Source: a bacterium (GTDB lineage Bacteria; Cyanobacteriota; Sericytochromatia; S15B-MN24; UBA4093). From it: a DNA stretch of 64,000 bases. How positions within the stretch are numbered: position 1 is the stretch's first letter; each line of letters opens with the position of its first letter. A model generated the notes under the pieces. It searched no databases, was not told the DNA's origin, and was given only the letters and a program-made list of their open reading frames with translations. The DNA is taken from contig JAGIBK010000005.1 of assembly GCA_017744355.1 (NCBI GenBank), positions 260,790 through 324,789 on the forward strand, given 5' to 3'. Positions 1-64,000 of this stretch are shown here, piece by piece. The translations under genes and the position numbers were made by a program.

Positions 1-414
1 CCGATCCTGAATCTGGTGCTCGCGGTCGCGTCGCTGACCAATCTTAAGTTGCTCTCAATGTTGGCGAACGGTCAGGTCAATCTCAGGCTTTCAATCTGGG
101 ACTGCGTTGCCCTGGGGGTGCTCTTCATCGGGATGGGCAACTTCATCGCCAAGAGCGGAAGCAACGGCTTCTGGGCTTTCCGGACGCCCTGGACCTCGCG
201 CAGCGAGAAGGTCTACCGCGAGACCCAGCGGTTGGCCGGGTGGCTTCTGGTGGCCTGGGGCCTGCTCTCGATCTTCGGCTCGCCGTGGCTGATGAGGCTC
301 TCGAACGAGCTGCTGGGGGGCCTCTTCGTGGCCTTCCTCGTGTTCGACTGGCTCGTGGCCATGGGCTTCTCGTTCTGGCTTGATCGGCAAGAGCGCGCCC
401 GGTGCGCGTCGTGA
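1..414 (+). CDS. SdpI/YhfL-family membrane protein, 5'-truncated at window edge
   Basis: Reading frame open from base 1. Hydrophobic helices plus FRTPWTSRSEKVYRETQR, which matches the SdpI-family FRTxWTxxSxxxWxxT(H/Q)R motif. Confidence 0.65.
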   Translation, partial: PILNLVLAVASLTNLKLLSMLANGQVNLRLSIWDCVALGVLFIGMGNFIAKSGSNGFWAFRTPWTSRSEKVYRETQRLAGWLLVAWGLLSIFGSPWLMRLSNELLGGLFVAFLVFDWLVAMGFSFWLDRQERARCAS

Positions 415-1655
415 CGAAAGGATCCACCTTGAGATTCCTGACGCTGGCCTGGCGCAACCTGACGCGCAAACGCCGTCAGACCTTCCAGAATGCCTTCGGC
501 CTGGTGGTCGGGCTTGGCCTCTCCTTTTTGATGATCAGCTACATGGAGGGGATGATGCTCGGCATCGTCGAGCAGGTGAGCAAGACTCAGTCCGCCCACC
601 TCAAGATCCAGGCCAAGGGCTATCAGGAAAGCTCGCGGGCCCTGCCCCTCGACCTGTCGGTGGCGCACGACCCGCAGCTTTTGGCCTCGCTGGCCGAGCG
701 TCCCGAGGTCGAGGCCGTCGCGCCACGCCTGCGCTTCGGGGGGATGGTGAAGAGCGGGGCGCGCTCGTTCAGCATCATGGGCAAGGGCATCGTGCCCGAG
801 CAGGAGCAGGCCATGGACCAGCTGCGTCTCAAGGACGTGGTGGGCCGCCTGCCCACCGCCGCCTCCGAGATCCTGCTCGGCCAGAAGCTCGCCGAGGACC
901 TCAAGACGCGGGTGGGTCGTACCGTCACGGTGGTGGTCAACGACGCCGAGGGGCGCCTGCGGATCAAGGACTACCGGGTGGTAGGGACCTTCCGTAGCGG
1001 GGTCGGGAGCCTGGACGGGAGCGTCGCGTGCTTCGAGCTGGCCGACGCGCAGGCCCTGCTCGGGCTGCCGGGGCGCGTCAGCGAGATCGGCGTCATGCTG
1101 CACCACAAGGAGGAAGTCGCCGCCCTCGCCGAGACCCTCAAGGCACAGCTTGCATCCGAGGGCTCCCTGGAGGTGCTCACATGGGAGGAGCTCAACGAGG
1201 AGCTGCTCGCGCCGCTGCGCCGGATGCAGCACCTTCCCAAGGCCGTGGCCGTCTTCACCCTCTTGAGCCTCATCCCTTCCATCATGAACACCCTGGTCAT
1301 GAGCGTGTCCGAGCGCTTCCGCGAGATCGGCGCCCTGCGGGCCATGGGGATGCACGTCCACGAGGTGATCGGCCTCTTCTTGGCCGAGGGCTTCTTCCTC
1401 GGTTTGCTCGGTAGCGGTATGGGGGGCCTGTTGGGCGGTGGGATTACCTACCTGCTCTCGGTGAAGGGGATCCCGAACCCCAGCTTTGGCCTGGGTGGGC
1501 CGATGGGCAACATCGCCACTCTGCACCCGACCTTCAACCCCAGCCTGCTTGCGACCTTCTTCGTCTCGGGCCTCGCGGCCTCCATCGTGGCCTACTACTT
1601 CCCCGCCCGCATGGCGGCGAGGCTCGACCCCATCAAGGCCCTGCGCTCGAACTAG
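402..1655 (+). CDS. ABC transporter permease, FtsX-like (LolC/E-MacB type)
   Basis: N-terminal LAWRNLTRKRRQT motif, large periplasmic loop followed by a C-terminal 3-4 TM bundle. Start uncertain (GTG 402 or TTG 429 after AAAGGA); overlaps the upstream ORF. Confidence 0.85.
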   Translation: MRVVTKGSTLRFLTLAWRNLTRKRRQTFQNAFGLVVGLGLSFLMISYMEGMMLGIVEQVSKTQSAHLKIQAKGYQESSRALPLDLSVAHDPQLLASLAERPEVEAVAPRLRFGGMVKSGARSFSIMGKGIVPEQEQAMDQLRLKDVVGRLPTAASEILLGQKLAEDLKTRVGRTVTVVVNDAEGRLRIKDYRVVGTFRSGVGSLDGSVACFELADAQALLGLPGRVSEIGVMLHHKEEVAALAETLKAQLASEGSLEVLTWEELNEELLAPLRRMQHLPKAVAVFTLLSLIPSIMNTLVMSVSERFREIGALRAMGMHVHEVIGLFLAEGFFLGLLGSGMGGLLGGGITYLLSVKGIPNPSFGLGGPMGNIATLHPTFNPSLLATFFVSGLAASIVAYYFPARMAARLDPIKALRSN

Positions 1656-1678
1656 CCTGAGCTTCCAGGAGGCACCGC

Positions 1679-2368
1679 ATGTCGCACGTCGTCGAACTCG
1701 AACACATCACCAAGACCTATGCCATGGGGACCGGCACCGTCACGGCCCTCGACGACCTCTCGCTCACCATCGATGCGGGCGAGTTCGTCGCGCTGGTCGG
1801 CAGCTCGGGTAGCGGCAAGAGCACGCTCCTGAACCTCATGGGCGGCCTCGACCGCCCTACCTCAGGCACCTTGCGCCTGGCGGGGCGTGACGTGGGCAAG
1901 CTCAAGGAGCAGGAGCTGACGGCCTTTCGTCGGCAGCACCTGGGCTTCGTGTTCCAGAATTTCAACCTGATCCCCATGCTCAGCGCCTGGGAGAATGTCG
2001 CCTTCCCACTCGATCTGCGCGGGGTCCCGAGCGCGCAGGTCAAGCGCCAGGCCCTGGAGATGCTCGATCGGGTGGGGCTTGCGGGGCAGGCGAATCATCG
2101 CCCGGACGAGCTCTCGGGCGGCCAGCAGCAGCGGGTGGCGATCGCCCGGGCCCTGGTGGCCAGGCCGCAGCTGGTGCTCGCCGATGAGCCGACGGCCAAC
2201 CTGGACTCGAAGACCGGTGCTGAGCTCGTCGCCCTCATGCGCCAGCTCAACGAGGCGGAGGGCACCACCTTCGTCTTCGCCACCCACGACCCCGGGGTCG
2301 TCACGCAGGCCAAGCGGGTGATCCGCATCCTGGACGGGCGGCTGGCGCTCGAGCCCGCGCACGCATAG
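1679..2368 (+). CDS. ABC transporter ATP-binding protein (LolD/MacB-like)
   Basis: Walker [10 protein letters not shown], signature [15 protein letters not shown], Walker [17 protein letters not shown]; 23 nt after the permease. Confidence 0.92.
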
Positions 2369-2383
2369 CAAGGAGGCGTCGAG

Positions 2384-2638
2384 ATGGGATTCCTGATTGT
2401 GGTGTTCGGGCTGGTGGGGGGCTTCTTCGGAATCACCTGGCTGACGGACAAGCTCGGCTGGACGACGCTCTACCAGAAGCGCGACGCCTCGGGCAGCGGC
2501 ACCATGGGCGCGGCGTTGCTCGGGGTCGAGCACCTCTTCGCCGACGAGCACAAGCGAGCGGCCATCGTCTACCGCAAGGACGAGCAGAAGCAGGTGCGCC
2601 GACAGGAGGCCGGGGAGCCGCCCGACCTTGAAGTTTGA
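2384..2638 (+). CDS. small single-TM membrane protein, hypothetical
   Basis: Strong RBS AAGGAGG 7 nt upstream; N-terminal hydrophobic helix MGFLIVVFGLVGGFFGITWL and a charged C-terminus; no family recognised. Confidence 0.5.
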   Translation: MGFLIVVFGLVGGFFGITWLTDKLGWTTLYQKRDASGSGTMGAALLGVEHLFADEHKRAAIVYRKDEQKQVRRQEAGEPPDLEV

Positions 2639-2725
2639 TTGCGATCTGCGCTGGGAATGAGACAGCGCTTGCGGGTGGCGCCTAGACTGGAGGCTTCCCG
2701 CACGCGAGAGGAGAGTCCCCTTCCC

Positions 2726-3676
2726 ATGTTTCAGGCCCTCACGCGGTTCGTTCCGCTCTTCCAGCTGATCCTGGCGACCGTCTTCTGGGGCGGCGTCTTC
2801 AGCACCGGCAAGCTCCTCGCGCCGCACCTGCCCCCCTTCACCGTCACCTTCGCCCGCTACGGCTTCGCCGCCCTGGTCCTGCTGCCGCTCGCATGGCGCG
2901 AGTTCCGCGCGGTCCGGCGCGAGGACGTGCCCATGCTGATCATGGTCGGCCTCTTCAGCAGCACCCTCTTCAATGCCTGCCTCTTCGTCGGTCTGCGCTT
3001 CGCGCCCGCCGGGGACGCGGTCCTCGCGCCGGCGGCTTCGCCCCTCATCGTCGCGATCATCACGGCCCTCTTCATGGGGGTCCGGCACGGGCGGGCCAAG
3101 CTCGCGGCCCTCGCGCTCTCGGCCTTGGGGGTGGCGCTGCTCTTCTTCGCCTCGGCAGGGGATCAGGGCGGCGGCCGTCTCTTCGGCGATGCGATGATCC
3201 TGCTGACCAGCGCCTTCTGGAGCTGCTACCTGGTCCTGTCGGGGCGCTTCACGGGTCGCTACTCGCCGCGCCTGCTCTCTGCGGTGACGGCGCTCGCGGG
3301 TACGCTTTCGAGCCTGCCCTTCGCGGCCTGGGAGGGCGGCTTCTCCAAGTTCGCGACCTTGCCGCCCTCGGGCTGGGCGGTCGTCGCTTACCTCTCCATG
3401 CTCGGCACGGTGGCAGCCTTCCTGCTCTGGAGCCGGGGTGTGCAGCAGGTGGGGGCCGCGCGGGCCTCGCTGTTCATGAACCTGATCCCCGTCTGGATCC
3501 TGCTCGGGGCGGTGGGCTTCCTCCACGAGCGCTTGCTGCCCCTGCAGTGGGCCGGGATGGCCGCCCTGCTCGCGGGCCTGTTCGGGGCGAACCTCGCCGA
3601 GCGGTACCAGCGCGCGCGCGCGGTGCCGGTCGTCTCGCCCTTGGCGCCTGCTCAGCCCGAGAAGACGCGCGTCTAA
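2726..3676 (+). CDS. EamA/DMT-family transporter
   Basis: Ten hydrophobic helices in two EamA-like halves. Start set at ATG 2726 after RBS GAGAGGAGAG; the longer ORF from 2639 has no RBS. Confidence 0.8.
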   Translation: MFQALTRFVPLFQLILATVFWGGVFSTGKLLAPHLPPFTVTFARYGFAALVLLPLAWREFRAVRREDVPMLIMVGLFSSTLFNACLFVGLRFAPAGDAVLAPAASPLIVAIITALFMGVRHGRAKLAALALSALGVALLFFASAGDQGGGRLFGDAMILLTSAFWSCYLVLSGRFTGRYSPRLLSAVTALAGTLSSLPFAAWEGGFSKFATLPPSGWAVVAYLSMLGTVAAFLLWSRGVQQVGAARASLFMNLIPVWILLGAVGFLHERLLPLQWAGMAALLAGLFGANLAERYQRARAVPVVSPLAPAQPEKTRV

Positions 3677-3684
3677 TCCCCTTT

Positions 3685-3730
3685 CAAGCATCACGCCCCG
3701 GATCGAAAGCGATCCGGGGCGTGATGCTTG
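3685..3730. terminator. perfect 21-bp-arm hairpin, bidirectional terminator-like, between convergent genes
   Basis: CAAGCATCACGCCCCGGATCG aaag CGATCCGGGGCGTGATGCTTG sits between the EamA stop (3676) and the cytochrome c stop (3745); there is no clear U-tract. Confidence 0.55.
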
Positions 3731-3744
3731 AAGCCGGAAAGGGC

Positions 3745-4086
3745 TTACTTGCCGCCTTCCTTGAGGATCCAGTCGACCATGGCGTTGAGGTCACCGGCCG
3801 AGAGGGCGGGGTGGGGGCTCATGGCCATGGCGCCCCAGTTGCCGCCGCCGCCCTTCTTGACCTTGTCGGCAAGCTTGGCGGGGGCCGTCTTGTCGTTCTT
3901 GTACTTCTTGGAGACCGCTTCGAAGCTGGGGCCGAGCTTCTTGGGCTCGGAGAGCTTGAAGCTGTGGCAGGCGAGGCAGTCGCTCTGCTTCATGAGATCG
4001 AGGCCCTTGCCGGCGGCGTGGGCGTTGGGGGCGACGGTCGCCGTGAGGGCGATCGCCGCGGCGAGAATGGCGATGGTACGTGCCAA
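3745..4086 (-). CDS. class I c-type cytochrome (c551/c552-like), secreted
   Basis: Signal peptide, single CLACH heme-binding motif, 113 aa, distal Met region (MAMSPHP). Confidence 0.85.
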   Translation of the reverse strand: MARTIAILAAAIALTATVAPNAHAAGKGLDLMKQSDCLACHSFKLSEPKKLGPSFEAVSKKYKNDKTAPAKLADKVKKGGGGNWGAMAMSPHPALSAGDLNAMVDWILKEGGK

Positions 4087-4179
4087 GGGGAAGCCTCCTT
4101 GTTAGAGGGATGGGGGGCTGGATGAGGATCGTCTGAACAGAGCGTCCCCGCCTCATTATAGAGGGCCAATCAGGCGAGG

Positions 4180-4202
4180 GCATCCGCAGGACCTACGGAT
4201 GC
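4180..4202. terminator. 7-bp stem hairpin immediately downstream of the ldt stop (minus strand); overlaps the putative cytochrome c promoter (TATAAT on the minus strand at 4155-4160)
   Basis: GCATCCG cagga ccta CGGATGC (stem 4180-4186 / 4196-4202); no U-tract. Confidence 0.3.
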
Positions 4203-4206
4203 TCTG

Positions 4207-5166
4207 TTACGACGGCGCGCGTACCGCCTGGACAGGGGCGAGGGGCGGGAAGGGGGCGGGAGCGCCACGCTCGACCCGGATGCTGACCCCCCAGCGCTTG
4301 CGGACGGCCTGGGCGACCCGCGCCGGGTCCACCCGATCGAGCACGCCCGCCTGCGCGAGGCGCTTTTGGGCCAGGGCCTGGAGGTCGGGGAAGCGCGCGT
4401 AGGGGTCCCAGGCGACCTCGAGCCACACCGCGGAGCCGTCCGTCATGACCTTGATCGGCTCGTACGCGAGGCGCACGACGTCCCCCAGCTTCACCGCCTT
4501 GAACACCTCGGCGACGTGCCCCGGCTTCATGCGAATGCAGCCGTGTGTGGCGAACTTCCCGATGCTCGAAGGGGCGATGGTCCCGTGGATCCCGTAGCCC
4601 CACTTGGTGAGCCCCAGCCAATACTTCCCCAGCGGGTTCTCGGCCCCGGGCGGCATCCGGGTCATAGCTTGCTTTCCTTCGGCCTCCCGCTCTTCCTGGA
4701 TGGAGCGCGGGATGTTCCAGGCGGGGTTCGCACGCTTCTCGGCGATCTTGAAGGTGCCCGAGGGGGTTTGCCAGCGCCTGGGCTCCTTCAGCTGACGCTC
4801 GTCATGTGGCTCGCCCAGGGAGACCGGGTAGTGGGCCACCAGGCGATCGCCCTCGAAGCGGTAGAGCCTCAGGTCGGGGATGTTGATGAGCAGCTTGCTG
4901 CCTCGGCTCGAAGGCACGATGTGGCGGTTGCTCAGGTGGAGGCGCTGGCCGGCCTTGAGGCGCTGACCCGGCTTGAGGCCGTTGAGGGCCCGGATGCGCT
5001 GCGGGCTGAGCCCGTGGCGGCGGGCGATGCCGTTCAGGGTCTCCTTGGGCTTCACCTCGTGGATCCACGCTTGCCCCACGAGGACCGGCGCTGCCTGGGC
5101 GCCGGCTTGCCGGGCGCAGAGCAGCGCGAGGCCAACCGAAAACAGGGTCGCGAGGCGTCCTCTCAT
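4207..5166 (-). CDS. L,D-transpeptidase with an N-terminal LysM domain (YkuD family)
   Basis: Signal peptide, LysM (ETLNGIARRHGLSPQRIRALNGL) and the YkuD catalytic motif ATHGCIRM. Confidence 0.9.
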   Translation of the reverse strand: MRGRLATLFSVGLALLCARQAGAQAAPVLVGQAWIHEVKPKETLNGIARRHGLSPQRIRALNGLKPGQRLKAGQRLHLSNRHIVPSSRGSKLLINIPDLRLYRFEGDRLVAHYPVSLGEPHDERQLKEPRRWQTPSGTFKIAEKRANPAWNIPRSIQEEREAEGKQAMTRMPPGAENPLGKYWLGLTKWGYGIHGTIAPSSIGKFATHGCIRMKPGHVAEVFKAVKLGDVVRLAYEPIKVMTDGSAVWLEVAWDPYARFPDLQALAQKRLAQAGVLDRVDPARVAQAVRKRWGVSIRVERGAPAPFPPLAPVQAVRAPS

Positions 5167-5228
5167 AGGGGCATCCTTGTGCGCGAGGTCGGCGACGAGC
5201 CCCCTTATGGTATAACGCCGTCCTCAGG

Positions 5229-6185
5229 CTACCAACGAGCGGCCTTGCCTCGCGTGTCCACGTGGACGAACCAGCCGTGGCTTGTGGTTGGCTTGTAGAG
5301 CGAGAGGCCGCCCGTGAGCCCGGTCGTGCGATCCAGCTTGTCGGCGATCCGGTGGAGGATCTCCGCGTCGCGCCGGGTGATCGCCCCGTCGCGGTCCCAG
5401 TCGTCGGCGAGCACGTCCGCCGCGTCCCCGTAGGTGTGGCGGCTCAGGGTCGTCTTGTTGCCGATGCCCGCGTTGTAGGCGGGTGTCCGGTAGCCGCTCA
5501 TGATGCGCAGGGAGCGCGCCGGGTAGCCCTGCGCGTTGAGGGCGTCCACGATCCGCTCGAGCTTCTCGAGCAGGCGGGGGCTCAGCATCATGTACTTCTC
5601 GGCGCGCGCGCCGTCCTTGACGGCGAACTGGCCGAGCTTGAACGAGCGGCTGACGGGCGCCTGAGCACTCTCGGCGTCGAGCCGGATGAAGCCGCTCGGC
5701 AGCATGGCGAAGGAGCGGGCGCTGCGGCTCGCGAGCGCCGGGTAGCGCCCGACCCGGTACCCGTTGATGGCTCCGTCCTTGGCTTCTTCGGACGGGACGG
5801 TGACGAAGGCGCTCACCACGCGCCGGAGCGTGCGGCCGTCGATCTCCGCCCGCCCTTCGAGCCGGTAGAGTCCGGTCTGGGTGGGGGCCTGCCACACGGC
5901 ACCCGTGTCCTGGTCGCGCACCTTTCCGGCCGGAGCGCTCCAGCGTACCGAGAGTGGGCGCTTGGTGATGGGATCGAACGCCTCCAGGGCCACCACGCCG
6001 CCCGGCAGCACCGGGATCATGGCGATGGGGTCGGCCAGCCCGCGCAGCGAGAAGCCTTGAGCGGTGGCGGCATGGGCCGGCGGGGGGCTCGTCATCAGCA
6101 GGGTCAGGCAGGCGAGGATGGGGCCGAGAAGCTTGGGGCTTTGCAACGCGCTCTCTTTCGTACGGATCGTCCGGGGGATCTTCAT
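5229..6185 (-). CDS. DUF882 / peptidase M15A family (MepK/YcbK-like murein endopeptidase)
   Basis: Signal peptide and C-terminal SGYRTPAYNAGIGNKTTLSRHTYGDAADV..HVD, which matches the M15A zinc-binding core; located directly upstream of the ldt gene. Confidence 0.8.
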   Translation of the reverse strand: MKIPRTIRTKESALQSPKLLGPILACLTLLMTSPPPAHAATAQGFSLRGLADPIAMIPVLPGGVVALEAFDPITKRPLSVRWSAPAGKVRDQDTGAVWQAPTQTGLYRLEGRAEIDGRTLRRVVSAFVTVPSEEAKDGAINGYRVGRYPALASRSARSFAMLPSGFIRLDAESAQAPVSRSFKLGQFAVKDGARAEKYMMLSPRLLEKLERIVDALNAQGYPARSLRIMSGYRTPAYNAGIGNKTTLSRHTYGDAADVLADDWDRDGAITRRDAEILHRIADKLDRTTGLTGGLSLYKPTTSHGWFVHVDTRGKAARW

Positions 6186-6278
6186 GTACGACGCGCGGCG
6201 CCGAAGCTAACGCGCCAAGGGGGCATTTGCCGGGCCTCTGGCGGGGCGAGGGGAGTCCGCTTTTGTGCTGCGCGGAGC

Positions 6279-6307
6279 CTGACATCATGCGGGATGCCGC
6301 CTATAAT
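6279..6307 (+). promoter_or_regulatory. sigma70-like promoter CTGACA-N17-TATAAT
   Basis: CTGACA at 6279-6284 and TATAAT at 6302-6307 with a 17-nt spacer, upstream of the GGDEF gene. Confidence 0.4.
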
Positions 6308-6337
6308 GAACCCCGGAGGAGCGCCGGATTCAGAGTT

Positions 6338-7942
6338 ATGCTTGATCGCCAAGACGCCATCATGGAGCAGATTCGCATCATCAGCGAGCGCTTCGCCCTT
6401 CAGCTGCCCCAGAAGATCGCCGACTTCAGGGCCGCCTACGCGCGCGTGAGCGCAGCACCCCACGATGCGGGCGCCTTGCGCGAGCTGCATGGCCTCGCGC
6501 ACCGGATGACCGGTGCGGCCGCTACCTTCGGCTTCCCGGAGTTGAGTGTCGCCGCGCGCTTGGTCGAGCAGCCCCTTCGAGCGATTCTGGACACGAACGC
6601 CCCCCCTGCACCGGCGGAGCTTGTGAGGCTGGATGGGGTCGTCCAAGCGTTCCTTGCGTGCGCGAGCGGCAATTCGACCCCTTGCGCGCACGAGTTGCCC
6701 GCGCTCGGTGCCTCGCCGCCTCGCATCCTGCTTTGCTTGCCGGGCGCGCCGGAGCTGCAGGCCGAGCTGAGCGTTCAACTCGTGCAGTTCGGCTATCAGG
6801 TGGAGACCGTCGCCCACCGTGAGGCGATCGCCCATACCGAGCGTCCTGCCGCCATCGTGGCCACCCTGCCCGAGGACGCCGAGGCGGCCCGCGAGGTGGG
6901 CAGGCATGCCCAGGTGCCCGTGGTCTACGTTTCGGCCTGCGGGGACTTGCCGTCGCGCCTGCTTGCGACCCGCGCGGGGGGGAAGGCCTTCTTCGTCTTG
7001 CCCCTGGATACCCACGCCCTGATCGACAAGCTCAACGTCCTCACCCACCTGAAGCCCCAGGAGCCCTACCGGGTGCTCCTCGTCGACGACTCCCCGCTCG
7101 AAGCGACCATGCACGCGCTGATGTTCGAGGGCATGGGGATCGAGACCCGGGTGGTGACCGACCCCATGCAGGTGATGGCGCCGCTGGCCGAGTTTCGCCC
7201 CGAGCTCATCCTCATGGACCTGGTCATGCCCGGCTGCACGGGCCTGGATCTCGCGGCGGCCATCCGCCAGCAGGACGCCTACGACAGCATCCCCATCGTC
7301 TTTCTGACGGCGGACGCCAGTGCCGAAAAGCACCTCGCGGCCCTCGAACTCGGCGGGGACGACTACCTGCTCAAGCCGCTGCGTGCCGAGCACGTCTCGG
7401 TGAGCGTGCTCAGCCGCCTGCAACGCGCTCGCTTGCTGCGCACCTACATGACCCGCGACAGCCTGACGGGTCTCTACAACCACACCCACCTCCAGGAGCA
7501 ACTCGAGCTCGCGCTGGCGCGGGCGCGCCGCCACGGCGGCCTGTTCGCCTTCGCCATGGTGGATCTCGATCGCTTCAAGTCGGTCAACGACACCCACGGG
7601 CACCTGGCGGGCGATCGCGTCATCAAGAGCCTCGCGACCCTGCTCAAGCAGCGCCTGCGCAACACGGACCTCATCGGCCGCTACGGCGGCGAGGAGTTCG
7701 CGGTGATCCTCGGCGGGGTCGACGCCGCCGGGGCGGTGCAGGTCCTCGACGAGATCCGCCGGGCCTTCGAGGGCTTGCGCCACCGCACCGCCGACGGGGG
7801 CGAGTTCGCCGTGACCCTGAGCGCCGGCGTCGCCGCCTATCCCGGCCACGGCGAGCTCAGCGAGCTCATCGAGGCGGCCGATCGGGCCCTCTACCGGGCC
7901 AAGGAGCAAGGGCGTAACCGCATCTTATCCACCAGCCCGTAG
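6338..7942 (+). CDS. Hpt-REC-GGDEF diguanylate cyclase / response regulator
   Basis: N-terminal Hpt-like block (LHGLAHRMTGAAATFG), a REC domain (VLLVDDSP..LILMDLVMPG..FLTAD..KP) and a GGDEF domain (RYGGEEF). Start at 6338 is favoured by the promoter position. Confidence 0.85.
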   Translation: MLDRQDAIMEQIRIISERFALQLPQKIADFRAAYARVSAAPHDAGALRELHGLAHRMTGAAATFGFPELSVAARLVEQPLRAILDTNAPPAPAELVRLDGVVQAFLACASGNSTPCAHELPALGASPPRILLCLPGAPELQAELSVQLVQFGYQVETVAHREAIAHTERPAAIVATLPEDAEAAREVGRHAQVPVVYVSACGDLPSRLLATRAGGKAFFVLPLDTHALIDKLNVLTHLKPQEPYRVLLVDDSPLEATMHALMFEGMGIETRVVTDPMQVMAPLAEFRPELILMDLVMPGCTGLDLAAAIRQQDAYDSIPIVFLTADASAEKHLAALELGGDDYLLKPLRAEHVSVSVLSRLQRARLLRTYMTRDSLTGLYNHTHLQEQLELALARARRHGGLFAFAMVDLDRFKSVNDTHGHLAGDRVIKSLATLLKQRLRNTDLIGRYGGEEFAVILGGVDAAGAVQVLDEIRRAFEGLRHRTADGGEFAVTLSAGVAAYPGHGELSELIEAADRALYRAKEQGRNRILSTSP

Positions 7943-8074
7943 TTCTTCGCCTCTTCAGCCCTGCGATGCCTCAGCCACCAGAGCGCGTCGGACCTGGCGG
8001 TTTCTATTGCTTGGTATTCGGGCATAGAAAGATCACTTTCCCCTTCCTGCTGTCTACCAAAGGCTGTGCGGACG

Positions 8075-18085: not shown

Positions 18086-19510
18086 ATGCAGACCCCTGCA
18101 GTTGCAACGCGCCTGAGCTCAAGGGCTTTCGAGGACCTGTGGGAAGAGGTGACGGATGTTTCCTTGCCCATCACGGGGACGTTGCCCGAAGGCCTGGCCG
18201 GGACCCTGTACAGGGTCGTGCCGACGGCCTTCGACTGGCCGAAGGGGAGCTTCCAGCACTGGTTCGACGGCCACGGTCAGCTCCATGCGATCGCACTCGA
18301 CGGCCGAGGCGGCGCGCGCTACCGCAGCCGCTTCGTTCAGACCGAGGCCCTTGCGCGATCGCAAGCGACAGATCGCCCGGTGGGATGCTTCGGGACCCGG
18401 CCCTCGGGAATGCTGGGCGGGGTGCTCGGCAACGGCTACATGGGCACGGCCAATACCAACGCCCTGCGCCTGGGCGATCGCCTCTACGCCCTGCAAGAGG
18501 GGAGCCGCCCTGTCGCGCTCGACCCCGTCACCCTCGAGACCTTGGGCAGTGAGGATCTGGGGGCCCTCACGGGGGGCGAGGGCTATAGCGCCCATCCCCA
18601 CTGGGACCCCGAGCGCCGCGAGGCGGTCGCGGCCTGCCTCCAGTTCGGCCGCGACCCCAAGGTCATCGTGACGAGCCATGGGGCCGCGGGCAGTCTCGGC
18701 CGCCGCTTCGAGCTGGCGCTTCCCTACATGCCAAGCCTGGTTCACGACTTCGGCCTCTCGGAGCGCCACATCGTCGTCCCGCTCTTCCCACACGTGTTCA
18801 ACCCCTTCAAGTTCCTTGCGGGGATGGCATCCCCCGCCGAGGCCGCGCGCTGGGAGCCCGAGCGGGGCACTTGCGTCCTGGTGACCGATCGCGACGGCGG
18901 GAACCTCCGGCGCTACGAACTGCCTGCCATGTATTCCTTCCATGTGCTCAACTGCTTCGACGAGCAGGACACGGTGGTGCTGGATCTGGTCGCGTTTTCG
19001 AGCGGGGCGATCCTGGATGCGGTCGGTGGGGTCCGGACCCGCGGCTTCTCGGCCTTCGAAGCGGGGCGCCTCGAGCGCCTGCGCCTCTACCGCGACGGCC
19101 GGGTCGCGGCCGAGACGCTGCATCCGGGGACCTTCGAGTTCCCGCGGATCGATCCCAGGCGCCAGGGGAAGGCGCACCGCTATGGCTATTTCGTCTCGAG
19201 CCGCCAGGATGCACCCGAGACTCAGGGGGAGCCGTTCGGAGCGGTTGCGCGCCACGACGCGAAGACCGGCCGGCTGGAGCGCTGGTGCGCGCCTGCGGGG
19301 CATCTGGTCGGCGAGGCGGTCCCTGTCGTCAAGGAGGGGAGGGCGCAAGAAGAGGCCGTCTGGCTCCTGTCGATGGTCTACGACCCCGAGGCCCATCGCA
19401 GTCGCCTGGTGGTGCTCGACGGCGAGGACTTGGCCGGGGGCCCGGTCGCCGAGGCCCTCTTGCCGAACCATCTGCCGCTTGGCTTCCACGGCAACTTTCA
19501 CCGGAGCTGA
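18086..19510 (+). CDS. carotenoid cleavage oxygenase family protein (RPE65/CCO)
   Basis: CCO-like conserved histidine-containing blocks (HWFDGHGQLH, HDFGLSERH, FHVLNCFDE, HGNFHRS). Start set at ATG 18086 after AGGAGG. Confidence 0.9.
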   Translation: MQTPAVATRLSSRAFEDLWEEVTDVSLPITGTLPEGLAGTLYRVVPTAFDWPKGSFQHWFDGHGQLHAIALDGRGGARYRSRFVQTEALARSQATDRPVGCFGTRPSGMLGGVLGNGYMGTANTNALRLGDRLYALQEGSRPVALDPVTLETLGSEDLGALTGGEGYSAHPHWDPERREAVAACLQFGRDPKVIVTSHGAAGSLGRRFELALPYMPSLVHDFGLSERHIVVPLFPHVFNPFKFLAGMASPAEAARWEPERGTCVLVTDRDGGNLRRYELPAMYSFHVLNCFDEQDTVVLDLVAFSSGAILDAVGGVRTRGFSAFEAGRLERLRLYRDGRVAAETLHPGTFEFPRIDPRRQGKAHRYGYFVSSRQDAPETQGEPFGAVARHDAKTGRLERWCAPAGHLVGEAVPVVKEGRAQEEAVWLLSMVYDPEAHRSRLVVLDGEDLAGGPVAEALLPNHLPLGFHGNFHRS

Positions 19511-19519
19511 GGCACGAGC

Positions 19520-19562
19520 GCGGCCCCGGCATCGCCCCGAGTCGGGGCGATGCCGGGGCCGC
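19520..19562. terminator. perfect 21-bp-arm palindrome between convergent genes
   Basis: GCGGCCCCGGCATCGCCCCGA g TCGGGGCGATGCCGGGGCCGC. Confidence 0.55.
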
Positions 19563-19579
19563 GTGATGTTCGGTAGATG

Positions 19580-20941
19580 CTACTTCGAGAAGAGGCGCTG
19601 AGGGTAGACGACCAGCTGGATGAAGTCGTACTCCAGCCCGCCCAGGTCGAAGGCGCTGCCCTTGCCGGTATCGAGCGAGAAGGAGGGGGTCCAGCGCAGG
19701 TTGGTACGCAACAGCCAGGCAGAACTCGGGTCCATGCGGATGTCCCAGCCGGCGATGAGCGAGGGCACCAGGCGCTGGGTGTTCGCGGTCGTCGTGACGC
19801 CGGCGGCCACGTCCTTGAAGGTGCCGGTCTCGTAGCCGAGGCCTGCCCCCACGAACGGCACGAAGCCGTAGAAGTTGGGATCGAACAGCTTGAAGGCCTC
19901 GAGCATCACTCCCGAGCGCGAGGTGTCGAGCTGGGCGCCGTAAGCGGCCGCCTGCCCCGCGAAGCTGCGGTAGGAGAGCCGCAGCTCGGCGTCCAGCGGA
20001 TCGAGACGGTAGCCGAGGGTCATGTGGGGGAAGGTCCCCTCGGTGTAGGTAGCCCCGAGGTAGGGGCGGCGCTCGGAGAAGTAGGTCGAGTCGTTGGCAT
20101 AGAGACGTGCCGAGGGTCCCATGCCCACCGAGAGGGTCGAGGCGCTCCCGTTCGCGCGGCGCTGCGCCACGCGGGCCTCCTCGGCCTCCACGAAGCCGGG
20201 CTCGACCGCAGCGGCCGAGGGGTCGAGGTTGGTCCGGATGCCGACGGTCCATTGGATGCTCGAAAGGTCCAGCCACCGGGTGGTGTAGGCCGGCGCGCGC
20301 TGGGCGAGGTCCTGGGCGACGAGGCCCGAGGCGACTTCCCAGCGATCGCCGAAGGCGTACTGGGCCTGCAGATCCAGGATGCCGCCGGGGAAGCTCCAGC
20401 CGAGGCCCAGCCCGAGCGGCAAGAGGTACTTGGTCTGGGCGCCGGGGTTGGTGGTGGGATCCACCCCGTCCGAAAACGACAGGGCGCGCAGCATCAGACC
20501 CGAGGAGACGAAGGGGCGCACCGTGCCGAGATCAAGCGCCCAGGGGTAGTACTTGAACGAGGTGAGCTGCGCGCTCGAGGCCTTGGCCTGGCGCTCAGCG
20601 CCGGGGGCGCCGATGTCGGCGGCAAAGCGCTGGACCGGGACCCCCACGTAGATCTCGGCGTGGCGGTGGAAGTGCAGCCCGCCAATCGTGAGCATCAGCG
20701 AACTCAGCGGTGCCGGGGCGACCTCCGAGAAGCCGCCGCCAGAGATGCCGAGCGGCCACTGGCTGGCGAGCGGCACCGAGGTGTCGAGGTTCATGCCCAC
20801 CGAGAGGGTGGCGAAGGGGTCCTTGAGGCGCTGGTGCGGGACCCCGCCGTAGCGTAGCGACGGCACCTCGGAAACGGCCAGGGCGGGGGTGGCGAGGAGA
20901 GGAAGCAGGCTTGCGGCGGCGAGGGTGGCGAAGGGGCGCAT
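19580..20941 (-). CDS. outer-membrane beta-barrel protein, hypothetical
   Basis: Signal peptide, then alternating amphipathic beta-strand pattern rich in G/Y/F/W; no specific family recognised. Confidence 0.6.
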   Translation of the reverse strand: MRPFATLAAASLLPLLATPALAVSEVPSLRYGGVPHQRLKDPFATLSVGMNLDTSVPLASQWPLGISGGGFSEVAPAPLSSLMLTIGGLHFHRHAEIYVGVPVQRFAADIGAPGAERQAKASSAQLTSFKYYPWALDLGTVRPFVSSGLMLRALSFSDGVDPTTNPGAQTKYLLPLGLGLGWSFPGGILDLQAQYAFGDRWEVASGLVAQDLAQRAPAYTTRWLDLSSIQWTVGIRTNLDPSAAAVEPGFVEAEEARVAQRRANGSASTLSVGMGPSARLYANDSTYFSERRPYLGATYTEGTFPHMTLGYRLDPLDAELRLSYRSFAGQAAAYGAQLDTSRSGVMLEAFKLFDPNFYGFVPFVGAGLGYETGTFKDVAAGVTTTANTQRLVPSLIAGWDIRMDPSSAWLLRTNLRWTPSFSLDTGKGSAFDLGGLEYDFIQLVVYPQRLFSK

Positions 20942-20955
20942 GGTGGTCCTGAGGG

Positions 20956-22215
20956 TTAGGCGTGGGTGACTTCCGGGATGGAGGCTTCGAACTCGCTCCG
21001 GGCGGGCTTGGCGTCGTCGAAGCCGCCGTCCACGCGGCTGATCACGCAGGCGGCGAGGCTGTTGCCGATGACGTTGACCACGGTGCGCCCCATGTCCATG
21101 AAGCGGTCGACGCCCGCGATGAGGGCGAGGCCTTCCACCGGTAGGCCGGTGCTCGACAGGGTAGCGGCGAGCACGACGAACGAGACGCCCGGCACCCCTG
21201 CGATGCCCTTGGAAGTCAGCATCAGCACCAGTACGATCGAGACGAGCTGGCCGAAGCCCAGGTGCAGGCCGTAGACCTGGGCGATGAAGGCGACGGCGAG
21301 GCCCTGGTAGAGGCTCGAACCATCCAGGTTGAAGGTGTAGCCGGTCGGCACCACGAAGGAGACGATCCCCTTGGGGCAGCCGAAGCGCTCCAGCTTCTGC
21401 ATGATGCGGGGCAGCACCGTCTCCGACGACGCCGTCGAGAAGGCGAGCAGCATCTCGGGGCCGATCAGCTTCAGCAGGCGGAAGAAGGGGATCTTGGCGG
21501 AGTAGGCGATCGCACCGAGTACCACCAGCACGAAGAAGGCCATGGTGATGTAGAGGGTGCCCACCAGCTTGCCCAGGGGGACCAGCACGCCGATCCCGTA
21601 CTTGCCGATGGTGGCGGCGACCAGGCCGAAGACGCCGATGGGGGCGACCTTCATGATCATGTTGGTGAGCTTGAACATGGCGTCCGAGACCCCATGCAGG
21701 AAGTCCACCACCGGCCGGCCCACGGCCCCTGCGCCCGCGAGCGCCACGCCGAAGAGCACCGAGAAGAAGATGATGGGCAAGAGCTCGCCGTTGGCGGCCG
21801 ATTGCAGGATGTTGGTCGGGATGATGTGCAGCAGCATCTGGATCGAGTCGTGATGCTGACTGGTGTACTGCGACACGTCGGTCCGGGCGAGCCCCGAGAT
21901 CGAGACCCCGTGTCCCGGCTTGAAGAGGTAGGCCGACCCCACCCCGAGGACGATGGCCACCGTCGTGACGATCTCGAAGTAAAGCAGCGAGAGGCCGCCG
22001 AGCTTGCCGACCCGCTTGAGGTCGCCGACTCCCGCCACGCCCAGGATCACCGTCGAGAAGACGATGGGCACGACGATCATCTTGATCATGCGGATGAAGG
22101 CGTCGCCCAGAGGTTGGACGCTCACCCCGGCCTGGGGCAGGAAGTGACCGAAGAGGGCACCCGCGATCAACCCCAGCAGGATCTGAACGGCGAGGCCCGG
22201 CAGCTTGAGCTTCAT
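20956..22215 (-). CDS. dicarboxylate/amino acid:cation symporter (DAACS, GltP/DctA family)
   Basis: MKLKLPGLAVQILLGLIAG N-terminus and conserved DAACS blocks; start at ATG 22215 after GGAGAT. Confidence 0.9.
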   Translation of the reverse strand: MKLKLPGLAVQILLGLIAGALFGHFLPQAGVSVQPLGDAFIRMIKMIVVPIVFSTVILGVAGVGDLKRVGKLGGLSLLYFEIVTTVAIVLGVGSAYLFKPGHGVSISGLARTDVSQYTSQHHDSIQMLLHIIPTNILQSAANGELLPIIFFSVLFGVALAGAGAVGRPVVDFLHGVSDAMFKLTNMIMKVAPIGVFGLVAATIGKYGIGVLVPLGKLVGTLYITMAFFVLVVLGAIAYSAKIPFFRLLKLIGPEMLLAFSTASSETVLPRIMQKLERFGCPKGIVSFVVPTGYTFNLDGSSLYQGLAVAFIAQVYGLHLGFGQLVSIVLVLMLTSKGIAGVPGVSFVVLAATLSSTGLPVEGLALIAGVDRFMDMGRTVVNVIGNSLAACVISRVDGGFDDAKPARSEFEASIPEVTHA

Positions 22216-22306
22216 GGCGGTCGGGGATCTCCTACTCAATTAACAGGGAAGGGACCCCGACAAGATAGCTTCCCCGCCCCAAGCCTGTCAACGCGCGGCC
22301 TCTGCT

Positions 22307-23284
22307 ATGATTGCTCATATGAAGACCACATCCGCTCTCGGCCGTCCCACCGATTTGCCCTGTCCCGCTTGCGGCGCCCTGATGCGCACCCAGCCCTACA
22401 CCCGCACCAAGTCCCTCGTCTGGTGTGCCGGCTGCGGCTGGAACCTCGCGGGCAGCGCCAAGTTCCTACGCTCGTCGAATCTGGGCGAGTTTGGCCGCGC
22501 CGCCTGGCTCTTGCCGCTCGCGGTGCCGGTGGCCTTCCTCTTCCATCGCCTGGATCCGTTCGTCGCCTACGGTCTCGATCTGCTGCTCGTGATCGCGGTC
22601 TTCCTGCCGGCCCTCCTGCGGAGCCAGGGCAACTCGAACCTGGCTCGCACCTTCGAGGCGCTCGCGGCCAAGCAGCCCTTCAAGGCGCGCGGCGGTACCT
22701 GGCAAAAGGAGCCCGAACTCGAAGCGCCGATCCCGCGTGCTGCGGGCCTTCGAGGGACCGCTGAGCCGATCAAGGGCTTGCTGATCCTGCTGCGCCTGCT
22801 GTGGGCGGTGGTCTTCATCTCGGGCCTGGTGGCCCTGACGCCCCTTGCTCGCCTGGTGGGCCCTCAGTTGCAGTTCAGCGCGCTCATGCTGCTCGCGCTC
22901 TGCGTGCTGCCCCTGTTCGGGACGATCCTCGGGGTGGTGCTCGCGCTCCTGCGCGATCGCCACCTGGTGGCTTCGGGCTACGTCTGCCAGGGGGAGATTG
23001 CCCTGCAGGCGACCCACCTGCGCCGGGTGAAGGCCGGTGAGTGGACGCTCGTCTCGCGCTACCGCTACCGCTTCACCGACCCCCACGGCACGCCCCGCGA
23101 CGGGGCGGCCCGCGAGGAGGGCCGAGCCACGGTCGAGGGCGCTCCGCTCACGGTGCTCGATTCGCCCCGGGATCCGCGGCTGCACGCGAGCTACCCGGCC
23201 TGTCTCTACCTGGCGACGCCCAGCAGCGCCGCGGCTAACGGCCTTGAGTCCTCGGCGACGGGCAGCACGACGGGTGTACGCTAG
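22307..23284 (+). CDS. membrane protein with N-terminal zinc ribbon and C-terminal DUF3592-like region, hypothetical
   Basis: CPACG...CAGCGW zinc ribbon, four hydrophobic helices, and a C-terminal beta-rich segment. Confidence 0.6.
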   Translation: MIAHMKTTSALGRPTDLPCPACGALMRTQPYTRTKSLVWCAGCGWNLAGSAKFLRSSNLGEFGRAAWLLPLAVPVAFLFHRLDPFVAYGLDLLLVIAVFLPALLRSQGNSNLARTFEALAAKQPFKARGGTWQKEPELEAPIPRAAGLRGTAEPIKGLLILLRLLWAVVFISGLVALTPLARLVGPQLQFSALMLLALCVLPLFGTILGVVLALLRDRHLVASGYVCQGEIALQATHLRRVKAGEWTLVSRYRYRFTDPHGTPRDGAAREEGRATVEGAPLTVLDSPRDPRLHASYPACLYLATPSSAAANGLESSATGSTTGVR

Positions 23285-23383
23285 CCAGCTTGCTCACCTC
23301 TTCGAAACGCCGACGCAATATGCGTGCAAACAGGTAACCTCTGCCTGCATGCTATACTTGGTCCTCTAAGCAAGGAGGTGCCT

Positions 23384-23863
23384 TTGCGTAAATTCGTCGT
23401 CCTGCCCCTGCTGCTCATCGGTCTGGCCCTTCCCGCCACCGCTGCGAGCCAAGCTCCCTCGCTCGCCAAGGACGATCCCGTCGTTCGCTTCATCACCTCG
23501 CACTACGGCCGCGCCAAGGCCGAGCGCTTCGCCCCGCTCATCCACGAGAAGGCCACCAAGCATGGCCACGATCCCCTGCTCATCGCTCGCCTCATCAAGC
23601 TGGAGAGCGATTTCCAGCCCCGCGAGCGCACCGGTGATGCCATGGGCCTGATGCAGATCCGCAAGGGGCACGCTCGCCGCGGCGAGGACCTCTACGATCC
23701 GGCGACCAACCTCGAGTTCGGCTGCCGCCTCTTGGCCGAGTACACCCGGATGTTCGGCGGCGACAAGCACAAGGGCCTGTCGGCCTACCTTCACGGTCCC
23801 ATCTACGTCGCCAACCGCGGCGTGCGGCACACCAAGTACAGCCGCCGCCTGATGGGAGAATGA
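23384..23863 (+). CDS. lytic transglycosylase (SLT domain), secreted
   Basis: TTG start 5 nt after AAGGAGGTG; signal peptide; SLT motifs LIKLESDF, GLMQI, YL.GP. Confidence 0.8.
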   Translation: MRKFVVLPLLLIGLALPATAASQAPSLAKDDPVVRFITSHYGRAKAERFAPLIHEKATKHGHDPLLIARLIKLESDFQPRERTGDAMGLMQIRKGHARRGEDLYDPATNLEFGCRLLAEYTRMFGGDKHKGLSAYLHGPIYVANRGVRHTKYSRRLMGE

Positions 23864-24693
23864 GCGAATCCTTTGAATCGCCCGGAGCCAAGCTCCGGGC
23901 GATCGACTTTAGTCCCCGCACCCTCGGTCTCTTGAGGCCCCTGAGCGGGCCCCTGACCTACCTGGGGCTGCGGGTGGGCGGCCGTGATGTGCCGGTCTAC
24001 GCTTTCTTCGACCACACCTGCCGCGCGATCGCCTACCCCATGCGCTTTGCCGTCACTACCTGCCGCGATTGGCGCGGGGGGCAGCTCACCTACGACAAGC
24101 ACCTGGGCACCGACTTCGTCGTGCCCGTCGGCACCCCCGTCACCGCCGCCGCCGCGGGCGTGGTGCTCGCCGCGCGCCACGAGCCCGTGGGCGGCCACTA
24201 CCTCTGGATCGATCACGGGGGCGGTTACTCCACGGTCTACCAGCATCTGAGCGTGATGCTGGTGCGCGAGGGCCAGAAAGTGGCGCGCGGCGAGCTCATC
24301 GCCAAGTCGGGCGGCACGGGGCTCGCCATCGAGACCTTCTTTCCCCTGGTGCCGCCACACTTGCACTTCGCCCTCTTCATCGACGGAGTGCCCGCCGATC
24401 CTTTCCCCGGCGAGGCCTCGCCAGGCTTCTGGGCGGGTGGGACGGATCCGCGTCCCTATGACTTCGAGGCCGCGCTGGATCTGCCTCTCTCCGAGGAAGG
24501 GATCGCCAAAAGCGACCTGCTGGCGGCTTTCGCCGAGGACGAGTTGCTTGCGACCAACTTCATCCCGCCCCTTCAGGCCCTTGCGCCCGAACGCTTCAGC
24601 CACGGCGGCGACTGGCGCAACCTCTGGGATCGGCCACGATTGGCCATGAGCCTGCCTTTCAGGGCCGAGGACGTCTCACGCCTCGCTTTCTGA
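23860..24693 (+). CDS. M23-family peptidase
   Basis: HLGTDF..G.PV.AAA.G.V, HYLWIDHGGGYSTVYQHL, HLHFAL blocks; overlaps the SLT gene (ATGA). Confidence 0.85.
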   Translation: MSESFESPGAKLRAIDFSPRTLGLLRPLSGPLTYLGLRVGGRDVPVYAFFDHTCRAIAYPMRFAVTTCRDWRGGQLTYDKHLGTDFVVPVGTPVTAAAAGVVLAARHEPVGGHYLWIDHGGGYSTVYQHLSVMLVREGQKVARGELIAKSGGTGLAIETFFPLVPPHLHFALFIDGVPADPFPGEASPGFWAGGTDPRPYDFEAALDLPLSEEGIAKSDLLAAFAEDELLATNFIPPLQALAPERFSHGGDWRNLWDRPRLAMSLPFRAEDVSRLAF

Positions 24694-24725
24694 ACTATAA
24701 CGAATCGTCATTAGTAGGTTAAATC

Positions 24726-24749
24726 GAGCGATCTTGCGCAAGATCGCTC
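24726..24749. promoter_or_regulatory. 24-bp perfect palindrome in an AT-rich intergenic island
   Basis: GAGCGATCTTGC GCAAGATCGCTC, between the M23 stop and the DUF4332 start. Confidence 0.35.
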
Positions 24750-24823
24750 CTGCCATGCGCGATAAACCTATTAAGCAAGTATTAAATCCTTGTCATGAGA
24801 CGATGAAAAGTGAGGTTTTCGAC

Positions 24824-25363
24824 ATGATGCAAGTTCGCTTGGCCCTCGTTGCGATGCTGGCTTTCGGTGCGCTGGCTGGCTGCGGGACCCCCACGGGCTC
24901 GCCGCTGGCGGTAGCCGAGGATGTCGATGCGGAAGCGAATCGCGCCTACACGATCATCGACATGCAGGGCATCGGCCCGGTGTACGCCGCCAAGCTCAAG
25001 GAAGCGGGCCTCAACACCACCGCCAAGTACCTCGATGCGACCAAGAGCCGCAAGGATCGTCAGGTGCTCGCCGACAAGACCGGCATCTCCTACAAGCTGA
25101 TCCTGCGCTGGACTCGCAAGGCGGACCTGATGCGGATCTCGGGCATCGGCGTCAAGCAGGCCGATCTGCTCGAAGCCTGCGGCGTGGCCTCGGTCAAGGA
25201 GCTTGCGCGTCGCAACGCCCGGAACCTGGCCGAGCGCGTCTGGGCGGCCAACAACATCTCGCGTCCCTTCGTCAAGGGCGGCACCCCCACCGAGGCGCGC
25301 ATCGCGGCCTGGATCGAGGCCGCCAAGGTCGTCGTCCAGCAGGTGGACGACGAGCAGCCCTAG
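24824..25363 (+). CDS. DUF4332-domain lipoprotein (HhH-type)
   Basis: RBS AAAGTGAGG; lipobox LAGC; tandem helix-hairpin-helix-like GIGPVYAAKL / ISGIGVKQADLL. Confidence 0.7.
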   Translation: MMQVRLALVAMLAFGALAGCGTPTGSPLAVAEDVDAEANRAYTIIDMQGIGPVYAAKLKEAGLNTTAKYLDATKSRKDRQVLADKTGISYKLILRWTRKADLMRISGIGVKQADLLEACGVASVKELARRNARNLAERVWAANNISRPFVKGGTPTEARIAAWIEAAKVVVQQVDDEQP

Positions 25364-25387
25364 CCTTAAGCGACTCTTCACGAAAGC

Positions 25388-25417
25388 GGCACCCCCGGTC
25401 GGGGGTGCCGTTTTTTT
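25388..25417 (+). terminator. rho-independent terminator
   Basis: GGCACCCCC ggtc GGGGGTGCC followed by TTTTTTT. Confidence 0.8.
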
Positions 25418-25587
25418 GCTGAAAACTTATGTCGTTTGTTTGTCACATGACGTTACGGAATTGTGACGCATGTCGGGACGATGGTCCCAACTCGTAAGGA
25501 GCAAGGGGGGGTATTTTCGCTGTGGGCGCTGGATTCAGCTCCCTCAGTCGAGCCGCCGCGTCGCTTTTTCACGAGTGGAGAGCATGC

Positions 25588-27327
25588 ATGTCAGAACCCA
25601 AGAGCCGCCACCAGGCGGGACGGATTGCAGGTAGGATGGGCGGGCCGGCGCTGGTGGCCCTCGCCTTGACGCTTTCGCTCACCGGCTGCCCCCAGGCCCT
25701 GACCTCCCTGCCCGGTATCACGGGGGGAGCGCCCACTCCGGCCCCCGAGCAGCAGGCCGGCACCGTCACGGTCAAGGTTCCCCCGTTGCAGGCAGCGGTC
25801 CCCCTCACCCTCGCTGCCCCCGCGCTCCAGCAGGCTGCCGGCCTCCAGCAAGCCGCCGGTCTTCAACAAGCCGCCGGCTACCGGGTCCAGGCCGAAGATT
25901 CTTCCTACAGCGAGGCCCCGGTTCCCAACTCGGTGGTGATCGCCCTGTGCACCACGGGCGGCCAGCAGATCGTCGGCACCACCGACTCCCAGGGCCGGGT
26001 CCTCCTCAAGCTCGACCTCAACAAGGTCTACTACATCACCGCCCCCTTCGTGGACGCCCTTGGGGCTTACCGGGAGTTCCGCACCATCGTCAAGGTCGGC
26101 AAGGACCAGCGAGACAACCCGCCTCCCCAGAGCGTCAACTTCGCTTCGACCGTCGTCACGGCCGCCATCACCGCCAAGAGCGGCGGGGACTTCCGGAACC
26201 TCAAGGCGATCGACGTCAAGGAGGTCCAGAAAGCGGTCGAGGCCACCCAGACGATCATCCGGGCCAAGTCCGACCTGCTGGCTTCCGTCCTGCTGGATAC
26301 CAATGCGGGGAACGCGGCGTCGATCGACATGGCCCTCAAGACCATCGCCATGGCCAAGGAGAGCGATCCGGCCCTCGCCGACGTTCCCAGCCCCATGGCG
26401 GCGGTCGAGGAGGCCCACCGGAGCCACGACGAGACCGTGAGCCTCAAGCCCTCCGGCGAGGAGGAGACGGTCACGGTCGCGGTGGGAGCGGGTCAGGATG
26501 CGACCAAGGCGGCCCAGGAGCAACTGGCGGCGGCCACCCCGGCGCCGACCCCGCGCCCGACGCCGACCCCCGCCCCCACCGCGACCCCCACGCCGCCGCC
26601 GATGCCGACCGTCTCGCGCTTCGAGTTCGAGCCGGGGATCCCCACCCAGATCTTCCTGCCGCTCGTGGTCGACGGGCTGCCCGTCGTGGACCCCGCCTAC
26701 CCCGGGGCCGCCCTCATGAAGACCCGGACCGTCCTGTCCGACGACACGGTGATCGCCGCGGCCAAGTGGTCCATCGCCGCAGGGGACCAGGGAGGCAAGA
26801 TCTCGGTCGGCGCCGGCATCCTGCGGATCGACCCGACGGCGGTCCCCGGCTACGTCAACGTCAAGGCCGAGCCCATCCTGCCCTCGGCGCTCTCGGCGAT
26901 CAAGCCGATCCAGCTCCTGGCCACGCCGGAGCGCGTGGCCGCGGTGCGCACCGCGTTGCCGGACGGGGTTGCGGGCCTCACGGTGCCCGCGGACTTCACC
27001 GTGCCGGGCGACAACAACCTGAGCGGCCTCACCTCCGTCAAGCTCAACACTCGCCTGGTCTGGAACGATCGCCGCGAGTCGACGCTCGCAGGTAGCACGC
27101 CCCACCTGAAGTGGAGCACGACGACCCCGAACCTGGTGTCGATCGACGCGGACGGCACGGTCCGAGCGCTGCCCAACAGCGGCGGCGGCACGGCGGTGGT
27201 CACGGTGACGGCCAACTTCCCCGTCCCGCCGACCAATCGCCTGGTCGCCACCCCCTCTGCGACCGTTCAGATCCCCATCGTGCGCAAGTCCGAGACGCCG
27301 ATCGAGATCGTCTTCCCCTCGTTCTAG
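25588..27327 (+). CDS. lipoprotein A1 of duplicated module: LQQAAG repeats, beta-sandwich, PT-linker, two Big_2-like Ig domains
   Basis: MSEPK start after GGAGAG, conserved with paralog; lipobox LTGC; 3x LQQAAG; GTTDSQGRVLLKLDLNKVYYI; TPAPTPRPTPTPAPTATPTPPP linker; WSTTTPNLVSIDADGTVRAL..TAVVTVTA. Paralog of 32965-34635. Confidence 0.8.
   Translation: MSEPKSRHQAGRIAGRMGGPALVALALTLSLTGCPQALTSLPGITGGAPTPAPEQQAGTVTVKVPPLQAAVPLTLAAPALQQAAGLQQAAGLQQAAGYRVQAEDSSYSEAPVPNSVVIALCTTGGQQIVGTTDSQGRVLLKLDLNKVYYITAPFVDALGAYREFRTIVKVGKDQRDNPPPQSVNFASTVVTAAITAKSGGDFRNLKAIDVKEVQKAVEATQTIIRAKSDLLASVLLDTNAGNAASIDMALKTIAMAKESDPALADVPSPMAAVEEAHRSHDETVSLKPSGEEETVTVAVGAGQDATKAAQEQLAAATPAPTPRPTPTPAPTATPTPPPMPTVSRFEFEPGIPTQIFLPLVVDGLPVVDPAYPGAALMKTRTVLSDDTVIAAAKWSIAAGDQGGKISVGAGILRIDPTAVPGYVNVKAEPILPSALSAIKPIQLLATPERVAAVRTALPDGVAGLTVPADFTVPGDNNLSGLTSVKLNTRLVWNDRRESTLAGSTPHLKWSTTTPNLVSIDADGTVRALPNSGGGTAVVTVTANFPVPPTNRLVATPSATVQIPIVRKSETPIEIVFPSF
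25825..25878 (+). repeat. 3 x 18-nt in-frame repeat encoding LQQAAG
   Basis: CTCCAGCAGGCTGCCGGC / CTCCAGCAAGCCGCCGGT / CTTCAACAAGCCGCCGGC. Confidence 0.9.
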
Positions 27328-27344
27328 TGGCAAGGAGACCGCAG

Positions 27345-29054
27345 GTGAGATTGAAGCAATACCTTCGCTGGGAGCTCTTGCTGGCCCTGAGCCTGGTGGG
27401 ATGCACCGCCGCGATTCCCAACCGCCTCGGAGGCGAGGCCGGGGCCCCCGGCGCCGCCGGCACGCGCTTGGCCGAGCCGGTCGCGCAGGGCGGCAGCCTT
27501 TACTTCCAGATCCGCTGGCCCGGCCCGCGCCTGAGCACGCAGGCCGTCCAGTTCAACCCCGACGCCGTCAAGGTCTTCGTCAAGAAGGCCGATGGCACCG
27601 CGATCCAGTCCCAGGTCCTGACCCGGCCCACCGACGGGACCTTCGTGAGGACCGCGAGGTTCACCCTCGACCCGGCCCTGAAGCAGGTCGACGTCTTCGC
27701 CGAGGCCTGGCAGGCGGATAAGCTGCTGGCCAAGGGCAAGCACCTGGCGGTCCCGGTGCGCGACAACACCTCGACCCCGGTGGCGATCGCCCTGGATCTG
27801 GTCGACCAGAACGGCAACCAGACGGGCCTCGACCTGCGCCTGGCCCCCGAGCTGGCGATGCTCCACAGCCTCCCCGAGCTGGCCGCGCGCTACTCCAACC
27901 TCAGGACGTACGGCACCTCGCCCGAGTTCCTGGAGATCAAGGCCGCCCTCGACGCGACCATCGCCCGATTGTTCGGGGATCGCCGCGACGAGCGCGCCCC
28001 TTCCCCGTCGCCCACCGTGGCCGCTGCCCCGTACCGGGTGCAGAGCCTCGAGAACCCGAGCTTCCGGCTCATCGACGCCCCGTTCCAGGCCGTCGATCTC
28101 GTGGACGGCGTCCCGAGCGTCCTGTACTGGCCCGGCTTCCAGGGGGCTTATTCCTTCAGCGGCGGCAGCACCGGCCTGCACACCCTGGACCTCGCCGTGA
28201 CCCCGGCCGGGCAGGACTTGACCACGGCCAACCTTCACGGGGAGCTGGATGCCGATGCCTGGGTGAGCGAGCCGAACCTGATGCCGATCGCGAAGGGCTA
28301 CGAGCCGGGTGCCACCGAGGTGAGCACGCGCTCGGTCGCCTTGCTCGGCGGCATGCGCCCCGACTTCAAGACCCTGCGGCAAGGCAAGCTGCACTTGGAC
28401 GTGGCTCCCGGCGGGATGGCCGCCCGGGGCGCGGCGCTGGATCTGGCCCTGGACCAGGTCCGCGACGTCTCGAGCACCGCCTTCTACCAGTTCCTCCAAT
28501 CCAAGGTCCAGTCGTCGCTGCCGACCGCCAACTGGCCGTCGCACGCGGCACTCGTCGCCCAAACGCCCACCCTCGCGGCCACGGCCGACATCAAGGCCGC
28601 CGACGACTTCCTGGGCGGCCAGCTGAAGTCGATCTGGCGCCTCTTGGACAAGGATGGCAAGCCGGGCCACTACGACCTGGCTCTTGGCGTCCAGGAGCGC
28701 CTGGGCACGGTGAACGGTAAGCCCGAGATCGCCGGAGCGGACGTGGCCTTCGCCCTGGACGACGTGGCGCTCGGCTTGCGCCTGAAGGGCCTCGCCCACG
28801 TGGAGACCTCTCCGCCGAAGGTGACCATCCAGGCCTCGTTCGTCGACATCGCCTCCAACCTGGTCCTGGGAACCCTCAACTACGAGGTGCCCATCGACTC
28901 CCTGGGCCGCGTGGACTTCAGCCGTCTGGCCTCCTGGCCAGTGCTGACGGTCGCCGACCCGACCAAGCCGGATGCCCCGAAGACGTCCTACCGCCTGACG
29001 CCGGGCTTCTTCTCCGGCGACGTGGACGGCACGATTCAGGTCGAGGTGCGATAG
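27345..29054 (+). CDS. lipoprotein A2 of duplicated module
   Basis: GTG start 8 nt after AGGAG; lipobox LVGC; N-terminal FQIRWPGPRLSTQAVQF domain; C-terminus YRLTPGFFSGDVDGTIQVEVR matches paralog 34651-36468. Confidence 0.75.
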   Translation: MRLKQYLRWELLLALSLVGCTAAIPNRLGGEAGAPGAAGTRLAEPVAQGGSLYFQIRWPGPRLSTQAVQFNPDAVKVFVKKADGTAIQSQVLTRPTDGTFVRTARFTLDPALKQVDVFAEAWQADKLLAKGKHLAVPVRDNTSTPVAIALDLVDQNGNQTGLDLRLAPELAMLHSLPELAARYSNLRTYGTSPEFLEIKAALDATIARLFGDRRDERAPSPSPTVAAAPYRVQSLENPSFRLIDAPFQAVDLVDGVPSVLYWPGFQGAYSFSGGSTGLHTLDLAVTPAGQDLTTANLHGELDADAWVSEPNLMPIAKGYEPGATEVSTRSVALLGGMRPDFKTLRQGKLHLDVAPGGMAARGAALDLALDQVRDVSSTAFYQFLQSKVQSSLPTANWPSHAALVAQTPTLAATADIKAADDFLGGQLKSIWRLLDKDGKPGHYDLALGVQERLGTVNGKPEIAGADVAFALDDVALGLRLKGLAHVETSPPKVTIQASFVDIASNLVLGTLNYEVPIDSLGRVDFSRLASWPVLTVADPTKPDAPKTSYRLTPGFFSGDVDGTIQVEVR

Positions 29055-30557
29055 GTGAGAGCCATGAAGCAAACGCAACTGCATACGCTGGCCATCCTGG
29101 CCCTTTCGGTGGCGATCGCGGGGTGCGCGACGCCTACCCTCCTCGGGGGCCGCGGGGCTCCCAGCCGGGTCGATGCGGCCCAGCCGGCCGCGACGGGCGG
29201 CACCGTGGAGCTCCACCTCCACTGGCCCGACAAGCAGGTCGGGTACGGCGCCCAGGCCATCCCCAACCGGGCGACTCACGCGGTGGTGACCCTGACGGAG
29301 GCTTCGGGCTCGGTCCACACGGCCGAGCTGGCCCGTCCTACCGCCCCGGCGCCAGAGCCCACCCCCAACAAGGACGGGATGACCTCGCAGGGCATGGAGG
29401 GAGGTCCACCCGCCCCCATGGGCGGCGCCTCCTGGCGCCTTGCCCAGCAAGAGGGCGTCACCCTCAAGGCCGAGCTGTTCGACCAGGAAGGCCGTAGCGT
29501 CGGGTCGGCCACCCGGACGGTGGACGTGATCGCGGGCTACCATTCGGTCGTTGCGCTGGACATCCTGGTCGAGGGGGCCCCGAAGCTCGAGGTCGTGAAC
29601 CCGACCGCCTTCAAGATCGGGGATCGGATCGTCCTGGAGGGCCGGAACTTCGGTCTGTCCCACCCCGACTGGTCGCCCGCCGGGGTCTACCTGGAGAGCG
29701 AAGGGACCTACGCCTGGGGCTCGGCCTTCGGGCCCGAGACCCATCAGTACCGGAACATGGTCTACCTGCCGCCTTCCAGCGTGAAGGTCGTCTCGGACTC
29801 GCGAATCGAGGTGACGATCCCGTCCAGCATGGAGAACGGCTGGCACTTCGTGGATGCCCTCTGGAACTACTTCCACGCGAACGGCAACCAGCAGCTCTAC
29901 CTGGGGGTCACGGTGGACGGCGTCAACTCGAACCGGGTGCCGGTCTCCATCCCCCGGGGGACCTCCGCGGGGGTCACCGTGACCGTCGAGCAGGGCCGCG
30001 AGGCCCCGTCGCGCGAGGCGGCGACGGCCTCGGTCGATCTGACGGCGGCCCCGTTCGGGATCCCGGCGGCGAGCGGCTCCAAGTGGGTCTTCGAGGTCGC
30101 CGGGACCGACGGGGACCGCGCCGGCGGCACCCAGACGATGAGCGTCCAGCTGCTGAACGACGACGGAGAAGCCCTCGTCTCGTCCAACGCTCAGGGGGCT
30201 CCGACCAGCGGCTGGCGCACCAACCTGCGCTGGGACTGGCAGTGGGGCTTCATGCGGAGCCTCTCGGCGCCCGCGGCCCTGGGCATTCAGGTTCTCCCCG
30301 ACGAGCAGGTCCCCATGCCGGGCGGCGGCACGGCGATCGCTCGGCACCTCTTCTACACCGCGCAGGGCGGGCCTGACGCCACCTCGGTGCGGGATCTCTG
30401 GGTCGTGCCGGGGGTCGGTCCCGTCCGCATCCGCGAGGTGACCCTCCACGCGAACCAGGATCCCGGAAGCGAGGGCAAGGGGATGGCGCGCCAGACGCGC
30501 GAATACCGTCTGGTCGCCTTCGAGCCGCCCGCCGGCCCCGCGCCGGTGCGTCAATAG
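29055..30557 (+). CDS. lipoprotein A3 of duplicated module (N-domain + IPT-like domain)
   Basis: GTG abuts the upstream stop (TAGGTGA); ATG 29064 is also possible. Lipobox IAGC; HLHWPDKQVGYGAQAIP; VIAGYHSVVALDILV; IPT-like LEVVNPTAFKIGDRIVLEGRNF. Paralog of 36469-37989. Confidence 0.75.
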   Translation: MRAMKQTQLHTLAILALSVAIAGCATPTLLGGRGAPSRVDAAQPAATGGTVELHLHWPDKQVGYGAQAIPNRATHAVVTLTEASGSVHTAELARPTAPAPEPTPNKDGMTSQGMEGGPPAPMGGASWRLAQQEGVTLKAELFDQEGRSVGSATRTVDVIAGYHSVVALDILVEGAPKLEVVNPTAFKIGDRIVLEGRNFGLSHPDWSPAGVYLESEGTYAWGSAFGPETHQYRNMVYLPPSSVKVVSDSRIEVTIPSSMENGWHFVDALWNYFHANGNQQLYLGVTVDGVNSNRVPVSIPRGTSAGVTVTVEQGREAPSREAATASVDLTAAPFGIPAASGSKWVFEVAGTDGDRAGGTQTMSVQLLNDDGEALVSSNAQGAPTSGWRTNLRWDWQWGFMRSLSAPAALGIQVLPDEQVPMPGGGTAIARHLFYTAQGGPDATSVRDLWVVPGVGPVRIREVTLHANQDPGSEGKGMARQTREYRLVAFEPPAGPAPVRQ

Positions 30558-30571
30558 GGAGAGTGAGGCCC

Positions 30572-32116
30572 ATGCTCATGAAGAATCGTTCCCCCTTCGT
30601 CGCAGTGCTCGCGCTTTCCCTGGCGACCGTGAGCGGCTGCGCGGCCTTGCCCGGAAACCTCTTGGCCGCAAGGCCCGAGGCCGCGACGACGGCCCAAGCG
30701 CTGAGCAGCCTGAAGCTGCTCGTCGACTCGGGCGCCTATCGGGCCCAGGCCGTGGACCTGTCGGCGATCGCCATCCACGTGCGGCTGGAGTTCCCGTACC
30801 AGTCCGACGCCTCCCCCCGGACCCTCGACGTTCAGAGCGGGGTGCCCGCGGTGTTCGGGGATCTGGCCCCGGGGCATGCCCTGCTCACCGTGTCGGCCCA
30901 GAACGTGGTGACAAACCAGCTCATCGACACCCAGTCGCGCTGGGTGGACCTGCTGCCCGGCGTCCAGGCGGCGGCCCAGTTCGCCTTGACCGTCGGCGGC
31001 TCCACGGCGGCCGACGTCGGGGTCACCTTCGGCGCGAACACCCGGGATTACCGGACGTTCGACCAGCCCGACGGCCTCGACCCCGACTTCAGGGCGGCAC
31101 TCGGCAACGGCCAGTTCATGCCCGGGCGCCGGGTGCTGCCGTTCCAGCTGGAGACGCCCGAGGGCACGAGCTACTTGACCTTCACCACGGACGCGGACCA
31201 CCTGGAGCGCCAGATCGCTCACCAGCCGTCGGTGAGCTACCCTTCCAACGCCTGGTATCAGCTGCCCGGGCATGCCGTGCGGGTCGACTCCGAGCCCCTC
31301 CTGGGGCAGACGAAGGTTCGCCACTTCCGCTGGTCGAACGAGTACGAGGCGAACGACGAGCGTCGCCTCTACACCTTCGATCGGTGGGTGACCCCCTTGG
31401 AAGGGACGATCAAGGAGACCGTCAGCGAGAACGGTGTCGTCCGCTCGACCCTGAGCCGGACCCCTGTCCGGCTCGCCGGGATGCTTCTCAGGGGATCGGA
31501 TCCCCTGACCATGCCCTTCCCGCTCGGCCTCAAGCGCTGGGACGGTGAGGCCTTCGTGCCGGCTGAGGCAGGCACGGCGCGGGACGAGAAGGGGAACACC
31601 CTCTTCTTCGGGGTCACGCCAGGCCGCTATCAGGTCGTCTATGACGCGTCGACGGGGTTCATGGATCCCTCGCTCGCGGCGCGCGTCGTCTCGGCGCCCG
31701 TCCAGGTAAGCGACATGGGCCAGGCGTCGTTCGGCCTCGACGTGGGCTGGGAGCTCAGGCCCTCGATCGGTCCAACTGCGAAGCGCGAGTTCGTGCCCGG
31801 CTTCGACGCCTTCGCCTTCGCTCCGAAGAGCGGCGCGCCCGACGCCGAATACCAGGTGGTGGTCGCGTCGGCTTCCTACACGGAAGGTCGGCCAACTTAC
31901 CAGCCGGTCTGGAGCTCCGCCTGGGGGCCTGCCGGCAGCGTGGCCTGGAACGGGAAGGCGGGTGAGGAGGTCAGCGATCCGGTCGGTGTCGACGCGCCGA
32001 CGGGCGACTACGCCTATCACGTGAGGTTCCGCAAACAGGGGACCGCCTTCGGGGGCGAGGGTTCCTACGGCCAGAGCCACTGGCAGTCCTTCCGCCTCAT
32101 GCGCGCGCCGCTTTAA
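30572..32116 (+). CDS. lipoprotein A4 of duplicated module
   Basis: RBS GGGAGAG; lipobox VSGC; FDRWVTPLEGTIKE block shared with paralog 38008-38955; carries about 190 extra C-terminal residues. Confidence 0.7.
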   Translation: MLMKNRSPFVAVLALSLATVSGCAALPGNLLAARPEAATTAQALSSLKLLVDSGAYRAQAVDLSAIAIHVRLEFPYQSDASPRTLDVQSGVPAVFGDLAPGHALLTVSAQNVVTNQLIDTQSRWVDLLPGVQAAAQFALTVGGSTAADVGVTFGANTRDYRTFDQPDGLDPDFRAALGNGQFMPGRRVLPFQLETPEGTSYLTFTTDADHLERQIAHQPSVSYPSNAWYQLPGHAVRVDSEPLLGQTKVRHFRWSNEYEANDERRLYTFDRWVTPLEGTIKETVSENGVVRSTLSRTPVRLAGMLLRGSDPLTMPFPLGLKRWDGEAFVPAEAGTARDEKGNTLFFGVTPGRYQVVYDASTGFMDPSLAARVVSAPVQVSDMGQASFGLDVGWELRPSIGPTAKREFVPGFDAFAFAPKSGAPDAEYQVVVASASYTEGRPTYQPVWSSAWGPAGSVAWNGKAGEEVSDPVGVDAPTGDYAYHVRFRKQGTAFGGEGSYGQSHWQSFRLMRAPL

Positions 32117-32127
32117 AGGAGAAGCCC

Positions 32128-32775
32128 ATGAAACCTTCGAAGCTCTTCGTCTTTGCAGGGGCGCTCTTGCTTGCGATCGCGGGCTGCGCCTCGCTTCCCC
32201 CGACTTCCCAGGCTCCGCTCGGGCCGAGCAACTCAAGTGAAGCCCCGGCGCTGACCCTCAAGCTCGACCTGGGACGTCGGGTCCAGGCGGTGGCGCGCGA
32301 CGTGGCAGGAGCGCGGGTCAGCCTCTCGGTCGCAGGCCGGGTGTTCGAGACCCAGGCCACCCTGTCGGTCGTTCCGCTCGCTTCCCCTTCGCCCGGTGGC
32401 CCTACGCCATCGCCGAGCCAGGCCCCGCTCGAAAACGTGATCGAGCTGTCGAAGGCGACGGGGATGGCGCTGGTCGCAGGGGATGCCAGGGTCCACGTCG
32501 AGGCCATCGACCAGGAGGGGCGGGTGATCGGGAGCGGCGACGCGGTGGCGCCGCTCCTGATCGGGCGCCGTAGCTACGTCCAGGTCCTGGTGAAGCTGGA
32601 CAGCACCGGCCGGACGGAATATATGCCCTTCACGCCCCTGGGACCGCAGCCGAGCCCATCGCCTGAGCCCACCTGGTTCCCTTCGGCCGAGCCGCTCCCG
32701 TCCCCGACCGGGAGCCCTTCGTTCGAGCCGACGCCGGAGCCTACCAGGAGCCCCTCGCCCGAGCCGACGCCATAA
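32128..32775 (+). CDS. lipoprotein A5 of duplicated module with a Pro/Ser/Thr/Glu-rich tail
   Basis: RBS AAGGAG; lipobox IAGC; LTLKLDLGRRVQAV N-domain; C-terminal PSPSPEPTWFPSAEPLPSPTGSPSFEPTPEPT. Paralog of 38958-39518. Confidence 0.75.
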   Translation: MKPSKLFVFAGALLLAIAGCASLPPTSQAPLGPSNSSEAPALTLKLDLGRRVQAVARDVAGARVSLSVAGRVFETQATLSVVPLASPSPGGPTPSPSQAPLENVIELSKATGMALVAGDARVHVEAIDQEGRVIGSGDAVAPLLIGRRSYVQVLVKLDSTGRTEYMPFTPLGPQPSPSPEPTWFPSAEPLPSPTGSPSFEPTPEPTRSPSPEPTP

Positions 32776-32806
32776 AACCACCCCCCTGGGCGTGATGTCC
32801 ACGGCC

Positions 32807-32846
32807 GCAAAGACGCCCCCCAAGCGGGGGGCGTCTTTGCTTTGGG
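32807..32846 (+). terminator. rho-independent terminator separating the two module copies
   Basis: GCAAAGACGCCCCCC aag CGGGGGGCGTCTTTGC followed by TTTGGG. Confidence 0.8.
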
Positions 32847-32964
32847 ATAGAGTGACGGCGGGGCGTTCTTGTAATAAAAGCGACATAACCCGGGTAATTT
32901 CATGATGGCCCTTGCTTGTTTCGATCACATCGATTGAGCGGTGTCCATGCCGTGGAGAGCCTAC

Positions 32965-34635
32965 ATGTCCGAACCGAAGAACCTGCCCCCCACACGCACA
33001 AGCGCCCGTCGGGCCGTTGTGCTCGGCGCGCTGAGCTTGTCGCTTGCCGGCTGTCCTATGGGGGCGGGCTGGGACGATAAGCCCGGCATCACGCAGACTC
33101 CGCCGCCGACGGGCAACAACCTCGTGACCGTGGCGCCCCTCGCGACGGTTGCGCCCATCCGCGTGACCGCGCCCTCGTTGCAGCAGGCGGCGGGCCTCCA
33201 GCAGGCCGCAGGGCTGCAACAGGCAGCAGGCTTGCAGCAGGCCGCGGGATTGCAACAGGCGGCAGGGCTTCAGCAGGCCGTGGGATACCGGACCCAGGCC
33301 GGCTACGGCATCCAGGCCGACGAGAACTTTTACGCCGAGGTGCCGGTGGCAGGCGCCGAGGTCATCGCCTATCCCGCGGCAGGCGGCGATCCGGTTATCG
33401 GGAGTACGGACGAGCAGGGCTTCGTCCGCCTCAAGCTGGACGTCAACAAGGTCTACACCATCGTCGCCAAGTTCAAGGACGCCACGGGTCAGGACAAGCA
33501 GTTCAAGGCCATCACCAAGGTCGAAAAGGACCAGGTGGACAAGCCCGAGGAGCAGAAGTCCCAGCTCAAGCTGGACCTGGCCTCGACCCTGGTCGCCGAG
33601 ACGGTGGCCAAGGCTCAGGGCGACAACCTCAAGACCGTCGACGTCGCCAAGGTCGCCGAGGCGGTCGCGGCGACCAAGACCGTGCTGGCGGCCAGGCCCG
33701 AGGCCCTCGTCTCGGTCCTGCTCAACACCGACACCACCAAGTTCGAGCAGGTGCAGCAGGCGCTCAAGCAGATCTCGTTCGTCCAGCAGACGACCGATGC
33801 GCTCAAGGGCCTGCGCGACGCGGCCGATGCGCTCTCTGCGGCGCAGACCAGCTTCGACCCCACGGTCAACACCCGCAAGGGCGGCGAGCAAGAGCCCGCG
33901 GCGCCCACGGCGACCCCCACCCCGACGCCGCCCTCGAGCTTCAACCAGGTCCCGGTCAAGGCCCCGACGGCCGTCAAGGTCTTCGAGCCGGCACCGAACT
34001 TCCCGACCAAGGTCTACATCCCCTTCAAGGTCGCAGGCGAAGACGTCAGCGACCCCATCGCCTTCCCGACCGCGCTGCTGCTCAAGGCGAACGCCAAGCT
34101 CACGGACGACACCGCCTTCGAGCCGACCTGGTCGCTCGTCCAAGAGAAGGCGGGCGTCAGGATCGTGGGCAGCCTGCTCGTCGTCTCCTCGGGCGCGAGG
34201 CCCGGCGAGATCACCCTGAAGGCGACGCACGGCGACCGTACCTTCCAGGTCGGCCCCATCAGCGTTCTGAGCACCCCCGTGCGGGTCAAGAAGATCTCGC
34301 TCACGGTGCCGCAACCGCTGAAGCTGGTCGTGCCGCCCGAAGGGCCCCTGCCCCCGGGCGCGACGCTCATCGGCGCCTCGACCGCATCACTTGGCCTCAG
34401 CCTCGAGATGAACAACAAGACGACCTCTACCGACTTCGGCTTGGTGGCTTGGTACGCCTCGCCTTCCGCCCACGTGCGGGTCGATGCGGCCAATCGCCAG
34501 CTGCGCGTCTTGTCGGGCGCGCCGGTCGGTCTGTACGAGATCTTCGGGCTCGCCTCCACGGACAGCGCCACGGTGTCGACCAAGGTTCAGATCGATGTCG
34601 AGCGCAAGAGCCAGATCGGCGCCGAGATTCAGTAG
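32965..34635 (+). CDS. lipoprotein B1 of duplicated module: 6x LQQA(A/V)G repeats, Big_2-like domains
   Basis: MSEPK start after GGAGAG; lipobox LAGC; repeat array; WSLVQEKAGVRIVGSLLVVS and WYASPSAHVRVDAANRQLRVL Ig-like blocks. Confidence 0.8.
   Translation: MSEPKNLPPTRTSARRAVVLGALSLSLAGCPMGAGWDDKPGITQTPPPTGNNLVTVAPLATVAPIRVTAPSLQQAAGLQQAAGLQQAAGLQQAAGLQQAAGLQQAVGYRTQAGYGIQADENFYAEVPVAGAEVIAYPAAGGDPVIGSTDEQGFVRLKLDVNKVYTIVAKFKDATGQDKQFKAITKVEKDQVDKPEEQKSQLKLDLASTLVAETVAKAQGDNLKTVDVAKVAEAVAATKTVLAARPEALVSVLLNTDTTKFEQVQQALKQISFVQQTTDALKGLRDAADALSAAQTSFDPTVNTRKGGEQEPAAPTATPTPTPPSSFNQVPVKAPTAVKVFEPAPNFPTKVYIPFKVAGEDVSDPIAFPTALLLKANAKLTDDTAFEPTWSLVQEKAGVRIVGSLLVVSSGARPGEITLKATHGDRTFQVGPISVLSTPVRVKKISLTVPQPLKLVVPPEGPLPPGATLIGASTASLGLSLEMNNKTTSTDFGLVAWYASPSAHVRVDAANRQLRVLSGAPVGLYEIFGLASTDSATVSTKVQIDVERKSQIGAEIQ
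33178..33285 (+). repeat. 6 x 18-nt in-frame repeat encoding LQQAAG (last unit LQQAVG)
   Basis: TTGCAGCAGGCGGCGGGC, CTCCAGCAGGCCGCAGGG, CTGCAACAGGCAGCAGGC, TTGCAGCAGGCCGCGGGA, TTGCAACAGGCGGCAGGG, CTTCAGCAGGCCGTGGGA. Confidence 0.9.
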
Positions 34636-34650
34636 CGGAGGAAAGAAGAC

Positions 34651-36468
34651 GTGAGAACGAAGCGAATCCTTCGCTGGGAGATCCTGCTCGCCCTGGGCCT
34701 GGTCGGTTGTACGGCGGTCGCGCCGAGCCGCATCGGGCCTCCATCCACTTCGACAGCCCAAGGGCCCGAAGCGTCGGCGATCGCGCCCGCCCACCACACA
34801 AGCAGCCTGATCCTTCGCATCCGCTGGCCCGAGCGGCAGGGTCTCGCGACCCAGGCCATCCCGAACGCCACCGAGAAGATCGTGGTGACCATCCTGGGCC
34901 CGAACGGCGCCAAGGTCCACGAGAAGACGGCACAGCGCCCGGCTGCCGGTCAGTTGAACACCCCCACCACCCTCACCTTCGATCTGGATCCGGCGCTCGG
35001 CTCGGTCACGCTCGAGGCGGTCGCCTACGGCCCGGGCAACACGCGCCTGGCCGAAGGCCGCCAGGCGAATATCCGCCTGCTGGACAACGTGGCGCTCGGG
35101 GTGTCGATCACGCTGACGGACACCGGCGCGCTCCAGGTCGTGTACGCGAACCAGCTGGCGCTGGTCAAGAACCTGGAAGGCTACATGGAGCGCTTCCACG
35201 ACTTCGCCAACTACGAGCGGACGTCGGAAGGCGAGGCCATCAAGGGCGCCTTCGATCGCGTGTTGGGCCGGAGGACCCTCGGCGATCTGCTGCGGCCGTA
35301 TTCCCCCCCGCCCGAGGATGAGGGTGGCTTCCCGATGCCGTCCGAGGGGGTGCCCCCCGCAGGCCCGGAAAGGCTCTGGGAGGTCGGCGTGGAGCCCGAG
35401 TTCGAAGGCTCCTGGGGGGTCGATCTCCTGGGTCGATCGCTCCTGGCGCTCTACTGGCAGGGCTATACCAGCCCGGATGCCTGGGCGAACTTCAAGGGGG
35501 ACTGGCAGCTGAGCAGGCCCGACCCTCAGCGCTGGCAGCTTGACGTGAACGGGGCGCCCGATTCCTTCGGTGGGCAGTATTCCGACCAGAGCACCTTCGC
35601 CTTGCGCGCCAGGATGGACGCCGGCCAGTGGACGGATACGCCTTGGGGCACGCGCTTCCTTCGCGGTAGCAATGATGGCCCCTTCGTCACGCGGATCATC
35701 GATCTGTTCGGGCCGAAGACACCCGTCTTCGGGACCATGGGCGCCTTCAGCCTCGACTTCGACCTGACACCCAATGGGGATGCGGCCCGCGCTTATTCCT
35801 ACCGCTTCGAGGCGGATTCTTTCAGGAGCAGCGCCTCGGTCCCGGTTGCCCTCAACACGGAGCTCGGCGGTCCGGTGGATCTGCTGTGGGACTTGCTGCG
35901 CGACCCCATCTTCTCGCGCCTGACCGACCTCAGCACCCACCTGCCTGCGCTGCCGGGGCGGGTCTCGATCGTCAGCCACTACCCGTCACTGCAGTCGACC
36001 ATGTCGATGGCGGTTCGCTCGGCATCCACGATCGACCTCAACGTGGCGGCGCGCCTGAAGGACAATGCCGGTGCACGGGTGACCTTCCCCGTCGCCATGA
36101 GCTTTTCGCCGACCTACGCCTTCGAGCAAGGCAAGCGCAAGCTCGCCACCAACAAGGTGCACTTCGAGGTCGCGGATTCCCAGCAGCAGCTGAAGCTGGT
36201 GGGTGATTTCGAGCAAGGGCCGACCGTCATGACCCTGCACGCCCAGATCGTGGACACCTCGGGACGCCAGACGAACACGCTATTGGCGACCCTCGACCAC
36301 ACCTGGAACAAGCACCCGAATGGTGGCTTCGACTTCAGCCGCATCGCGGATTTCCCGCTCCTCGTGGTGAACGACGATCCCGATGAGTCGAAACGGACGC
36401 GCTATCGCTTGACGCCCGGCTTCTTCAACGGCGACAAGCTGGGCCACGTGAGCGTGGAGGTACGGTAG
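34651..36468 (+). CDS. lipoprotein B2 of duplicated module
   Basis: GTG start after GGAGGAAAG; lipobox LVGC; LILRIRWPERQGLATQAIP; C-terminus RYRLTPGFFNGDKLGHVSVEVR. Confidence 0.75.
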   Translation: MRTKRILRWEILLALGLVGCTAVAPSRIGPPSTSTAQGPEASAIAPAHHTSSLILRIRWPERQGLATQAIPNATEKIVVTILGPNGAKVHEKTAQRPAAGQLNTPTTLTFDLDPALGSVTLEAVAYGPGNTRLAEGRQANIRLLDNVALGVSITLTDTGALQVVYANQLALVKNLEGYMERFHDFANYERTSEGEAIKGAFDRVLGRRTLGDLLRPYSPPPEDEGGFPMPSEGVPPAGPERLWEVGVEPEFEGSWGVDLLGRSLLALYWQGYTSPDAWANFKGDWQLSRPDPQRWQLDVNGAPDSFGGQYSDQSTFALRARMDAGQWTDTPWGTRFLRGSNDGPFVTRIIDLFGPKTPVFGTMGAFSLDFDLTPNGDAARAYSYRFEADSFRSSASVPVALNTELGGPVDLLWDLLRDPIFSRLTDLSTHLPALPGRVSIVSHYPSLQSTMSMAVRSASTIDLNVAARLKDNAGARVTFPVAMSFSPTYAFEQGKRKLATNKVHFEVADSQQQLKLVGDFEQGPTVMTLHAQIVDTSGRQTNTLLATLDHTWNKHPNGGFDFSRIADFPLLVVNDDPDESKRTRYRLTPGFFNGDKLGHVSVEVR

Positions 36469-37989
36469 GTGATCAAGATGAGTACGCGCTCCTGGGCTTC
36501 GGCGATCGCGATCGCCACCACCCTCGCGATCGCCGCCTGCGCGATGCCGCCTTCCCTGAACGGCGGCGCGGGCAACCGGTCTGCGGCCGAGCAGGCCATC
36601 AAGCATGAGATGGGGAAGCTTGCGATCAGCGTCGCCTGGCCCCGCAAGACCCAGGCGATCCCCTTCCGCGCCACCAAGATGGTCATTCGCCTGACCAAGG
36701 CGGGCAGCGCCGCCTCGCCCGAGCACGAGCTGCCGGTCATGGATGCGAGCGATGCCGCCTTCCCGGACGTCGTCATCGACCGGGGCGATAACCCGCTGAC
36801 CAGCTACGGGCCGACGACTTACGAGTGGGACATCCCACAGCAGGCGGATGTCCGCCTGTCGGCGATCCTCTACGAAGATGACGCGGTGATCGGCTCCGAT
36901 GCGCGCGTTATCGACGTGATCGCCGGCGTGCACTCCCACGTGGGGCTCAACATCGTGCTCAACGCGGCGAACGCATCCCACCTGACGAGCATCTCCAGCG
37001 ACTCGCTCGGGGTCGGCGACGTGATCACCCTGACGGGCTCGAACTTCGCGAAGGACCGGGAAGCCTGGAGCAAGCAGGTCTTTTTCCAGATCGAGAGCGA
37101 CTGGCGGATGGGCGGTTCTCCCCATCCGTCGCCCAGCGGCGGCCCCATGGTCGAGGTTGAGCGCGTTTACTTCCCTGCCAATCGGGTCGAGGTGGTGAGC
37201 GACTCCGAGATCCGGGTGACCATCCCCGCCACCTTCCCTTACTATCCGGGGCAATCCTCGGAGTCGGGCATTCCGCTGCTCTCGAGGCTCTGGAGCTACT
37301 TCCGGGATCCCAGCGCGGCCCGTCTCTTCATCGGGGTCGATGTGGACGGCGCCGCCACCGAGCTGAAGCCCGTCACGTTCAAGCCGGGCGCGCTGGCCGC
37401 AGACGTGACACTCACCGCGGACGCGGTGGCCCCCGCCAAGGCGAGCGGGCGCAATGGCCCCCTCTGGGTGGATGACCACTACATGGATCCCGCCGTGGAG
37501 TCGGGAAGCTACTGGACCTATCGCGTGCAGGGGCCTTCGTACTGGCAGCAGCGAGAGGTGACGGTTCGCATCTCGAACCCTGGCGGATCCTGGGAGGGCG
37601 GCGCGGAGATCCTTGAGGGCCCCCAGGTGGCGCAGGTCGCGGATCTGGCCAATCACCCGGAGTTCGACTTCATGTGCTTCCTGAACCCGCAGACCCGGGT
37701 TTATCAGCAGGGCTTCGGCCCTGACAACGACACGGTCACCTACACCTACACGGTGCCTCACTTCACGCGCGGCGGTCAGAAGTACCCGAGACCCGGCGCG
37801 ATTCGCGAGGTCACGATCCGGCGCAACGTCGGCGTCGTGTACATGCGCGAAACCTACCTCGCACGGTTCGGGGATCGGATCGAACGGGAAGTGAGGGAAT
37901 ACGGGCTGATGAACTCGCCCGTGGCGCCCTCGGCAGGGACCGTCTGGCCCACCCCGTGGCCCTCGATGACGCCCGTCCCCGGGGTCTAG
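36469..37989 (+). CDS. lipoprotein B3 of duplicated module
   Basis: GTG abuts the upstream stop (TAGGTGA); signal peptide with atypical IAACA lipobox; ISVAWPRKTQAIP; VIAGVHSHVGLNIVL; IPT-like LTSISSDSLGVGDVITLTGSNF. Confidence 0.7.
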   Translation: MIKMSTRSWASAIAIATTLAIAACAMPPSLNGGAGNRSAAEQAIKHEMGKLAISVAWPRKTQAIPFRATKMVIRLTKAGSAASPEHELPVMDASDAAFPDVVIDRGDNPLTSYGPTTYEWDIPQQADVRLSAILYEDDAVIGSDARVIDVIAGVHSHVGLNIVLNAANASHLTSISSDSLGVGDVITLTGSNFAKDREAWSKQVFFQIESDWRMGGSPHPSPSGGPMVEVERVYFPANRVEVVSDSEIRVTIPATFPYYPGQSSESGIPLLSRLWSYFRDPSAARLFIGVDVDGAATELKPVTFKPGALAADVTLTADAVAPAKASGRNGPLWVDDHYMDPAVESGSYWTYRVQGPSYWQQREVTVRISNPGGSWEGGAEILEGPQVAQVADLANHPEFDFMCFLNPQTRVYQQGFGPDNDTVTYTYTVPHFTRGGQKYPRPGAIREVTIRRNVGVVYMRETYLARFGDRIEREVREYGLMNSPVAPSAGTVWPTPWPSMTPVPGV

Positions 37990-38007
37990 TCGCGAGGGGA
38001 GGAACGA

Positions 38008-38955
38008 ATGATGATGAGGTCCAAGATGCGCCTGCGCCACCTGCTACTCGCCGCCCTCTCGGTTTCCTTGGTCGGATGCCAGGGGCTTTCCGGTGTGCTC
38101 TCCCCGAGCACTGGCGGCGGCATGAGTGCGGTGCAGGCACAGACCGGCGGCCTGACGGTCCGACTCGGCAACGCGGCGCTCGCCTACAAGGCGCAGCAAC
38201 TGACGGACTTCCCGTTGGAAGAGGTGGAGGTCCTGGTGACGGTGGAGAGCCCGGACGCGCAGGATCCCGCCGTGCGTCGCCAAGAACGAACGGTCAGGCT
38301 CGGCCAGGTGATCGAGTTCGCCCAGGTTCCTGCCGGGTACGTGGACGTGACGGCCATCGCCTTATACAAGGGGCAGGTCTTCGACCGGCAATACACCAGT
38401 GCGGCGATCATGCCCGGTGGCTCGGAGACCGTCACGCTCGAACTGAATGTGGGCGCGAGCGCGCTGGATCTCGACTTCGGGTCCGCGCTGCCCGTTCGCC
38501 GTATGGACGTTCGCGACCTGCCGGAGTTCGCGGCCTACCAGCTGCCTTCGGGCGCCGAGAGCATCGACTTCGATCTGGTGGATGCCAGCGGAGCGACCGA
38601 ATCGATTTCGTTCCGCCATGCCGACGGCTGGCTCTATCGCAAGCTCGGCCTTGAGCCCTGGCCCGAGGCGAGTGAGTGGTGGCGCTTCTCGTTCGGCTGG
38701 GGCGCCCTCACGACCCTGCCCGCGCATGCGACCATCGTCGGGGCGGAGGCGCCCTGGAACGGCTGGGCCGGAACGGTGAAGCGCTTCCAGTGGGAGAACG
38801 TCTACGTCACCAATCGCAACGGGAGCACGCAGGACGTCACCTATCGCTTCGACCGCTGGTACTCGCCCACCGAGGGCCTGCTGCGCGAGGACGTCCACGA
38901 GGCGAGCGGCTCGCAGCCTATCCTGGTGACCCGCATGATCCGGAAGGGGCTTTGA
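38008..38955 (+). CDS. lipoprotein B4 of duplicated module (short form)
   Basis: RBS GGGGAGG; lipobox LVGC; FDRWYSPTEGLLRE block. Confidence 0.7.
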   Translation: MMMRSKMRLRHLLLAALSVSLVGCQGLSGVLSPSTGGGMSAVQAQTGGLTVRLGNAALAYKAQQLTDFPLEEVEVLVTVESPDAQDPAVRRQERTVRLGQVIEFAQVPAGYVDVTAIALYKGQVFDRQYTSAAIMPGGSETVTLELNVGASALDLDFGSALPVRRMDVRDLPEFAAYQLPSGAESIDFDLVDASGATESISFRHADGWLYRKLGLEPWPEASEWWRFSFGWGALTTLPAHATIVGAEAPWNGWAGTVKRFQWENVYVTNRNGSTQDVTYRFDRWYSPTEGLLREDVHEASGSQPILVTRMIRKGL

Positions 38956-38957
38956 GC

Positions 38958-39518
38958 ATGAGCGTCACGAACAAGACTTTCGCCCTCCTGGGCGCCTGCG
39001 GCGCCGTGGCCGCGCTCTTGATAGCGGGGTGCGCGTCGTTCCCCGCGGCGGGGGCCGGTACCCCCGCGGGCCAGATCGCCGAGGCCCCGAAGGCCTCGCT
39101 CTCGCTGCGCGTGCGTCTGCCGAGGACGGTCCAGGTGGTGAGGAGCGAGATCACCGGCGCGACGATCAGCGTCACGATCGACGGCGAGGCGCCGATCCAG
39201 GTGCCTGTCGCCCTGTCATCCAGCGACGGCAACGTACGCCTGCCTGTGCCGGATAGGGACCTGGGGGAAGCCGAGGCGTTCTCGCTCGAGGATCTACCCC
39301 AGGGGGATGCGGTCGTGAGGCTGGACCTCTACCGAGGAACCGAGATCGTCGGCACCGGGGAGGCCCTGGTGCCGCTCATCCGGGGATACCGCTCGGCCGC
39401 TTTCATTCAGATTTACCTGGACAGCCGCGGCAAGACCGATATGAAGCCCCTGGCACCCTTGCCGGGCGCCACCGTCAGGCCCGAGAACCCGCCGTCGGAT
39501 CTCTACCCGCCTGCTTAG
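38958..39518 (+). CDS. lipoprotein B5 of duplicated module
   Basis: Lipobox IAGC; LSLRVRLPRTVQVV N-domain; LIRGYRSAAFIQIYLDSRGKTD block. Confidence 0.7.
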   Translation: MSVTNKTFALLGACGAVAALLIAGCASFPAAGAGTPAGQIAEAPKASLSLRVRLPRTVQVVRSEITGATISVTIDGEAPIQVPVALSSSDGNVRLPVPDRDLGEAEAFSLEDLPQGDAVVRLDLYRGTEIVGTGEALVPLIRGYRSAAFIQIYLDSRGKTDMKPLAPLPGATVRPENPPSDLYPPA

Positions 39519-39524
39519 CCGTCA

Positions 39525-39552
39525 GCCGCCCCGCTCCGAAGAGCGGGGCGGC
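39525..39552. terminator. perfect 12-bp stem hairpin between convergent genes
   Basis: GCCGCCCCGCTC cgaa GAGCGGGGCGGC. Confidence 0.55.
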
Positions 39553-39557
39553 GTCGT

Positions 39558-41045
39558 TCATGCGACCCACTCGTTGCGATCGCCGTCCGAGGCGTTGCGC
39601 TTGGGTTTGGTCCCGCGCAGGACGGCGTGGATGTCGGGCTCGTAGAGCACTTCGTGGTCCAAGAGCCCCTGAGCGAGTCGCTCCAGGTCCTCGCGCCGCT
39701 CGATGAGCACCTCGCGGGCTTGCTCGTAGGCCTCGCGCAAGACCTGCTCGACGGCCAGATCCAGCCGCTCGCGGGTGGCCTCGGAGCAGGTCAGCTCCTT
39801 GTAGTTGATGGGGGATCCCCCGAGCATCCCCAGCTCCCAGACCAGGAGCTCGGCGATCTTGGTGGCGCGCTTGAGGTCCGAGTGGGCGCCGCTCGTCACC
39901 TCACCGAAGACCATCTCTTCGGCGACGCGGCCGCCCATGAGGACGGCGAGCTCCGAGCAGTACTCTTCGCGGGTGATCAGGTGCCGGTCCTCGCGCTCCA
40001 CCGACCAGGTGTAGCCCAGGGCGTGGCGGCCGGTGGGGATGATTGAGGCCTTGTGCAGGCGCTTGTGCGGCTGGGTGCGCAGGCTGACCACCGCATGGCC
40101 CGCCTCGTGGTAAGCGACCACCCGGCGCTCGTGAGGATTGAGCGGGTGCGAGGCGTTCTCGAGCCCGATCCCCAGGCGCTCCATGGCCTTCGAGAAGTCC
40201 TCGTGGCGTACCTGCGAGCGTCGCTCGCGCACCGCGAGGATCGAGGCCTCGTTGACCACCGAAGCCAGATCCGCCCCGCTCATGTTGGTGGCGGCCCGCG
40301 CCAGCGCCCGCAAATCCACGCTGCGGTCGAGCTGCACCTTGCGGGAGTAGTGGGCCAGGAGCGCCTCGCGCCCCTTGAGGTCGGGCAGTCCCACGTGGAT
40401 CTTGCGGTCGAAGCGTCCGGGCCTGAGAAGGGCCGTATCGAGCGACTCCTCGTAGTTGGTCGCCCCGATGGTGATCACGTTGCTGTCGCGGCCGAAACCG
40501 TCCAGCTCGACCAGGAACTGGTTGAGGGTGTTGTTGCCCTCTTGGCCGCCGAACTGGTTGCTGCTGCGCGAGCGCCCCAACGCGTCGATCTCGTCGATGA
40601 ACACGATGGCCGCAGGGTGCTTGCGGGCCTTCTTGTAGAGGGAGCGGATCCGGCTTGCGCCCACCCCCACGAAGACCTCGACGAAGTCCGCACCCGAAAG
40701 AGAGTAGAATGGGACTCCGGCCTCGTTGGCGATGGCCTTGGCCAGAAGGGTCTTGCCGGTACCGGGCGGCCCGACCAGGAGGATCCCCTTGGGAATCTTG
40801 GCGCCGATCCGCTCGAAGGTCTGGGCGTTCTTGAGGAAGTCGACGACCTCCTGGGCCTCGCGCTTGGCTTCGTCGATGCCGAGCACGTCCTTGAAGCGCA
40901 CGTCATTGTTGGTCTCGCGGCTTGGGTCGAATTTGGCGCGGTTGAACATCCCCCCCATCACCCGCGCGTACACCAGGCAGAAGACCACGGCGTAGAGCAC
41001 GATCATGACGAAGGTGAGGGCGAGTTGGATGAGGATTTCGAGCAT
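39558..41045 (-). CDS. FtsH-family AAA+ zinc metalloprotease, minimal N-terminus (single TM, no periplasmic domain)
   Basis: Walker A GPPGTGKT, Walker B IVFIDEID, SRH, zinc site HEAGHA; start ATG 41045 after GGAGGTG; only one N-terminal hydrophobic helix precedes the AAA module. Confidence 0.85.
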   Translation of the reverse strand: MLEILIQLALTFVMIVLYAVVFCLVYARVMGGMFNRAKFDPSRETNNDVRFKDVLGIDEAKREAQEVVDFLKNAQTFERIGAKIPKGILLVGPPGTGKTLLAKAIANEAGVPFYSLSGADFVEVFVGVGASRIRSLYKKARKHPAAIVFIDEIDALGRSRSSNQFGGQEGNNTLNQFLVELDGFGRDSNVITIGATNYEESLDTALLRPGRFDRKIHVGLPDLKGREALLAHYSRKVQLDRSVDLRALARAATNMSGADLASVVNEASILAVRERRSQVRHEDFSKAMERLGIGLENASHPLNPHERRVVAYHEAGHAVVSLRTQPHKRLHKASIIPTGRHALGYTWSVEREDRHLITREEYCSELAVLMGGRVAEEMVFGEVTSGAHSDLKRATKIAELLVWELGMLGGSPINYKELTCSEATRERLDLAVEQVLREAYEQAREVLIERREDLERLAQGLLDHEVLYEPDIHAVLRGTKPKRNASDGDRNEWVA

Positions 41046-41223
41046 GCGGCACCTCCTCGACTGGGGCCCCGGGATCGTAGCATTCAAGGAAGCGTTAGCC
41101 GTTCTCCCGGGGCGCCAAAAACCCTCCCCAGATCTGACCATCGAGGAAGGAGGGGATCCGGCGAGAATCGGGTATAGAGGGAAGAACCCACCGTCGGGTC
41201 CTTGCCGCGAGGGGGCGGCCACC

Positions 41224-42903
41224 ATGGGACAAGAAGCGCTCCAGCCTGATCGGCTGTGCGAGAGTCATATCGACTTGCACGACCGGCAGCACTTCGAGAT
41301 TGCCTTCACCTACGACGCCTCGCCGGTCCTGGTGCGTCCGGACGGCCGGGTGCGCTTCCGCGTGGACGCCTACTTCTTCCTGCCGCCCAGCCTGGGGGTT
41401 TCCGCCCTCTCCTACGGCAAGGACGACTTCTTCGACGACGTCCTGAGCTACCTGCGCTTCAAGACGCCCGACCTCAGCAGCGAGGCCCTGGCCGATCCCC
41501 TCAACGCCCTCTCGCCCCTCAACGTCCTGAGCTTCAACCTCAAGCAGCTGGTGGAGCTGCCCACCCCCGACCCTGAGCTCGAGACCTCGACCATCCACGA
41601 GGCCAAGCTTTTGGGCTGCATCCTGATCGCCAACTGGCGCGAGCTGCGCAAGCAGGCCCGAACCCTCGTCAAGACCCTGTCGCGCTTCGCCCGGCCGACT
41701 CCGGGCTTCGCCGAGGCGATCGCCGATCTGCGGCTGCGGCTCGAGGCCGAGCATGCCCTCTTGATGCGCTTTCGGAGCCTGCGCCGCGCCTACACCGACA
41801 ATCAGGCGAGCCTTCCGCCCGAGCTCCTCGACACCCTGCGGGTGGTAGACGAGTACCTGACCTATCGCTTCGACGAGAACCTCGGCAAGCTCCACCAGGT
41901 CTTCGCCTCGCTCGGCGAGGCGGCCGCCGAGCTCGAGGAGCGCTTGCGCTGGCTCGGCGCCTACGAAGCCCTGTACCGGCAAGAGGAAGGCTTCATCTGC
42001 CTGACCAACTCGGATCCCCAGTCCTTCGAGCGTTACACCTACCGGACCGGTGCCCTCAAGAAGCACCTGGCGCAGGTGCTCTTCTTGGACGTGCGGACCG
42101 TGCGCGAGGTGCGCCGCTTCCGGGGGCTGGTGGCGGCCTTGGGGGCAGGCCTTGCCGCCTTCTGGAGCACCCTCGGCGATCGCAACATCAACGTGCAATT
42201 GCACGGGATCTCGACCACGCTACTTATCTTGATCGTGGTCACGGTCTATATCCTCAAGGACCGCATCAAGGACTTCTTCAAGGAGTACGTGGCCACCCAG
42301 GTCCAGCGCCTGTTGCCGGACCAGCGCATGACGATCACCGACCCCATGACGCGCCAGCGCATCGGGTCGTGCCGTCAGACGGTCCGCTACGAGCGCAAGC
42401 GTCGGCTTGCTGCCGACATCCGGCGCGTGCGGGAGTTCACCCACACCATCGACCTGGACGAGGCCCGCGAAGAGGAGGTCCTCTCGTACCGGCACGACAT
42501 GACCCTCGAGGCCCGGCGGATCCACGCGACCCACGCACGACGGATGCACGTCAAGCACATCCTGCGCTACTCGGTGGCCAACCTCTTGCGCCGGTTGTCG
42601 GACCCCAACGTCGAGGTCTCGCGCTTCAACCCGCGCACCGGCCGCTTCGAGGTCGTCCTCGCCCCCAAGGTCTATCACCTCAACGTGGTCTTCAGGGTCT
42701 CCGCCATCGGGCCGGACGGTCGAGCGGCGGATCCGGTCTACCATCGCCTGCGGCTCATCCTCAACAAGGACGGGATCGACCGGGTCGAGAAGGTCGTCCA
42801 CAACAAGCGCATGCGCGAGATCGGCCAGGATCACCAGCCGGAGATCCTGGAGCGCACCGACGATCCGCTGCTGAACGAGGCCGAGGATTTGTCGCCAAGC
42901 TAG
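41224..42903 (+). CDS. hypothetical protein, 559 aa, one internal TM helix
   Basis: Long ORF with sense-like composition; divergent from the ftsH-like gene; no family recognised. Confidence 0.6.
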   Translation: MGQEALQPDRLCESHIDLHDRQHFEIAFTYDASPVLVRPDGRVRFRVDAYFFLPPSLGVSALSYGKDDFFDDVLSYLRFKTPDLSSEALADPLNALSPLNVLSFNLKQLVELPTPDPELETSTIHEAKLLGCILIANWRELRKQARTLVKTLSRFARPTPGFAEAIADLRLRLEAEHALLMRFRSLRRAYTDNQASLPPELLDTLRVVDEYLTYRFDENLGKLHQVFASLGEAAAELEERLRWLGAYEALYRQEEGFICLTNSDPQSFERYTYRTGALKKHLAQVLFLDVRTVREVRRFRGLVAALGAGLAAFWSTLGDRNINVQLHGISTTLLILIVVTVYILKDRIKDFFKEYVATQVQRLLPDQRMTITDPMTRQRIGSCRQTVRYERKRRLAADIRRVREFTHTIDLDEAREEEVLSYRHDMTLEARRIHATHARRMHVKHILRYSVANLLRRLSDPNVEVSRFNPRTGRFEVVLAPKVYHLNVVFRVSAIGPDGRAADPVYHRLRLILNKDGIDRVEKVVHNKRMREIGQDHQPEILERTDDPLLNEAEDLSPS

Positions 42904-42995
42904 CCGCAGGCGCTGAGCGAGTGGCGGGCGACCGGCGCTTTCAAGGCCTGTGCCGCTAAGGCACAATAGGGCGTGCCCGGTGATTCGGAGGCGCC

Positions 42996-44594
42996 ATGCG
43001 CGTACAGTCCCGCATCCTCCTCGGCTACAGCCCGGTGCTCGCCATCCTCGCGGCGCTCCTGACGCTTGCGATCGCCACGAGCACCCTCTCGGCCCGTGCC
43101 TCCGACCGAGCGTTCGACAAGACCCTACCCGCCATCGTTGCGGGCGAGGAGCTGCTGTCGCTGGCGCGTAACCTGGAGGCCCTGGAGTACGTCTACTTCC
43201 TCGAGGTCGAGGCCCCGGCTCAGGGTGCGCGCGCCATGGCCGAATTCGATCGGGCGAGCCAGGAGTTCGAGGGCTATTACCAAAGCGCCGAGGCCGTCGC
43301 GGACACCCCCGTCGAGCGCCGCTACCTCGCCGATATCGACCAGGCGTACAAGACCTTCATCACGATTGATCGGCAGATCCGCGAGCGCCTCGCCAAGGGC
43401 CAGGTCGCGGCGGCCTATCGGCTGAACGCCACCGAGTCCCTGGTAGCCTACGAACGCTTCTCGCGCTCGGCGAGCGCCCTGGTGGCCTACAACCGCGAGC
43501 AGCTTGTCACGGCGCGGTCCGCCATCGCCCACCGCCGAAACACGATGCTGGCGCTCTTGGCAGGGGCGGGGGTCCTCGCGTTGCTGCTCGGACTCTGGGT
43601 CGGCGTGCGGCTCGCGCGGATCCTCGCGCGCCCGCTGGCCGAGCTTGAACAGGGGGCCGAGCAGATCGCAAAGGGCACCTTCAAGCTGCCGCCGCCTAGC
43701 CGCGAGGTGGCCGGCATCGCCGAGATCCGGGGGCTGTACGATGCGCTGGCCTGGATGGTGCGATCGCTGGAGGGACTCGCCCGCGACCTGCGCGAGGCCA
43801 ATGCGAGCCTCGAGCGTAAGGTCGCCTCACGCACCGCCGCCTTGGAGGAGACCAAGCGCGCGCTCGAGGCCACCGTCGCGGAGTTGCGATCGCTCGATAA
43901 GCTCAAGAGCGACTTTCTCTCGGTGGTCAGTCACGAGCTGTTGACCCCCATCAACTTCGTGACCGGCTACGGCTCGACCTTGAGCGAGGGCCTGCTCGGT
44001 GAGTTGAGCGACGTGCAGCGCGAGGCCGTGGACAAGATGCTCGAAGGGGCCTCGCGCCTGACGCGGATCGTGCGGAACCTGCTCGACTACACCCGCATGG
44101 AGGCAGGTGAGTTGAGCGTCCGCTCCCAGCCCGTCGACGTCGCCGAGCTCCTGCACGAGACGTATGCCGAGTTCGCGCCGCTGTTCGCGCGCAAGGACCT
44201 CGCCCTCTCGCTGTCGCTGCCACCCGAGCTACCGCTCGCCTGGGGGGATCCCGCCCGCATCCACCAGGTGCTGGGCGAGCTGCTCGACAACGCCGCCAAG
44301 TTCACCGGGAGCGGCGGCAGCGTGGGGATAGAGGCGCAGTGCGCCGCGGACGCCGTGGAGATCACGGTACAGGATACCGGCGTCGGCATCGCGCCGGACG
44401 TGCTCCCGCACGTCTTCGAGCGCTTCTACCAGGGGGATTCGACCAGCACCCGCGCCTACGGCGGGACCGGGATCGGCCTGACGCTTTCCAAGCGGCTCGC
44501 CGAGGAGATGGGCGGCGCGCTTGCGATCGCAAGCGTCCTCGGCGAGGGGACCCGGGCGGTGCTCAGGCTGCGCCGTTCTACTCCTCTTGGCTGA
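42996..44594 (+). CDS. sensor histidine kinase (TM-HAMP-HisKA-HATPase)
   Basis: H-box SHELLTPIN, N/G boxes (DNAAKFT, DTGVGI, GGTGIGL); RBS GGAGG. Confidence 0.9.
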   Translation: MRVQSRILLGYSPVLAILAALLTLAIATSTLSARASDRAFDKTLPAIVAGEELLSLARNLEALEYVYFLEVEAPAQGARAMAEFDRASQEFEGYYQSAEAVADTPVERRYLADIDQAYKTFITIDRQIRERLAKGQVAAAYRLNATESLVAYERFSRSASALVAYNREQLVTARSAIAHRRNTMLALLAGAGVLALLLGLWVGVRLARILARPLAELEQGAEQIAKGTFKLPPPSREVAGIAEIRGLYDALAWMVRSLEGLARDLREANASLERKVASRTAALEETKRALEATVAELRSLDKLKSDFLSVVSHELLTPINFVTGYGSTLSEGLLGELSDVQREAVDKMLEGASRLTRIVRNLLDYTRMEAGELSVRSQPVDVAELLHETYAEFAPLFARKDLALSLSLPPELPLAWGDPARIHQVLGELLDNAAKFTGSGGSVGIEAQCAADAVEITVQDTGVGIAPDVLPHVFERFYQGDSTSTRAYGGTGIGLTLSKRLAEEMGGALAIASVLGEGTRAVLRLRRSTPLG

Positions 44595-45018
44595 TCTGGA
44601 TCGCGCGGGAGCGCGCGGCCTCGACCTTGGGCAGGCGCAGGCTCAGGATGCCCTCCTTGAGGTTCGCCTTGATCCGCTCGTGGTTGGTGTTGGGCGGCAG
44701 GCGGAAGGTCCGCTGGAAGGAGCCGTAGGTGCGCTCGATGCGGTGGGCCTTGGCGCCTTCGGGCTCCATGTAGGGGCGATCGCCCGCGAGCGTCAGCTCG
44801 TCGCCGTCGAGGTGGATTCGGATGTCCTCCTGCTTGAGGCCCGCAAGCTCGACCAAGAACACCCACTCGGTCTCGGTCTCGAACACGTCCACGGCGGGAG
44901 ACCAGTTGCCGGCGGGGATCGCGGTGGGGCCCAGCGCCTGCTGGAACTCGGCGCGCAGGTCCTCAAGGGTGCGCAGGAGCGCCGGGGAGATGTTCTGCCA
45001 GCGGTTGAACCGATCCAT
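44578..45018 (-). CDS. Hsp20/alpha-crystallin small heat-shock protein
   Basis: Alpha-crystallin domain PAVDVFETETEWVFLVELAGL ... GILSLRLPK; its 3' end overlaps the kinase stop (convergent). Confidence 0.9.
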   Translation of the reverse strand: MDRFNRWQNISPALLRTLEDLRAEFQQALGPTAIPAGNWSPAVDVFETETEWVFLVELAGLKQEDIRIHLDGDELTLAGDRPYMEPEGAKAHRIERTYGSFQRTFRLPPNTNHERIKANLKEGILSLRLPKVEAARSRAIQISQEE

Positions 45019-45159
45019 GTCCGTACCTCCGTCTATGAGCGTGGTTCTATCAAGTCAGTTTAGCAAGCAAAGCCGGTTTCCCGCAATGGCCGGGGCTTTG
45101 GTATCATGACCCAATCGCCTGGCCGTTTGTGCCAGTTCCTAGCACGAGTTGAGGAGCCC

Positions 45160-47580
<2,421 letters not shown>

Positions 47581-47600
47581 TCCAGGGTCCATCTCCTCTC

Positions 47601-47637
47601 GCCCCGGGAAGCGCAAGCTTCCCGGGGCTTTGCTTTG
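47601..47637 (+). terminator. rho-independent terminator after leuS
   Basis: GCCCCGGGAAGC gca AGCTTCCCGGGGC followed by TTTGCTTTG. Confidence 0.8.
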
Positions 47638-47754
47638 GGGCAATAGGCCTTCGTTTGTCATCGTCTGAAAGTGCCAACGCGGCGCCCTCGCTCCACAATC
47701 GGGGGTTGATCGCCGGCTCGCATGCCGCCCGGTCGAGCGAGAGGATTGAGGACG

Positions 47755-50700
47755 ATGCGCAAGATATTGGTTGCCGTGCTGTTGAGCTTGACGCTGGTGG
47801 GCTGTCGCATGCCGTCGCTCTTCGCGACGAGCCCCGGCGCCTACTTCGGCGCCGCTTCGGATGCCGGCGGGGCGCGGGTGCAGGAAGCCCCCCCGCTGAG
47901 CGGTCGGGTGCTCATCCCGCGGCGGGTACAGGCGACCATCAAGGACGACGTGGCGGTGGCTGCGACCGTGTCCTTGATCAACACGGGCAGCAATCGGACC
48001 GAGGCGACGGGCGTGACCGATGACCACGGCGTCTTCACCCTGACCCTGCCCAAGAACTATCGCCCCGATCCCAAGAGCACCTACTACCTGGAGGCGGTGA
48101 AGGGCCTGCACGAGAACAGGCCGGGCCACGCCGTGGCGCGGGTGCGGACCATCGTCAAGTTCCTGAACGGCTGGGTGTCGCTGACCAACACGACGCCAAA
48201 CCAGGGCATCAACATCACCTCGCTGACCACGGCGGTGGCGATCGGGGCGGGCCTGCGCAAGGGCACGGCCTCGAAAGTGGACTTCGACGCCCTGATCGGC
48301 AAGATCGCAGGCGGCGTCTACACCCCGGTGACGAACCTCTCCCTTGCCGAGGTGACCGCCCTGACGTCGTTGGTCACTTCGAAGCTCGCGGACGATCGGG
48401 ATCCGGTGGGGGCCATCACCCTCGACACGGGCACCAACGGCTTCGAACTCGCCTCCCCCGAATCTCCTCAGGTGAGCACCGCGAGCGTGGCGGTGGCGCA
48501 GGTGGGCGGGACGCTCACCCTGACGGGCTCGGGCTTCAGCACGACGCCCGCGAACAACGTGGTCACCATCAACGGGACGCCCGTGACGGTGCTGTCGGCC
48601 ACCATGACCAGCCTCACGATTCAGATTCCCGAGGGGGCCACCTCGGGCCAGATCACGGTCCAGGTGGGCGGCCTCATCATCCTGGGACCCGTGTTGTCGG
48701 TGGCGGTGGAGGTCGAGACGTTCAGCGCGCCGTCGGGTGCTTCCGGCACGACGCTCACCCTCACGGGCTCGGGCTTCGACCCGTCGGATCTCGCCAACAA
48801 CGTGGTGGTCTTTAGCGGCGGGGCGACCGCGAGCGTCACGGCCGCCACCGCGACGAGCCTCACGGTGACGGTGCCCTCGGGGGCGGTGAGCGGGCCGGTG
48901 AGCATCAACGTGCTCGGGAGTCAGACCACCAGCGAGATCACGTTCATCGTCCCGGTGGTGATCTCGGACTTCAGCCCTGCGGGCGGCGTTGCGGGCACGT
49001 CGGTGACCCTCTCGGGCACGGGCTTCTCCACCACGCTTGCAAGCAACTCGGTGAAGGTGAACGGCGTCGCGGCGACTCTGACCCAGGCGAGCGCGACCAG
49101 CCTTCGCTTCACGGTGCCGCTTGGCGCGACCACCGGCCCCATCGCCGTGACGGTCGCGGGCCAGACGGCTTCCACCGCAGCCTTCACGGTCGCCATGCCT
49201 TCCCTCGCCGGAGCTTCCACCATCCAGACCATTGCCGGATGGCCCCTTCCGCCTGCGAACCGACAGGCGAGCAACTGGGGCTTCAAGGCCCCCGCGGCGA
49301 TGGTCCGCGATGGCGCCGGCAACACCTACGTCGCGGGGAGCGGCCGGATCTTCAAGATCGATGCCGCGGGCGTCATCACCCACGTGGCGGGGATGGGCGC
49401 CACCAACGCCCACGACGGCGATGGTGGGCCGGCAACCGGGGCCAAGTTCAGCGACAAGGTCTACGCGCTCGCGGTGGACGCCTCGGGCAACCTCTATTTC
49501 GCGGACAGCGCGTACAATTGCGTCCGCATGGTGGATACCTCGGGCGTCATCTCGACGGTCGTGGGGGTTTCCAGCACGAGCTACAGCGCCCCGGACGGTG
49601 ACGGCGGTCTTGCCGTCGCGGCCCGTCTCGACCAGCCGCAGGGACTTGCGGTGGACGCTGCGGGCAACCTGTACATTTCGGAATTCACCGGCCATGTGAT
49701 CCGCAAGGTCGCGGCCTCCTCGAAGATGATTAGCACCATCGCCGGCAACCGTACGGTCTTCGGCTATTCGGATGGGGCCGGGGTCGCAAAGGATGCGCGT
49801 TTCAGCAGCACCCGCGGCTTGCTGCTCGACGGTGACAACCTGTACGTGGCGGATTCCTATCGCGTCTGGCGCATCGGGCTCTCGGGCAACACCATCGAGA
49901 ACCTCGCCGGGGCGGGGGCGGGCGACGAAAGCGCTTACGTGGACGGCCCCGGGGCCAGCGCCCGCTTCAAGGATTGTGTCAGCCTCGCGAAGGACGCCGC
50001 GGGGAATCTGTACGTCGGCGATCAGGGCGACCACCGCGTGCGCAAGATCGATGCCTCGCGCAACGTCACGACGGTCGCAGGGACCGGTGTCGCCGGCTAC
50101 GGGGGGGATGGCGGCGTGGCGACCTCGGCCCAGCTCAACGTGCCGTACGGTGTCGTCGTGGATGGCGCCGGCCGCCTCTATGTCGCGGATTCCTTGAACC
50201 ATCGCATCCGCCGGATCGAGGGGGGCACCATCTCGACGGTCTGGGGCACCGGTCTGGTCAGCTACTCCGGGGATAACGGTCTTGCCGAGGCGGCCCAGGT
50301 CGACCCGGGGGTCAACGGGGGCGTCGCCGTGGATTCGGCGGGCAACCTCTATCTTGCGGATCAGAACAACTATCGCATCCGCAAGATCGATCGGGTGACG
50401 GGCGTCATCTCGACCTACGCCGGGACGGGAGCGGTTTCGAGCAGCGGCGATGGGGGGCAAGCTACCGCCGCAAGCCTACAGCCCTCGGGGCTTGTTTTCG
50501 ACGCCTCGGACAACCTCTACGTCGGTGACGTCAAGGGGGCCAGCATTCGCAAGATCGCGCGCGCGACGGGCCTCATCTCGACCTACGCGCCGGGCATGGC
50601 GTATCCCCGGGGCCTCGCCTTCGATGCTGCGGGCAACCTTTACGTCGCCAGGGGAAGCGCCCTCCCCGGCAGCTCCGGCACCGTCGTGAAGATCGACCCC

Positions 50701-51186
50701 TTGGGCACCGTCACCACCATCGCGGGCGGGGGAGTCTCACTCGCCGAGGGCGTTTCCGCCACCTCGGCCAGGATCAACGGCCCCATGGGGCTGGTGCTGG
50801 ATGCGAGCGGGAGCGTCTACGTCGCGGACTACGGCAGCCACAAGGTCCGCAAGGTGAGCGAGGGCGTCATCACCACCGTGGCCGGGGCTGGGGCCGGTGG
50901 CGACGGAGGTCCGGCGCTCACGGCGAAGCTCACGAACCCGTACGGGCTCGCCATGGACGCCTCCGGCACCCTCTACATTTCCGAGTACGGCGCTCACCGT
51001 ATCCGCAAGGTGGATCTCGCGGGGGACATCTCGCTCGTGGCGGGGACGACCCAGGGCTTCTCGGGGGATAACGGCCAGGCCGCCTCGGCCCAGCTCTCCA
51101 ATCCAACCAGCCTCACTCTCGCCGATTTCGGGGGCACGCTCTACGTCAACGACAGCACGAACCTCCGCGTGCGCAGGCTGCGGTGA
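47755..51186 (+). CDS. giant surface lipoprotein: 4 IPT/TIG domains + NHL-repeat beta-propeller region
   Basis: Lipobox LVGC; four IPT-like units (..TLTGSGFS..NNVVTINGTPVTV..); many NHL-type repeats (LYVADS.NHRIR(K/R)I.). Confidence 0.85.
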   Translation: MRKILVAVLLSLTLVGCRMPSLFATSPGAYFGAASDAGGARVQEAPPLSGRVLIPRRVQATIKDDVAVAATVSLINTGSNRTEATGVTDDHGVFTLTLPKNYRPDPKSTYYLEAVKGLHENRPGHAVARVRTIVKFLNGWVSLTNTTPNQGINITSLTTAVAIGAGLRKGTASKVDFDALIGKIAGGVYTPVTNLSLAEVTALTSLVTSKLADDRDPVGAITLDTGTNGFELASPESPQVSTASVAVAQVGGTLTLTGSGFSTTPANNVVTINGTPVTVLSATMTSLTIQIPEGATSGQITVQVGGLIILGPVLSVAVEVETFSAPSGASGTTLTLTGSGFDPSDLANNVVVFSGGATASVTAATATSLTVTVPSGAVSGPVSINVLGSQTTSEITFIVPVVISDFSPAGGVAGTSVTLSGTGFSTTLASNSVKVNGVAATLTQASATSLRFTVPLGATTGPIAVTVAGQTASTAAFTVAMPSLAGASTIQTIAGWPLPPANRQASNWGFKAPAAMVRDGAGNTYVAGSGRIFKIDAAGVITHVAGMGATNAHDGDGGPATGAKFSDKVYALAVDASGNLYFADSAYNCVRMVDTSGVISTVVGVSSTSYSAPDGDGGLAVAARLDQPQGLAVDAAGNLYISEFTGHVIRKVAASSKMISTIAGNRTVFGYSDGAGVAKDARFSSTRGLLLDGDNLYVADSYRVWRIGLSGNTIENLAGAGAGDESAYVDGPGASARFKDCVSLAKDAAGNLYVGDQGDHRVRKIDASRNVTTVAGTGVAGYGGDGGVATSAQLNVPYGVVVDGAGRLYVADSLNHRIRRIEGGTISTVWGTGLVSYSGDNGLAEAAQVDPGVNGGVAVDSAGNLYLADQNNYRIRKIDRVTGVISTYAGTGAVSSSGDGGQATAASLQPSGLVFDASDNLYVGDVKGASIRKIARATGLISTYAPGMAYPRGLAFDAAGNLYVARGSALPGSSGTVVKIDPLGTVTTIAGGGVSLAEGVSATSARINGPMGLVLDASGSVYVADYGSHKVRKVSEGVITTVAGAGAGGDGGPALTAKLTNPYGLAMDASGTLYISEYGAHRIRKVDLAGDISLVAGTTQGFSGDNGQAASAQLSNPTSLTLADFGGTLYVNDSTNLRVRRLR

Positions 51187-51206
51187 GGACCATGAAGGGA
51201 ACGATC

Positions 51207-51770
51207 ATGAGGAGCCGGGCAGGGTATCTCGGGGGGCTGGGGCTTTGCGCTCTCCTGTTGCTGGTGGGCTGCCCCGGGCCCGAGGACGAGGACATCATCG
51301 GAACGGTGGGGCCGAAGCCCACCGAGACCGCGGACAAGAACGTCGGCGGCTCGGTCGGAGATGAAACCCCACCCGCCACCCGATCCGCCACCCCGGAGCC
51401 GGTCACTCGGACCCCCTCCCCCAAGCCGACCGCCTCGGCCAAGGTGGGCATCAAGTCGGTGAGCGTCTCGAACATCGCGATCGCCCTCTACCCGCCCGCC
51501 CAGGACGAGGCGCTCGGGCTCGGCTACCCGAGCTGGAGGCAGCTCTCGGGCCAGGCCATGCGCACCGATGACTTCCCCTCGGGCGTGGTCTGGAGCGATC
51601 GCTCCGGTGGGCAGCTCGTCGTGAGCCCCACCGGTCGGATCGAGACCAAGGCTTCGACCCAGCCCGGAACGTACTGGGTGCGCTGCGCGGCCCTTGACGA
51701 CGTCAACGTCTACCAGGACGTGGCGGTCGAGGTCCGTCCGACCAGCGAGCTCGAGGTCATCATCCGTTGA
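51207..51770 (+). CDS. small lipoprotein, hypothetical
   Basis: RBS AAGGGAA; signal peptide with lipobox LLVGC; Pro/Thr-rich linker. Confidence 0.6.
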   Translation: MRSRAGYLGGLGLCALLLLVGCPGPEDEDIIGTVGPKPTETADKNVGGSVGDETPPATRSATPEPVTRTPSPKPTASAKVGIKSVSVSNIAIALYPPAQDEALGLGYPSWRQLSGQAMRTDDFPSGVVWSDRSGGQLVVSPTGRIETKASTQPGTYWVRCAALDDVNVYQDVAVEVRPTSELEVIIR

Positions 51771-51781
51771 AGGGGCATGCC

Positions 51782-52744
51782 ATGAAACGTCTTCTCGCCT
51801 TTGGAATCCCTCTGAGCCTCTTGCTCGTGGCCTGCCGCGCGCAGGGGCCTCTCGGCACCCCCGCCGAGCGTACCGGGGTCGCCGAGCCCGCTCGCGCGAC
51901 CCTGCAGGTGGGGCTCCAGTGGCCCCGCCGCGAGACCCAGGTCATTCCGATCAGCGCCGACACCATCTGGGTATCCGTCAAGAAGGGCTCTCAGACCCTC
52001 CACACCACCGCCTTGAAGCGGCCCGATGCCCAGGGGACCCAGACGGCCACCCGGAGCTTCCAGGTGGATGCCGGCACGGGCCTGAGCGTCCGGGCCGAGG
52101 CCTTCCGCGCGGGCCAGGCTTCGACCAGCATCCCGATCGCCCTGGCCCAGGCGACGGGCGTGACCCTGTACGCCAACCAGCGCACCATCGTCACCCTGGA
52201 TATGGCGGCGACGGGCGCCTCGACGATCTCGAGCTTCTCTCCGACCAACGGCGGGCCCGGGGTGAAGGTGAGCGTGGCGGGTCAGTTCAGCCCGAGCGGT
52301 TACTATCGCCTGGTCCTGGGACCGGCCGAAAGCGCCGCGACCTACAAAACGAGTCAGCTCCTGGAGGCCCCCGTGCCCCTCGGCGCGCAGAGCGGCCCCT
52401 TGACCGTCTACGACGATGGTTTCCCGTCGGTTTCAGCACAATCCTTCCAGGTGCTGTCGGTCTTGACCCTCTTGCCGGCGGGGCCGCAGCACGTGTCCCC
52501 GGGACAGCCTCTCGCTTTCAGCGTGCCGAGCGCCCTCGATACAAACGGCCAGCAGGTGAGTTCGCCGACCGTCACGGGCTGGCTCCTCCTGGACCCCATC
52601 TCCTTCGAGCCGAGCGCCATCGGAACCCTGGACGTTAGCGGCGGAGCCGCGACCTTCAACGCAAGCCCCACCGCCACGGGCACCGCTTGGCTTTACGTCC
52701 GCTCGGGCAGCCTCCTCGCCACCACCTCGGTGACGGTGCGGTAG
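51782..52744 (+). CDS. lipoprotein with 'WP..Q(A/V)IP' N-domain plus IPT-like domain
   Basis: RBS GAAGGGG; lipobox LLVAC; LQVGLQWPRRETQVIP matches the N-domain of the duplicated-module proteins; IPT-like ISSFSPTNGGPGVKVSVAGQF. Confidence 0.7.
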   Translation: MKRLLAFGIPLSLLLVACRAQGPLGTPAERTGVAEPARATLQVGLQWPRRETQVIPISADTIWVSVKKGSQTLHTTALKRPDAQGTQTATRSFQVDAGTGLSVRAEAFRAGQASTSIPIALAQATGVTLYANQRTIVTLDMAATGASTISSFSPTNGGPGVKVSVAGQFSPSGYYRLVLGPAESAATYKTSQLLEAPVPLGAQSGPLTVYDDGFPSVSAQSFQVLSVLTLLPAGPQHVSPGQPLAFSVPSALDTNGQQVSSPTVTGWLLLDPISFEPSAIGTLDVSGGAATFNASPTATGTAWLYVRSGSLLATTSVTVR

Positions 52745-52881
52745 TCCCTCAAATAGGCTGTTAGCCAGGCTTTTGGCAGGGTTAGAACGGTGAAAGTCGT
52801 GAGGATGCTGCTATCCTACCCATGCGGGGCTCTGAAGGGAGCCCCCAGTGATGAGGCAGACCTGATCCGAGCGCACCGTGC

Positions 52882-54657
52882 ATGACCACTCGTATCGATG
52901 ACCGACAAGGCGCTGAGAGCCTGACGCTGCTTCTCAGCGCCGGGCCGGGTGCGGGCAAGACGTCCCTCCTGAAGCGTTGGCTGGCCGAGTGGGGCCCTCG
53001 GGCGCGCTACTTCAAGCTGACGACGGGCCTGGGCGCGCCGCTTCAAGAGGCCTTGCCCGGTCTCTTTCCCGAGGCGCGCGCGGTCTTCGAGACGTTCTCG
53101 AAGCGCTTCGAGGGCCTCAACTGGGGCGCGGCCCTGGGCTTGGCCCTCGAAGAGGCCTTGCCCGATGCGGCGCTGCTGCTCGACGATCTTCATTTGGCCG
53201 AGGAGGGGCCCGACTGGGAGGCCCTGATGGCCCTGTGCCGCCACTTTCCGCCGTACGGGCGCCTTGGGTTGGCTTCACGGCATCACCTCCCTGCCATCGG
53301 CCGCGACGAGGAGCGCTCGTGGGATGCGGATCATCCCGACTGGGCCGAGCGTCCTACCCTGCAAGATTTGAACCGGCTGCCCGAGCGCCTCGTCGCCAAG
53401 GCCCTGGCCCTGCACCTCCTCGATGCCCTGCCTGCAAGCGCCGAGAGCTTCGAGTTGGTGCGGCGGAACGTCGCGCGGCCCGCGCTTGATGGGCGGCATG
53501 CCCTGCGGGTCGCCTGGGGCCCCGTCGCCGAGGAGGCCTTTTCCATCCTCGAGCGCCCAAACGTCTGGCGCATGCTGGCCGAGGAGCTGTGGGAGCAGTA
53601 TGGCCTGGGCGTTCGAACGCCGGACGAGGCGCGCGTTCGAGCGGCTTGCTCGCGGCTTCCCGCCAAGGCGCGGGAGGTGCTCGAGGAGCGCTGGCGCCCC
53701 GAGCCGCTGCCCGAGGCGCCTGCGGCCTTGCGGGCTTTGCTGGCGTGCCCCGTCCTGGAGGACCGCCTGGCGTCTCACCGCCATTTCCGGGCCCTCTCGC
53801 ACCTTCACGCGTCCGCCTGCGCGGAAGGCGACGCGCAGGAGGCCGTGGCGCTCGCGGATCGCCTGGTGGCCCTGAGCACCCGCATGGGCTTTTCGCAGGA
53901 CCTGCTTGCGGCCCACGTGGCGCGCCTGGATGCGCGCATGCTCTCGGTCGTCCCGGCCGGGATCGCGCCCTTCCTCGCGATCCCGGCTGAGGCTTTCGCC
54001 ATGGCGGAAAGCCTGGCGGATTACCTGCGCTGCCTGCGGGATCGCGCTCACTTGCTCGGAGAGTCGGGCCTGGCCGTGCGCCTAGAGGCGATCGCCGAGC
54101 AGGTGCTCGGGGTGCGGTTGCCCGCCTCTTCGCGCGAACCGCTCGTCCCCGCCCTGCGCATCCATGCGTTCGGGAAGTTCGCCCTGCTGACGGCCGATGG
54201 TTCGGAGCCGCGCTTTGCTCGGCGAAAGGCCCTGGCCTTCCTGGCGCTGCTCACCCGCCATGCGCGCGGGATGTTCGCCGAGGAGCTGGCGGCGATGCTG
54301 TTCGCCGATGCGGCGGTCTCGAATCCGCAGGAGTCGCTCAACAGTCTCACCTATGCCGTCCGAACCACGCTCAAGGCCATCGGGGCCGAGCAGTTGCTGG
54401 AGTACGAGGGCGGCTGCTATCGCTTGCGCTGGCATGAGGTGGCATTCTGCGACCTGCACGAGGCCGAGGCCTTCAGAGAGCTCGCCCTCGTACTCCAATC
54501 GCGAGGACATGTCGGGCCGGCTGCGCTCATGCGGGCCGTGGCGGACGCTTACGTCGCGGGCGAGCCGTTCGGTGGCTTGGCCGATGCGCTGGGCGCGCGC
54601 TATGGGGGGCTTGTCGCCAGCTTGAGGCTCGGCTTGTCCTCGGAGGAGCGGGCATGA
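52882..54657 (+). CDS. STAND-type P-loop NTPase with C-terminal OmpR-type wHTH + BTAD (inverted-SARP regulator), copy 1
   Basis: Walker A GPGAGKT, Walker B LLLDDLHL; C-terminal KALAFLALL..EELAAMLF..LNSLTYAVRTTLKAIG..YRL wHTH followed by a BTAD-like helix. Confidence 0.8.
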   Translation: MTTRIDDRQGAESLTLLLSAGPGAGKTSLLKRWLAEWGPRARYFKLTTGLGAPLQEALPGLFPEARAVFETFSKRFEGLNWGAALGLALEEALPDAALLLDDLHLAEEGPDWEALMALCRHFPPYGRLGLASRHHLPAIGRDEERSWDADHPDWAERPTLQDLNRLPERLVAKALALHLLDALPASAESFELVRRNVARPALDGRHALRVAWGPVAEEAFSILERPNVWRMLAEELWEQYGLGVRTPDEARVRAACSRLPAKAREVLEERWRPEPLPEAPAALRALLACPVLEDRLASHRHFRALSHLHASACAEGDAQEAVALADRLVALSTRMGFSQDLLAAHVARLDARMLSVVPAGIAPFLAIPAEAFAMAESLADYLRCLRDRAHLLGESGLAVRLEAIAEQVLGVRLPASSREPLVPALRIHAFGKFALLTADGSEPRFARRKALAFLALLTRHARGMFAEELAAMLFADAAVSNPQESLNSLTYAVRTTLKAIGAEQLLEYEGGCYRLRWHEVAFCDLHEAEAFRELALVLQSRGHVGPAALMRAVADAYVAGEPFGGLADALGARYGGLVASLRLGLSSEERA

Positions 54658-57029
54658 GGCGCGACACACGAAGCGGTCCTCCAGAGCCGGGCCAGATGTT
54701 GCTCTTGAGCGCGGGGCCGGGAGCGGGCAAGACGCGGCTGCTTCGCCGCTGGGAGCGCGCGCTCGTCTTGCCCACCCTATACTTGCGCCTCACCCCAGAG
54801 GACCGCGACCCCGCCGTGTTGCGCCATCGCTTGCTCCGTGGCCTGTCTCGGTGCCTGCCGGAATCGTCCTTGGGGCTTTGCGCCGACCTGCCCCTCGGAA
54901 CCACCCTCGCTTCTGCCTTGCCTCCCCTCGCGCTCTTGCTGGACGACTTCCATTTCCTGGCAGGAAGCCAGGCGGAGGGGCAAATGGCCGCCTTTCTCTT
55001 GGGCCTGCCGCAGGGCGCCACCGTCGTGCTGGCTTCTCGCCATCGCTTCGACGATTCGCTCGCGCTCGCGGCCGAAGACGGCGCCCGGGATGACCTGCTC
55101 GATCCCGAGCGGCCTGGGCCGGAGGATCTGGCGACCTTGCCCGACCGCCTACGAGCCTGGGCCTTGGCCCTGGGGCTGGTCGGGGAGGCCTCGTCTTCAC
55201 CCGAGGTGCTGGAGCTCGTGCGGCGCAACGTGGCCGTCGAAACGGCGCCGGATCGCTTCGCGCTTCGGCCTGCCTGGGGGGTGCTTGCGCGCGAGGTGCG
55301 CGTCGCGTTTGCCGATGCGGCCACGTGGGACGCTGTCGTGGCCCTGATCGAGGCTTTCAAGGCCCGTCATCGCTGGACCGATCGCCATGGCGAGATCGCG
55401 TCGCTGGTCGCCCAGGTGCCCGCGATCGTGCGGGCGGAGCGCCCGGAGCTTCTGGCGATCGAGGCGCAGCAGTGGTACGAGGAAGGGGCCCATGCGGAGG
55501 CGCTCGCGTGCTTCGAGCGCGCGCTGGACCTGAACCCCGCCGCCCTGGAACTCGTCGGATGGCGCATCGCGGTGCTTGCGGCCTGCGATCGGGCGACTGC
55601 CTGGGAGGTCTGGCGGGAGCACCGGCACGCGCTGGCGGCTGAGATGCCCACCTGGGCCCTCGCGCTCGAAGCGCAGCTCCAGTGGTACGAGGGGGATTTC
55701 GCGGCCGTCGAAACCACCTTGCGCCGCCTGCTCGAACAGCCGATCGATGGGGATCGCTTCCGGGCGCGTCAGCACCTGATGGCCATGTACTCGCTGTGCG
55801 AGCTGAGCGCGACCCAGTTCGACACCAAGGTGGATCAGGCGTATCTCCAGCGCATGGCGGATCTCTGCGCGCGCTGGAATCTTACCGAGCGGCTTCCTTG
55901 GGTGATCGTGGCGCGCCAAAACGCCGCCCTTCAGGATCTGACGCGTGTTCAGCCACCCGAGTTGCTCGCCGAGGTCTCGAACGCCGTGTGTGCCGGCGCG
56001 CTGCGCACCTGGGTCTTGCGGTACCTGTACAACCTGGCCTGGCAGACCCAGGTGCTGCACGAGCCCGAGCTCGCCCTGAAGCTGTTCCAGCTATGCGAGC
56101 GCCTATCCTTGAACGTCCAGCTGGGGCTCGGTCACATGACCCTGACGATCCGCTGGGCGCAGATTGAGCCGCTGGCGGATCTTGGGCGGATGTGGGAGGC
56201 CAAAGCCCGTCACGACGATTATTTGCGTCATTTTCCGACGGGCCTTCAGCACGACGTGGCGGTGCTACAGTGGGCGAAGATTTGCTTGTCGCGGCGGGAC
56301 CTCGACGGCGCAGGCCGGGCGCTCGCCGCCTGCGCGCCCGCTGCCGCGAAGTTGCGGCGGCGCCATCACCTGTACCAGGAAGCGCTGAGGGCCTACGAAG
56401 GCGACGTCGGCGCCCTGGAGCGAATGGGCGTCTGGCTCGATTCCCCCGAAGGGGAGAGCGTGCGCGGGGGCGAGGTCCGGCTGTTGCAGAGGCTCGGCCT
56501 CGTGAGCGGGCCCGCGCTTTTTCGGCTTTCCGCCTTCGGGGCGCTCCAGCTGGCGCGCGCGGGGCAGAGCACGCAGGGCTGGAGTCGCCGGAAGGCGATG
56601 CACTTGCTTGCCTACCTGGTGCTGCATCCGGCCGGGCTTCCTGCGGCGGAGCTGGCCGAGAAGCTCTTCGAGTCCGATGGGGAGACCACCCCGCTCCAAG
56701 CCCTTCATCAGGCTGCCCATGCCCTGCGTCAGACGCTCAAGGGTATCGGGGGCGATGGCCTCATAGACGCGTCTTCGGGCATCTTCCGGCTCGACTGGGA
56801 GCGGATCGCCTTCTGCGACCTTCGCGAGTTCGATGCGTTCTACCAGCGGGCACGCTCCCTGGAAGGGGACGGCCACCGGGCGATGGCAGCGGTCTTCTAC
56901 CAGGTCGCCCTTTGTTTCGCGCGCGGGGAGCTCTTCGAGAACCTGCCGGAGGACTTCGCCGAGCACCGTGCGGCCTATCGCCGGCGCGTGCGCTACGCGC
57001 AGGCCTTCGCCGAACGGCATGCGCCGTAG
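54654..57029 (+). CDS. STAND-type P-loop NTPase with TPR-like middle and C-terminal wHTH + BTAD, copy 2
   Basis: Overlaps copy 1 by ATGA; GPGAGKT, LLLDDFHF; C-terminal RKAMHLLAYLVL..AELAEKLF..LHQAAHALRQTLKGIG..FRL. Confidence 0.8.
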   Translation: MRRDTRSGPPEPGQMLLLSAGPGAGKTRLLRRWERALVLPTLYLRLTPEDRDPAVLRHRLLRGLSRCLPESSLGLCADLPLGTTLASALPPLALLLDDFHFLAGSQAEGQMAAFLLGLPQGATVVLASRHRFDDSLALAAEDGARDDLLDPERPGPEDLATLPDRLRAWALALGLVGEASSSPEVLELVRRNVAVETAPDRFALRPAWGVLAREVRVAFADAATWDAVVALIEAFKARHRWTDRHGEIASLVAQVPAIVRAERPELLAIEAQQWYEEGAHAEALACFERALDLNPAALELVGWRIAVLAACDRATAWEVWREHRHALAAEMPTWALALEAQLQWYEGDFAAVETTLRRLLEQPIDGDRFRARQHLMAMYSLCELSATQFDTKVDQAYLQRMADLCARWNLTERLPWVIVARQNAALQDLTRVQPPELLAEVSNAVCAGALRTWVLRYLYNLAWQTQVLHEPELALKLFQLCERLSLNVQLGLGHMTLTIRWAQIEPLADLGRMWEAKARHDDYLRHFPTGLQHDVAVLQWAKICLSRRDLDGAGRALAACAPAAAKLRRRHHLYQEALRAYEGDVGALERMGVWLDSPEGESVRGGEVRLLQRLGLVSGPALFRLSAFGALQLARAGQSTQGWSRRKAMHLLAYLVLHPAGLPAAELAEKLFESDGETTPLQALHQAAHALRQTLKGIGGDGLIDASSGIFRLDWERIAFCDLREFDAFYQRARSLEGDGHRAMAAVFYQVALCFARGELFENLPEDFAEHRAAYRRRVRYAQAFAERHAP

Positions 57030-57103
57030 CCCTGGCAATTGCAACCGCTGACAAAGTGCGTCTCGGTGGGGTGAACCATCCCCGAGTCGCTGCGTGACGA
57101 GGT

Positions 57104-57132
57104 TTGACGGCTTCGCGCTCAGCTGTTATCCT
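57104..57132 (+). promoter_or_regulatory. sigma70-like promoter TTGACG-N17-TATCCT driving the SAM riboswitch/metH
   Basis: TTGACG at 57104-57109, TATCCT at 57127-57132, about 25 nt upstream of the riboswitch. Confidence 0.55.
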
Positions 57133-57159
57133 GCGGTGAGATGCCTGAAAACTGAATAT

Positions 57160-57307
57160 TTCACTTATCAAGAGAAGGCGGAGGGACTGGCCCGATGATG
57201 CCCGGCAACCCTTGGGAGACCAAGAAGGTGCCAAATCCTGCAGGGGAAACCCTGGGAGATAAGACGACGTCGACCCTCTCTTGATGCCCAGGAGCGGGTC
57301 TTTTTTT
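57160..57307 (+). promoter_or_regulatory. SAM-I (S-box) riboswitch with intrinsic terminator
   Basis: CUUAUCAAGAGAAGGCGGAGGGACUGGCCCGAUGAUGCCCGGCAACC...GGUGCCAAAUCCUGCAGG...GAGAUAAGA matches the S-box aptamer consensus (P1-P4). Followed by GACCC..GGGUC and U7. Confidence 0.85.
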
Positions 57308-57325
57308 GTGCGAACGGGGAGTTTC

Positions 57326-60300
57326 ATGAGCCGATATCTCGAAGCCTTGCAGCGCCGCATCCTCGTCTACGACGGGGCCATGGGGACCTCTCTCCAGAAC
57401 TTCAACCTCACGGCCGACGACTACGGCGGCAAAGAGGGCTGCAACGAGTACCTGGTGCTGGTGAAGCCCGAGGTGGTCGAGGCGGTGCACGACAGCTTCA
57501 TGGCGGTCGGCTGCGACGTGCTCGAGACCGATACCTTCGGCGGCAACTGGCTCAAGCTCGAGGAGTACGGCCTCGGCGATCGCACCTACGAGCAGAACTA
57601 CCAGGCGGCGCAATTGGCGCGTCGGGTGGCGGACCGTTACAGCACCCCCGAGCATCCTCGCTTCGTCGCAGGCTCGATCGGCCCTACCGGCATGCTGCCC
57701 AGCAGCGACGATCCGGCGCTTGGCAACATCACCTTCGAGCAGCTGGCGGCCATCTTCGAGGAGCAGGCCCAGCCCCTGGTCGAGGGCGGCTGCGACGTGC
57801 TCTTGATCGAGACCTCCCAGGACATCCTGGAGGTGAAGGCCGCGATCGCGGGCATCGAGCGCTACTTCAAGAAATCCGGCAAGCGCGTCGCGCTCCAGGT
57901 CCAGGTCACTCTCGACACCAGCGGCCGTATGCTGCTCGGCACCGACATCGCGGCTGCGATCGCGATCCTCGAGGCCCTGCCCATCGACGTGATCGGCCTC
58001 AACTGCTCCACCGGCCCCGAGCACATGCGCGGGCCCATCGCCATCTTCGCCGAGCGCGCCACCAAGCCCGTCTCGATCATCCCCAACGCGGGCCTGCCCC
58101 TCAACGTGGACGGCAAGGCCGTCTATCCCCTCGAACCCGCCCCCATGGCCGAGGCCCTCAAGACCTTCGTCACCGCGTACGGCGTCAACGTGGTGGGCGG
58201 CTGCTGCGGCACCACCCCCGCGCACCTCAAGGCCATCGTCGAGGCGGTTTCGGGCCTCGAACCCAAGCCCAAGAACCCGGACCGCACCCCGCACGTGGCG
58301 AGCGCCATCCGTGCGACCAGCCTTCACCAGTTGCCCAAGCCCCTCTTGGTCGGTGAGCGGGTCAACGCCCAGGGCAGCCGCAAGCTCAAGCAGTTCCTGT
58401 TGAACGACGACTACGACGGCGTGCTCGAAGTCGCCCGCGAGCAGGTGGAGGGCGGCGCGCACGTCCTCGACGTATGCGTGGCCCTGACCGAGCGCGGCGA
58501 CGAGGCCGAGCAGATGCGCCGCGTCGTCAAGAAGCTCGCCATGGGCATCGAGGCCCCTCTGATGATCGACTCGACCGAGCCTGCGGTCATCGTCGAGGCG
58601 CTCAGGACCAACCCGGGCCGCGCCATCGTCAACTCGGTCCACCTCGAGAACGGTCGGACGCGCATCGACGCCCTGCTGCCCCACGTCCTGGAGCACGGGG
58701 CCGCGGTGGTGGCGCTGACCATCGACGAGGTCGGCATGGCCAAGAGCGCCGAGCGCAAGCTGGAGGTCGCCAAGCGCATCCATTCCATCGTGTGCGGCGA
58801 GTACGGCTTGCCGAACGAGGCCCTCATCTTCGACGACCTGACCTTCACCCTCGCCACCGGCGACGAGGAGTTCAGGGACTCGGCCATGGCGACCATCGAC
58901 GGCATCCGCCTCATCAAGGAGGCCATGCCGGGGGTGCTGACGGTGCTCGGCGTGAGCAACGTCAGCTTCGGCCTCGCGCCTCACGCCCGTGGGGTGCTCA
59001 ACTCGGTCTTCCTGCACCACTGCGTGCAGGCGGGGCTGGATCTGGCCATCGTCAACCCGGCCCACATCACGCCTCTTGCCGAGATTCCCGCCGAGCAGCG
59101 CGAGCTGACCGAGGAGCTGATCTTCAACCGCCAGCCGGACGCCCTGCAGCGCTTCATCGAGTACTTCGAGGCCAACAAGGCGGCTGCCTCGGGCGGCGCC
59201 CAGGCCGAGGACCCCACCGCGGGCATGACCTGCGAAGAGAAGCTCCACTACCAGATCCTCCACCGCAAGAAGGACGGCATCGAGGTGCTCCTGGACGAGG
59301 CCATGCAGGCAAGGAGCCCCGTCGAGGTGCTCAACACGGTCCTGTTGCCCGCCATGAAGGACGTGGGCGACAAGTTCGGCAAGGGCGAGCTGATCCTGCC
59401 CTTCGTGCTGCAGTCCGCCGAGGTCATGAAGAAGGCGGTCGCCCACCTGGAGCAGTTCCTGGAGAAGAAGGAAGGCTACACCAAGGGCAAGGTCGTGCTC
59501 GCCACGGTCTACGGCGACGTCCACGATATCGGTAAGAACCTCGCCAACACCATCCTGACCAACAACGGCTACACGGTCTACGACCTGGGCAAGCAGGTGC
59601 CCATCAACACCATCATCGACAAGGCGATCGAGGTGGGGGCGGACGCCATCGGCCTTTCGGCCCTCTTGGTCTCGACCTCCAAGCAGATGCCCCTGTGCGT
59701 CAACGAGCTGCACAAGCGGGGGCTCAACTTCCCCGTCATGGTGGGCGGGGCGGCCATCAACCGCAGCTTCGGCCGTCGAATCGCGATCGCCGACGACGGC
59801 CAGTTCTACGCGGCGGGCACCTTCTACGCCAACGACGTCTTCGAGGGCCTCTCCATCGTGGACGCCCTGACCGATCCCGAGCGCCGCGACGCCTTCGTTT
59901 CCAAGATGAAGGAGGAGGCCCTCGCTGCTGCCGCCAAGCCCAAGGCGTCAGCCTCAACGGTGGTCGCCCCTGCCGTTCGCTCGGCGGTGCGCACCGACGT
60001 GGCGATCCCCACGGCCCCCTTCTGGGGCCACAAGGTGATCGAGGGCATCCCGCTCGATCGGGTCTACGAGTGCCTGGATCTCAAGAGCCTCTTCCGCCTC
60101 TCGTGGGGCGGCCGCTCCACCAACGGTGAGGAGTGGGTGCGCCTCTTGCGCGAGGAGTTCCACCCGCGCTTGGAGGCCCTCAAGCTGCGCGCCAAGAAGG
60201 AAGGCTTCCTCACCCCCAAGGTGGTCTACGGCTACTACCCCTGCCAGGCGGATGGGGACACCCTCCTCATCTACGACTCGCCCCAAGGTAAGACGGTCCG

Positions 60301-60814
60301 CACGACCTTCTCCTTCCCGCGCCAGCCGGACGGCGAGTACCTGTGCCTCGCCGACTACTTTGCCCCGGTCAGCTCGGGCCGGATGGATGTGGTGGCCTTC
60401 CAGGCCGTGACCATGGGGCCCGGCTCGACCGAGCTGAACGAGGCCTTGCAGGCCAAGGGCGATTACTCGGAGGGCTATTACCTGCACGGCCTCTCGGTGG
60501 AGGCCGCCGAGGCCCTCGCCGAGGTCGCGCACCGCCACATCCGCAAGGAATGGGCCCTCACCGAGGCCCAGGGCAAGCGCTACAGCTGGGGCTACCCCGC
60601 CATCCCCGACCTGGAGGACCACGGCAAGCTCTTCGGCCTGATGCCCATCGCCGAGACCATCGGCATGACGCTGACCGAGTCCTTCCAGCTGGTGCCCGAG
60701 CAGTCGACCGTCGCGGTGGTGCTGCACCACCCGGAGGCCAAGTACTACGCCGTTCGGCCTCAGGCGGGCGAGCGTGTCAGCCCGCACCCGCGCCTCGTCA
60801 AGGAAGGGGTCTAG
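57326..60814 (+). CDS. metH: cobalamin-dependent methionine synthase
   Basis: Hcy-binding, pterin-binding, B12-binding (DVHDIGKN) and activation domains in order; 1162 aa. Confidence 0.95.
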   Translation: MSRYLEALQRRILVYDGAMGTSLQNFNLTADDYGGKEGCNEYLVLVKPEVVEAVHDSFMAVGCDVLETDTFGGNWLKLEEYGLGDRTYEQNYQAAQLARRVADRYSTPEHPRFVAGSIGPTGMLPSSDDPALGNITFEQLAAIFEEQAQPLVEGGCDVLLIETSQDILEVKAAIAGIERYFKKSGKRVALQVQVTLDTSGRMLLGTDIAAAIAILEALPIDVIGLNCSTGPEHMRGPIAIFAERATKPVSIIPNAGLPLNVDGKAVYPLEPAPMAEALKTFVTAYGVNVVGGCCGTTPAHLKAIVEAVSGLEPKPKNPDRTPHVASAIRATSLHQLPKPLLVGERVNAQGSRKLKQFLLNDDYDGVLEVAREQVEGGAHVLDVCVALTERGDEAEQMRRVVKKLAMGIEAPLMIDSTEPAVIVEALRTNPGRAIVNSVHLENGRTRIDALLPHVLEHGAAVVALTIDEVGMAKSAERKLEVAKRIHSIVCGEYGLPNEALIFDDLTFTLATGDEEFRDSAMATIDGIRLIKEAMPGVLTVLGVSNVSFGLAPHARGVLNSVFLHHCVQAGLDLAIVNPAHITPLAEIPAEQRELTEELIFNRQPDALQRFIEYFEANKAAASGGAQAEDPTAGMTCEEKLHYQILHRKKDGIEVLLDEAMQARSPVEVLNTVLLPAMKDVGDKFGKGELILPFVLQSAEVMKKAVAHLEQFLEKKEGYTKGKVVLATVYGDVHDIGKNLANTILTNNGYTVYDLGKQVPINTIIDKAIEVGADAIGLSALLVSTSKQMPLCVNELHKRGLNFPVMVGGAAINRSFGRRIAIADDGQFYAAGTFYANDVFEGLSIVDALTDPERRDAFVSKMKEEALAAAAKPKASASTVVAPAVRSAVRTDVAIPTAPFWGHKVIEGIPLDRVYECLDLKSLFRLSWGGRSTNGEEWVRLLREEFHPRLEALKLRAKKEGFLTPKVVYGYYPCQADGDTLLIYDSPQGKTVRTTFSFPRQPDGEYLCLADYFAPVSSGRMDVVAFQAVTMGPGSTELNEALQAKGDYSEGYYLHGLSVEAAEALAEVAHRHIRKEWALTEAQGKRYSWGYPAIPDLEDHGKLFGLMPIAETIGMTLTESFQLVPEQSTVAVVLHHPEAKYYAVRPQAGERVSPHPRLVKEGV

Positions 60815-60818
60815 GGCC

Positions 60819-62648
60819 ATGCGGGACTTCCGCGCGCTGCTTGCCGAGGACCGGGTCGTCGTCTTCGACGGGGCCATGGGCACGATGCTCTATTCCAAGG
60901 GCGTCTTCATCAACCGCTGCTATGACGAGCTGAACCTCAAGGAACCGGATCTTGTCCGCGAGGTCCACGCCGCCTATATCCGGGCCGGGGCCGAGGTGCT
61001 CGAGACCAACACGTTCGGTGCTACCCGCCCGCACCTGGAGGGCTACGGCCTAGGCGAGCAGGTGAAAGTCATCAACCGGCGCGCCGCCGAGATCGCCCGC
61101 GAGGCGGCGGGCGAGGAGCGGTACGTGGCGGGCGCCGTCGGGCCCCTGGGGATCCGCCTGGAGCCCTACGGGCCGACCTCCGAGGCCGAGGCCGAGGCGT
61201 TCTTCGTCGAGGCCATCGAGGGCCTCCTCGAAGGCGGGGTGGACTGTTTCGTGCTGGAGACCTTCTCGGACCTGCGCGAGATCCAGCAGGCCCTCAAGGC
61301 GGTGCGCAGCCGCACGGATTTGCCCGTCTTCGCCCAAATGACCATCCAGGATGACGGTAAGACCAGCTACGGCACGGACCCCGAGGATGCGGCCCGCATG
61401 CTCGATCGCTGGGGCGCGGACGTGATCGGCCTCAACTGCTCGGTGGGGCCCGCCATCATCCTGGAGGCCATCGAGAAGGTGGCCCAGGTGACCGACAAGA
61501 AGCTCTCGGCCCTGCCCAACGCCGGCATGCCCCGCGAGATCCACGGTCGCAAGATGTACATGTCGAGCCCCGACTACATGGCCAAGTACACCAAGCGCCT
61601 CATCCAGGCGGGGGTCAAGTTCGTCGGCGGCTGCTGCGGGACGACCCCCGACCACATCCGCCAGATCGCGGACGCTGCCCGCGCCCTCTCGCCAAGGCGC
61701 CAGGCCCCGGCCATCACCGTGCAGGAGCGTGGGACCCGGCCTTTGGTCGAGCCGGTGCCTCTTGCTGAGCGATCGCGTTTTGGGGCCAAGCTCGCGGCCG
61801 GCACGTTCGTCACCTCGGTCGAGATCGTCCCACCCAAGGGCTGCGATCCCAAGGTCATGCTCGAAGGGGTGCGCCGCATCCGGGATGCGGGGGTGGATGC
61901 CATCAACGTGCCGGACGGCCCGCGCGCCCAGAGCCGGATGGGGGCCATGGCGGCCTCTCTGCTCATCGAGCGCGAGGGGATCGAGGCGGTGGTCCATTAC
62001 ACCTGCCGCGATCGCAACCTGCTCGGCATGCAGAGCGACCTGTTGGGGGCGGCGGCCCTCGGCATCCGCAACCTGCTGCTGGTCACGGGCGATCCGCCCA
62101 AGATGGGGCCCTATCCCCAGGCGACGGCGGTCTTCGACATCGACTCGATCGGCCTCTCCAACATGGTCCACCGCCTCAACCACGGCCTGGACCTGGGCGG
62201 CAACCCCATCGGGCAGCCCACGGCTTTCTGCTTCGGCGTCGGCGTCAACCCGGCCGCGCTCGACCTTGCGCACGAGCTCGATCGCTTCGCCTGGAAGGTC
62301 GAGGCGGGGGCTCAGTATGCCATCACCCAGCCGGTCTTCGACGCAGAGCAGCTCAAGCGCTTTCTGGCGCAGGTCGCGCACTTCGACATCCCCATCATCG
62401 CGGGGATCTGGCCCTTGGCGAGCTATCGCAACGCCGAGTTCATGAGCAACGAGGTGCCGGGGGTGGTGATCCCGCCGTCGGTTCTTGCCCGCATGCAGGA
62501 GGCCGAGGCCAAGGGACGGGCGGCCGAAGAGGGCGTGGCGATCGCCCGCGAGATGCTCGACGAGGTCCGAGGCCTGGTGCAGGGCGTCCAGGTCAGCGCG
62601 CCCCTCGGCAAGATCCCCCTGGCCTTGGCGGTGTTCGGGAACGCTTAA
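60819..62648 (+). CDS. bifunctional homocysteine S-methyltransferase / 5,10-methylenetetrahydrofolate reductase (YitJ-like)
   Basis: N-terminal Hcy-binding domain (VVFDGAMGTMLY..GLNCSVGP..GGCCGTTP) fused to a C-terminal MTHFR domain; 5 nt after the metH stop. Confidence 0.9.
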   Translation: MRDFRALLAEDRVVVFDGAMGTMLYSKGVFINRCYDELNLKEPDLVREVHAAYIRAGAEVLETNTFGATRPHLEGYGLGEQVKVINRRAAEIAREAAGEERYVAGAVGPLGIRLEPYGPTSEAEAEAFFVEAIEGLLEGGVDCFVLETFSDLREIQQALKAVRSRTDLPVFAQMTIQDDGKTSYGTDPEDAARMLDRWGADVIGLNCSVGPAIILEAIEKVAQVTDKKLSALPNAGMPREIHGRKMYMSSPDYMAKYTKRLIQAGVKFVGGCCGTTPDHIRQIADAARALSPRRQAPAITVQERGTRPLVEPVPLAERSRFGAKLAAGTFVTSVEIVPPKGCDPKVMLEGVRRIRDAGVDAINVPDGPRAQSRMGAMAASLLIEREGIEAVVHYTCRDRNLLGMQSDLLGAAALGIRNLLLVTGDPPKMGPYPQATAVFDIDSIGLSNMVHRLNHGLDLGGNPIGQPTAFCFGVGVNPAALDLAHELDRFAWKVEAGAQYAITQPVFDAEQLKRFLAQVAHFDIPIIAGIWPLASYRNAEFMSNEVPGVVIPPSVLARMQEAEAKGRAAEEGVAIAREMLDEVRGLVQGVQVSAPLGKIPLALAVFGNA

Positions 62649-63998
62649 CTACAGGTAGTAGGCGACGAGGTCCCAGAGCTTGGCGAAGGGATTCTCGTAC
62701 CAGCGCGAGGACGTGATCTCGTAGGCCAGGCTCCCCTGCGCCCAGTCCCGCTCGAAGAGGCGGGTCTTTAGCTCGAGCACCAGCCCCGGGTCGGTGATGG
62801 CGACGTCCAGTTCTTGGTTGTCGTTGAGCGCGCGGGTGTCCCCGTTGACGGAGCCGATGAAGGCGATCCGGTCGTCCACCGCGAAGTACTTGGTGTGGAC
62901 GTAGGAGGCCACGGTTTCGCCCTTGAAGAGGCGCGCCTGCCCGCCTGCCTTGAGGATGGCGTTCAGCGACTGGTAGTTGAGGTGCTTGAAGGCCTTGTCC
63001 GAATTGCTGGGCACGATGGCCCGGACGAGGACTCCCCGCTTGGCGGCGGCCAGGAGGCGATCGCACAGGTCCTGGTCCCAGAGGTATTGCTGCTCGACCA
63101 GGATCTCGCGCTGGGCCCCGTCGATGGCCTCGAAGATGCCGTCTCTGGCCTCGAAGCGCCCCTCGGGAGGGCTCGTCACCAGGGTCTGCGTCCGGACGCT
63201 CCCGTACTGCTTGCCCGCCTCGAGCGCGGGGTAAGACAGCGCGCTCCCCTTGGCCATCTTCCAGTCGCGGGCGAACTCCTCGTGGCGCTGCTGGGCCTGG
63301 GCGCCGCGGAAGTCGATCAGGATGTCGTGGGTGGTGGTGTCGAAGGGGGCATTCAGGTTGACGCCGCCGGTCAGGCCGCGATCGCCGTCTGCCAGGTAGA
63401 GCTTGCGGTGGGTGATGTTGATGCCGCGCTTCTGGTTGTCCTTGACGATGGTGCGGGGCGACCACATCTTGAACTCGATGCCGGCGGCCGTCATCTGTTT
63501 GCCGAGCTTGGCGCCGCCCGAAAACTGGCTGCCTGCGAAGTCGCAGAGGAACTTGACCGTGACGCCGCGCTTGGCCGCATCGATCAAGAGCGGCGTGATC
63601 GCCCGGCCGTAGCTGTCGTCCGCGATGGTGAAGACTTCGATGTAGAGGGTCTTCTGGGCGCTCTTGATGAGGGCCTTGAGAGCGGGCAGGGTCTCGGCGG
63701 GATTCACGTGGAGCTGGGCCGAGCTGTTGGTTTGCCATGCAGGGGCAGGAGCAACCGAGCGCACGGGGATCGCGAAGGCCTCGATTGGCTCGCCGGTGTC
63801 TGCGATGCGCGTGTCGACTCCGAACTCCTCGGCCGGGGTGGCGATCGGCAGCTGGAGCTCCGTTGAGGGGGCGTGCGAGAGGGAAACGTCCGAGAATGGG
63901 ACGCTCGTCGGCGGGATGGTCCGCAAACTGCACCCTGCCAGGCTCAGGGCGGTGATGGCGATCGCGATCGGGCTCGTCCAGCGCATCGACTTCTCCAT
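62649..63998 (-). CDS. phospholipase D / cardiolipin synthase-like lipoprotein
   Basis: Lipobox LAGC; two HKD motifs (HRKLYLADGD and HTKYFAVDD). Confidence 0.8.
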   Translation of the reverse strand: MEKSMRWTSPIAIAITALSLAGCSLRTIPPTSVPFSDVSLSHAPSTELQLPIATPAEEFGVDTRIADTGEPIEAFAIPVRSVAPAPAWQTNSSAQLHVNPAETLPALKALIKSAQKTLYIEVFTIADDSYGRAITPLLIDAAKRGVTVKFLCDFAGSQFSGGAKLGKQMTAAGIEFKMWSPRTIVKDNQKRGINITHRKLYLADGDRGLTGGVNLNAPFDTTTHDILIDFRGAQAQQRHEEFARDWKMAKGSALSYPALEAGKQYGSVRTQTLVTSPPEGRFEARDGIFEAIDGAQREILVEQQYLWDQDLCDRLLAAAKRGVLVRAIVPSNSDKAFKHLNYQSLNAILKAGGQARLFKGETVASYVHTKYFAVDDRIAFIGSVNGDTRALNDNQELDVAITDPGLVLELKTRLFERDWAQGSLAYEITSSRWYENPFAKLWDLVAYYL

Positions 63999-64000
63999 CG

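Follow-up and report, generated by a model that had tools for sequence, protein, structure and literature searches.

Type V pilins consist of two transthyretin-like domains whose groove is taken up by an N-terminal pro-strand; a protease removes the lipidated pro-region at a conserved Arg or Lys, and their C-terminal strand carries out donor-strand exchange; such pili are known from Bacteroidia only (PMC8512630). GspP (DR_1364), a 155-aa single-domain protein, forms a belt of TIG-domain lipoproteins docked around the secretin of Deinococcus radiodurans (PDB 8CO1; PMC10828601). SusE/F and SGBP-B are surface glycan-binding lipoproteins from polysaccharide utilisation loci of Bacteroidota, LolA, LolB, RseB and LprG are lipid-binding half-barrels, and TonB-dependent receptors, FapF, ushers and LptD are outer-membrane beta-barrels. 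The ten predicted lipoproteins described here belong to Sericytochromatia, a class that is sister to the oxygenic cyanobacteria but does not photosynthesise. It has been little studied, and to our knowledge almost nothing is known of its cell envelope. Searches of Pfam, NCBIfam and PDB sequences with the module proteins gave nothing above threshold, in agreement with the sequence-only reading, which had recognised no characterised family for any subunit apart from generic Ig-like pieces. None of the ten matches the Pfam families P_gingi_FimA, Mfa-like or Mfa2 at E<=1, and the half-barrel proteins have no Pfam or NCBIfam match to the module. The PDB profile match to the Sus-type glycan-binding lipoproteins (E 0.21) and the sequence-level match to GspP (E 0.24) are non-significant. 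Because no characterised system is matched, the module is classed as categorically new, a classification that denotes this lack of a match rather than a demonstrated new mechanism.

The window, by which we mean the whole 64,000-nt stretch of DNA analysed, comes from a Sericytochromatia MAG and holds two adjacent operons, A (25588-32775) and B (32965-39518), arranged as follows.

25382-25422, + strand: hairpin (25382-25415) followed by U7, terminator of the upstream DUF4332 gene; -28.8 kcal/mol, z -5.2
25588-27327, + strand: A1, predicted 579-aa lipoprotein, Cys34
25825-25878, + strand: three 18-nt units in A1 coding for LQQAAG, differing at synonymous sites only
27345-29054, + strand: A2, predicted 569-aa lipoprotein, Cys20
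29064-30557, + strand: A3, predicted 497-aa lipoprotein, Cys21
30572-32116, + strand: A4, predicted 514-aa lipoprotein, Cys23
32128-32775, + strand: A5, predicted 215-aa lipoprotein, Cys20
32807-32840, + strand: G+C-rich 15-bp hairpin followed by UUUGCUUUG, terminator between operons A and B; -39 kcal/mol, z -6.7
32965-34635, + strand: B1, predicted 556-aa lipoprotein, Cys30; paralogue of A1
33178-33285, + strand: six 18-nt units in B1 coding for LQQAAG, the last for LQQAVG; all other differences between units synonymous
34651-36468, + strand: B2, predicted 605-aa lipoprotein, Cys20; paralogue of A2
36478-37989, + strand: B3, predicted 503-aa lipoprotein, Cys21; paralogue of A3
38008-38955, + strand: B4, predicted 315-aa lipoprotein, Cys24; paralogue of the conserved ~300-aa core of A4
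38958-39518, + strand: B5, predicted 186-aa lipoprotein, Cys25; paralogue of A5
39525-39552, strand unspecified: G+C-rich hairpin between B5 and the FtsH-like gene; -31.8 kcal/mol, z -4.5
39558-41225, - strand: FtsH-like gene, convergent with B5

All ten genes lie on the + strand, each with a Shine-Dalgarno-like motif upstream. Our gene calls agree exactly with the coordinates given earlier, and the tight packing previously put at 0-17 nt comes to 2-18 nt with the start codons chosen here. Operon A is a unit of its own, since the hairpin and U7 at 25382-25422 end the upstream DUF4332 gene. A gap of 189 nt separates A from B, and the terminator proposed between the copies is present there as a strong hairpin with its U tract, UUUGCUUUG, interrupted. 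The modules are flanked by SDF symporter, SLT, M23, DUF4332, FtsH-like and histidine kinase genes. No TonB-dependent receptor/SusC, SusD, glycoside hydrolase or regulator adjoins them, so the locus does not have the make-up of a Sus-like one; no secretin, type II or type IV gene lies near them, and no carbohydrate-binding module was detected in the module proteins.

The two operons are paralogous position by position. An all-vs-all BLASTP, run as a check, gave 34% identity over full length for A1/B1 (E 1e-57), 29% for A2/B2 (E 2e-51), 29% for A3/B3 (E 2e-32), 28% for A4/B4 (E 3e-10) and 32% for A5/B5 (E 4e-15), compared with the 25-40% estimated by eye. The likeness spans whole proteins and reaches beyond low-complexity linkers, except that the A4/B4 match is confined to the N-terminal ~300 aa because A4 has an additional ~200 aa. 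The motifs on which the paralogy was first proposed (MSEPK, LQQAAG, IRWP, YRLTPGFF..VEVR, VIAG.HS, FDRW..P.EG and LDS.G.T) are all found, but the QAIP assigned to both copies of gene 2 occurs in B2 alone, A2 having QAVQ. As had been claimed, the ten products are predicted bacterial lipoproteins: each has a positively charged n-region, a hydrophobic h-region and a lipobox [LVI][ASTVI][GAS]C with its Cys at position 15-35. Eight also pass the strict PROSITE rule PS51257, which A2 and B2, both with LVGC, miss solely through a Glu at -10 that leaves a 9-residue h-region.

The module was found in Sericytochromatia only, and its family is very rare: a search of 1.84 billion proteins gives 19 at E<=1e-10. 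The five genes keep one order on all related contigs of sufficient length, which bears out the synteny proposed as a check in the sequence-only reading. In L002, L006, L008, L009, L010, L013 and L015 this order is unchanged at spacings of 0-52 nt, and a lipobox is present at all five positions there as in the window. Gene order and content are thus constant although the modules are only 22-35% identical to one another. In neighbour-joining trees, one for each of the five gene positions, the B-type modules (window B, L006 B and L013) form their own clade at every position, and this clade lies outside the A-type modules (window A, L006, L002, L008 and L009) in four of the five trees, position 5 being less clear; L015 and L010 represent two more types. 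The trees are broadly congruent across all positions, which argues that modules were duplicated whole and evolved as units. The duplication is indeed old, as had been supposed from its low identity, the A, B, L015 and L010 types being ancient duplicates of the whole module. One genome carries two modules ~100 kb apart, with two modules on one LC003 contig, and the tandem A/B pair is one instance of a multi-copy module family and no special event.

Module genes diverge far faster than the genes around them. The DnaG, HD, SDF and FtsH neighbours are 91-93% identical to those of L006, the closest relative, whereas module A is 65-80% identical to its L006 counterpart; B2-B5 are 34-50% identical to those of L006 and L013, while FtsH remains at 90-91%. 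The view that both copies have been kept holds only in part: B2-B5 are hypervariable, and in L006 B2 and B3 are joined in a single 352-aa ORF, so the B-type does not strictly depend on having all five genes.

We put at about even the chance that A and B are two old subtypes of a Sericytochromatia-specific module encoding proteins that co-assemble into a lipid-anchored complex, probably exposed at the cell surface and subject to diversifying selection. Each module would form its own transcription unit, and its five products would be exported, lipidated at the lipobox Cys and held on the membrane by the lipid. There they would assemble into one lipid-anchored envelope complex, most likely on the cell surface, where it may bind or contact something external in a binding or coat role. 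We infer co-assembly because the genes are inherited together in a constant, tightly spaced order and yield congruent trees, and diversifying selection acting on the complex would account for the several divergent module types kept per genome. The conserved operon order by itself is also compatible with co-regulated but independent proteins.

Subunits 2-5 have in common a ~100-residue beta-sandwich N-domain with the signature G.h.h.hRWP.R..[YF]..Q.IP, separated from the lipid anchor by a linker of ~25 residues. With signal peptides stripped before comparison, hhalign supports homology of this domain at 96% between positions 2 and 3 (E 4e-9), 86% for 2/5 and 3/5, and 78% for 4/5; it had not been recognised earlier. 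This lipoprotein N-terminal domain is previously undescribed, and the best explanation of its distribution, judged from sequence, is that one ancestral lipoprotein gave rise to subunits 2-5. Some ~90 other lipoprotein clusters carry the N-domain alone of the module's parts. In the 80 clusters scanned its fusion partners are TIG (25), Big_2 (11), NHL or Kelch propellers and the like, as is usual for proteins that act outside the cytoplasm or at the surface. The N-domain alone is no proof of surface exposure, because two of the 80 carry a CCP_MauG di-haem peroxidase domain, a periplasmic enzyme. The resemblance of subunits 2-5 to serial duplicates, an N-domain that also leads ~90 unrelated lipoproteins, the ability of B2 and B3 to fuse, the gain or loss of the gene 5 C-domain and the fast divergence all favour five independent, co-transcribed paralogous envelope or surface lipoproteins (adhesins or variable antigens) with no defined complex. 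We regard this as unlikely, since order and content stay constant between such divergent modules, spacing is tight, the trees agree at all positions, and genes 1 and 2 show strong conservation at their far C-termini, which suggests partner contacts.

Beyond the N-domain, the subunits differ in architecture. A2 comprises the N-domain (aa 50-155), a helical hairpin (161-210) and a large all-beta domain (240-550), with a near-invariant signal peptide and an invariant C-terminal peptide TPGFFSG..G.h.h.hR. A3 has the N-domain (45-155), a putative IPT/TIG domain (~174-295) and a LolA-like C-domain (321-487). Smaller beta domains follow the N-domain in subunits 4 and 5: A4 has an FDRW..P..G domain and, in the window and L006 only, ~200 aa more at its C-terminus, and A5 ends in a Pro/Ser-rich tail, its orthologues in L008, L009, L010 and L015 having an additional C-domain. 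Linkers or tails rich in Pro/Thr/Ser occur in A1, A3, A5 and gene 4 of L002.

In structure models built on alignments of 11-13 sequences, whose confidence is only moderate (mean pLDDT 71.5 and 68.7), the ~310-aa all-beta domain of subunit 2 appears amphipathic, like the wall of a beta-barrel. Subunit 2 might then be a lipidated outer-membrane beta-barrel channel with 1, 3, 4 and 5 as accessories, an uptake or secretion gate loosely like SusC-SusD/E/F or an usher. This is distinctly doubtful. Unlike the known barrels, subunit 2 has a lipoprotein N-terminus, Foldseek gives the likeness no support, and A2 and B2, which end in VEVR with hydrophobic residues at -1, -3 and -5, lack a C-terminal beta-signal with a terminal aromatic, a Tyr end occurring only in the distant relatives P0033 and P0035. 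The modelled barrel-wall-like and LolA-like folds could also mean periplasmic or intramembrane lipid handling, with LolA-like cups and the amphipathic beta-sheet shuttling hydrophobic cargo in a periplasmic or intermembrane lipid- or lipoprotein-handling complex comparable to Lol, LprG or Lpt. We find this highly improbable. Housekeeping transport, the role of LolA-type proteins, should be conserved, single-copy and widespread, whereas this module exists in several hypervariable copies within a single class; Pfam LolA-family matches are absent, and A5 and B5 of the window have lost the cup domain. In contrast to the known half-barrel proteins, the LolA-like domain here is part of a lipoprotein, fused C-terminal to two Ig-like domains.

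Subunit 1 is built differently, with A1 consisting of three copies of the conserved LQQAAG repeat, a beta-sandwich that is CarboxypepD_reg-like in relatives, a helical segment, a Pro/Thr linker, two beta domains and a conserved C-terminal strand R.S....h.h. CarboxypepD_reg (PF13620) is matched in Pfam by four of ten gene-1 family members (best E 7.8e-6); A1 and B1 do not match it themselves but align with the members that do. The Big_2-like C-termini ascribed to gene 1 find no Pfam support, Big_2 (PF02368) being absent at E<=0.1 from all ten members, and the motif W..s.P.lvsvd.dGtv.al..G.a.vtvtA is seen by eye only.

Genes 1 and 2 have a conserved C-terminal strand in every module type, and that of gene 2 is unplaced in the monomer model, as might be expected of a fibre resembling the type V pilus. 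Its subunits would arrive at the outer membrane as lipoprotein precursors, and a protease would cut the conserved basic loop that follows the first N-domain strand; this would free the protein from its lipid anchor and open a groove for the conserved C-terminal strand of another subunit. As in fim and mfa, the modules are five-gene clusters encoding lipoprotein precursors throughout, with several paralogous clusters per genome (PMC8512630). An R/K also lies in a low-pLDDT loop after strand 1 in 38/48 N-domains, ~35-42 residues past the Cys; FimA is cleaved at R46 and Mfa1 at R49. In such a fibre, cleavage at the conserved RWP.R...Q.IP loop, which the LQQAAG repeats lengthen in subunit 1, would remove the lipidated N-terminal strand and leave a groove for the invariant C-terminal strands of subunits 1 and 2. 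Subunit 2 would anchor the fibre within the membrane, with subunits 3-5 as variable proteins at the tip or in accessory roles. We nevertheless hold this to be a slim prospect. The position of the basic residue is not fixed, the C-termini of genes 3-5 vary, the modules have no linked protease candidate, and the beta-sandwich likeness is generic, with ExsB scoring equally. The barrel-wall-like, putative TIG and LolA-like domains depart from the architecture of two-domain pilins, and the module shares no sequence or Pfam relation with these pili and belongs to another phylum. A protease-matured donor-strand-exchange surface fibre that evolved independently outside Bacteroidota, as an analogue of type V pili, is worth only a small wager; if it is real, the principle of the type V pilus would have been invented a second time, independently.

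A module so class-restricted, multi-copy and fast-evolving, with an N-domain that ~90 other lipoprotein clusters share, probably encodes an important surface or envelope structure peculiar to the class, and if its five subunits co-assemble, it would represent a novel kind of envelope complex made of lipoproteins. Separately, the window contains a third related lipoprotein cluster at 47722-52744, which the sequence-only reading had not included.

The two five-gene lipoprotein operons described in an earlier sequence-only reading are confirmed: the region contains ten plus-strand genes in two sets of five, operon A (A1–A5) and operon B (B1–B5). Each gene has a Shine-Dalgarno-like motif, gaps within the operons are 2–18 nt, and three strong hairpins bracket the two operons.

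25382–25415, hairpin followed by U7
25588–27327, + strand, A1, gene call, operon A
27345–29054, + strand, A2, gene call, operon A
29064–30557, + strand, A3, gene call, operon A
30572–32116, + strand, A4, gene call, operon A
32128–32775, + strand, A5, gene call, operon A
32807–32840, hairpin, −39 kcal/mol, z −6.7
32965–34635, + strand, B1, gene call, operon B
34651–36468, + strand, B2, gene call, operon B
36478–37989, + strand, B3, gene call, operon B
38008–38955, + strand, B4, gene call, operon B
38958–39518, + strand, B5, gene call, operon B
39525–39552, hairpin

The operons are paralogous position by position, as had been claimed, and every sequence motif quoted for them is present. All-vs-all BLASTP gives identities of 34% for A1/B1 (E 1e-57), 29% for A2/B2 (E 2e-51), 29% for A3/B3 (E 2e-32), 28% for A4/B4 (E 3e-10) and 32% for A5/B5 (E 4e-15), and the similarity spans whole proteins except in A4/B4, where it is restricted to the N-terminal ~300 aa. 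Of the ten products to which a lipobox was assigned, 8 pass the strict PROSITE lipoprotein rule; A2 and B2 miss it solely through a Glu at −10, with LVGC present in both. The A2 sequence matches NCBI protein J7643_14290 exactly.

The module family is extremely narrow in distribution. A word-indexed search of 5.8 billion proteins returns 10 matches for A2 and 12 for A3, a complete HMMER profile run over 1.84 billion representatives returns 19 proteins at E<=1e-10, and a scan of JGI metagenomes (241 million records) returns one locus only. The related loci come from Sericytochromatia MAGs or unlabelled metagenome contigs, and carry the synteny-conserved modules that the sequence-only reading suggested looking for, with five genes in one order and a lipobox on each (L002, L017, L006, L008, L009, L010, L013 and L015). 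The closest relative is L006, from a TPA MAG named 'Pantanalinema sp.'; L008 belongs to Ca. Sericytochromatia LC003, L002 and L017 (ENA and JGI metagenomes) place the module in a different genomic context, and the more distant L010 has a sixth lipoprotein. Neighbor-joining trees made position by position are broadly congruent: they recover an A-type clade (window A, L006, L002, L008, L009), a B-type clade (window B, L013 and the B module of L006), L015 and L010, and in four of the five trees B-type falls outside A-type. The duplications therefore took in whole modules and are old, with modules evolving as units; on these trees recent amplification is rejected, in keeping with the age first proposed. 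The family is real, conserved, five-gene and confined to Sericytochromatia, and its whole-module paralogues are old. L008 and L015 lie ~100 kb apart on one LC003 contig (JAKFBU010000004.1), so that several modules per genome are normal and the tandem arrangement in the window is one variant of multi-module carriage.

Some of these loci have peculiarities of their own. The second LC003 module (L015, 8426–15146; proteins of 518, 570, 482, 294 and 356 aa) adjoins genes resembling fliI and fliH that run on the opposite strand. The B-type operon of L006 has four genes, and its 352-aa ORF (17250–18308) fuses B2 residues 1–164 in frame to B3 ~306–480, the C-terminal ~175 aa; gene calls on L007, an independent Logan contig, include a 340-aa version. 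The TPA MAGs 'Pantanalinema sp.' and 'Stenomitos sp.' (L009) have the locus and synteny in common with a Ca. Sericytochromatia MAG. Pantanalinema and Stenomitos are filamentous cyanobacteria, the window has a G+C content of ~67%, and the genus labels of both MAGs may be wrong.

A comparison with close relatives reveals how rapidly the module diverges. In a comparison of the window with L006, the neighbours DnaG, HD, SDF and FtsH are 91–93% identical, whereas A1 to A5 are 80, 79, 69, 71 and 65% identical, and B1, B4 and B5 are 80, 35 and 50% identical. L013 keeps the B-then-FtsH synteny and an FtsH fragment 90% identical to that of the window; its B1 is 70% identical, but B2–B5 only 34–46%. Against L008 and L009, neighbours are 76–86% and module A 31–43% identical. 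With identities well under those of its neighbours, the module ranks among the most rapidly evolving parts of this stretch of chromosome, and B2–B5 are hypervariable between close relatives. A4 residues ~320–514 (31530–32116) form an extra ~200-aa C-terminal domain, which the L006 orthologue has and which B4 and the L008, L009 and L010 orthologues lack; L002 gene 4 has a Pro/Ser-rich tail at this place.

Profile-profile comparison (hhalign) of positions 2–5, made without signal peptides, reveals a homologous ~100-aa N-terminal domain common to positions 2, 3, 5 and, more weakly, 4 (2/3: 96%, E 4e-9; 2/5 and 3/5: 86%; 4/5: 78%). This N-domain has the signature G.h.h.hRWP.R..[YF]..Q.IP, and the loop after strand 1 holds R or K in 38/48 cases. 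In the HMMER search of 1.84 billion representatives, ~90 further proteins match the N-domain only; a lipobox occurs in 71 of the 80 examined, and behind the N-domain of these 80 lie TIG (25), Big_2 (11), NHL or Kelch propellers and others. Those bearing a source name come from Sericytochromatia-type MAGs. Taken together, partners, lipobox counts and sources identify a class-specific head domain of lipoproteins. Two extensions were rejected: gene 1 as a carrier of this N-domain with its loop enlarged by repeats (hhalign probability <1% for the gene-1 N-proximal domain against the N-domain of genes 2–5), and a 'sorting signal' of the form h.h.h[polar] at the C-termini of the family, most cases of which are just the final strand of a Big_2-like Ig domain. 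In L010 the gene-5 C-domain is homologous to that of gene 3 (iE 1.5e-7), a domain that window A5 and B5 lack; gene-3 and gene-4 C-domains give no significant hhalign match despite a W.xP..G.h[KR] motif seen by eye in both.

Gene 1 is built differently, with an LQQAAG repeat, a sandwich, a helical segment, a Pro/Thr linker, two beta domains and a conserved C-terminal strand. The repeat has 3 units in A1 (25825–25878), 6 in B1 (33178–33285) and 1–6 in relatives, with LKSVSA x2 instead in L010, and in A- and B-type modules it is followed by G[YF]R[VI]Q or a motif much like it. Nearly all differences among the nine units of A1 and B1 are synonymous, indicating that selection acts on the peptide itself and that recent slippage did not produce the repeat. 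The gene-1 sandwich scores as CarboxypepD_reg in 4/10 relatives; the proposed Big_2-like character of gene 1 is not upheld, with no Pfam match to Big_2 in the 10 family members.

The AlphaFold model of A2 (mean pLDDT 71.5) consists of the N-domain as a beta-sandwich (aa 50–155), a helical hairpin (161–210) and a ~310-aa all-beta domain (pLDDT 85–90) of long meander strands, whose hydrophobic/polar alternation is kept across homologues. Subunit 2 as a true lipidated outer-membrane barrel channel, with the other lipoproteins accessory, is in our view improbable. The module carries no OMP beta-signal, and barrel, TIG, LolA-like and CarboxypepD_reg assignments are backed at fold level or in relatives only. 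A periplasmic complex handling lipids or lipoproteins appears the least probable of the readings considered. The invariant gene-2 C-terminal peptide TPG[FY]F.G...G.h.h.h[RKYQ] is unplaced in the monomer model (pLDDT 26–47). The gene-2 signal peptide (A2: 27345–27404), MR.K.Y[LF]RWE[LI][LV]LAL[SG]LVGC, is nearly invariant across A- and B-types, which is unusual in proteins otherwise 26–38% identical; the most distant homologue, in L010, lacks it.

None of the ten proteins has a match above threshold in Pfam or NCBIfam, profiles of gene families 1, 2, 3 and 4 find nothing significant among PDB sequences (the best match, FlgA at E 0.036 for gene 1, is taken as chance), and a Foldseek search of the PDB with the A2 model finds nothing at E<=1e-3. 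No Pfam fimbrillin family is matched, the locus context is not Sus-like, and we found nothing relevant in the literature on Sericytochromatia envelope or lipoprotein systems. The module belongs to none of the families tested; it represents an uncharacterised system remote from all known ones, its novelty being defined by missing matches. Its nearest likeness is to the surface assemblies that Bacteroidota build from lipoproteins (type V pili, SusE/F and SGBP sets), a resemblance in layout rather than homology. A strand-exchange fibre matured by a protease, in the manner of type V pili, would parallel fim/mfa as described (PMC8512630), and we consider it slightly less probable than the barrel channel. 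A gene order that never varies, close packing of the genes and the agreement among trees point to one lipid-anchored envelope complex, and make independent co-transcribed lipoproteins unlikely. We put at about an even chance a complex of all five products that is probably surface-exposed, under diversifying selection and active in binding, adhesion or as a coat, a reading further suggested by the conserved terminal strands of genes 1 and 2, the Pro/Thr/Ser-rich linkers, the surface-type domains that accompany the N-domain in other lipoproteins, a 'stalk plus distal domain' layout like that of SGBPs, and the hypervariability. The assembly originally envisaged is supported in part: the conserved module, old paralogues, N-domain and fast divergence are observed, and co-assembly we infer. 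With its mechanism putative, the module is a solid lead into Sericytochromatia envelope biology.

Directly upstream of module A (22307–25363, + strand) lie genes for a membrane protein, an SLT lytic transglycosylase, an M23 peptidase and a DUF4332/HhH lipoprotein, in an order also seen in L006, L008 and L009. The idea that the SLT, M23 and DUF4332 genes are functionally linked to the module was set aside as unproven, since the whole DnaG-HD-SDF neighbourhood is equally syntenic and the order is absent in L002 and L015. Elsewhere in the window, two large ORFs without a Pfam match encode an 866-aa Gly/Ala-rich protein (8066–10666, + strand) and a 453-aa protein (19580–20941, − strand) with an N-terminal signal-like sequence and a beta-rich, OMP-like composition. 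A third cluster, of three lipoproteins, occupies 47722–52744 (+ strand).

47722–51186, + strand, lipoprotein 1, 1154 aa, lipobox, three TIG stretches (Pfam), NHL propeller
51183–51770, + strand, lipoprotein 2, 195 aa
51767–52744, + strand, lipoprotein 3, 325 aa, N-terminus ATLQVGLQWPRRETQVIP

The N-terminus of the 325-aa protein, which was not in the model-building set, matches the module N-domain HMM with an E of 1.9e-19.

Follow-up and report, generated by a model that had tools for sequence, protein, structure and literature searches.

SARPs carry their SARP domain at the N terminus in every recognised class, whether small, medium, large or SARP-LAL (PMC10972967, PMC12224297, PMC11301090). 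Their binding sites, located in the -35 region or close to it, are heptameric direct repeats with a 10-11-bp period (PMC10972967). The original prediction described two tandem STAND-type NTPases in which this order is reversed, with a winged helix and a BTAD at the C terminus, and called the arrangement an inverted SARP architecture. Its premise that classical SARP/AfsR regulators have the DNA-binding module at the N terminus agrees with the SARP literature (PMC10972967, PMC12224297), and a C-terminal SARP order was absent from the SARP literature that we searched. The order is reversed relative to the described SARP classes but is not rare, because the same order with a full BTAD is frequent among uncharacterised database proteins of ~1000 aa.

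The window, by which we mean the whole 64-kb stretch of DNA analysed, comes from an uncultured MAG. Two ORFs were found exactly where two overlapping paralogous genes had been predicted:

52882..54657, + strand, gene A (NCBI J7643_14375, "hypothetical protein"), the short paralog of 591 aa, ORF
54654..57029, + strand, gene B (J7643_14380), the long paralog of 791 aa, ORF

The overlap is the ATGA at 54654-54657, in which B starts on the stop codon of A, and a GGAGGAG Shine-Dalgarno sequence for gene B lies at 54642-54648. In-frame GC3 of the two genes is 0.83-0.84 (0.84 for A), like that of real genes nearby. A and B are paralogs: their N-termini share 39% identity over 212 aa (E 8e-17) and their C-termini 41% over 145 aa (E 3e-25). 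AF2 models were obtained with a pLDDT of 89.4 and a pTM of 0.79 for A, and a pLDDT of 80.9 for B.

A and B belong to a compact half-BTAD subfamily of 42 clusters from an uncultured lineage, most members of which are solo genes encoding ~800 aa, and neither falls in a characterised family with known targets. An A-type gene directly followed by a B-type gene, with an overlap or a gap of no more than 5 nt, is found in the window and in loci L002/L007, L003 and L004/L005; the A+B pair is co-inherited in four lineages. Every A ortholog (42-69% identity) has a B-type gene immediately behind it, and B orthologs share 64% (L002), 43% (L003) and 33% (L004) identity. In the tree, the A clade and the B clade are each monophyletic, and their branching is congruent.

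The N-terminal P-loop NTPase and the helical or TPR-like middle region of the original prediction are borne out in both proteins by intact motifs, AF2 models and Foldseek searches:

52915..53550, + strand, predicted NOD of A, nucleotide-binding domain plus winged-helix domain (motifs, Foldseek, weak NCBIfam match to the MalT N-terminal family)
52939-52962, 53173-53187 and 53272-53283, + strand, Walker A, Walker B and ASRH motifs of A
53557..54111, + strand, short all-helical sensor region of A, ~9 helices (AF2 secondary structure; gaps aligned to B)
54687..55298, + strand, predicted NOD of B (AAA_22 at 5e-5, below the Pfam threshold; AF2; Foldseek)
54711-54734, 54933-54947 and 55032-55043, + strand, Walker A, Walker B and ASRH motifs of B
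55317..56495, + strand, long TPR-like sensor of B, ~22 helices (AF2; Pfam TPR_2/TPR_1 below threshold; TPR superhelix by Foldseek)

Walker A reads AGPGAGKT at residues 20-27 of A as of B and fits [AG]xxxxGK[ST]. Walker B, LLLDD (98-102 in A, 94-98 in B), and ASRH (131-134 in A, 127-130 in B) are located on predicted beta strands. All three motifs are kept family-wide, Walker A in nearly all full-length members, and S128/R129 of ASRH are invariant among 28 family members, of which 17 matched TPR Pfam families. The ASRH arginine is the putative sensor 1 of a STAND NTPase. The sensor of A is ~200 aa shorter than that of B according to the alignment gaps. The first Foldseek match of the A model was MalT (8bob_C, E 9.4e-5, 370 columns), followed by AfsR and EmbR, and the B model matched the same three (MalT again as 8bob_C) plus the STAND-TPR protein 6mfv. 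The closest NTPase-only relatives are LAL/MalT regulators of ~870 aa with a LuxR HTH. Pfam WHD_MalT and TPR_MalT were not detected in A or B. It is more accurate to describe the NTPase as MalT/LAL-like than as the NB-ARC type of large SARPs that the original prediction had expected.

The C-terminal module spans residues 423-587 of 591 in A and 621-789 of 791 in B:

54148..54450, + strand, OmpR/SARP-type wHTH of A (profile against PDB, Foldseek, helix motif in orthologs)
54220-54231, + strand, RRKA at the start of alpha1 of A
54337-54375, + strand, recognition helix of A, LNSLTYAVRTTLK
54451..54642, + strand, BTAD-like three-helix extension of A, about the first half of a BTAD (the profile match runs on into the EmbR/AfsR BTAD)
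56514..57020, + strand, C-terminal module of B (profile, Foldseek), comprising the wHTH at 56514-56816 with recognition helix LHQAAHALRQTLK at 56703-56741 and three BTAD-like helices at 56817-57020

A profile of this module matched EmbR (2fez) at 1.8e-5 and AfsR at 1.3e-3, and the PhoB family only at 0.2; its positions 12-149 align to EmbR 18-156, covering the wHTH and the start of the BTAD. Foldseek superimposed A and B on AfsR and EmbR over 167-175 columns with an rmsd of 3.0-4.7 Å and 20-25% identity. For A, AfsR (8hvr_I) gave 170 columns at 25% identity and EmbR 172 columns at 3.5 Å, and for B, AfsR gave 175 columns at 3.6 Å and EmbR 168 columns at 3.0 Å. The basic residues of RRKA and an invariant recognition-helix arginine are kept family-wide, as in SARPs, when compared with the DNA contacts of AfsR (PMC11301090). 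The xTYAxR motif of the A recognition helix is conserved in all A orthologs, and the B helix differs by lineage. Profile, structure prediction and fold search agree on a C-terminal wHTH of the OmpR type that is extended by a BTAD-like part, as predicted, and the C-terminal strings quoted in support are present. Single-sequence Pfam searches reported neither Trans_reg_C nor BTAD for A or B; both proteins remain below every Pfam threshold, and among 28 family members BTAD was weakly matched in eight and Trans_reg_C in three. No GerE/LuxR-type HTH was matched in A or B (Pfam, NCBIfam) or in family members.

A complete BTAD behind the wHTH is absent from A and B, as judged from the AF2 models and the length after the module. 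Behind the wHTH there are only three helices (~65-70 aa), roughly half of the domain counted from its start, and a median of 7 aa remains after the module in the A/B family versus 97 aa in full-BTAD relatives. As the missing half includes the equivalents of AfsR alpha9-alpha10, activation may proceed in another way, or the proteins could repress. Because the NTPase is MalT/LAL-like, a MalT chassis that carries a SARP DNA-binding module describes the proteins better than the label "inverted SARP"; in addition, the order is not unique and the BTAD is only about half present.

The genes upstream of A, the leader of A and a repeated element provide candidates for what the pair might control:

47601-47628, strong terminator separating the putative target operon from leuS
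47654..47676, + strand, left copy of the candidate operator, TTTGTCATCGTCTGAAAGTGCCA, a direct repeat of 10-nt period that starts ~65 nt before the IPT/NHL start codon
47722..52744, + strand, putative target operon (Pfam): IPT/TIG+NHL lipoprotein gene (47722-51186), then the genes of two small proteins without a Pfam match (51183-51770 and 51767-52744), with overlapping starts and stops
52781..52845, + strand, leader of A (alignment with L002 and L007): degenerate half-sites GTTAGA-N4-TGAAAG at 52781-52796, TATCCTACCC at 52812-52821 and a hairpin at 52826-52845
57033..57055, - strand, right copy of the candidate operator, TTTGTCAGCGGTTGCAATTGCCA when read on this strand, directly beyond the B stop codon

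Residues ~12-337 of the NHL lipoprotein in the window are homologous to proteins encoded beside distant family members in L034, L036, L037 and L008 (E 1e-13 to 6e-33), and family members repeatedly adjoin lipoprotein genes sharing this N-terminal domain. No NHL-type neighbour was present in the 6 kb of L003, nor on the short contigs of L001, L032 and L038. The pattern TGTCAKNNKYTG occurs twice in the window, once at each border of the island, against 0.63 expected for the whole 64 kb. Overall, eight of nine matches are intergenic and beside A or NHL-type genes of paired loci, and ~280 kb of other loci contain one; the pattern was set after viewing the data, and only four sites are independent (window 57042, L002 and two in L008). 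The left copy is conserved in L007, the right copy has an L002 counterpart in the same position and strand, and in L003, L005 and L008 the promoters of A or of NHL-type genes carry related copies. Two L008 genes with the shared N-terminal domain each have a near-identical 17-mer upstream, and the same 17-mer precedes A-B in L005. These 10-nt-period direct repeats at the relevant promoters are candidate sites of mixed orientation: they run with the downstream gene in the window, L007, L003 and L005 and against it in L008; the right copy in the window is 3' of B, without an obvious target. The first half-site is kept across lineages and the second is lineage-variable. In the leader of A, TATCCTACCC and the hairpin are conserved. 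The comparison of neighbours and the candidate element suggests that A and B may control the adjacent surface-lipoprotein genes, which lends comparative support to the predicted switch for these genes, whereas the proposed link to the duplicated module at 25-39 kb comes down to one degenerate half-site pair.

We lean slightly towards the interpretation that A and B form a pair of STAND-switched activators of the adjacent surface-protein genes, built on the MalT/LAL plan of N-terminal NOD, helical/TPR sensor and C-terminal DNA-binding domain, with the LuxR-type HTH of E. coli MalT replaced by a SARP-type module. By analogy with MalT (PMC4381067, PMC10427625), the STAND-TPR protein PH0952 (PMC6468293) and AfsR (PMC11301090), the resting NOD would hold ADP and be autoinhibited by the sensor, and a ligand or partner on the TPR sensor would permit ATP binding and multimerisation. 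Within the multimer, the winged helices at the C-termini could then be arrayed head-to-tail along an operator of direct repeats with the consensus TTGTCAG-N3-TTTGnnnG and a 10-nt period, where the half-BTAD and wHTH would touch RNA polymerase and activate transcription. The pair would probably act on the neighbouring IPT/NHL lipoprotein operon and on its own genes, A-B. A heteromer, in which A would occupy the conserved half-site and B the lineage-variable one, with B contributing the large sensor, is plausible, if on balance doubtful. It is hinted at because the A helix and the first half-site are conserved, and the B helix and the second half-site vary by lineage; its basis is only co-inheritance, translational coupling and this three-lineage correlation.

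An alternative explanation, possible but rather unlikely in our estimation, is that A and B are independent homo-oligomeric regulators from an old tandem duplication, each with its own signal and promoters, their pairing reflecting operonic co-expression. NTPase motifs and DNA-binding modules are complete in each protein, the predominantly solo family members evidently work alone, and the unlike recognition helices are also compatible with separate targets. Tandem LAL regulators are known in Streptomyces gene clusters, e.g. NysRI-RIII. However, adjacency and translational coupling have survived divergence to 33-42% identity, the trees of A and B are congruent, A has lost ~200 aa of sensor, and the half-sites are unlike, with a conservation that mirrors the A and B helices.

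Less probable again is that TTGTCAG-N3-TTTG is not the A/B operator but a promoter or -35-like element, the site of another factor or an island boundary repeat, A and B regulating other genes. The 10-nt direct-repeat geometry suits tandem OmpR/SARP winged helices (PMC10972967, PMC11301090), which speaks against this explanation; the pattern's post hoc definition and its inconsistent orientation relative to genes count in its favour. TTGTCA does look like a -35 hexamer; however, no -10 element lies 16-18 nt from it. The window copies are inverted and flank exactly the five-gene island between leuS and metH, as boundary repeats might, but the island lacks a transposase or integrase and is kept in L006 without the right-hand copy, and the two direct copies between genes in L008 and the single copies upstream of A in L003 and L005 are unlike terminal inverted repeats.

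It is very improbable that A and B are other STAND NTPases, such as an Avs-like anti-phage sensor, with a degenerate protein-interaction or effector domain at the C-terminus: defence in bacteria often involves STAND NTPases with TPR sensors, the BTAD is shortened and single-sequence Pfam was silent on the module, but no PADLOC defence model matched at E<=0.01, no nuclease, protease or other effector domain was found by Pfam or in the AF2 models, the neighbours are surface lipoproteins rather than defence genes, the closest structures are the transcription factors MalT, AfsR and EmbR, and the basic residues of alpha1 and the recognition helix are conserved as in SARPs.

Returning to the favoured activator pair, the MalT and LAL (large ATP-binding LuxR-family) regulators have the order of N-terminal P-loop NOD, helical/TPR-like sensor and C-terminal DNA-binding domain that is also predicted for A and B, and MalT 8bob_C is the best structural match of A and is also matched by B. 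A switch by ADP/ATP and inducer with multimerisation on repeated sites (PMC4381067, PMC10427625) is presumed for A and B. Unlike MalT/LAL, which are about 900 aa long and carry a LuxR/GerE HTH, A and B have 591 and 791 aa, an OmpR/SARP winged helix with half a BTAD, and form a conserved heterotypic pair. The large SARP AfsR and the SARP-LAL hybrids PimR, SanG and FilR likewise combine a homologous SARP-type wHTH+BTAD with a STAND NTPase and a TPR/helical sensor, and the 10-11-bp period of SARP direct repeats (PMC10972967) matches the geometry of the candidate operator. In A and B, however, the module is at the extreme C-terminus instead of the N-terminus, the half BTAD lacks counterparts of helices alpha9-alpha10, which contact sigma R4, and the NTPase resembles that of MalT instead of being NB-ARC. 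The two genes also come from outside the actinomycetes and adjoin surface-lipoprotein genes instead of biosynthetic clusters.

Proteins of ~1000-1230 aa with the order P-loop, WHD_MalT, TPR, wHTH and full BTAD (e.g. P0105, P0054, P0157 and the 1065-aa gene in L036) are arranged as A and B are, and no paper describing them was found in our literature search. The C-terminal profile matches them next best, at E 1e-16 to 1e-11, an N-terminal Walker A of the form AGPGxGKT is present in many of them, and one shares a genome region with an A/B family member; they differ in a full, Pfam-recognised BTAD of 146 residues and are 200-450 aa longer. JGI labels one such protein "LuxR family maltose regulon positive regulatory protein". 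EmbR of Mycobacterium tuberculosis is the best profile match (2fez; Foldseek rmsd 3.0-3.5 Å over ~170 columns) but combines an N-terminal DNA-binding module and a complete BTAD with an FHA domain, without an NTPase, and is controlled by Ser/Thr phosphorylation. A and B are an uncharacterised variant of known regulator types, not a new kind of system.

Among bacterial STAND transcription factors, SARPs and MalT/LAL proteins have been studied best, and the two groups are regarded as architecturally distinct. The two genes analysed here, A and B, belong to an island of five genes located between leuS and metH, with the following features.

47601-47628: strong terminator of leuS
47654-47676 (+): left copy of the candidate operator
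47722-51186: lipoprotein with IPT/TIG and NHL repeats (Pfam), 1154 aa
After the lipoprotein gene: two genes for Pfam-less proteins (195 and 325 aa); stops and starts overlap within this three-gene operon
52826-52845: hairpin in the leader of gene A
52882-54657 (+): gene A, 591 aa
54654-57029 (+): gene B, 791 aa
57033-57055 (-): right copy of the candidate operator
57104-57132: promoter-like TTGACG-17-TATCCT, 5' of the riboswitch
57162-57265 (+): SAM-I riboswitch (RF00162, 85.8 bits), ahead of metH
57281-60814: metH

As originally predicted, A and B are same-strand open reading frames with exactly these boundaries, the ATG start of B overlapping the TGA stop of A, and they are paralogous, sharing 39% identity over 212 aa in the N-terminal region (BLASTP, E 8e-17) and 41% over 145 aa in the C-terminal region (E 3e-25). 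The similarity is concentrated at both termini, and B carries about 200 extra residues in its middle. The in-frame GC3 of both genes (0.83-0.84, in a sequence of 67% GC) equals that of the neighbouring bona fide genes, and a Shine-Dalgarno sequence, GGAGGAG, precedes the ATG of B by 5 nt. In the interval separating A from the lipoprotein genes, no sigma-70 promoter or intrinsic terminator was detected. The leader of A (52812-52845; 2470-2500 in the related locus L002; also found in L007) contains a conserved TATCCTACCC block followed by the hairpin GGGGCTC-TGAAGG-GAGCCCC, whose pairing is kept in L002 through changed bases and which has no T-run on its 3' side. Downstream, the SAM-I riboswitch with its own promoter-like element indicates that the metH transcription unit is separate from gene B.

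The AlphaFold2 models of A (pLDDT 89.4, pTM 0.79) and B (pLDDT 80.9) consist of the same five units from the N to the C terminus: a compact alpha/beta NTPase domain, a small helix-helix-helix-hairpin of winged-helix-like appearance, an all-helical repeat region (about nine helices in A and 22 in B), a beta-hairpin/three-helix/wing unit and three terminal helices. Both proteins have the Walker A motif AGPGAGKT, the Walker B motif LLLDD and ASRH on the next strand, in agreement with the N-terminal P-loop NTPase that had been predicted, and the repeat region of the models agrees with the predicted helical or TPR-like middle. The conservation of these motifs in essentially all full-length relatives argues for a working nucleotide switch.

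The C-terminal domain could be recognised only with a family profile, as single-sequence Pfam and NCBIfam searches of A and B gave sub-threshold matches to AAA_22, TPR and MalT and none to Trans_reg_C or BTAD. A profile of the last ~173 residues of eight family members, searched against PDB sequences, matched EmbR (E 1.8e-5), AfsR (E 1.3e-3) and a PhoB-family protein (E 0.2), and the EmbR and AfsR alignments span the wHTH and extend into the start of the BTAD. Foldseek aligned each model with the AfsR/EmbR SARP domains over 167-175 columns (rmsd 3.0-4.7 Å, 20-25% identity), and among 28 family members the Pfam BTAD model was reached by eight and Trans_reg_C by three. These results identify the C-terminal domain as a genuine SARP-type wHTH. 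The predicted wHTH thus stands, but the BTAD predicted to follow it is cut to about its first half. Between the profile and the C terminus lie a median of 7 residues, compared with ~97 in full-BTAD relatives. In the AfsR complex, BTAD helix alpha6 contacts the beta flap, and alpha9-alpha10 contact sigma region 4 (PMC11301090). Mapped through the alignment, the equivalent of alpha6 may be retained in A and B, and those of alpha9-alpha10 appear to be absent.

A reading of the pair as a defence (anti-phage) system was rejected, as no anti-phage model matches A or B. The best overall Foldseek match of A is MalT (8bob_C, 370 columns). A metagenome scan seeded on the family Walker A peptide retrieved mostly ~870-aa proteins matching residues 15-129 only, at ~32% identity; these NTPase-only relatives end in a canonical LuxR HTH, which marks them as LAL/MalT-type regulators. 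Together with the structural match and the weak NCBIfam match to MalT, these relatives indicate that the chassis of A and B is MalT/LAL-like.

The extent of the family emerged from an exhaustive HMMER search with the C-terminal profile; a word-indexed homolog search found only 3-4 relatives for each query, a 28-sequence profile included, and a genome scan with the eight-sequence alignment found only one syntenic MAG. At E<=1e-30, the family of A and B comprises 42 cluster representatives of ~800 aa or ~560-600 aa that end in the module. Among the next 105 HMMER matches, the module is N-terminal in only 13 and preceded by at least 450 residues in 37, 19 of which have an N-terminal AGPGxGKT-type P-loop. 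Pfam searches of nine such matches gave AAA_16/AAA_22/NPHP3_N, then TPR/TPR_MalT, then a full C-terminal BTAD. WHD_MalT is present as well in a related protein of 1058 aa, which carries the JGI name 'LuxR family maltose regulon positive regulatory protein'. The order implied by the term 'inverted SARP', with the NTPase first and the SARP module last, is therefore common and widespread but uncharacterised, and A and B are a compact, divergent, half-BTAD offshoot of this class. The earlier interpretation is essentially right, and its novelty is smaller than the term suggests.

Several members of the family probably coexist in single genomes. The metagenomic sample ERR14173585 yields loci L001, L002 and L037, and SRR22388128 yields L003 and L032, in each case a paired locus with one or two solo members, that is, members without a partner gene. 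In locus L036, a 1065-aa gene (18728-21925, minus strand) encoding AAA_22, WHD_MalT, TPR and a full BTAD lies 6 kb from the solo member P0160, so that members of the compact half-BTAD family and of the larger full-BTAD class occur together in one genome. The lineage of the family is uncultured and high-GC. The records of the relatives in L006, L007 and L034 describe them as MAGs of Leptolyngbyaceae cyanobacteria (Stenomitos sp. SMAG_U16504; Pantanalinema sp. GCA_036704125.1). Their GC content is 66-69%, FixS/cbb3-type and chemotaxis genes lie nearby, and they may have been misbinned or given a wrong taxonomic label.

In four lineages, a B-type gene follows directly on an A-type gene, with an overlap or a gap of at most 5 nt. 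Identity to the window's proteins falls from 68% (A) and 64-66% (B) in L002/L007 to ~50% and 43% in L003, and 42% and 33% in L004/L005. In a rough neighbour-joining tree without support values, the A-types and the B-types each form one clade with identical branching order, and the numerous solo ~800-aa members form a separate radiation. From the congruence of the two clades, the duplication is old and was followed by joint inheritance. The recognition helix is conserved in A-types (xTYAxR) and lineage-specific in B-types (HQAAHALR, HIVANALR, HSLLTSAR).

The A-B pair follows the three-gene operon directly, confirming its predicted position downstream of the IPT/NHL lipoprotein cluster. L007/L006 and L002 are too closely related for their synteny to be informative. 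Among more distant members, the solo regulators P0016, P0160 and P0015 (~30% identity to B) are each transcribed divergently from an operon that encodes TIG-, Big_2-, NHL- or Pfam-less proteins. By tblastn, residues ~12-337 of the NHL lipoprotein are homologous to several solo-member neighbours (E 1e-13 to 6e-33) and also match the 1015-aa and 342-aa genes beside the L004-type pair in L008 (E ~1e-19); the 325-aa protein has weak homologs near those distant members too. No NHL-type neighbour was found within the short contigs of L003, L001, L032 and L038. This recurrent association across relatives of ~30% identity is the main support for the proposal that these regulators control surface-protein genes.

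Elsewhere in the window, a four-gene Pfam-less module is duplicated in tandem at 25522-38955, with 35% identity between the genes at 25522 and 32941, 30% for 27111/34651, 29% for 29055/36469 and 28% for 30563/38008. Three of these module proteins have N-termini with weak similarity to the 325-aa protein encoded upstream of A. Upstream of the first module, TGTCGTTTGTTTGTCAC (25430) contains two TGTC half-sites 11 nt apart and resembles the candidate operator. The stretch 38956-39557, intergenic by the GC3 filter, is apparently coding, with an ORF from the ATG at 38958 and a lipoprotein-like signal (…LLIAGC…).

A tandem repeat upstream of A, GGCTGTTAGCCA/GGCTTTTGGCAG, was rejected as an operator because it is not conserved in the counterparts in L002 and L007. 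The candidate operator was formalised post hoc from a comparison of upstream regions, in which a first motif, TGTYAG, by turns overly loose and overly strict, was refined to TGTCAKNNKYTG. This pattern matches the 64-kb window exactly twice (0.63 expected by shuffling), at 47656 (+), ~65 nt upstream of the NHL start, and at 57042 (-), 13 nt past the B stop, so that two ~23-nt copies flank the island in inverted orientation. A scan of all 38 loci gave seven further matches, located as follows.

L007: orthologous to the left copy of the window
L002: immediately beyond the 3' end of B on the minus strand, like the right copy in the window
L003 and L005: upstream of A
L008 (two): 5' intergenic regions of the two genes with the N-terminal domain shared with the NHL lipoprotein
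An unrelated LAL contig (one): counted as background

Both L008 copies are a near-identical 17-mer, TTGTCAGGATTTGTCGG, which also precedes A-B in L005. The sites independent of the pattern definition (57042 in the window, the one in L002 and the two in L008) are all four intergenic, against a chance expectation, scaled from 0.63 per 64 kb to ~109 kb of paired loci, of about one match and fewer than 0.2 intergenic ones. Relative to its presumed targets, the element runs antiparallel in L008 and parallel in the other cases. No target is evident for the copy 3' of B, and a convincing -10 element at a constant distance from the operator candidate was not seen. The solo-type loci lack TGTCAKNNKYTG. 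Between the divergent solo P0015 and its NHL-type operon (L037, 9926-9958), a triple direct repeat of 11-nt period, CTCTACGCCCA/CTCTACGCTCG/CTACACGCTGA (0.02 expected by shuffling), has the classic geometry of SARP sites and a sequence unlike the paired-type element; a repeat of its own is expected if paralogs differ in specificity. A generic scan of 14 upstream regions for 10-12-nt periodic repeats found a ~3-fold excess over mononucleotide shuffles and no common motif, with only the L037 repeat standing out.

The fold and motif assignments, pair co-inheritance, neighbour homology and motif distribution described here are observations; by analogy with the literature on MalT, PH0952 and AfsR (PMC4381067, PMC6468293, PMC10427625, PMC11301090), we infer for A and B a nucleotide switch, multimerisation, binding to DNA, an activating rather than repressing role and the formation of a heteromer. 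They would act as an ADP/ATP- and ligand-gated STAND switch that, once activated, multimerises, setting tandem SARP-type winged helices on direct repeats, and regulates the adjacent lipoprotein genes and its own expression. Across lineages, the first half-site (TTGTCAG) is conserved like the recognition helix of A, and the second (TGAAAG, TGTTAG, TGTCGG) varies like that of B, a parallel across three lineages that would fit an A:B heterodimer on a composite site. We regard as rather improbable the stronger proposal that A and B are an obligate heteromeric sensor/helper, NLR-like transcription-factor pair that reads this composite operator and switches on the surface-lipoprotein family, as a transcriptional counterpart of paired plant NLRs. 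In such a heteromer, the large TPR sensor and a fast-evolving head for reading DNA would come from B, and a conserved head with a minimal sensor from A; an oligomer might bridge the operator copies at both island ends.

The conserved pair would offer a manageable instance of heterotypic STAND cooperation, open to direct study in vitro through the predicted operator and target genes, with no need to culture the organism. It would also give a first functional handle on a Pfam-less surface lipoprotein family of this lineage. What is new is the combination of a MalT-like chassis and, at the C terminus, a SARP module with half a BTAD, in a conserved pair linked to surface lipoproteins. Our literature search found no description of a C-terminal SARP/BTAD order, which, given its partial coverage, is weak negative evidence. 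In the described classes (small, medium, large and SARP-LAL), the SARP domain is always N-terminal (PMC10972967, PMC12224297, PMC11301090), and its C-terminal place in A and B is the reverse, as had been predicted. The NTPase of large SARPs is of the NB-ARC type, whereas that of A and B is MalT/LAL-like. A and B, with the larger set of uncharacterised database proteins, show that the SARP DNA-binding module is widely used also at the C-terminal end of a MalT-like chassis, outside actinomycetes and antibiotic clusters, which bears on how RNA polymerase is engaged by a SARP domain that is tethered by its opposite end and has half a BTAD.
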